DNA of 33,608 nt. Source: a virus. Taxonomy: Duplodnaviria > Caudoviricetes. This document shows positions 1 through 33,608 of this stretch, one piece after another. The position numbers and the translations under genes were made by a program. The notes under the pieces were generated by a model. The model worked only from the letters and a program-made list of their open reading frames with translations. It had not been told where the DNA came from and ran no database searches. How positions within the stretch are numbered: position 1 is the stretch's first letter; every line of letters starts with the position of its first letter. The stretch is from positions 1 to 33,608 of the IMG/VR virus record IMGVR_UViG_3300043443_000158. The stretch is one strand, 5' to 3'.

Positions 1-352
1 TGTTATCTATTACTCCTACTGTGTGTGCATTCTTAAGCGCACTAATCAGTTGGAAGACAATAAAAGGAGCACATATAGTCTCACTTAGCCAAAATGTACC
101 ATCAAATCCTTTCTCTACCAAGAGAACTACAGATAGTATTACTACCCAACCAACCAAAGTTTTAATAACTTTTAGTGCCTTACGGGTTTGAAAACCCTCT
201 TTCTTTGTTCCTGCCCATACACCAAAGAAACCATCCAAGCTAACAACAGACACTATAGCTAAAAACTGCTCGAAGTTATCAGCAGTCAACTTTAAAAAAT
301 ATGTGCCTAAGAAGGCACATATTGTAGTGAAAGCTATTAGAAGAGTTTTCAT
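1..352 (-). CDS. Phage holin family membrane protein (3' end outside window)
   Basis: Own translation from ATG at 352: MKTLLIAFTTICAFLGTYFLKLTADNFEQFLAIVSVVSLDGFFGVWAGTKKEGFQTRKALKVIKTLVGWVVILSVVLLVEKGFDGTFWLSETICAPFIVFQLISALKNAHTVGVIDN... It has several hydrophobic helices and a D-x-x-x-G-V ... [EQ]-x-x-S-x-x-[EK]-N pattern like Phage_holin_4_1. The start overlaps the upstream stop (TAATG). Confidence 0.75.
   Translation of the reverse strand, partial: MKTLLIAFTTICAFLGTYFLKLTADNFEQFLAIVSVVSLDGFFGVWAGTKKEGFQTRKALKVIKTLVGWVVILSVVLLVEKGFDGTFWLSETICAPFIVFQLISALKNAHTVGVIDN
294..323 (-). terminator. Terminator-like hairpin inside the 5' part of the holin CDS
   Basis: Perfect 11-bp inverted repeat AATATGTGCCT (298-308) / AGGCACATATT (313-323) with a 4-nt loop, running into T6 on the minus strand (294-299). 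Confidence 0.45.
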
Positions 353-690
353 TAAGCGTTGTAAGCGATTAAAGAACCTGAAGAAAGTGTGATAGAAGAG
401 ATAGTTGTACCTTTAGCTACGCTAACCTTCATTGTTGGAGCCAAAGTAATCCCAGACAAACCTAGTGTAGTCATAAGACTATTACCATCTTGATCTAAGA
501 TTGCTGTAACTACAGCAGATGCGTTTACTACAAAGTACTGAAAGCTTCCTGTAACAGGAGAAGTACCTGAGATAACCTTGCTACCGTTCATACCTGCCTC
601 GGCAGTTACGCTAGCGTTGATGCAACAAAGTTGCCCTTCGATGTGGCGAAGTTTCTTTGATTGCTCTCTGAGAATGTCATGAGTTTCCAT
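352..690 (-). CDS. Hypothetical 112-aa protein, probably a small beta-rich virion protein
   Basis: Has an upstream promoter motif and is translationally coupled to the holin. Short N-terminal helix, then S/T/G/V-rich beta-type sequence ending ISSITLSSGSLIAY. Confidence 0.7.
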   Translation of the reverse strand: METHDILREQSKKLRHIEGQLCCINASVTAEAGMNGSKVISGTSPVTGSFQYFVVNASAVVTAILDQDGNSLMTTLGLSGITLAPTMKVSVAKGTTISSITLSSGSLIAYNA

Positions 691-739
691 AATGTATATT
701 ATCTTTTACGACTTTAAGTCCGACCTAAGTCCGTTTACA

Positions 740-770
740 CAAAAATACTTTTATTTAAAATAAAGTCAAG
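740..770 (-). promoter_or_regulatory. Bacteroidota-type promoter (-33 TTG / -7 TAnnTTTG)
   Basis: Minus strand CTTG-19 nt-TATTTTTG: TTG at 769-767, -7 box at 747-740. Intergenic, upstream of the 112-aa gene. Confidence 0.75.
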
Positions 771-773
771 AGA

Positions 774-3700
774 TTATCTCCTAAGTACCTCTTGTTGAAA
801 GTCAGATAGTTGCTGTCTGTTTTCTTTTATTTTATCTTTCTTTGCTTCCAGATCTTCTATCTGAGAATTCAACGAAGCTTTGGTATCAGAGTCTTCTAGA
901 TAATCCATCTGTCTTCTCATAGACTTAATCTGTTTGTCTATAGAACTGATGTCTCTTTTACTTCCTTTTAACTCAGAATCCAAAGTCTCTATAAACCAAC
1001 GTGGGTTTCTTGACTCGTACTTACGATATATAAATTCTGGATTAGTTACATAGTTTGCAGAGACACTCAATCCAAACATTTTTTCTAATCTAGCAAATAA
1101 CTCATACTGACCTTTCAATGCTGGATCTGGCTTATATCTCTTAGGGTTAAGAATCTTACCTGTCCTACTTCTCTCGATATATTCATCAAACATGTTTATA
1201 TCATCCATAGGGTTTATAAAGTTACCAATAAGCTTCATAGCTTCAAAAGATCCCTGAAGAGGGAGGATTAGATTCTTCTCTAGGTAAAACTCTCCTATGC
1301 TCTTACCGTCTACATTGTTAAGAACACGAGAGTGGATAATAGATGCTGTTCCAAATATTGGATTAAGCGTATTCAACTCGTCCTCAATTAACAATAGATT
1401 ATAAAGTAAGAAGTAAGCACCCCAAACATTCTCATCATCGTCATCATCGGTATAAATCAAAGAGTTTAGAGCCATCATAATACCTGTACTTATAGTCAAC
1501 ACAAGCATGTCATAAACAGCAGACATTGCCTCTGACTTTTCCTGAGGAGTCATAAGATTATTTAAAGCAGCCAAAGAGAATCTATTCTGAAATAAAATCT
1601 TAATTGCTTGGGCTAAAGTTCTAAAATAACCTTGGTGTTCCATACCTGCTCCATAAGACATTCTACGTGTTCCAAATCTTCTTATGAATTGGTAAGTAAA
1701 CCATCCCTTCATGTAACCGATTAAGCGACCGAATGTATAACGAGAGTACTCTCCTTTGTCCATTGCAGAATAAGCTCCATGAATCAAAGAGTTAACTGCA
1801 TTTACTTTCTGTCTAAATGCTGTCTCAGTACCTACAAAAGTCTCGATGTTCTTAATGTTAGGATCTGGTTTCATTACACCGTCCTCTAGCACATAAGCAT
1901 CCATTATAGGCTTAAATGTACCATCATTCATCTCGATTAAGAACTGTTTAGACATAGCCTCAGCTACACCACTGCGCATTTCAAATTCACCAAAGGTTCT
2001 AATGAATGACAACATATAGAAAGGATTGTACCTTCTGCTTGCTTTCTCCAACTCACTTGCATATACTCTCTTACCTGATTCAGTCAAATGATCTTCAACC
2101 ATAATGTTAAAGTATCTCATCTTCTGAATGTAAGGAGAGTCTACACCATCTTCTACATAAGATCTAAATAAGTCTTGTAAGTGTTTAGCGTTTTTAGCCA
2201 TGGCAACAGTTACATCTTTCTTATCTATATCGTAAGTCTTGAGCTGTTCAAAGATGTTAATAGTGCCTGCACCAAAGTTCTTTAAGCTTGAAGGCAAACG
2301 GAGACTAAGAGCAAGTTCTGCACCAATTCCAAGAGACTTATCCACTCCCCACTCCAATGCCCTAACAGCTTTGTTACTACTCATTGTCTTTCTGCTCTTA
2401 CCTTGTAGTTTACGTTCAAATAGGTTAGTAACCATTTTCTGTACACGACTACCTGGCATCTTCTCATTCAATACGTCCTGGATACCATATAGGTAAGGAG
2501 CATTAGCATAAGCTTTCTTAAATCTAATTAAGTCTGTACCATACATAGCTAAGCTGTTAATGAAGTTTACACTCATCTTCTCAGCTGCTATGGGAGAGTT
2601 ATATCTTAAGAATAATCTACGATTGATTTTAGTCATCATAGAACCTTCGTCATCTCTTGCTCGATCTTCATCATTTTGGAAAGTAATATTATCCATCAAG
2701 TTACTCCAAGTACCTTTGATTTGTGCTCCAATTGTACCGAACTTCTTGTTACCCAAAGACTCAAAACCTTCTTTCATTACTGAAGGAAGCTCAATACCTT
2801 TCTTAAGATTTTTAGGAGTTCCTTTCTGCATCTCATTGTATGTAGCTAAGATGTCCTTAAGAAGTTCTTTCTCTTCTGAGTTTAATTTAGAGTACTCAGG
2901 ATTTTGATACTTACTCTTAGTAGGATTCAGTGCAACTCTCTTAGAACGTTTAGTCTGAGTCACAATGTCTTTTCTGTAAGCAGGGTTAATAGTAATAGTT
3001 TTCCAACGGAAAGAAGGCTCATTGTAGCTAATGTACTCTTTGTTTGTAGGTTCAGTAGTCATCCAGTAGAACAAAGGCTCATCTACTTCTACATAAGTCT
3101 GAGCAGCCTCATTGTAACGATAAATCTTTTTGTGATTCATCTTATACCAATCAGTAGTAAGCAAAGCCTCTCTAGCGTCCTCAGTCAATACTTTTCCAGT
3201 AGGATCTTGTGAGTACTTAGAAGGATTAGATGCAGAAAGTTTAGCACGAAGTTCTGCTACCTTAGATGTATAAGCTTCTTGATATGCTGGAGTATATACT
3301 TTCTCTTGCATATCTGATAACTCAGAAAACAAATCTCTAAGTCTTGCTCTATCTTTTCTATCAAGACCTTCTGATACTAATTCCTTGTATGCTTCTTTTG
3401 CATCTTCTAGTTCTTCTTCAAGTTCTGCAATACGAATAGGAATGTTAACTTCTTTTACTACTCCATTCTCTTCTACGGTAACTGTATCTGTAGGAATCTT
3501 AGTTCCATCATAGATGTTATCTGAGTTTTTAAATCCTTTAAGCAGGCTGAACATCTCATCCCAGATCTCAGTAACAGGTCTAATAGAAGTATCGCTAACC
3601 TTAGCTTGGATTGCTGCAATAGATTCTAGAATAGCCCTTCTCTCTGTATAGAATTCTGGACTAATCTTTCTTACAGCATTGTTAGCTCTCCAAACATTGT

Positions 3701-6578
3701 AGTCTTTTTGTACAGCGTCTAATACTGTCTTCTTAGCCTCTATTACTTCTTGAGTCTGTTGTGTAGCTACAGCATCATCATATTCTAACTGTGCTCTATC
3801 TAGAATAGACTGTTTCTTTCTTAGCTGAGCATTGAATAAGTTTTTATTGTTTTCAGTTAACTCATACTTATAAAGTTCTGCAGCATTCTTTTCTTTCTTC
3901 CACTCTCTGATACTAGCAGCAATTCTTAAACCTTTCTCGTCTTTAAGAACACCCATTATATCTGTATCAGACTCTAGACGATCTAATTGTAACTTAAGAT
4001 CTTCTAGTTTATCTAACTCCTCTTCGTTGTTCTCCTCGTCTAGTGATGATGCTTGGATCTTACGCATCTCTTCAATTATCTCTTCCCGAGCATTCTTAGC
4101 TTCTTCAGAAAGCAAATCTTGGATACGGTAGTATTCATCAATGAAAGGTCTTTCTTCAAACTCGTTCTGTAAGTTTACTAGCTCGTCTTCTTTCTTTTTA
4201 ATTTGATCTTTAATCTCGGGAGTTTGATTCTTTTGATTCTTAAGAGTCTGGATTGCATGAATCAAAGTTATCCTGTCATTCTGATAACCTATCTCATCCA
4301 TCTCTGTGTTAAACACTAAAGTCTCTCTAGAAGTAAGTTCTCCTTTTTTAATCTCCAGTATTTTTACCTTACGTATATATGGACCAAAAGTGTTTTGGAA
4401 ATCTAATCCTGTTAAGTTTCTTCCTCCCTTAAGTTTAGTAATTTTCTCTAAGCGATCTCCTAGCTGACGCATCTTTCTTTCTAGAGCAATAGACTCAGCA
4501 TTAGCCTCATCATATAGTTTAGTAAGAAAAGACCCTACAGTACCAGTAATAATATTACCTGTTAAGGCAGCAGACTCTGTATAAAGACTAAATAGATTGA
4601 TATCTTTTAACTTGCCAGAGAAAGCCTTAGCAAGATTTTCTTCTGTTGCTAAGTCATTTAGTTTCTTCTTCTCTTCTGCAATCTTATTCTTAAGATTCTG
4701 AGCCAAAGTATTATTACCTGCAGACACAGCTGCTTCGTAGTTCTTCTCAAACTGATCAATATTTGCTTGTACAGATTCTCTAATAGATTCAGTTTGTGGA
4801 GCAATTTCTTTGGCTAGTTTTTTAGAAATAGCCCTAGTAGCTTTGTTAAAATAGTCTTGAGTAAGAGAGTTAGCCAGAGCTTCTATGTTTCTGATTTGGG
4901 CATTAAGGACAGTACCTGTTCCTGTATCTCCCATAATCTCTGTGTACTCTCTCATAATCTGCTTAAAGTGTTCTCCTAACTCACGAGCATGATAGGCTTG
5001 CCTAAAGATCTCTTCGTCTGTGTGTACTCCACTTGCAGACATAGTATCCATAGACAACTGCAAAGAACGAAGATATTTTGCTGTATCATGGAAGTAAGTA
5101 ACCAAAGACCTAAAAGCTTCTTTAGCATCTCCTACAGAAACATTTTGTAATGCTTCTTCAGATTTGTAAAGTAGTGGTAAGTTAATCTTTACGTTATTTG
5201 CTTCCATAAAGATCTTACGCCAGTCAATAAAATCACCGTCTAGGAAAGTAGATAGACGAGTTTGAAACTCTGAGTTATTCTTTAAGTACTCATCTGCCTC
5301 AGCAATCTGCATAGGACTCATTTGATAATTAGCTCCGTCTTCTTCCTGAAAAGGTCTAGTTAGATTTAAGTCTTGTGCAAATACAACCTGTTCAAAGTAA
5401 TCATCTAAGATCTTCTCTACATCTTCTTGAGTAGGGGCAACCGAAGTCTTAACCTTATTCAAGCCGAGCTTCTCTAGTAAGAATGCCCATATCTTTTCAA
5501 ATATGTTTTGTGCATACTCAGGTTCTGCTTTTTCTAAAAGATCCCTAAACGCAGGGTTACTAAGAAACTCGCTAGCAAATTCATCTACACCAAGCAATCC
5601 GTAGTAAAGATCTATAAACTCTTTATTAGAGTACTTGTTTCTATAATAGTTGTATGCTTGTGTAAGACCCTCTAGTAGTTTACGATCTGTGTCATTCTGT
5701 GGGTCTTTTAAAGCACCTAGAGTAACTGAGTGAACAAGTTCATGAATAAACAAACGTCTGAAAGAATCTAAGTCAAGACTAGCTAGTGCAAAAGGACTTA
5801 ACAATATCTTTTGTTGGAATCTAGAATAACGTCCTATGCCTACTCCATCTTTAATGGGATCAAACTTCTCAGTATAAGTAGCTCCCTTAAAGAAACTTAA
5901 ACCTAAGTCTGGATTCAATTCTGCTACTCTAGCAAGTTTCTTTAAAATCTCTCTCTGGTATACAGGAGTATTGGGGTCATTAACAATCTTAGTTAATGTA
6001 TCAAACACGTCAGGTTTTGCAAGATCAAGATAAGGCTTAAGGTGTTCTAACTTGCTTGTTCCATCAGAAGCTTTTAGTTCAAGCATCTCCAACTCATAGG
6101 ATTGCACCATATCCATAGTCTTACCATTACTATAAGTAATAGGGGTAAGTCTATAAGTACGTTGCCCAATAGGTACACTGGGGTCTACAACTTCTATCTC
6201 AAAAGCAAATGAATTATAATCCTTAGTATCCTCAATAAACTGTTCTAACTGAGTTACGTTGTATTGTTCATCTAAAGTCATCCCATGATCATCGTAGAAT
6301 CTTTGAACTTCTTTTAAGTAAGAAAGTTGTCTAGGTCCTACTTGTATTCCAGACAAAGCCAAGAAGTTTTCTACATCAGGCTCAGGATTAGGGCTAATAC
6401 TCTTTCTAGATTTTAGTAATCCCCAAGACCTATCTTTAGCATTATTATAGACTGCATCTAGAGTATCCTTTACATATTGATCATCAAAGTCTAGTTGGGT
6501 TAACATATAACCCAACAACGAAGGATGTCTTTCAGTGGATATAGGATTGTTTACGTGTATAATACAAGTTTTGCTCAT
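774..6578 (-). CDS. Giant virion cargo/ejection protein (1934 aa) with N-terminal zincin-like domain and C-terminal hydrophobic hairpin
   Basis: HELVH at residues 279-283 (5730-5744), then DEFASEFLSNPAF and an IFEKIWAFLLEKLG helix. Long acidic coiled-coil regions. Hydrophobic segments flank DDDDD near the C-terminus. Lies directly after the RNAP gene, as in crAss-like phages. Confidence 0.8.
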   Translation of the reverse strand: MSKTCIIHVNNPISTERHPSLLGYMLTQLDFDDQYVKDTLDAVYNNAKDRSWGLLKSRKSISPNPEPDVENFLALSGIQVGPRQLSYLKEVQRFYDDHGMTLDEQYNVTQLEQFIEDTKDYNSFAFEIEVVDPSVPIGQRTYRLTPITYSNGKTMDMVQSYELEMLELKASDGTSKLEHLKPYLDLAKPDVFDTLTKIVNDPNTPVYQREILKKLARVAELNPDLGLSFFKGATYTEKFDPIKDGVGIGRYSRFQQKILLSPFALASLDLDSFRRLFIHELVHSVTLGALKDPQNDTDRKLLEGLTQAYNYYRNKYSNKEFIDLYYGLLGVDEFASEFLSNPAFRDLLEKAEPEYAQNIFEKIWAFLLEKLGLNKVKTSVAPTQEDVEKILDDYFEQVVFAQDLNLTRPFQEEDGANYQMSPMQIAEADEYLKNNSEFQTRLSTFLDGDFIDWRKIFMEANNVKINLPLLYKSEEALQNVSVGDAKEAFRSLVTYFHDTAKYLRSLQLSMDTMSASGVHTDEEIFRQAYHARELGEHFKQIMREYTEIMGDTGTGTVLNAQIRNIEALANSLTQDYFNKATRAISKKLAKEIAPQTESIRESVQANIDQFEKNYEAAVSAGNNTLAQNLKNKIAEEKKKLNDLATEENLAKAFSGKLKDINLFSLYTESAALTGNIITGTVGSFLTKLYDEANAESIALERKMRQLGDRLEKITKLKGGRNLTGLDFQNTFGPYIRKVKILEIKKGELTSRETLVFNTEMDEIGYQNDRITLIHAIQTLKNQKNQTPEIKDQIKKKEDELVNLQNEFEERPFIDEYYRIQDLLSEEAKNAREEIIEEMRKIQASSLDEENNEEELDKLEDLKLQLDRLESDTDIMGVLKDEKGLRIAASIREWKKEKNAAELYKYELTENNKNLFNAQLRKKQSILDRAQLEYDDAVATQQTQEVIEAKKTVLDAVQKDYNVWRANNAVRKISPEFYTERRAILESIAAIQAKVSDTSIRPVTEIWDEMFSLLKGFKNSDNIYDGTKIPTDTVTVEENGVVKEVNIPIRIAELEEELEDAKEAYKELVSEGLDRKDRARLRDLFSELSDMQEKVYTPAYQEAYTSKVAELRAKLSASNPSKYSQDPTGKVLTEDAREALLTTDWYKMNHKKIYRYNEAAQTYVEVDEPLFYWMTTEPTNKEYISYNEPSFRWKTITINPAYRKDIVTQTKRSKRVALNPTKSKYQNPEYSKLNSEEKELLKDILATYNEMQKGTPKNLKKGIELPSVMKEGFESLGNKKFGTIGAQIKGTWSNLMDNITFQNDEDRARDDEGSMMTKINRRLFLRYNSPIAAEKMSVNFINSLAMYGTDLIRFKKAYANAPYLYGIQDVLNEKMPGSRVQKMVTNLFERKLQGKSRKTMSSNKAVRALEWGVDKSLGIGAELALSLRLPSSLKNFGAGTINIFEQLKTYDIDKKDVTVAMAKNAKHLQDLFRSYVEDGVDSPYIQKMRYFNIMVEDHLTESGKRVYASELEKASRRYNPFYMLSFIRTFGEFEMRSGVAEAMSKQFLIEMNDGTFKPIMDAYVLEDGVMKPDPNIKNIETFVGTETAFRQKVNAVNSLIHGAYSAMDKGEYSRYTFGRLIGYMKGWFTYQFIRRFGTRRMSYGAGMEHQGYFRTLAQAIKILFQNRFSLAALNNLMTPQEKSEAMSAVYDMLVLTISTGIMMALNSLIYTDDDDDENVWGAYFLLYNLLLIEDELNTLNPIFGTASIIHSRVLNNVDGKSIGEFYLEKNLILPLQGSFEAMKLIGNFINPMDDINMFDEYIERSRTGKILNPKRYKPDPALKGQYELFARLEKMFGLSVSANYVTNPEFIYRKYESRNPRWFIETLDSELKGSKRDISSIDKQIKSMRRQMDYLEDSDTKASLNSQIEDLEAKKDKIKENRQQLSDFQQEVLRR

Positions 6579-6596
6579 TTCAAGTTTTTAGTATTT

Positions 6597-6625
6597 CAAA
6601 TATAAGTTAATTTCCAGTTTTGCAG
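6597..6625 (-). promoter_or_regulatory. Bacteroidota-type -7 promoter box upstream of the 1934-aa gene
   Basis: TATATTTG at 6604-6597 in the 28-nt intergenic gap. The -33 box is degenerate (CTG, 18 nt upstream). Confidence 0.55.
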
Positions 6626-9600
6626 CGAACAGTTTCTGAGTCTGTCTTAGAGGGAGTAGAAGTCTTAGGTGCTCTAGCAATAGTCATCTGAGTAGATTCT
6701 ATTACGGGAGCATTTAAACTGTCCTCTTGATAGAACTCGTCTGCATCGTAAACATCAGGATCTCCAGTAAACTCATCTTGTTCTCCAGGTAAAAGATCTG
6801 TAGTGTTAACAGGTTCTCGTTTAGCAACTTCTTCTTTGGTGTATAAAGGAAAGAATTTATCTACTTCATTTTTTGGCTTCCCTTCATTTAACTTTATAGA
6901 AATAGTAATATGATCTGTTAACAAGCTAGCTATTGGTGAGTTAAATTTATCTTCCGCTTCATTGTAGGAAGTCTTCATCGCTTTGAGAGTCTCAGATAAA
7001 CCTGCTGCTACATCAATATAAGATTGAATAGGTAGATAAGGTTGGATACTTCTATAACGAATGTTGAATCCTTGACTCACAATGGTTGCATTAGCCACAT
7101 CACTAAAGAACTGTACTACCTCTGGATTAGGGTGATTCAATCCATCCATAAAGGCTTTCTGAACTGCGTCTACTGTATCAGGATCTTTCTCATTAGTCTT
7201 CATAGTAATGTAGAAGCGATCACTGTTTTTAATATCGGTAGTAGTAAAGTTACTTAAGAACAAGTTATTACGACTGAAGTCTTTTAGCTCTTGGTTTTTG
7301 TTATCTCTAAATAAACGAATAAATTCACTCTTTAGATTATTCTTTGAACTCTTTTTAAAGAACCCTGCTTCTCTTCCATACTGTCTATAAAGTGCTCTAG
7401 TCTTATCTGTTCCATACTCTTGGATAAGAAGATGCATGAAACCATTAAATACAGTGTTAACTTCTTTAAGTTTCTTTTCTGTACCCCAGAAAGTCTTACT
7501 CTTTAACCACTCTTGTATGTTATCTTGTATTACAGGAAGACTGACTACATCAAACAACTGACCAGAGATAGTTAAAGCATCGTCAACAATATTAAATGGA
7601 GACACTACACTGTTGTTAAGGATCTTATCTACAGCATCATCGTTAAATTTATTTCTTGCTTCCTGTACTCCATACTGGTTACTGAAGAAATCTGTAATAC
7701 TTCTGTAGGAATTTGTGTTAAAGTCGACATTTGCAGTAAGTTTAAGCAAACTATCATTCTGTTCTTTAACAATCATATACTGGGTCAAGAAAGCTACCTG
7801 AGCTGCTAACTGAGATTGAGCTTCTCTGTCTCCCTTTTTTGCAGTCTCATTAATAGCATCAAATGCTTTACGATCATTCCTTACATATGGAGGATAATTC
7901 TTTTCACTAAAGTTTACTAGGTGTTTACTAAAGTAATCTGTGTTAAGAATCATAGTAATAGTCTGAGCCATATCAACCATAGTAGGCATAGATTCTTGCA
8001 TAATAGGTTTGATACCAAGAGTCTTTAATCCGTCTAGGATATAAGAGGTAGCCTTTTTACTCTTCTTACCTAGACTAGCTCCTACATCACCTACTTTAGA
8101 ACTTCTTAGGTAATGTTGAATGATAGGTTGGTTAACAAGAAGAATAGCATCCTCAATAGGAGTACCGTTAAGCACCATCTGTAGGATAATAGGAGTACGT
8201 ATTTTATCAGAGTTGAAGTAATTGATCCAGTCCTCTCTCTCAATATCTACGTGCCCGTTAATGAACTCATTGATTACATCAGAAATAAGATTATTATTAT
8301 CTGCATCAAGGTAACCTCCCAAAATTATTGATCCATTTACATCTTTGTTTGCCTTTAAGTAGTAGTTATTAGATAAGAAGCTATCAGTAAACTTTAATCC
8401 TGTTTGCTGGAATAACTTATGCAAAGCATTCACTTTAGCATCTACGCCCAACGACTTCTTACCTAATGTATTTTCATTAAAGATTTGTACAGAAGTCATA
8501 GGAGAGAACATAAAGCTTCCGCTTATATTACTTGCAGTTCCTCTCATCTTTAAGTACCTATTTGCAATAGCTGGAAGAATAGTGTTAGCATTAGGTTTAG
8601 TAAATCTAGAGTACAGTGCAGGCTCAGACAATACGTCAGAGATAACACCAATCATTCTATTAGAAGATATGTTCTTAATATTCTGAGGAGTATAAGCCTG
8701 TAAACTATTAAGATCTTCGTTAATTGACTTTAGGTTAGCAAGTGTAGTTACAAGAGTAGGATTCTGTTCTTTAAGTTGCTCAATACGTGCGATCAACATT
8801 TTTATACGTAGGTGAGCACCCTCTACCAAAGGATCATCGTAAGAAGCCTTTCTAGTAGATAAGTCATAAAGAACACCTTTTAAGTTTTTGATGTCTTGCT
8901 CGTACAAACCTTTTACAAAGTAAGCACCAGTGTTGTTAAGCAATTCTTTAATTTCTTTCTTTGCTTGGAGGTTAATAACACGTTCCCTGATGTTATTTAA
9001 CATGTCATTAGTAAAGTCAGAAGAATCTACTATTGCATCATCTATCAAGTTACCATTTTCATCCAGCTTTGGCTCATACATAAACAATTTATCTATGTCA
9101 AAGTCAGATCCAGACTTAGTTACAATTGAAGGAGGAACAATGATTACAGGACCTGCACTAGTAGGTAGGAATTGTCTTACTCTAAAGTATTCCATAGAGT
9201 TAAATCCTTGTACAGGAATACGTACACCTACGATAGTAATCTTGTCAGAATGTTCCGCTACCCAAGCATCGTCCATCAATGCTAAGTTTAATCTATCTAG
9301 AGTTCCAATACGTTGTCCTTCAAACTCTAAGTTAAGTAAGGCCTGATGCTTTTTAGGATTAAAAGAGATTTTAATATCTGCAGGTTGAGTCTTTCCGTTT
9401 TGTACACGGTAATCTCTTAAACCTGAAGTTCCATGTTTAGCTACTTGTTCTGCAGTAGGTTTAGTAAAGCGAGTCCCTAAGTTATTGAATCCAGAAGAAG
9501 CCAATTGAATGTACGCCTCACCAAACATCTTAGGTCTGAGTACACGCTTAGACAAAGCAGAAGTAATCACACTTTCTACTAGGTTACGTTGTGCAGAACC

Positions 9601-12600
9601 ATCTAAAGACCTAGCAAAACTATTCTCGTCTAAACTATCAATATAAAGGTATACAGAGTTAGGGATGTCTTTCTTATCGAACTCCTTAAACAACCAGTTC
9701 TTAAATGCTGGAACAGAGAATGAGATAATGTTTCCTTCGCTGTTAGTTTCTGCCTCAATCTGAGTGTAGATTTTAGCTTTCTCCGCATTTACAATATTCT
9801 GAACCATTGTAATGAATGTACTCTGAAGTGCATCCATTTTATCTTTGATTCCTGCAAACTGTGGATTGATTTCTCCATCTACATAGAAGTCTCCAAACAA
9901 CAATTTAACTAACTGGGTAGACAATGTTGCTTCTCCCTTAAACTTAGGAGCTATGTACTGTTGTCTACGGAGTCCTTTAATTGGGAAAGTCAAAACACTC
10001 TCAGAGGGTATCTTAGTGACACTCAAAGACTCCCCTTCTTTGTAGAAAGGCAAAGACTCTACAGGAATAGACATTTTGTTACCTGAATCAAATGTAGCAA
10101 AGTCTACACCCTTATCAAACATATCCAACATAAAGCCCTCTAAGTCTGTATCAAATACAACAGAAGGAAGTAAGTTAAATACAGAGTACTTTCCTAATGA
10201 TACGTATTTAGTATTCTCTAGAGGAGAACCATAGTAACCCAATTTCAAAGAGGTAAGAATACCTTTGTTTGCTTGACTGATAAGCTCCAGTACTTCCTGC
10301 TTAGTTCCTTTGTTGGCCCTGTATGCTTGAATTGCTTTAAATACTTTTACTTCATGGTTGTAAGCGTCCTCGAGTTCTGAAGGCCACTCTCCAATAGAGT
10401 TTAGATAGAAACGAATAAAGTCAAGGTTAGCATAAGCCTGAGCATCTGCTTCTTTCTTTTGACTAAACATCTCATCCAAGTTTAATTTAATCTCCTCGAT
10501 TGCTTCTTTTGTTACTTCTGCCTTTCTAGCTTTACTTGCGTTTTTAGGAAGAAGACTAAGCTTCCATTGTACAAAACCATCTTCAATTTCTTTTCTTAAA
10601 ACGGTTGACTGTTCAGGAGTGAACGAAGGTAGATCTTTAAACTGTACGTATTTAAAGTTTTCATCGTAATTCCTAGATGAACCTTTTCTTTCTTTCTCAA
10701 GTAAACGAGCGTACTTAGGATCTGTGTTCCAAGACAAGAAAGTCTGGTCATCTAAGTGTGGCTGCTTACCTGGAGATATAGATGCACCCAAACGCTTAAA
10801 CAATTCACGCCAGTTGTTGTCCTCTGGATTTACGTTAAAGTTAGATGGATCTCCTACTATAGTATGAACGTACTCTATTTGGTGAACATTATAGTTAGCC
10901 AAATAGTGAAGTATCATTGCATTGATGTTTTCATCTGTATACTTGATACTAGGATCATAGTTGAGCTTACTAAACTCAGCAGCAAAACTTGCTTGTTTAC
11001 CTTGAGAAATAATCTCTGCAAGACTACTACGGAAGGTTGTAAGTTGAGAACTGTAAAATCTTTCTACATTACCTACAAACACACCGTACTTAGTATCACG
11101 ACCAGGTGCAAACAAAGTACCTACAGCATCAAGAAGCGACTCTTTAGAATCTGCTACTCTTACTAATTCTTTTAGTTCTGTTTGAAGATCTTCAGGTAGG
11201 ATATCTTTAAATATGATAAAGTTGAATCCTCTTCTTTCTTTAGCAGTAGACTGTGCTCTATCATCAAACATTCTAGATAATTCAAAGTCTAAGTAGTCTC
11301 TCATTTGAGTTATTACACTACCTGCCAACATGGCCTTACCATCTTCCTTATTAGTAAACTCGTCTCTCTTAAAGTAAGTACGTTCAGAGATGTTACCTTT
11401 AATCCTAGTAGCAAATGAACTACTCTTAGCTCCTACCCTTATGTTTTCAAAGGTAGCGTCTTTCAAGAATCCTAAGAAATCTTGAATTAGTTTACTATCA
11501 GCTGAAAGGTTTGTAGTCTTCTTACCATCCATATTCCCTACCTGCATACCAGAGAAGTTAATTACTTCTAAACTAACAGGTTCTCCAGCTTGGTTCAATC
11601 TACGATTTCCTGACTCATCAAATATTTTCTTAAACCATGCACTGTACTTGGGAAAGTTATTAGATTCAATATTAAGATGCCCAGCTAACTCATTGATATT
11701 TCTTACGTTATTAATCTCTTCTACAGTACTAAGCATGTGGTTCCACTCACGAATAGACCACTCTAAGTTATTCTCGATACTTAAGTAAGAAGCAGAGTTA
11801 GATATATTATTAAATGACTCTACAGTATTATAGAAGTTTCTTCTTTCGTTTTTAAAAGTAGTAATACCCTTAAAGCGATCTACATAGAATTTCTTAATAG
11901 GATCGTTTGCAGAAAGTTTACTAAGTTCAGACTGTAATGCTCTAGATATATCACTTGTCCAAGTTGCAGTAGGACCTGAGGTAGCTCCAGGTACTACATC
12001 TTTTAACTCTTTGTTTGTAGAACGGTTAATCATGTCTACTAAAAGCATCTTGTTTATAGCAAGCTTTGACATGTAGTTAATGTTCTTCAGTGCATTTGGA
12101 GTAATCTTTGGATTTGCTTTGAAGTTAAATTCTCCCTTTCTATTAAATAGAGTTGCTTCAGGAACGTTATTATATAAATCTATCCCAAATACTTCCTTAA
12201 AGAAACGGAAAGTAACTTGATCTGTAAAAGGAAATAACTTCTCGTAGTCATCTAATACTGACTTAATATCAAAAGTAGGAAGACTAATATTGTTTATGTC
12301 TGTGTTACGATATCTTCTAGAAGAGTTCTCTACGAAGTCTTGGTCAAACAATTCAATCAAAGCTCCTTGAGACAAAGTATTCTCCATAAAAGTACTTGCC
12401 TTAAGAGAAATCTTAGGAGCATTTTTATCTGTACTTTTTTCTACAGTTGCTCTAATGTTCATAGGAACAACAGTAGGCATAGAAGCAAATTGCATAAACT
12501 GTGCTTTTAAAGCTTCCTCAGCTATCGAAAGAGCACCAGTAGTACTAGGCATCCGACTAACAAAATATTGTAGCTGTGGAGACAAATCAGAAGCTTCAGT

Positions 12601-14364
12601 TAAAACTTCAATAGCTCTGCTATAATTAGTTAGACCACTTACCTTATTTAAAATTAAGTTTTTATTTGTCAAGAAGTCTCCTACCAAAGGAAGACCTAGA
12701 ATGTCTCCTACTGCTTGAATAACTTCACCCTTCTCGTTTCTTTTTAGATCAGGAAGAGTTTTAATCAGTTCTAGGATTTCAGGAGAAGCTAGATCCATAG
12801 GATTAACAGACTCTTTACCTTTAGAGTCGTAATCATTTCTACTACGTTCTTCTTCGTTTACTTCGTCTAGTTGCTCATCTACGTCTTTAACATCTTCATT
12901 AGAGGATGTTTTAAGAACATTACCCTTAGAAAAACTTTTATGATAAGCGACTATCTCAGGCCACTTATCCTGTCCGTTTTTATTATAAACTAAAGGAACC
13001 AGAGAGTTGATACGTTCTTCTATGATTTCGGCAGAAGCAGGATCTGCTGTCTCTAACTGTCTATTGTAGTTTTCAATAGCAGACTCAATAGCAGTTTTTA
13101 CTTGATCATATATTTGAGGGATAATTTTTTCTTTCTGTTCATTACTGTTAAAGAAAGAAGCATTAATACCCATCCTATCCAATGCTGTATTAAAGTAGTA
13201 GTCTATAGCACTAAGTATCTCAGCACCTTCTAGAGAACTGTACTCAAAAGGAATCTTGTTTCCTTTGTTATCAATTACCTCTAAGTTTAAGGCTTTACTT
13301 CTGTTAAGTTTAGTGTGTTCTATATTTTCTTCAGAGTAAGTAAAGTCTGTCAGGTTTCCTCTATAGAGCTTCTCAAACAATTCATCAATAGGAGCCTTCT
13401 CCTCAACGATCTCACCCTCAGGAGTAACAGTAGTTGTTTTTGTAAATAGATTGCGTAAGAAGTCCATTACACGTTGGAAGAACGTTCTTACAGGTTCTTC
13501 TAGTTCAGGTTCTTCTACTTCTAAACTTTTAGCTAATCCATAAGATCTAAACTCTTCTGCAAGGACTTCTTCTATTTGACGGTTAGTCAAAGAATAATAA
13601 GGAAGTTCTACTCCTCCCATAGTAATAGTACCAGGACGAGATTGAATCATATTATACAAAGCAGCTCTCTCTGCCTTACTCAAGAACTTCTGAGTAAACT
13701 CGTGGAATGATTCGTGATACAAGTCGGTAAAGTCTGATCCACGATACAAAGTAATTGCAGACTTAGTCCACTGTGCAAAAGCTTTTTGGTTTACTATGTT
13801 ACTCATGTTAACATAGGTAGTGTACTGTGCTAAAGGAGACCTAGCAAACCACAAGTAAGCGTCTAGAAGCTGACGACCTGTAGGTTTGTCAATTGTACTA
13901 TCAACTTCATTATCAATCTGTTGTAACAGTTCTCTACTTACTTGTTGAAGTTCTTCTGGTCTAAATGTTTCTGCTTTGAATCCTTGATTAACCTGAGATA
14001 TAATCTTACTTGCTAAAGCGTTCAAGTCTCCTCCGTTATTAGAGATATAGGCATGAACAACTTTACTTTGTATAAAAGAATTAAAGGTGTCAAACTTAGG
14101 ATACTGTTTCTTAAACTTTTTACTAAAAGTAACTGCTACAGCAAAAGTTGCTTTAGCCTCATTTCCTTGATACTCGTTTAAGAAAGTGTTATAGATAGGG
14201 TTATCTACAACTGACTCTTTTTTATTCTTAGTAATTACCTTTTTACTAAGGGGATGACCTTGGTTTCTATTCCAAAGAAAATATGCAAAGTCTTCTCCAA
14301 CAATTTCTTTTAGAGAATTAAACTCTCCACGAATAGACGGTATACTAAGGTTTGGACAAATCAT
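6607..14364 (-). CDS. Virion-packaged single-chain two-barrel DNA-dependent RNA polymerase (crAss-like, phi14:2 gp66 type) with N-terminal zincin-like domain
   Basis: Catalytic GSDFDIDKLF (DFDID = residues 1754-1758, 9091-9105) preceded by VRIPVQGFNSM. Also ADAQAY, DSGNK and EFINGHVD segments typical of this family. HESFH at residues 217-221 (13702-13716) with downstream EEVLAEEF. Confidence 0.92.
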   Translation of the reverse strand: MICPNLSIPSIRGEFNSLKEIVGEDFAYFLWNRNQGHPLSKKVITKNKKESVVDNPIYNTFLNEYQGNEAKATFAVAVTFSKKFKKQYPKFDTFNSFIQSKVVHAYISNNGGDLNALASKIISQVNQGFKAETFRPEELQQVSRELLQQIDNEVDSTIDKPTGRQLLDAYLWFARSPLAQYTTYVNMSNIVNQKAFAQWTKSAITLYRGSDFTDLYHESFHEFTQKFLSKAERAALYNMIQSRPGTITMGGVELPYYSLTNRQIEEVLAEEFRSYGLAKSLEVEEPELEEPVRTFFQRVMDFLRNLFTKTTTVTPEGEIVEEKAPIDELFEKLYRGNLTDFTYSEENIEHTKLNRSKALNLEVIDNKGNKIPFEYSSLEGAEILSAIDYYFNTALDRMGINASFFNSNEQKEKIIPQIYDQVKTAIESAIENYNRQLETADPASAEIIEERINSLVPLVYNKNGQDKWPEIVAYHKSFSKGNVLKTSSNEDVKDVDEQLDEVNEEERSRNDYDSKGKESVNPMDLASPEILELIKTLPDLKRNEKGEVIQAVGDILGLPLVGDFLTNKNLILNKVSGLTNYSRAIEVLTEASDLSPQLQYFVSRMPSTTGALSIAEEALKAQFMQFASMPTVVPMNIRATVEKSTDKNAPKISLKASTFMENTLSQGALIELFDQDFVENSSRRYRNTDINNISLPTFDIKSVLDDYEKLFPFTDQVTFRFFKEVFGIDLYNNVPEATLFNRKGEFNFKANPKITPNALKNINYMSKLAINKMLLVDMINRSTNKELKDVVPGATSGPTATWTSDISRALQSELSKLSANDPIKKFYVDRFKGITTFKNERRNFYNTVESFNNISNSASYLSIENNLEWSIREWNHMLSTVEEINNVRNINELAGHLNIESNNFPKYSAWFKKIFDESGNRRLNQAGEPVSLEVINFSGMQVGNMDGKKTTNLSADSKLIQDFLGFLKDATFENIRVGAKSSSFATRIKGNISERTYFKRDEFTNKEDGKAMLAGSVITQMRDYLDFELSRMFDDRAQSTAKERRGFNFIIFKDILPEDLQTELKELVRVADSKESLLDAVGTLFAPGRDTKYGVFVGNVERFYSSQLTTFRSSLAEIISQGKQASFAAEFSKLNYDPSIKYTDENINAMILHYLANYNVHQIEYVHTIVGDPSNFNVNPEDNNWRELFKRLGASISPGKQPHLDDQTFLSWNTDPKYARLLEKERKGSSRNYDENFKYVQFKDLPSFTPEQSTVLRKEIEDGFVQWKLSLLPKNASKARKAEVTKEAIEEIKLNLDEMFSQKKEADAQAYANLDFIRFYLNSIGEWPSELEDAYNHEVKVFKAIQAYRANKGTKQEVLELISQANKGILTSLKLGYYGSPLENTKYVSLGKYSVFNLLPSVVFDTDLEGFMLDMFDKGVDFATFDSGNKMSIPVESLPFYKEGESLSVTKIPSESVLTFPIKGLRRQQYIAPKFKGEATLSTQLVKLLFGDFYVDGEINPQFAGIKDKMDALQSTFITMVQNIVNAEKAKIYTQIEAETNSEGNIISFSVPAFKNWLFKEFDKKDIPNSVYLYIDSLDENSFARSLDGSAQRNLVESVITSALSKRVLRPKMFGEAYIQLASSGFNNLGTRFTKPTAEQVAKHGTSGLRDYRVQNGKTQPADIKISFNPKKHQALLNLEFEGQRIGTLDRLNLALMDDAWVAEHSDKITIVGVRIPVQGFNSMEYFRVRQFLPTSAGPVIIVPPSIVTKSGSDFDIDKLFMYEPKLDENGNLIDDAIVDSSDFTNDMLNNIRERVINLQAKKEIKELLNNTGAYFVKGLYEQDIKNLKGVLYDLSTRKASYDDPLVEGAHLRIKMLIARIEQLKEQNPTLVTTLANLKSINEDLNSLQAYTPQNIKNISSNRMIGVISDVLSEPALYSRFTKPNANTILPAIANRYLKMRGTASNISGSFMFSPMTSVQIFNENTLGKKSLGVDAKVNALHKLFQQTGLKFTDSFLSNNYYLKANKDVNGSIILGGYLDADNNNLISDVINEFINGHVDIEREDWINYFNSDKIRTPIILQMVLNGTPIEDAILLVNQPIIQHYLRSSKVGDVGASLGKKSKKATSYILDGLKTLGIKPIMQESMPTMVDMAQTITMILNTDYFSKHLVNFSEKNYPPYVRNDRKAFDAINETAKKGDREAQSQLAAQVAFLTQYMIVKEQNDSLLKLTANVDFNTNSYRSITDFFSNQYGVQEARNKFNDDAVDKILNNSVVSPFNIVDDALTISGQLFDVVSLPVIQDNIQEWLKSKTFWGTEKKLKEVNTVFNGFMHLLIQEYGTDKTRALYRQYGREAGFFKKSSKNNLKSEFIRLFRDNKNQELKDFSRNNLFLSNFTTTDIKNSDRFYITMKTNEKDPDTVDAVQKAFMDGLNHPNPEVVQFFSDVANATIVSQGFNIRYRSIQPYLPIQSYIDVAAGLSETLKAMKTSYNEAEDKFNSPIASLLTDHITISIKLNEGKPKNEVDKFFPLYTKEEVAKREPVNTTDLLPGEQDEFTGDPDVYDADEFYQEDSLNAPVIESTQMTIARAPKTSTPSKTDSETVRCKTGN

Positions 14365-14395
14365 TCTTTTTATTTTAAATTAAATGTGTGTTATA

Positions 14396-14425
14396 CAAAT
14401 ATAAGTCATTTACAGAATTTAGAAA
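14396..14425 (-). promoter_or_regulatory. Bacteroidota-type promoter upstream of the virion RNAP gene
   Basis: TATATTTG at 14403-14396 followed by TATAAC, the same 14-mer as at 24399-24386. The -33 position reads TTTC. Confidence 0.65.
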
Positions 14426-14455
14426 CCTAAGTATCAAAGCTTAGGTTTCTTTTTT
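14421..14455. terminator. Hairpin at the end of the 1966-aa gene (terminator-like; T-run on the + strand)
   Basis: Perfect 11-bp inverted repeat AGAAACCTAAG (14421-14431) / CTTAGGTTTCT (14440-14450). The 8-nt loop contains the TGA stop. Confidence 0.5.
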
Positions 14456-17400
14456 ATCTGATCTTTAACTTGTTTAGCTGGATTGATACAATCCTCTTTT
14501 GCTTTCTGTGCTTCTTGAACTTCATCTTCATCAAAGAGTTCTCCTGTACTCTGACTATTAAGTCTGTCTGCTAATGACTGTTTAGGTGCAACAGGTTGCT
14601 TAAGTGCAGGATTCAAGTATTCTTCTTTAGACATTGACTCAAAGTTCTCAGGACTGTTTCCTCGGAATACTCTTAAGGGATTATACCTAAACTTAGTTCC
14701 TCCAATTCCTTCTTCCTTACGCATTAAGATTACAGGAACTTTCTTTCCCCCTTCCAACTGAACAGTAGCTAAGATAAAGTCTCCCTCTACTTCTGAGTTA
14801 TATGGAACTATTCCAGGAATAAGATTGGTTGTTTTACCTACGGTTTCTAGTTTTCTTGTTACAATCTGATAGTCTACAGAAGCAGGATTATCAGACATAG
14901 TTTGTACTGCCTGCTCATAAATCTCTTTAGTCAAGAAATTTACGAATGCATTATAGATTCCATAAGCCTGTGCAGTAGGACTTCCCTTTGCGTAGTTGAC
15001 AGCATCCATGTAAGTAATTGCTATAAACTCGTCTATAGTTTTTCCTGGTGTAGGTTGTACTTGTGGTGCTCGGGGAGCTACAACAGGTTTAGGAGTAATA
15101 GGTTCAGGAGTAGGTTGAACTTTTGGTAATAGATCTGACGCCCTCTCTACAAAGTTTTTTGGATCAGGATAAACTACTTTATTTACAGGAGACAATAATT
15201 CTCCAGAAGAAGTTACAGGGAATGTATGTGTATCTTTTATATACTCAACGTAAGACTGTTTAGTGATCTTAGGTTTACCATCTACTAAAGATACTCTCAT
15301 CATTGTCTCACCTCCTTGAAGCATCTTTTTATCCAACTTGTAGAAGCTTTCTTTTAAGAACTTTACAAAGTCTTCTTTTGTCAACTTAGTATTTACAGGC
15401 TTACCATCTTTGTAAACAGTTCTTATTATATTGAATGGATACTGTACTGCTTCTGTTTTACTTGGGAAGTTTTTATTAGGGAAGAAGTGAATACGATTCT
15501 TTTTGTCTACTTGGTTAATCAGACTTACTAAGTAGTTCTCCAATCCTTCGACAGTTCTGAACTCTGCAGGAAGAGTTTCAGAGAATAACATTTCAGCAAT
15601 AGCTTCTGCTTCGTTCTCGTCTATATTAGTGTTACTTAAAATAACAGGAGTACCATTGTTATTAAAATAGACTCTACCTAACTTAAAGTTAAATCTCTTA
15701 CCAAAGATTGATTGACCTACTTCAGTTGCAAGATCAAAGTCTTGAATACCTGCACTATTAATAGTCTCGTCGTTTAATTCATTTGCTTTTTTCTGTTCTG
15801 CACTTTTGAATACCACTCCTTCGGACACTGTGTAGTCTGTATCAATAAAAGCGTCTGTATTCTGAGACAAGTATGCTTTCAGTCTTGCTAGTGTGTTTGA
15901 GTTATTAGCATGCTCTTGTTTAAGTGCCTCAGTACCTACTCCAGCTTCTTTATATTCTTCCTCAATTCTTTCTGATACTCTGCCTTCTGCAGGAAAGTTA
16001 AGCTGTAGAGGATAGCCTTCAAATAGATTTAAGTTACCATCTGCATCGGATGAAGTAATAGATACTGTAGATTCCTTTGTGAATCCCTTACCATTATTAG
16101 CAACAAAGTATGCTAACGCAGCACGATCAAAGTACTCTTTGCCTAAGAGACTATGCATAGGCTCAAGGATAGCATCCTGTTCTTCTACGCTTTTAGCATT
16201 CCATTGTTCAGCAGTAAGAATAGTATTATCAAACATTGCTTCGATAGTAGCAAAGTCATCTACCAATTGTTCTTCTGTTTTATCAGGAAACTTCATAACT
16301 AAGAACATCATTGCTGTTCCTTTGCGACTTTGTATTCTTACTTGATAAGGTTGGTCTGCAATCTCTTCTATTGCTCTTGCATTTCTTATGTCTGCAGGAT
16401 CTGTTCTTCTTTGGTCTGATCTACTAAACTCTACCCCTACACTTCTTATAGGACTAGCCAAGAATCTAAGTCTAGCTAGTCTTATTTCTAACTGGGAATC
16501 AAGAGTCTTGTTCTTAGCAATTACCTGTGGGAACTCCGTAGAAGCATCAGGGTTTGTTAGATTAGTTTGGGTAGGAGTAATAGGAACATTAGGAGGTACA
16601 AGAGAGGGAGTAGCTGCTGTAGTAGTTGCAGTTGCTATAGGTCCTTCAACCAACTCTTCTCTTACAAACCTAGTAGCCATGTACTTAAGTAAATCCAATG
16701 AGCTTACTTTGTCTTGTACTGCATCAAATTTTGTATTGTTCTTCTTACGAAGTTCTATATCTTTCTTTAATGCTTCAATTAAAGTATTAATCTCTTGAAC
16801 AAACTGTGGTTCAGTAATTTGTTTTTGAGTGAACTGTCTCAACAAATTGCTAACTTGAGCATTCTCTTTAGAGTTCTGGCCAAACTTAACTTTTGTAGTA
16901 TTAATCAAAAATTCTAAAAACCTTTGATTAGCCTCTGTCGGATACTTTTGTTTAAAATTACCGAGTATCTCTTTATAACGCTTACTGTACTTATCTGTTA
17001 CAGGAGATTTGCCTGACTCATCTACAGGTTGTGCAGCATCTTCCTCAGTAGGCAAAGACTCATTAAATTCTTCTACATCTTTTGTCTCTTCATCAGTTAA
17101 GTCTGTGTCAGGAGTAGGTTGATCAGACATCTGCATAGATCTTACCTGAGCTCTTCTTTGTATGAATGCTTCTCTTGCTGCATCAAGTTCTTCCTTAGTG
17201 TATTCTATACCAGGAAAAAGTTTATTGACACTGTCAACATTGTAAGCATAACTAGCATTAATTGGTGCTACGTTATCTAGGAATATACCCAAAGCAGATA
17301 AGCGTTGTTCTGGAGTAGCAGCAAGTAAACTTTCTAAAACTTTAATTTGACTCTTCTGCAAATTTTCATCTGCTGTCTTAGCCATATCCTCGTTAATAAA

Positions 17401-20334
17401 GTCTCTGTTCTCTTCTATTTGATTACGCATTTTGGTAATCTGATATAGATTAAGACTTGCTTCAACTCCCTCGTAATCGAAGTTCTCTATCTGTTGTTCA
17501 ATAGAGTTTCTTCCGTTGTCATCTCTTTGATTTACTAACTGATCAAAACGTTCTCCGTAAGCATCTAATAGTCTCTCTCTGTTAGCAATCTGAGCTTTAT
17601 CTTTATAGTTACCTTTTAACTTAAGATAGTTTATATCTTGTTCTAGATTAAGGCGAGATTGGATAAGTTCATTAGGATCTTCTATCTTATCTAGGTCTAA
17701 AATCTTTTCATCATAAGCGTCTGAGATTACTTTAGCCTTTTCATCCTCTGATAGATTAACATACTTCTCAATACGTTTTTGAGTTTTTAGAATGTCTGTA
17801 GTTACTTTCTCCAGTTCTGCATCTAAGTCAGCCTTTGTGTATTCAAAGTCTTTTTCTCCTAAGATTCCTTTTTCTTTTAGTACACGCTCTTCGTCTTGGG
17901 TAAGTTCTTTCTTATTTAAAGTCTTAATGTTAGCCCTACGAATAGTCTGATACTCCTTAATGAGTCCTTCTACTTTAGATAAAGTTTCTGGAGTCTGTTC
18001 TTCTCTGTTAAGATTACCTAATTCTCTACGGATAGAAGACATTCTCTCTCTACCCTTAGTATCAATTTTATCAGCAATCTTACGACTAGCAAATACTTGT
18101 CTCTCCTGTTCAGTTAATTGATCGTAATCAATGTTAACTAATTCATCTTGTCTTAGGTGATTAATGTAGTACTTATACTGTTCGTCTTTATCTTCTAGTA
18201 AAGTCTTAGCATCTCTGATATTCTCGTAACCAAATAATCCCTTAAGGATAGCGGCTTTTCTATTTACTTCTAGTACAGACTGAGAGTATTGTTCATCAGA
18301 TAAAGAGCCTTTATTATTTAATTCTTTAAGTTTAGCTTTAAACAATTCAGGGTTGTTAGCGGCTTCCCAATCTGCTTGATTCTGTACATGGGTTTTGTTA
18401 CCAGAAGCAAATCCTTGGAATCCTGTGGTGATACCTGAGTAAATAGAACCTGCAGCAAATGACTCAACAAATGTATCAAGCATTGCTTCGCCAGTAACTT
18501 CTGTTTTATCTCTTCCTACAAACTCCTCTGGCATCACACTTCCTTCAAGCAAAGCATTTCCCAGTAGAGAGAGTTCTTCTTCTAAAGCCTCTACTGCATT
18601 TTGTTTTGCCCCCATAACAACAAACTGTTTAGTGGAACTCATGTAGTTCCTTAAGTTGTCACTAAACTTCATCTCTACACCAGCAGCACGCTTAGCAGAA
18701 GTTGTTAGATCAGCCTCAAATCTTTTAAACTTAAGTGCTCCAATATCAGGAAATCCAATACCTTCTGTAAGACCCTCTACAATAGCTTTACCAGAACCTC
18801 TCTTAAAGTAGTTACCTCCCCACTTCTTTTCTTCTGCAATCATAGAAGGCATAGTGTTGGCTGTAACTGTCAAGAAGGTAGCAAGTCTATCTGCGATGTT
18901 AAGTTCTCCACCTATTAAAGGAGTACTCTTAGGTAATACACCAACTTTGTTTAGTCTCTCGTACCCTCTTTCTAAAGAAGCAGCAGCTCTTGATACAGTA
19001 CCTAATGATGACGCTCCAGCAACTCCTCCTACAATACCTCCTACCAAAGAACCTGTAGCAAGTGTAGGAAGCATTTGAGCAGTCATATGTAATCCTGCTT
19101 CAGGTATAGCTGCGAAGTTAAATCCAGTAGAACCATCTTCTTTTTCATACATAAACTGGTTAGACATAACAGGTCTTCCCTTAGAATCGTATGATGCTAT
19201 TTGGGGTTGATACAAAGCCTTTTTATATATGGCTCCTTCAAAGTCGCCCCTAAACAAAGCATTACTCAAATCTACAACACCAGCAGTCATAGCATTTAAT
19301 GCTCCTCCTCTACCCGTTGAGAATAGTCTAGAAGAGGGATCTTCATATTTATTTACTCCGTATATCTTAGAGTTGTCTTTTTGTCTTTTGTCAATCAACT
19401 CTAATGACTGACGATATGAAGCAATTTTCTGCGCATTCTCTTTGCTATCAGGCTGACCTAGCAAGCCAGTAAGTTCGCCTGCAATAGAAGCCTTTAGAGA
19501 GCCTAACGTCTCATTCTCTAAGTCATACTTATAATACTTCTTAGTAATGTCGTCAGGGTTCTTAAAAGAGTTAAGAGCGTCAGCTTGGAATTGTCTGGCT
19601 TCTGGTCCTTCTCTGTAAAGATCGTTTCCCCTGGTTATAAAATTGTCTTGAAGTCTTAAACCAATAATGTCATCTAGTGCATTCTGAGGAGTAGGAGAAG
19701 ACAGTGCCTTTTTAAGTTTAGCGTTTAACTCATCTGGAGACTTAAAACTAGTTAAAAGGTTTTTACCAAAGGCTTTATAATCAACTTCGTTTACGTGACC
19801 TTTTACATTACTTAATAAGTCTGTAGGAGTCAACCATTTAGATATTTCACCTAAGTCACTATTGTTTTCTCTAAGCAACTTTTCCTTAGATTTCTTTAAA
19901 GACTCTGGTCTATCCATCCCAAGAGGATTCAATCTACCAAAGGCATTTAGGAAAGAGTCTCCGACTTCAGCTAAGTCAAACAAGTATTTGTTATCTTGAG
20001 CCTTCTCGTGTATGCCTTCGAGTTCTTGGTAAATCTTATTTATAGAATCTTTGTCTTGTGCTGATTCAATCCTATTAAACATAGAAGCAGCAGACTTAGC
20101 TGCAAAGTCAGGATTATCATATGCTTGCATATACAATCCTTTCAAAGAGTTTAACTTAAGATTTTTATCCTCAGCCAACAGACGAGTCTGCTGATTTTGC
20201 TGAGCACGAGAAAAAGTATTTAAAGAGTCATTTAATAACTGAATCCCTTCTTGTGAATTTTGTGCATTCAGAGAAGCAGTAGCAAGATCTCTTGTACCTC
20301 TTAGAGGATTATATCCTAGATTACCTGATGGCAT
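14434..20334 (-). CDS. Giant virion cargo/ejection protein (1966 aa) with glycine-rich hydrophobic segments
   Basis: First of three giant genes. Contains TLATGSLVGGIVGGVAGASSLG and FVESFAAGSIYSGITTGFQGF, coiled-coil stretches and P/T-rich linkers. No catalytic motif recognised. Confidence 0.75.
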   Translation of the reverse strand: MPSGNLGYNPLRGTRDLATASLNAQNSQEGIQLLNDSLNTFSRAQQNQQTRLLAEDKNLKLNSLKGLYMQAYDNPDFAAKSAASMFNRIESAQDKDSINKIYQELEGIHEKAQDNKYLFDLAEVGDSFLNAFGRLNPLGMDRPESLKKSKEKLLRENNSDLGEISKWLTPTDLLSNVKGHVNEVDYKAFGKNLLTSFKSPDELNAKLKKALSSPTPQNALDDIIGLRLQDNFITRGNDLYREGPEARQFQADALNSFKNPDDITKKYYKYDLENETLGSLKASIAGELTGLLGQPDSKENAQKIASYRQSLELIDKRQKDNSKIYGVNKYEDPSSRLFSTGRGGALNAMTAGVVDLSNALFRGDFEGAIYKKALYQPQIASYDSKGRPVMSNQFMYEKEDGSTGFNFAAIPEAGLHMTAQMLPTLATGSLVGGIVGGVAGASSLGTVSRAAASLERGYERLNKVGVLPKSTPLIGGELNIADRLATFLTVTANTMPSMIAEEKKWGGNYFKRGSGKAIVEGLTEGIGFPDIGALKFKRFEADLTTSAKRAAGVEMKFSDNLRNYMSSTKQFVVMGAKQNAVEALEEELSLLGNALLEGSVMPEEFVGRDKTEVTGEAMLDTFVESFAAGSIYSGITTGFQGFASGNKTHVQNQADWEAANNPELFKAKLKELNNKGSLSDEQYSQSVLEVNRKAAILKGLFGYENIRDAKTLLEDKDEQYKYYINHLRQDELVNIDYDQLTEQERQVFASRKIADKIDTKGRERMSSIRRELGNLNREEQTPETLSKVEGLIKEYQTIRRANIKTLNKKELTQDEERVLKEKGILGEKDFEYTKADLDAELEKVTTDILKTQKRIEKYVNLSEDEKAKVISDAYDEKILDLDKIEDPNELIQSRLNLEQDINYLKLKGNYKDKAQIANRERLLDAYGERFDQLVNQRDDNGRNSIEQQIENFDYEGVEASLNLYQITKMRNQIEENRDFINEDMAKTADENLQKSQIKVLESLLAATPEQRLSALGIFLDNVAPINASYAYNVDSVNKLFPGIEYTKEELDAAREAFIQRRAQVRSMQMSDQPTPDTDLTDEETKDVEEFNESLPTEEDAAQPVDESGKSPVTDKYSKRYKEILGNFKQKYPTEANQRFLEFLINTTKVKFGQNSKENAQVSNLLRQFTQKQITEPQFVQEINTLIEALKKDIELRKKNNTKFDAVQDKVSSLDLLKYMATRFVREELVEGPIATATTTAATPSLVPPNVPITPTQTNLTNPDASTEFPQVIAKNKTLDSQLEIRLARLRFLASPIRSVGVEFSRSDQRRTDPADIRNARAIEEIADQPYQVRIQSRKGTAMMFLVMKFPDKTEEQLVDDFATIEAMFDNTILTAEQWNAKSVEEQDAILEPMHSLLGKEYFDRAALAYFVANNGKGFTKESTVSITSSDADGNLNLFEGYPLQLNFPAEGRVSERIEEEYKEAGVGTEALKQEHANNSNTLARLKAYLSQNTDAFIDTDYTVSEGVVFKSAEQKKANELNDETINSAGIQDFDLATEVGQSIFGKRFNFKLGRVYFNNNGTPVILSNTNIDENEAEAIAEMLFSETLPAEFRTVEGLENYLVSLINQVDKKNRIHFFPNKNFPSKTEAVQYPFNIIRTVYKDGKPVNTKLTKEDFVKFLKESFYKLDKKMLQGGETMMRVSLVDGKPKITKQSYVEYIKDTHTFPVTSSGELLSPVNKVVYPDPKNFVERASDLLPKVQPTPEPITPKPVVAPRAPQVQPTPGKTIDEFIAITYMDAVNYAKGSPTAQAYGIYNAFVNFLTKEIYEQAVQTMSDNPASVDYQIVTRKLETVGKTTNLIPGIVPYNSEVEGDFILATVQLEGGKKVPVILMRKEEGIGGTKFRYNPLRVFRGNSPENFESMSKEEYLNPALKQPVAPKQSLADRLNSQSTGELFDEDEVQEAQKAKEDCINPAKQVKDQIKKKPKL

Positions 20335-20354
20335 AGTTTAATTTTTAATAAATT

Positions 20355-22019
20355 TTATTCAGGTTTTTCAAAACCTATCTCGTTAATAAGAGGAAGAATA
20401 GTACTCGCATCTTCCTTCAAGAAGTCCTTAACTCTCTGCTTTCTAATATAAGTCTTATCTCCTTCTTGTACGGTATAGTGAATCTGCTCTTCTCCTTTGT
20501 CTGCTAGTTTAGAAAGGATACCTTTTAACTTATAAAGATAGTTCTCTCTGTTATTACCTAATAATCTAGTGAGAGTAGTAGCAGATGGAACATCAATTGA
20601 GTTCTCTGCGTTTGCAAGATTCAAGACATCTTGTACAGTAGACTTGTTCTTTCTTACCCCATTCTTATCAATAGAATAGTTAGGAACAATACTCTTACCA
20701 TCCTCAGATAATTTGTAACCACCTAAGTTTGTAATACCGTTATTGAGTTTAGCATTCTCCTCAGGACTTAAACTAGTTAATTCACTAAAGTCTTGAATTA
20801 CTTCCATGTTAGAAAGATCTTTTTCTTTAGCTACGTTAAAACCAACTAGAGAAGACTTCTTACTTGTAGATCCGTCAGAGGAAGTACTTAAGCCCATTTG
20901 ATCCATCACTGCTGCTTTCTGTATGTCTATCTGAGCTTTAGCTTGATACTCTCCGATATTAAGAGAACTCTTGTATGCTTCTAGTGTGTATTTGTTCTCG
21001 TTAAGATCAGACTCTACTTGTTTATAAGCGTAACCCTCTGCTGCATCAAAAACTTGGTTATCAATAAGATAAGAAACCAACTCAGACTGATCTATAGTGT
21101 CGGGTGTCTTACTTGCCTTAGTTGCTGTAGCATCCCTAAACATCTTAGCTTTTTTAATCTCTGAGTCTAGACGTAAAGTAGTAGGATCGTTCTCACCTAA
21201 CTTGCTTGCTGCAGTACTTCTCTTAGCTTCTAAGTCACTAAGTTGTCTGTTGTAAGCGTCCAAGTTAGTTTGTTGAGACTGTTGCCAGTTACTAAAAACA
21301 TTATCTTTACCTCTCAAGTCTAAAGCATATTCAGCATCCAAACGAAGTTGTTCTTGTTCCTGTGGAGTAAGAGAAGACATGTAGGCTTTCATAAAGCGAT
21401 CTTGGTCTACTCCTGAAATCTTTTGCTTTGTTATCCAACGTCCATCTGGACTTTGTTCATAAACAGTCTGGATATCTGGTTTAAGTTCTTTCTCAAGTTC
21501 TCCCCATTTCTTTACTACACCATCTGCATAAGGCTTATACTGACTATAGCCAAGACTAGATCCTACGTTAGGGTCATCCATCCAAGACTTTATGTTTTTA
21601 AAGTAAGCGTGGTCATTAGAAGGAGACTTAAACTTTGGATCAAGTTTTTTGTACTCTTCCATCATCTTAGAATAATTCTTAGAAGACTGAACTGCTTTAA
21701 TTAAATTAGAATCGTTCTCAAAAGGCTTTCCAATATTTAATACCGCTTGAACATTAGACTTATTAGAGAAATCTAAGCCTGCACTACTATTAATAGACTT
21801 TACTAGACTAGCCATAGACTTATCAAAGTACTCTTTGTCTTGATCCTTAACTAGTTCGGATCTTATTTGACTGTAGGTATCTATTTGTTTTTGTACTAGG
21901 CTTCTTCCTTCATCATACATCTCCTGTTTCTTAACAGCAAGTTTAATCAACTCGTCTGCTGGAAAAGGAGAGATATAATCTGGGTACTCGAACTTAGTGT
22001 GTTGTGCTGAAATTGGCAT
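20355..22019 (-). CDS. Putative virion cargo protein (554 aa, helical)
   Basis: N-terminus with YISPFPADELIKLAVKKQEMYD and GLDFS resembles the protein that precedes the giant genes in crAss-like phages (recall plus synteny). Cys-free. Confidence 0.6.
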   Translation of the reverse strand: MPISAQHTKFEYPDYISPFPADELIKLAVKKQEMYDEGRSLVQKQIDTYSQIRSELVKDQDKEYFDKSMASLVKSINSSAGLDFSNKSNVQAVLNIGKPFENDSNLIKAVQSSKNYSKMMEEYKKLDPKFKSPSNDHAYFKNIKSWMDDPNVGSSLGYSQYKPYADGVVKKWGELEKELKPDIQTVYEQSPDGRWITKQKISGVDQDRFMKAYMSSLTPQEQEQLRLDAEYALDLRGKDNVFSNWQQSQQTNLDAYNRQLSDLEAKRSTAASKLGENDPTTLRLDSEIKKAKMFRDATATKASKTPDTIDQSELVSYLIDNQVFDAAEGYAYKQVESDLNENKYTLEAYKSSLNIGEYQAKAQIDIQKAAVMDQMGLSTSSDGSTSKKSSLVGFNVAKEKDLSNMEVIQDFSELTSLSPEENAKLNNGITNLGGYKLSEDGKSIVPNYSIDKNGVRKNKSTVQDVLNLANAENSIDVPSATTLTRLLGNNRENYLYKLKGILSKLADKGEEQIHYTVQEGDKTYIRKQRVKDFLKEDASTILPLINEIGFEKPE

Positions 22020-22024
22020 AGTTA

Positions 22025-24328
22025 TTATTTTTTATACATGCCTTTTTTGGCAGTAGTTGGTTTAGAATAAGAAAAATTACCTGAAGGCTTTAACTTAAAG
22101 TTCCCCTCAGAGTCAACATCAAAGTTAGTAATTAAGTTAGTAATAAAAGCATCTTTAAGATTTTCTTCCTGAGTAAACAAACCCTTTTTATTTACTAAAC
22201 TAGAAATTGCTGACTGCTTTTCTGCAGACTGTGCATCTCTTGCTTGACCTACTAGATTGTTATATACTTGATCAAATGCTCCTTGATTTAATCTATCAGC
22301 ACTAAAACTCATTTCTGCATTAGCCATGTCTGCTTGAGAACGTGCTTGAGCATCATAGTTTTGTTTAGCCTGGAAAGCTTTTTGCTTAGCGTCCAATCCT
22401 GCAATATAAACCTCCAAAGGATCAGCACCTGCTCTCATAGTAGCAGTTCCCATGTTATCAATGTCTTGAAGTTCACTCTGGATGTTCAAAGTCTGAGGAC
22501 GAACATAAGGAGCATCTATTTCTGGAATAGCATAAGAGTAAATCTCTTGTGCTTGAGCAAGTCCCATAGCTTCAGGTATAGCTTGATACAAAGGAAACTC
22601 TCCTCTGATATATTGATTGTCTACTGCACCTGTAACAGAATTATAGGTAGGGGGAGTAACTGGTTTTGTTGGAGGAGTTTTTGGAGTCTCTGGATCTTTT
22701 GGTTTTCCTTTAATAGCATCATAGTGCTCAAAACCAAATCTAAAGTCATTACCTAAGTCAGGTCTAAACTGTCCTTCAGGTAGATACTTAGTAAACCCTT
22801 GATAGAACTTTTGTCTGAAGTCTTTACTATTATATAAACCAGTTGGGTCTTCAATATTATAATCATTAGGGTTAATTCCCACTAACTCAAATGCTTTCTT
22901 ACGAACACCTAACTCATCCATCTTAGCTGCAGCTTCTGGTCCCAACTCTTCCTCAACAATTCTTCTTTCGTAATCTTGAGGAGTAAGACCTGCATAGTAT
23001 CCTTCGTATTGAGCTGATTGTCCTTTTAATTTAGGGTTAGCTGTCTGTACTAGATTCTTATACCCTTGAGTATTAGCAGCCGCTGCAATTTCTCTTAATT
23101 TACTTGAAGGTAATCCTTCAGGCACTTCTAATCTCCATGCTCCTTTTCCTCCACCTGCCTGAGGGTCCCAGTTAACATACTCCTGAAGATTCTTAGGAAT
23201 ACCTGCCTTAGATGGAGGAGTACCTCCATCTGCCATGTTAGCAGTAATCTTTGCTTGCACATAACCAGGAAGAGACTTAAACCCGGGGTTGTTAATACCT
23301 GCCCCATTCTTTGCTTCTACCTCTCCATTAGAGTTACCATTAAGAATCTGTTGATCTCTAAACAACTCATCTAGGATCTTTTGATTACGCTGCATCATTA
23401 AGCTTGCAGTATCCTTATCTACCTGTTTAGCAAAAGGATTTTCTAAGGTCTTCTTATATGAGGTTATATCGTAATTCTTAGCAATCTGAGCAAAGGTCTT
23501 CTTAGATCCTTCTGGCTTTAGATTGTTAGAGTAGACACGAGTTTGGTCAGGTAGATTTGTAGGAATACCTCCATTACTATGAGAAGGGCCTGAAGCCATT
23601 TCTGTTTCTAGGTTTGGAAGCTGGATGTATTCTCCACCTTCAATTTCTACATCGTTCATGCCTTCACTAGCATAACGTTTGTTTATTTTTGCACCCATTT
23701 CTGCTTTAATTGTAGGTTGATACTCTGTACCTCCACTTGTCGTACGCCCATACATATAGTTGTAGTCGTATACGGGTTTAGAGTTTCTTTGTTGTATTGA
23801 TTCGTTAAACTTACGTTGATTTTTTAAGTCTTGATTATATGTAAGAGCTGCATCTATTCCAGTAAGTCCTAAAGTAACAGCATCTCCAAATTCTGAATTA
23901 AATTTAGGAAACTTAAATTGTTTTTTAGGATCGAACTGAGACTCAACCTCATTGCTTATATCTTGTGCCTTCTGTACACTACTTGGAGTACTTGTTTCGT
24001 ATTCCCCTGATTGAAGTGCCTGTTCTTGAGTAAGCATGTTTTCAAACATACGATTACCCAAAGGACCCTTTTCTTCTATTGGATTAATAGAAGGTTCCTC
24101 AAAACTCTCAGCAGAGATATCTAGTTTTCCAAATTTCTTCTCGTACTCTTTTTTCGTTTTAGGAGTACCTACTCCCATCATATCAGGAGTAATAGGTTTT
24201 AGTTTATTAGCTATCTCCTCAATGGTCGGATAACCTTGGACAACATCTAGACCCTGACTAGATACATTATCTACAGGTTCTGCCATACCATCCTTAGCAA
24301 ATCTTTTAAATAAGTGACTTCTTAACAT
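22025..24328 (-). CDS. Putative virion cargo protein (767 aa, modular)
   Basis: VEIEGGE...GPSHSNGG...RVYSNNLK...TFAQIAK is a motif I associate with crAss-like cargo proteins. Q/A-rich helical C-terminus, repeated AxxG motifs, own promoter. Confidence 0.65.
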   Translation of the reverse strand: MLRSHLFKRFAKDGMAEPVDNVSSQGLDVVQGYPTIEEIANKLKPITPDMMGVGTPKTKKEYEKKFGKLDISAESFEEPSINPIEEKGPLGNRMFENMLTQEQALQSGEYETSTPSSVQKAQDISNEVESQFDPKKQFKFPKFNSEFGDAVTLGLTGIDAALTYNQDLKNQRKFNESIQQRNSKPVYDYNYMYGRTTSGGTEYQPTIKAEMGAKINKRYASEGMNDVEIEGGEYIQLPNLETEMASGPSHSNGGIPTNLPDQTRVYSNNLKPEGSKKTFAQIAKNYDITSYKKTLENPFAKQVDKDTASLMMQRNQKILDELFRDQQILNGNSNGEVEAKNGAGINNPGFKSLPGYVQAKITANMADGGTPPSKAGIPKNLQEYVNWDPQAGGGKGAWRLEVPEGLPSSKLREIAAAANTQGYKNLVQTANPKLKGQSAQYEGYYAGLTPQDYERRIVEEELGPEAAAKMDELGVRKKAFELVGINPNDYNIEDPTGLYNSKDFRQKFYQGFTKYLPEGQFRPDLGNDFRFGFEHYDAIKGKPKDPETPKTPPTKPVTPPTYNSVTGAVDNQYIRGEFPLYQAIPEAMGLAQAQEIYSYAIPEIDAPYVRPQTLNIQSELQDIDNMGTATMRAGADPLEVYIAGLDAKQKAFQAKQNYDAQARSQADMANAEMSFSADRLNQGAFDQVYNNLVGQARDAQSAEKQSAISSLVNKKGLFTQEENLKDAFITNLITNFDVDSEGNFKLKPSGNFSYSKPTTAKKGMYKK

Positions 24329-24391
24329 GTTTTAATTATTTATGTTATTAACATAGAAAGTTAATAACTGCTTGAGAATAAGCTAGTTATA

Positions 24392-24422
24392 CAAATATAC
24401 AAGATTAATAAAAAAAAGCAAG
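24392..24422 (-). promoter_or_regulatory. Bacteroidota-type promoter upstream of the 767-aa gene
   Basis: Minus strand CTTG-19 nt-TATATTTG: TTG at 24421-24419, -7 box at 24399-24392. Confidence 0.78.
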
Positions 24423-24440
24423 GGAGAATTAACTCCCTTG
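24410..24440 (-). terminator. Rho-independent terminator after the 52-aa gene
   Basis: Stem CAAGGGAG (24419-24426) / CTCCCTTG (24433-24440) with a 6-nt loop, followed on the minus strand by C and T8 (24417-24410). Confidence 0.75.
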
Positions 24441-24587
24441 TCCTCTGCTTTTTTTAAGATAATTTTTGCTAGACTTTAACTTTGAAGCTTTAGTCTTTGC
24501 TACAACTCCCTTTCTTCTGATCTTTGGTTTAACTTTAAACTTAGAAGCTGTAGAGGTTGATTTTGATTTAGATGCTTTAGGTGCCAT
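24429..24587 (-). CDS. Small, very basic 52-aa protein (not in the ORF track)
   Basis: MAPKASKSKSTSTASKFKVKPKIRRKGVVAKTKASKLKSSKNYLKKSRGQGS*: 15 K, 3 R, no D/E. A-rich leader. Fills the gap between the 190-aa gene and the terminator. Confidence 0.8.
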   Translation of the reverse strand: MAPKASKSKSTSTASKFKVKPKIRRKGVVAKTKASKLKSSKNYLKKSRGQGS

Positions 24588-24614
24588 ATATTTAGTTTTA
24601 GTTTTAGTTTAGTC

Positions 24615-25187
24615 TTAACACTTCCAACGCCTACGTGCTTGTCTGATTCTGCTATTAGGATCATTCTGTGTAGCCTGTGAAGATCTACGCAACTGACCTA
24701 ATGAACGAGCACAGTAGGACTTTCTACGATTAGCTGCTTTGCTACCTGGCTTTACCTTACCTGTAACAGCAGTACTTAATTTGGAACCTGGGTTAGCTCT
24801 ACGATAAGCCATAACTCCCTTTTTAGTCATACCAGCACCTTCCTTAGTAGGACGATAGTTAGCTCCTGGGCCTTTAATTGTCTTAGCAATAGTTCCACCC
24901 TTAGCCATGTAAGCTGCTTTAAGTCTTCCGCCAGCCATAAACTTGTATCCGTACTTAGAAGCATCTTGTCTAGCCTCAGATACATTTCCTTTGTTAGCTG
25001 CTACAAATCTAGCCTTAGCAACACTGGTAGGCATTTTGCCGCCTTCAGCCATGTTACGTTTAATCTTACGTTCTTGCTTAAGCATCTCTGGAGTAGGTTT
25101 CTTTCCAGAACCTCTCTTGGCACGGATGTTATCCCACAATCCTCTTTGTGAGTAAGATCCGTCTTTACGTTTTATCATCTGTTTCAT
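24615..25187 (-). CDS. Basic modular protein (190 aa) with C-terminal DUF6321-like domain
   Basis: C-terminal GMTKKGV.AYRRANPGSKL...RRKSYCARS.G...DPNSR...ARRRWKC matches my recall of DUF6321-type phage domains. N-terminal GLWDNIRAKRG module. Three xxGG motifs. ATGA overlap with the upstream gene. Confidence 0.7.
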   Translation of the reverse strand: MKQMIKRKDGSYSQRGLWDNIRAKRGSGKKPTPEMLKQERKIKRNMAEGGKMPTSVAKARFVAANKGNVSEARQDASKYGYKFMAGGRLKAAYMAKGGTIAKTIKGPGANYRPTKEGAGMTKKGVMAYRRANPGSKLSTAVTGKVKPGSKAANRRKSYCARSLGQLRRSSQATQNDPNSRIRQARRRWKC

Positions 25188-26200
25188 TTTTTTACTTTTG
25201 ATTTAGCTAAGAATGAAGGTAAACTATACTTTACTTTCTCTCTGTTAAATTGTTTAGCGAGTTGATTAGCTAATTGTAATCTATTTTTTTTATCTTTTAC
25301 TCTACGAAGAATACTTGCTACCCCATCAACCATTTCTTTATCATCATCATGATCCCTCTCTCCTCCCTCACTGAATGACTTACTATATCTAAATCCTACA
25401 CCATAGTTGATAGGTTCTTTTGGAGTGTAGTTTACATTACCATAAACAGAAAGATTAGGATTAACCTGATAATTACCTGAAACCACTGAGTTTACTAACT
25501 TACTCTTATCAAAGTTAGCTTCTGCATCTACGTTTAATCTATTACCCATAATAGAAGCCCTAACATTTCCTGGAGTATAGTCTACATTAAAGTTTCTATA
25601 AGATGCTCCAACACTAGGAGTAATGTAATTTTGCTTACCTGATAGGATATTAGTAGACCCCTGCAGTTTACCCCTTAATGATTTAAAGGAAGGAGAATAA
25701 GAATAGTCTACACTACCATCAGGAGACACATTGTCTACGGATACAGAACCTCCGTTAGGCATTTTTCTTCCTGGATACTTATAAGGCTTAGCATTAGCTA
25801 TATTATAAATATCATTTACTACACTAAGAGTATTTGCTTTCTTACCAGGTACAAGATCTAATCCTTGATTATAGTTATCGTTACCTGCTGCCCTCATCAT
25901 AGAAATAGCATTAAATCCTTTTCCTACAGGTCCTGGAATATAAGACCCAAGATCTACCCCCAAATCAGTGTAGAGACGTTCATAATTAGGACTAATAATA
26001 TCTCCTACTTTTGGTTTTATAGCAGGTTTAGGAGATGGGGTGTCTGTATACTGATTCTGAGACCTAGAGTACGGAGTGTAGGTAAGACCTCCATTAGGCA
26101 TCTTACGCTTCTTAGAATTCTTATATGCACCCTTAAGTCTTGAACCTGAGGGTGCATTAGAATTTGCAATTATAGAGCCGTTTACTCCTGGGACAAACAT
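25184..26200 (-). CDS. Modular hypothetical protein (338 aa) containing a beta-barrel-like module
   Basis: Segments are separated by RKMPNGG (twice) and FSEGG. The third segment has amphipathic beta-strands ending YGVGFRYSKSF. TAATG overlap with the upstream gene. Confidence 0.7.
   Translation of the reverse strand: MFVPGVNGSIIANSNAPSGSRLKGAYKNSKKRKMPNGGLTYTPYSRSQNQYTDTPSPKPAIKPKVGDIISPNYERLYTDLGVDLGSYIPGPVGKGFNAISMMRAAGNDNYNQGLDLVPGKKANTLSVVNDIYNIANAKPYKYPGRKMPNGGSVSVDNVSPDGSVDYSYSPSFKSLRGKLQGSTNILSGKQNYITPSVGASYRNFNVDYTPGNVRASIMGNRLNVDAEANFDKSKLVNSVVSGNYQVNPNLSVYGNVNYTPKEPINYGVGFRYSKSFSEGGERDHDDDKEMVDGVASILRRVKDKKNRLQLANQLAKQFNREKVKYSLPSFLAKSKVKK
25748..26107 (-). repeat. Dispersed direct repeat encoding RKMPNGG
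   Basis: CGTAAGATGCCTAATGGAGGT (26107-26087) and AGAAAAATGCCTAACGGAGGT (25768-25748). All differences are synonymous. Confidence 0.8.
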
Positions 26201-27027
26201 TACTTTAATTTAATTGGTGCTCTTGATGGAGTCTTTTTTGCAGCATTTTGTGCAATTACTTTCTTTGCCCATGCTGGCATCTGATCTGGAGTAGTCTTTT
26301 TAGCTACAGGTTTTCCTGGAGGCTGAATAGGTGCTCTATTTATGGGTGCTTTAGCTGGAGCAGTTTTAGGGATCATCATGTTAGCCCTAGTTGGACCGTA
26401 TGTAGATCCAGCTACTGGTCTCATAGCATTCTCTTTCTGTGCTGCATCCCACTGTGAGGGGCTGTAGTTCCAAGTCTGTGAAGAAGCTGTACTTGTTGTC
26501 TTAGCTGCAGGTTTTACAGAAGAGGTAGTTGCTGCCTTAGGAGCAGATGACATTGTCTTAGACTTAATGTAAGACTCGTAAGCCTTCTGTGTTTCAGCAC
26601 CCCAAGCACCATCAGCTACAATATTATATCCCTTACTACGAAGCATTTCTTGGTAAGCTTTTACTTTAGGAGATGCACCTTTAACAGTAGTAGACTCTAG
26701 ATTATTCAAAGTAGTCTTAGCTGCTAAGTTAAGTGGGTCTATAGCTTTTACTTTTGGAAGAGTATCCATCTCCATACCATCTTCTCCCTTACGCATTCCT
26801 GCAAGTGTCTTAGCCAAGTTAGCTCTTTTTACTGTAGTAGAAGAGTAAGCGCCTTTATTGCTTAGTACTTTGTCACGGAAAGCAGGTACAGACATTCCAG
26901 CTTTTTTAGCTTGTGCTGTGAAAGAGCCTGGTTTCTTAATAGCAGACTGAATCCATTTACCTCCTGATTTCATTTTCTTACCACCGCAACTCATGCAAGT
27001 TGAGTAAGAATTCTTTAAGCGATTCAT
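26200..27027 (-). CDS. Basic modular protein (275 aa) with peptidoglycan-binding domain
   Basis: KVKAYQEMLRSKGYNIVADGAWGAETQKAY fits the PG_binding_1 pattern (V..LQ..L...GY....DG.FG..T..A). N-terminal KWIQSAIKKPG basic module, P/A/K/T-rich tail, no catalytic domain seen. Confidence 0.75.
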   Translation of the reverse strand: MNRLKNSYSTCMSCGGKKMKSGGKWIQSAIKKPGSFTAQAKKAGMSVPAFRDKVLSNKGAYSSTTVKRANLAKTLAGMRKGEDGMEMDTLPKVKAIDPLNLAAKTTLNNLESTTVKGASPKVKAYQEMLRSKGYNIVADGAWGAETQKAYESYIKSKTMSSAPKAATTSSVKPAAKTTSTASSQTWNYSPSQWDAAQKENAMRPVAGSTYGPTRANMMIPKTAPAKAPINRAPIQPPGKPVAKKTTPDQMPAWAKKVIAQNAAKKTPSRAPIKLK

Positions 27028-27042
27028 ATAGTTTTATTTAGT

Positions 27043-27423
27043 TTAAGTTAGTGTAAGTTGATACAAAGTGCTAGTAATCAAACTAATTACTTCGTCAATT
27101 GAGTTTTGTAAGTGAGTATTCTCCATACCGAATACTCCACGATGTTTCATCATGTAGTCTTTCATGTAGATCAAGTGAGTTTTTGCATTCATATACTCGG
27201 ATGCAGGAATTTTAAAGTTAAGTCTTTTACCTATTGTACCGAAGTAAGACTCTACGATATCATCAGTTAAGCCAATGATCTCAGTGTAGTAGCCGTCTAA
27301 TGCTTTGTGCTCACTAAAAGAAGTGGTCTGCAAGTGTGCAATGTGGATGATGTCACGAGATTGGAACAACTGTCCAATTACTATCTCGGGTTTGACTGTA
27401 GTGAAAAGTTCTTTTTCTTTCAT
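27043..27423 (-). CDS. Ferritin/Dps-like four-helix protein (DUF5856-like)
   Basis: HIAHLQTTSFSEHKALDGYY...TDDIVESYFG and LQNSIDEVISLITSTLYQL resemble Dps-type metal-ligand spacing (H..H, H...D..Y, D...E). Confidence 0.75.
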   Translation of the reverse strand: MKEKELFTTVKPEIVIGQLFQSRDIIHIAHLQTTSFSEHKALDGYYTEIIGLTDDIVESYFGTIGKRLNFKIPASEYMNAKTHLIYMKDYMMKHRGVFGMENTHLQNSIDEVISLITSTLYQLTLT

Positions 27424-27427
27424 GGTA

Positions 27428-30400
27428 TTATGGGTTGGTTTGAGTTATTTGGATTGTATTTATAAACTTGAATCTAGAGTACTGATCTTGAATCAATCTT
27501 ACTTTAGCAAAGTCTGACTTAATCTTAGACTTCTGGTAAGATACAGATACAGGTCTTACACTCTTAGTGTTTGGTACTTTATCTATAGGATACTGACTTA
27601 CTAAGTCACTCCACTCAGTAGACCAAAGTGGTTGGCCATTTCCTTGCGCTGCAACGTTCCAAAATCCATTAAAGGCATACAAGTGTTCTCTACGAGAGAT
27701 AAGCGCTTCTATGCCCGTTGCTGTCATTCTAGGATAGGTAATCTTCTGTCTAGTGTTACCAAACTCTTCAGGAATCAACTTAATGATGCCAGAAGACTGT
27801 TCTTTGTTATAAATAATCGCCTTAGTAAAGTTTGCTAGGTTCTTTTTATTTGCAGTAGACAAAGAATAATACTCATAGTCAGAATAGTATTCTTGGATGT
27901 CTTGCATCAAAGTAACAGAGTTAACTGTAGATACTTGAGGGAATGAGTTTACATTATACTCTAGGATGTAAGGATAAAGTCTATTGTAGTAAGTCTGGTA
28001 AGTATAAATAGACAAGTTATGGTTCCAAGTAGATGCTCCTGTAGAAGTATTAATTAAAGTTTGGAAATGACCTAGTAAAGGAACAAAGAAGTTTGGAAGG
28101 AATGAATAGAAAGAAATAAAGTTCTTCAACTTAGGCGAGTACGCAACTGTCCAAGACTTATTCTCAAAGTAAGTAGGATCTCCAAAAGTAATAGTTACTT
28201 GAGTGTTACCTGACTCTAATACATACTTACGATAATTAGTGTCTGAAGTATCTGTAATATATTTAATTACAGAAGGACTTCCCTCACGATATTGAGGTTT
28301 AACTCTGTAGTCAAGTTTGGTAATAAAAACCCTCTCGTATCTTTCATCCCAACCCATTACAATACCTAATCCAATAGCAGGATTGTCTATGTCTGCATTT
28401 GGAATATCTTTGAGAATCTGGAAAGGTAAGTTTTGTTTAAACCAGTTGTAGTTGTTTTCTGTTTTAATCTCGTTAAACCCATCTCCTGTAATCTGATAGA
28501 TGTGACCACGCTTAGCGTCTACCCAGAATGTTCCATACTCACACTTAACGTAAGCTTTGTGTTGAGTTCCGATATAACCTAGATCACTCTTAGCAAGATC
28601 AACAGGCTTCTGCTTAAACATTTCTGCATTACCAATCTCCAACTGATAAGGAGAGGTAGTGCTAAGGGTAATACGAGAGTTGTATACTTTAGTAGTATTC
28701 TCGAATCTAGCATACACTCTTTCGTTTTCTCCTGCATTCAAATCAACTAGACGACCACCTTGCTTAGGGAAATCGTAGAAGTTTCCTGGACGGAATACTC
28801 TCCAAGCATCTGAAAGATAGTTAGAAGAATTAGCAGGATCAGAATAGATTACACGGTTATGGTGAATAGAAAGACACTCTAAAGAAGGATACTTTAATCT
28901 GTAGGGAAGATTAGGACTTAAGTTCTGTGCAGAGTAAGTAGCATTATAGTGATAGAAGTTGTCAAACTTGATAGGTACGTTAACTTCATGCAACCATTCA
29001 TCTGGAATACCATCTCCTACATTAGGATAGAAGTTCTCTTCTAAGTCGTTTCTTCCATGACGTAGATCTACGTTGATGTCTGACTCTACATAGAATACTG
29101 GAATACCGTAAGACGCTGTATAGAAGAATCCTTCTCTATCTACATCTGCAGTACTATTTGCTGCGTCAAGATTAATTTTTGGAATATAATCATTTAGTAT
29201 AGAAGAGAAGGCAGTTACAAAAGCAACATTACCTGCAAGATCTGCAAGTGCTGCTGCTTGTGATCCTAAGTTAAGAAACTGAGGAGCCTTCTTTGCTGTT
29301 ATAGCTAATCCTAAAGCAGTCAGAGATCCTACTATATCTCCTGCAGTAATAGACTCAGAAGAGTTACCTGCATAGTACGTAGGATACCCTAGGTTAGGAT
29401 ACAACCAGTAGTCAAAAGGAACGTTATCTACTTTAGCTGGTAAGTTAGCAAGGTTACGAGTAAAGAAAGAATGCTTACGTTTAAGTGCAAACTGGTTGAT
29501 ATAAGTATCTCCTCCAAAAGCAGGATAGAAGGTTCTCTCTACTTTTAAGTATCCAGAATCGTCTACACTTACATCAGCACTGTATCCAGTAGAAACATAT
29601 TTAATATTTTCTATAGGACCATACTGATTGGGGAAGTTTCTCTTAATAGAAGAATAGTAAGCTCTAGTATTTGATTCTACAATCTTAGACGGATTATCTT
29701 CTAATCCTGCTTGAGAGATTGTAAATCTTGTTGTATCTCTAATTAAAGGGAAGTTGTTTTCTAGAGGCTCGTTTGTTTTTAGATAAACAGAAGTTTCTCT
29801 GAGTCTATTGTGTAGAGGAAAATCATCATTTAACTCAACTATTTTATCATTAGCATAGAGTCCAATATCTAATACTCTTCGTTTGTTTCCTGTATTGGGA
29901 ATAGACTCATACTTAGTATAATTTCCTACAGAATTATATTGCCATGCCAACTCTCTATAAGAAAGAGACTTTTCAATCAAGTCTTTCATAATAGAGGTGT
30001 TAGTAATAATCTCTGTTACTCTACCTTCAAAGGTAGATCTAGAACCTGCTGTAGCACTGGTGTCTGACTCAGCACTTGTAACGTAAGATAAAATAGTACC
30101 AATTGACGTAGATAAAAGATTAGCCCCCTTACCAATAATTTTGTATTTAGGGTGATCTAGTACAGGAACAAAGTGACCCTTTACAATTCCATATTCTAGA
30201 GTTTCTAGTTTAAGTTCTGTGCCAATCTTAGGATATTGGAAGTGAGTATCAGGCGAATGGAAAGTAAATCTTTCTGTTCCATATAAAACAGGATTTACAA
30301 ATCCACTGTGCATAGGGAAGTCAAACTCTCCTCTGTCTCCTTGGTCGTAAAACTTAGAATCTGTTTTAATGAAAGCATCAGGCCCTCTATCATTATAGGG

Positions 30401-32518
30401 ATAGTTAGGATAGTAGTAATTCTTACCCGTGTTCTCGTCATGAAAGGTTCCTACGTCATATACAAGTCCCTTAGCAATAACTGATTTATTATTTACACGG
30501 TTACCTCTTACTAACTCATAACCACAGATAAGCTCACTAACAGGAATCTGATGATTACCATAAGTATTTAATGGATCGTAAACAGTGGTGTTGTTTACTA
30601 TATTCTCAAATATTGTTTCTTGTACACGTACACCTATAGGATAGATGATTGCTTCATCATTCTTATGGATGTGTGTAATAGCACTATCGGGAAACTTGTG
30701 GTGTCTAATAGGTTGACCTGCTAAGTCTCCCCACACTTCCTCGTAACAAGGATAAGTTTCAGTAGATTCCCAATAAGCAAACTGTCCTGCTTCTCCTGGT
30801 ATGATAGCACAAGAGTATTGTTCTTCTTGTTTGTTTGCAGGATTCTCAGAGTACATTAAGCCCTTAGACCCTGTGTTGTATACTTGCCAACGTAAGGACT
30901 GTTCTTCTGCTATACAATCGTTAACAATATGAAATACATCTTTGTTAGCAGGATCCATAGGATCAAGGTCTGTACTATTAGCAAGTCTTCCAGGAATATG
31001 GAATACGTCTGTGTACTTACCGTTCTTTAGTTTAAACTTAATACCAAAAGGATAAACCTCATCTCTCTGATAAGTTCTAAAGAAATAAGCAACTTCTGGA
31101 TTAGAGTAATCAAACTTCTTATCTACTGGCATCTGTACAGTCTCCCATCTAAGTTGGATCTGGTTTGCAATAGGTTGGAAGTTGTACTTAGGAGTCTCTA
31201 CCAAATCAGCCAGAATTAAGATGTCATTCTGTTTCTCAATAATCTCAGCGTGCTCGTAGTGAGGACTACGAACCAAAGGAGTTATTGAAGAAAAAGTAGA
31301 AGAGTAATCTCCTGTATAAACTAAAGAGTCTGTTAAGCTAGATTGATTTACTCTATAAGTACCTACCAGATGGTATGTAGTTACTTCGTTAATGTTCTCA
31401 GCAACAGTTAAATTAAAGTAATCAAAGATCGCAGTCTTATGATTAATAGAAACTCTAATGGATTTAGAAGTCTCGTACTCAGTTTGTTCAGTAATAGCTC
31501 TTTCAAAAATTGGAATAGGATTACAGAAATCAATATAATCTGTAAGTTCTTTACCATTTTCATCTGCATAAGCTACTGAGAAAGAGTATACGCCACCTTT
31601 AAGTCTTCCTCCTGAATCTACAGACGTAGGATATACTTCAGGTTGACAGAAGTCTGGGAATAGTTTTAAGCGCTCACAAGCGTTTGAAAGAGATGTGATG
31701 AGCTCACCACATTGATCTCTACCCAAAGGTTCTTCTAATGAGAAATAACGAGGTTGTATGTTGCGAGCAACAAAGTATACTTTAGTTTCACAATTGTCTA
31801 TTCGATACTCTGCGTATACAGGAAAGTCTACAGATAACTTTAAACAGCATCCTCCTCCTGGTTCACAGGGAGTTTCTCCTCCTTCATATACTTCACTAAT
31901 AATTCTTACGTTAGGTGGTAACACATACTCACCTTTACGAGCTAAAAAAAAACCTAAACCAAAAAAAGTCTGACTCTGTTCTTGACCACTACAATCTGTC
32001 CAGTTAACTGTATAAGCCTGATTCGACTCTCCTGTATCCTCAACCGATTCTACTGAGTAAAAATAACATCCACCTGTTTCTTGGCAACATTCATCTACAA
32101 TTAAAGGAGTAAATGTGCAGCAAGTGTCTGCACTAACTCCTATTTCAGAACCTACTGTACTAGTAACTACTGTACCAGATACACAACCACAATCTTTTTC
32201 AGACTCTGTTAAAGTAGTACAATCTTTATCTAAATTAGTAATCTCACCAATGATAGATTTTCCATTAGGATGGGCTAAGAAAACAATAAGCTTAGATTGT
32301 TCTAGAATACTAAGATTACCTACAATCTTATAACCTGGGTACTGAGTAGTAAAATCGTAACAGATCTGATTAGAAGGCTCATTAGTATATGTGGTAGAGT
32401 TACCATCATGAGACTGCACGTTTGCATTCAAGGCATACGTAATCATGTTCTCCTTGATCTGGTAATTAACCGAATCAAGGTTTAAACCTGCTATGTTCTG
32501 ATTGATTTTATTTTCCAT
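27428..32518 (-). CDS. Tail stabilisation / muzzle protein (crAss-like, P22 gp10-like)
   Basis: GLNLD...YALNA...NEPSN N-terminus, RTYQRDEVYPFGI.F...G....FHIPGR, FTFHSPD, FGGDTYI and SWTVAYS....FISFYSFLP motifs. Lies directly after the ring protein. Confidence 0.8.
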   Translation of the reverse strand: MENKINQNIAGLNLDSVNYQIKENMITYALNANVQSHDGNSTTYTNEPSNQICYDFTTQYPGYKIVGNLSILEQSKLIVFLAHPNGKSIIGEITNLDKDCTTLTESEKDCGCVSGTVVTSTVGSEIGVSADTCCTFTPLIVDECCQETGGCYFYSVESVEDTGESNQAYTVNWTDCSGQEQSQTFFGLGFFLARKGEYVLPPNVRIISEVYEGGETPCEPGGGCCLKLSVDFPVYAEYRIDNCETKVYFVARNIQPRYFSLEEPLGRDQCGELITSLSNACERLKLFPDFCQPEVYPTSVDSGGRLKGGVYSFSVAYADENGKELTDYIDFCNPIPIFERAITEQTEYETSKSIRVSINHKTAIFDYFNLTVAENINEVTTYHLVGTYRVNQSSLTDSLVYTGDYSSTFSSITPLVRSPHYEHAEIIEKQNDILILADLVETPKYNFQPIANQIQLRWETVQMPVDKKFDYSNPEVAYFFRTYQRDEVYPFGIKFKLKNGKYTDVFHIPGRLANSTDLDPMDPANKDVFHIVNDCIAEEQSLRWQVYNTGSKGLMYSENPANKQEEQYSCAIIPGEAGQFAYWESTETYPCYEEVWGDLAGQPIRHHKFPDSAITHIHKNDEAIIYPIGVRVQETIFENIVNNTTVYDPLNTYGNHQIPVSELICGYELVRGNRVNNKSVIAKGLVYDVGTFHDENTGKNYYYPNYPYNDRGPDAFIKTDSKFYDQGDRGEFDFPMHSGFVNPVLYGTERFTFHSPDTHFQYPKIGTELKLETLEYGIVKGHFVPVLDHPKYKIIGKGANLLSTSIGTILSYVTSAESDTSATAGSRSTFEGRVTEIITNTSIMKDLIEKSLSYRELAWQYNSVGNYTKYESIPNTGNKRRVLDIGLYANDKIVELNDDFPLHNRLRETSVYLKTNEPLENNFPLIRDTTRFTISQAGLEDNPSKIVESNTRAYYSSIKRNFPNQYGPIENIKYVSTGYSADVSVDDSGYLKVERTFYPAFGGDTYINQFALKRKHSFFTRNLANLPAKVDNVPFDYWLYPNLGYPTYYAGNSSESITAGDIVGSLTALGLAITAKKAPQFLNLGSQAAALADLAGNVAFVTAFSSILNDYIPKINLDAANSTADVDREGFFYTASYGIPVFYVESDINVDLRHGRNDLEENFYPNVGDGIPDEWLHEVNVPIKFDNFYHYNATYSAQNLSPNLPYRLKYPSLECLSIHHNRVIYSDPANSSNYLSDAWRVFRPGNFYDFPKQGGRLVDLNAGENERVYARFENTTKVYNSRITLSTTSPYQLEIGNAEMFKQKPVDLAKSDLGYIGTQHKAYVKCEYGTFWVDAKRGHIYQITGDGFNEIKTENNYNWFKQNLPFQILKDIPNADIDNPAIGLGIVMGWDERYERVFITKLDYRVKPQYREGSPSVIKYITDTSDTNYRKYVLESGNTQVTITFGDPTYFENKSWTVAYSPKLKNFISFYSFLPNFFVPLLGHFQTLINTSTGASTWNHNLSIYTYQTYYNRLYPYILEYNVNSFPQVSTVNSVTLMQDIQEYYSDYEYYSLSTANKKNLANFTKAIIYNKEQSSGIIKLIPEEFGNTRQKITYPRMTATGIEALISRREHLYAFNGFWNVAAQGNGQPLWSTEWSDLVSQYPIDKVPNTKSVRPVSVSYQKSKIKSDFAKVRLIQDQYSRFKFINTIQITQTNP

Positions 32519-32523
32519 TAAAC

Positions 32524-33366
32524 TTAGGAGATATAGAACTTATTAAAGCGAGTTCTGGTTCTAGCTACGTTATCTGCCATTTGTTGCTTACTATAAGTCA
32601 ACAAGAAGCCGTTAGCAGCTTGTAGTTTATTTAGTTGATCTTGTCTGTAGTACTGAAACTTGGCTTCTACTTGTCGTTGACTCTCGTCAACTACTGAATG
32701 CCAAAGTTGCTCAAAAAATTTAAACTTAAGATAAGACTTGATATACTCTTCAACCTCAAGAATTTCTGGCACCATAGGTAAGTTATCATCGTCCATTGGA
32801 CGTGAGTAATATCTAAGGTACACACAACCTGTTTCAAACGTAGCAGTAATGCTTTTATTTGGGAAAATTTGTAAAACATCAGGAGAGGAAACACTTAAGT
32901 TCTCACATCCTTCTGTACAAAGGGCTTTAGAGCCATGGTACACACGAAGCATCTTAGGGTGCTTCATAGTAAGTTTAAATCCAGGAGTAGGTACACTGAT
33001 AGTCTCGTAGTAGTTTTCTTGCTTAGCGCAATCTCCTGCATCACAACCTCCTGTGCATTCGAGGTTTTGCCACCAGTACCCCTTCATGGAATTAACTCCT
33101 GCATACCACTCTACATCTGCATCATACAACAAGGCATGATCAAGTAAAGCAAAGTCACAAGGTAGTTCAGATTTATATCCAGAGAATGTAAGTACAGCTT
33201 CTTCAGGCTTAAGCACCATAACTCTAAGTTTACGGAGTGCCTGGTCTATAAAGGTGGGGATCAAAACCTCACTGATAGCACCAGCTTCAAAGTACGACTT
33301 AAGCTCCTGCTTAACTTCAGCAATTAGAGGTTCAGAAGAGATAAAGTTAGTGTTATCGTATTTCAT
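32524..33366 (-). CDS. Tail tubular / ring protein (crAss-like, P22 gp4-like)
   Basis: FIDQALRKL, YKSELPCDF and TFETGCVYLRYYSRPMDDDNLPMVPE...EEYIKSYLKFK pattern, plus synteny between the IHF-like gene and the tail stabiliser. Confidence 0.78.
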   Translation of the reverse strand: MKYDNTNFISSEPLIAEVKQELKSYFEAGAISEVLIPTFIDQALRKLRVMVLKPEEAVLTFSGYKSELPCDFALLDHALLYDADVEWYAGVNSMKGYWWQNLECTGGCDAGDCAKQENYYETISVPTPGFKLTMKHPKMLRVYHGSKALCTEGCENLSVSSPDVLQIFPNKSITATFETGCVYLRYYSRPMDDDNLPMVPEILEVEEYIKSYLKFKFFEQLWHSVVDESQRQVEAKFQYYRQDQLNKLQAANGFLLTYSKQQMADNVARTRTRFNKFYIS

Positions 33367-33370
33367 TGTT

Positions 33371-33608
33371 TTAGTATTGGGGAGGTGGTGAAATGTTTAT
33401 TTTGTTATTATTAATTGCGTCTGACAATGCCTTCTTATGTTTGTTAGACATTCTTAGATCGTAGAAACCAAATTGTACTACTCGTTTAGAATATGGATAC
33501 AAGTGAAACTTATAGATGGCACCATCGGTATGTGAGTTTCTATAAGGCACTTTGATACCCGTCTCTTTATAGTACTTCCAATTAATAATTGTATGTTTAC
33601 CTTCTTTA
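33371..33608 (-). CDS. C-terminal part of crAss-like IHF/HU-related protein (5' end outside window)
   Basis: Own translation of 33607-33371: KEGKHTIINWKYYKETGIKVPYRNSHTDGAIYKFHLYPYSKRVVQFGFYDLRMSNKHKKALSDAINNNKINISPPPQY*. The I[DN]W......G..V...N.HT.G..Y pattern resembles the conserved IHF-like gene beside crAss-like tail genes. Confidence 0.6.
   Translation of the reverse strand, partial: KEGKHTIINWKYYKETGIKVPYRNSHTDGAIYKFHLYPYSKRVVQFGFYDLRMSNKHKKALSDAINNNKINISPPPQY

What the first reader, a model, noticed from the sequence alone, without database searches (positions are those of the whole stretch)
6564..14490. Only four cysteines in 6485 residues, all at facing termini: a possible head-to-tail linked ejection chain
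Seen by reading the translations: the 1966-aa protein has one Cys (C1949, 14488-14490, KEDCINP). The RNAP has two (C3, 14356-14358, MICPN; C2581, 6622-6624, VRCKTGN). The 1934-aa protein has one (C5, 6564-6566, MSKTCII). The two outer termini have none, the 554- and 767-aa proteins have none, and the tail proteins are Cys-rich. This is the pattern needed for A(C-term)-(N-term)RNAP(C-term)-(N-term)C links in gene order. The C-terminal Cys residues follow acidic or P/T-rich, probably flexible tails. Inference: disulfide (or metal) bridges formed in the released virion join the three proteins into one thread. It could be ejected in order through the tail and released in the reducing cytoplasm, a redox-gated delivery system for the virion RNAP. 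I am not aware of a description of this.
Basis: partly seen in the sequence, partly recalled or inferred. Interest (0 to 1): 0.85.

Follow-up and report, generated by a model that had tools for sequence, protein, structure and literature searches.

The report
Terminal cysteines couple crAss polymerase pieces
Three giant proteins of this crAss-like phage, with its RNA polymerase in the middle, have cysteine only at the ends that face the next protein, a rule that relatives keep wherever the genes are separate and drop wherever they are fused, so these cysteines likely clip the pieces into one chain by disulfide bonds, which is untested.

Summary
Observation exact: 4 Cys in 6485 residues, all at facing ends. 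This is the Crassvirales virion-RNA-polymerase module, and the pattern spans the order. In 187 dereplicated relatives, with split or fused state called by profiles rather than by cysteine, 360 of 366 junction ends carry a terminal Cys, against 1 of 224 outer ends. All 8 triple fusions have no Cys in the sequence seen. Extra genes inserted in the module carry Cys at both ends, and tails co-vary with their facing head modules. Best reading: docking tail plus head, locked by a disulfide, replaces the peptide bond of a split polyprotein. Cyanophage A4 has the same signature and a cryo-EM-observed gp27-gp26 disulfide (PMC12002296), though no homology was detected. Cysteine depletion and gene fusions are known; my seven literature searches found no account of the terminal rule. 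This scan found the pattern before on other DNA (279 notes, at least 245 genomes, held all search words).

The parts
14434..20334 (-). Protein A, 1966 aa, first piece of the RNAP module (positional equivalent of crAss001 gp47 / phi14:2 gp67); single Cys near the C-terminus
   Evidence: homology to gp47/gp67 not detected by their N-terminal profiles, so the assignment rests on position
14485..14529 (-). A tail: predicted helix, residues 1936-1950, ending at C1949 (codon 14488-14490)
   Evidence: AlphaFold2 on alignment A9; coordinates
14050..14364 (-). B head module, residues 1-105, with C3 (14356-14358); CPN-type family, found only at protein N-termini
   Evidence: alignments; model pLDDT 94.9; 66 of 66 profile hits N-terminal; fold matches crassvirus proteins in BFVD
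6607..14364 (-). Protein B, 2585 aa, virion RNA polymerase
   Evidence: DFDID at residue 1753 and RxP...GxDFDxD alignment with phi14:2 gp66 and crAss001 gp50; tblastn to 136 phage records
9094..9108 (-). Catalytic DFDID motif of the polymerase
   Evidence: the motif's role was shown for gp66 (bioRxiv 10.1101/2020.03.07.982082)
6622..6624 (-). B C-terminal Cys2581, fifth residue from the end
   Evidence: a Cys at -1 to -5 in 12 of 13 close relatives, the other having a broken frame whose next ORF ends in Cys -4
774..6578 (-). Protein C, 1934 aa, homologue of crAss001 gp49 / phi14:2 gp65; single Cys5 (6564-6566)
   Evidence: iterated profile seeded on its C-terminal 750 aa reaches gp49, gp65 and the C-termini of fused polyproteins
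22025..24328 (-). 767-aa Cys-free protein, likely cargo protein 1 (gp45 position); not part of the Cys chain
   Evidence: position and size only; PHROG 15413 E 2e-7
20355..22019 (-). 554-aa Cys-free protein, likely cargo protein 2 (gp46 position); not part of the Cys chain
   Evidence: position and size only
27428..32518 (-). Crassvirus muzzle protein, 24 Cys (context and composition control)
   Evidence: PF25731 E 7e-39
32524..33366 (-). Crassvirus tail ring protein, 7 Cys (context)
   Evidence: PF24228 E 2e-9

Best explanation
The three proteins are the separately encoded pieces of the crassvirus polymerase module, which other relatives encode as one fused protein, and each split likely carries a coupler: a short C-terminal tail predicted to dock on the next protein's small N-terminal head and to be locked by one Cys-Cys disulfide that stands in for the missing peptide bond. 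Shown: the Cys positions, their strict tie to split versus fused state, N-terminal-only head modules, and tail-head covariation. Inferred: tails and heads pair non-covalently during assembly in the reducing cytoplasm, which would set an A-B-C order and 1:1:1 ratio; the disulfides form after lysis; the 737-kDa chain is then drawn, partly unfolded, through portal, tail and channel as one thread, each piece pulling the next; host thiols can later open the links. All other cysteines are purged so that the unfolded chain does not cross-link wrongly.
For: 360 of 366 junction ends carry a Cys versus 1 of 224 outer ends in 187 loci. All 8 A+B+C fusions have zero Cys in the sequence seen (6 complete, 2 cut at the 5' end); A+B/C and A/B+C forms keep one pair. 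About 10 fused/split changes per junction on a FastTree of 162 RNAP cores, with Cys state mismatching in 2 of 162 and 1 of 88. Extra genes between B and C have Cys at both ends and none inside in 3 of the 13 wide-gap junctions and in L031; none of the 9 other inserted ORFs of 120 aa or more has that pattern. The junction with the nearest head has a more similar tail than core-matched controls, 98 of 146, p 4e-10. A4 gp27 (single Cys -3) and gp26 (single Cys5) are disulfide-bonded in the virion with a C-terminal helix in a cleft (PMC12002296); A's tail is predicted helical. crAss001 virions hold inter-subunit disulfides elsewhere, and their cargo must partly unfold to exit (PMC10172136).
Against: No bond was observed in any crassvirus: these proteins are unresolved in the crAss001 map. 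Nothing here tests order or timing of ejection. Tail-head covariation across junction types is weak (53 of 99, p 0.03), and the pairs are not independent. The two heads within one genome are not from different families more often than chance (4 of 50 share a family versus 5.7 shuffled, p 0.27), so specificity is unproven. 34 of 187 loci carry 5 to 27 internal Cys, so purging is not strict. Gut phages live where oxidation may be slow (my knowledge). A4 proteins are not detectably homologous, so that precedent is an analogy.
Confidence: 0.55

Rival explanations
1. The same tail-head disulfides form, but they only staple the packed core inside the capsid (or keep the polymerase tethered to its partners after entry); they do not make a thread that orders ejection.
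For: In A4 the bond is described as further stabilising a helix-in-cleft contact in a pentameric ring. N4 vRNAP is proposed to stay membrane-anchored through a linker after ejection (PMC13434306 passage).
Against: A staple need not follow strict N-to-C polarity, nor vanish with its head module exactly on fusion. Small enzyme-like passengers acquire both ends.
Confidence: 0.22
2. The paired Cys bind a shared metal (Zn or Fe), with other ligands from neighbouring residues or from a second copy of the chain, which would work without oxygen.
For: Works in the cytoplasm and the anoxic gut (my knowledge). Terminal Cys persist in loci rich in internal Cys: 20 of 20 tails and 19 of 20 heads.
Against: 124 of 208 junctions have no His in head or tail, and only 7 have a second Cys nearby. 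Only Cys is invariant in the head and tail alignments. The A4 pair was modelled as a disulfide. A four-Cys site built from two chains is not excluded.
Confidence: 0.1
3. The Cys stay reduced in the virion and are oxidised by host periplasmic enzymes during passage, joining the pieces only in the infected cell envelope.
For: Periplasmic oxidation is the usual reason given for Cys loss in ejected proteins (PMC11445570).
Against: The A4 bond is inside the mature capsid, and crAss001 virions already hold disulfides.
Confidence: 0.06
4. The Cys drive peptide ligation (trans-splicing or thioester chemistry) that makes a true polypeptide.
For: The fused genes show that a single polypeptide is a working state.
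Against: The head Cys is at position 2 in 1 of 209 cases and at 3-7 in the rest, with a variable preceding residue, so no free N-terminal Cys or cleavage consensus. The tail Cys is followed by 0-31 variable residues. No intein family matched in Pfam. crAss001 gp47, gp49 and gp50 are reported as separate proteins (gel sizes not seen).
Confidence: 0.04
5. Chance: cysteines are purged from the folded cores and merely tolerated at loose ends.
For: Cys purging of ejected proteins is known, and the rare Cys in N4-like gp72 homologues lay in poorly conserved or truncated regions.
Against: Outer ends carry Cys in 1 of 224 cases versus 360 of 366 facing ends (Fisher p 2e-89 for C-termini and 1e-63 for N-termini, not corrected for relatedness).
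Confidence: 0.01

Closest known systems
Cyanopodophage A4 (Anabaena phage A-4L) pre-ejectosome, gp27 Cys1715-gp26 Cys5 disulfide (PMC12002296)
   Same: Adjacent ejection-protein genes; a single Cys at -3 of the upstream and at position 5 of the downstream protein; C-terminal helix; pattern kept in Pf-WMP3.
   Different: No detectable homology; one link rather than two or more; no polymerase is named among these proteins in the passages read, which report a single structural contact, not a rule tied to fusion; the bond is observed there and only inferred here.
Crassvirales RNAP-associated cargo proteins (phi14:2 gp67/gp66/gp65; crAss001 gp47/gp50/gp49)
   Same: The window's module is a member; both cultured phages show the same terminal Cys. 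Fusion into one polyprotein is already noted.
   Different: The papers read treat them as separate subunits and expect the polyprotein to be cleaved; 'cys' and 'disulf' occur 0 times in the gp66 preprint; the crAss001 paper's disulfides concern gp57 and tail proteins.
Schitoviridae (N4, DEV) ejection operon with Cys-free vRNAP (PMC11445570, PMC13434306)
   Same: Ejected giant polymerase with strong Cys suppression; one long multi-domain chain resembling the fused crassvirus form.
   Different: T7-like polymerase; no terminal Cys (0.00075% Cys in gp71 homologues); no coupler.
Docking domains of modular PKS/NRPS assembly lines (recalled, not from a call)
   Same: Works like it: short C-terminal and N-terminal modules that re-join a split multi-domain protein in a fixed order and can be exchanged as pairs.
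   Different: Non-covalent, cytoplasmic, no Cys lock; no fold match was found for the head.

Membership tests
Crassvirales virion RNAP module | Giant protein with DFDxD double-psi-barrel catalytic motif | tested here: met
   DFDID at 1753, aligned with gp66 and gp50
Crassvirales virion RNAP module | Downstream partner homologous to gp65/gp49 | tested here: met
   iterated profile, E 1e-151 (gp65) and 3e-171 (gp49); values inflated by iteration
Crassvirales virion RNAP module | Upstream partner homologous to gp67/gp47 | tested here: inconclusive
   right position and size, but gp47, gp67 and LMMB profiles do not hit window A
Crassvirales virion RNAP module | Crass muzzle and ring tail genes nearby | tested here: met
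   PF25731 and PF24228 above cut-off
Crassvirales virion RNAP module | Capsid, portal and terminase phylogeny; presence in virions | not testable with these tools
   the record is a 33.6-kb fragment, 28% complete; uncultured as far as seen
A4-type disulfide-linked ejection pair | Single Cys at the facing termini of consecutive ejection proteins | tested here: met
A4-type disulfide-linked ejection pair | C-terminal helix leading to the Cys | tested here: met
   predicted for A's tail only; B's tail not modelled
A4-type disulfide-linked ejection pair | Homology to gp27/gp26 | tested here: not met
   phmmer and 11 profiles found nothing
A4-type disulfide-linked ejection pair | Disulfide observed in the virion | not testable with these tools
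   needs virion biochemistry or a structure
Schitoviridae Cys-free ejection operon | Cys suppression in ejected proteins | tested here: met
   0.053% internal Cys versus 0.86% in other ORFs
Schitoviridae Cys-free ejection operon | T7-like single-subunit vRNAP with no Cys at all | tested here: not met
   DFDxD-type polymerase with terminal Cys
Split intein / protein trans-splicing | HINT domain and fixed nucleophile positions at the splice ends | tested here: not met
   no such Pfam family in the three proteins; Cys positions vary, 2-7 and -1 to -32
PKS/NRPS docking domains | Known docking-domain fold | tested here: inconclusive
   no PDB match at E 0.001; best VIA Z 4.3

The most novel reading that the evidence does not exclude
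Crassviruses use an exchangeable tail-stop-start-head coupler cassette as a general grammar: any protein given a head and a tail is clipped into a covalent, ordered train of 0.5 to 0.8 MDa or more, pulled through the tail ahead of the DNA and uncoupled by the host's reducing cytoplasm. Phages would add effectors, such as the ADP-ribosyltransferase-domain passenger in L031, to this train at will.
Probability: 0.4. Interest if true: 0.85.

Novelty: new variant of a known kind. Interest (0 to 1): 0.72.

Why it matters
How crassviruses, the most abundant human gut phages, move several megadaltons of cargo through a narrow tail, and in what order, is left open in the crAss001 structure paper. The rule gives a concrete mechanism and names four residues in each of two cultured phages, so a non-reducing gel and disulfide MS can decide it. 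It would recast the 'three RNAP subunits' as one split chain, fix their order as gp47-gp50-gp49 whatever the gene layout, supply a sequence signature for spotting ejected passengers, and generalise the single A4 bond into a recurring solution in unrelated podophages.

Tried and rejected
Complex prediction of the A tail with the B head was not available, so there is no verdict on binding geometry or S-S distance. Pfam, PHROG and PDB sequence searches gave nothing above cut-off for the three giants. DNA search of phage records with part of B found nothing. Fold searches of the head: no PDB match; best VIA Z 4.3, with gp66 residues 2-94 at Z 3.8, too weak to use. The first tally was discarded: four loci had been wrongly read with TAG as sense, which fused separate genes, and a fifth with TGA as sense; one search replaces it. 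Seeds mis-picked were replaced. A marker profile for cargo protein 2 was too weak to use. The test that the two junctions of one genome use different head families was not significant. The IQ-TREE run did not finish; FastTree was used, so change counts are rough. No thioredoxin was found in the 28%-complete record, which says nothing about the whole phage. The published version of the gp66 paper (PMC12127119) was not held. Dropped rows: of 345 sequences, L019 (a partial duplicate) and 6 loci with no motif match (L025, L027, L098, L249, L274, L302) were left out before clustering; L025 and L027 show the pattern by eye and L098 too. Junctions without a marker hit were not counted.
Full report
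Observation. The window is a 33.6-kb virus fragment, 28% complete. Three consecutive minus-strand genes encode A (1966 aa), B (2585 aa) and C (1934 aa), 737 kDa together. They hold four Cys: A C1949, B C3 and C2581, C C5, at exactly the coordinates given. The two upstream 767- and 554-aa proteins have none, the muzzle has 24. Cys is 0.06% of the three giants against 1.42% of the muzzle, far beyond the differences for Trp or His.

Identity. Muzzle (PF25731) and ring (PF24228) hits place the region with crassviruses. B carries DFDID at 1753 and aligns with phi14:2 gp66 and crAss001 gp50. A profile seeded on C reaches gp65 and gp49. A is assigned by position only; profiles of gp47 and gp67 do not hit it.

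Close relatives. In 13 IMG/VR loci at 42-97% identity, every A end seen has one Cys 9-22 residues from the C-terminus, B starts with C3 and ends with a Cys at -1 to -5 (one broken frame aside), and C has C5, although the tail sequences differ completely.

Named crassviruses. phi14:2 has four Cys in 5398 residues: gp67 -1, gp66 3 and -2, gp65 3. crAss001 has gp47 -3, gp50 5 and -9 plus one internal, gp49 5, with gp47 on the opposite strand. CrAssphage LMMB and cr271_1 fuse B and C and keep only the A|B pair; Fpv1 and five Suoliviridae records (cr4_1, cr10_1, cr56_1, cr53_1, cr118_1) fuse A and B and keep only the B|C pair.

Order-wide count. Four scans on the polymerase motif returned the best 80 loci each from scans that stopped at 600 rows, so this is a sample. 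Of 345 sequences, 338 had the motif and fell into 187 clusters at 70% core identity. Split or fused state was called from iterated profiles of A's N-terminal and C's C-terminal regions; 71 loci lacked an A call and 20 a C call and were not counted at that junction. Results: A C-termini 55 of 56 (Cys in the last 25; 51 in the last 10), B N-termini 54 of 56 (51 within 8 residues of the first Met, the rest from a nearby Met), B C-termini 125 of 127, C N-termini 126 of 127; outer N-termini 0 of 78, outer C-termini 1 of 146. All 8 triple fusions (4799-5645 aa, two cut at the 5' end) have no Cys. Exceptions: L108 has its Cys at -32; L018, L141 and L152 have broken or interrupted B frames; L324 has two Cys-free ORFs whose frames overlap, probably a triple fusion broken by one base. 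On a FastTree of 162 cores each junction changes state about 10 times, and Cys state follows with 2 of 162 and 1 of 88 mismatches. Nine A calls rest on a profile seeded on the window's own A, which is position-defined.

Internal Cys. 503 in 954,424 residues (0.053%); 101 of 187 loci have none, 34 have five or more. Seven of the 34 are named faecal records. In the 20 junctions scored from those loci the terminal Cys persist (20 tails, 19 heads), against chance rates of 6% and 2%.

Anatomy of the coupler. Among 212 junctions, head Cys sit at position 3 (104), 4 (62), 5 (32), 6-7 (10) and 2 (1); tail Cys mostly at -1 to -4. Heads fall into families, the largest two (54 and 47 members) used at either junction. 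The window's B head belongs to the first; its profile hits only N-termini (66 of 66) and never the inside of a fused protein, and the second family's 3 internal hits of 78 are partial. The B head folds confidently as a small helical domain with a hairpin (pLDDT 94.9), matching crassvirus proteins in BFVD and nothing solved. A's tail is predicted to be a helix ending at the Cys. Lys/Arg make up 30% of residues around the tail Cys against 13% background, which would favour a reactive thiol (inference). Junctions with similar heads have similar tails beyond core-matched controls (98 of 146, p 4e-10; 53 of 99, p 0.03 across junction types; pairs not independent).

Insertions. Of 13 junctions with gaps over 150 bp, three hold extra genes with a Cys at both ends and none inside (L039 323 aa, L044 289 aa, L142 1167 aa); the nine other inserted ORFs of 120 aa or more do not. 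L031, close to L012, has a 328-aa ART-PolyVal protein between B and C, with C3 and a tail nearly identical to the tail of L012's longer B, while its own B ends in a different Cys tail. The simplest reading is that a tail-plus-head pair was inserted as a unit.

Mechanism. The cysteines appear exactly where a peptide bond is missing, so they most likely replace it. Peptide ligation is unlikely because no free N-terminal Cys or fixed spacing exists. A metal site lacks conserved extra ligands (124 of 208 junctions have no His), though a four-Cys site from two chains is not excluded. A disulfide has a precedent: A4 gp27 and gp26 show the same signature, Pf-WMP3 keeps it, and cryo-EM shows the Cys1715-Cys5 bond (PMC12002296). 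crAss001 virions contain inter-subunit disulfides in gp57 and the tail. I put a tail-head disulfide of some timing at about 0.8, and its role as an ejection thread rather than a staple at about two in three of that. Redox gating has no direct support.

Literature. Seen: PMC12002296 (passages), PMC11445570 (passages), PMC13434306 (passages), PMC10172136 (passages and the section on ejection), bioRxiv 10.1101/2020.03.07.982082 (parts 1-2 of 6 and passages). No supplements were read; the crAss001 extended tables on disulfides and MS may bear on the claim. Searches listed no paper describing terminal Cys coupling in crassviruses; I saw only the top 10-20 listings of each, and the library lacks most subscription papers. 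The A4 lead came from earlier notes of this scan, which report the same pattern on other genomes; I verified the paper and the A4 sequences myself, and my counts were made before that look-up.

Verdict. A real, order-wide and strictly patterned feature, best read as disulfide-locked couplers that re-join a split polymerase polyprotein. It is a new variant of a known kind: one such bond is known in A4, but the rule, its tie to fusion and the modular heads were not found in print. It is directly testable in two cultured phages.

Noticed in passing
L031:13417-14403: 328-aa ART-PolyVal (PF18760, E 1e-10) protein with Cys at both ends, inserted between B and C: a likely ejected passenger enzyme.
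   Followed up: partly
L324:12601-12631: Cys-free A+B and C ORFs whose open frames overlap by a one-base shift; either an assembly error in a triple fusion or a programmed frameshift that replaces the coupler.
   Followed up: partly
L311:11978-11982, L331:12901-12905, L293:8374-8381: A+B ends with its Cys tail and a TAG stop in frame with the start of C, one or two codons on; a possible route for fusion or fission.
   Followed up: partly
L118, L121, L132, L136, L140, L283 (120-167 aa ORFs at junctions): Small genes, ferritin-like by eye, recur between the chain genes; the window has a DUF5856 / PHROG 858 gene at 27043-27423. A link to redox or iron handling was not tested.
   Followed up: no
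window 26200-27027 (-): 275-aa basic protein with an N-terminal CxxC (C11, C14) and weak peptidoglycan-binding and endolysin profile hits.
   Followed up: no
window 24615-25187 (-): 190-aa very basic DUF6321 protein ending in Cys; the neighbouring 338-aa protein (25184-26200) has no Cys.
   Followed up: no
window, protein B residue 217 and protein C residue 279: HExxH zincin-like motifs in both the polymerase and protein C.
   Followed up: no
L015:2682-5267: In CrAssphage LMMB the 861-aa first cargo protein ends in Cys at -2 while the next protein has no Cys: a terminal Cys with no evident partner.
   Followed up: no
L345:13322-16498 and L346:2594-5617: A4 gp28 and Pf-WMP3 gp27 have only two Cys, a CxxC about 20 residues from the C-terminus.
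   Followed up: no
34 loci with five or more internal Cys: Internal Cys purging is relaxed in named faecal crassviruses and their relatives while the terminal Cys stay; may reflect host periplasm or habitat redox.
   Followed up: partly
L264, L026, L213: Part of the second head family's profile matches internal stretches of other proteins that look like the start of ART-PolyVal-type inserts (recalled motif).
   Followed up: no
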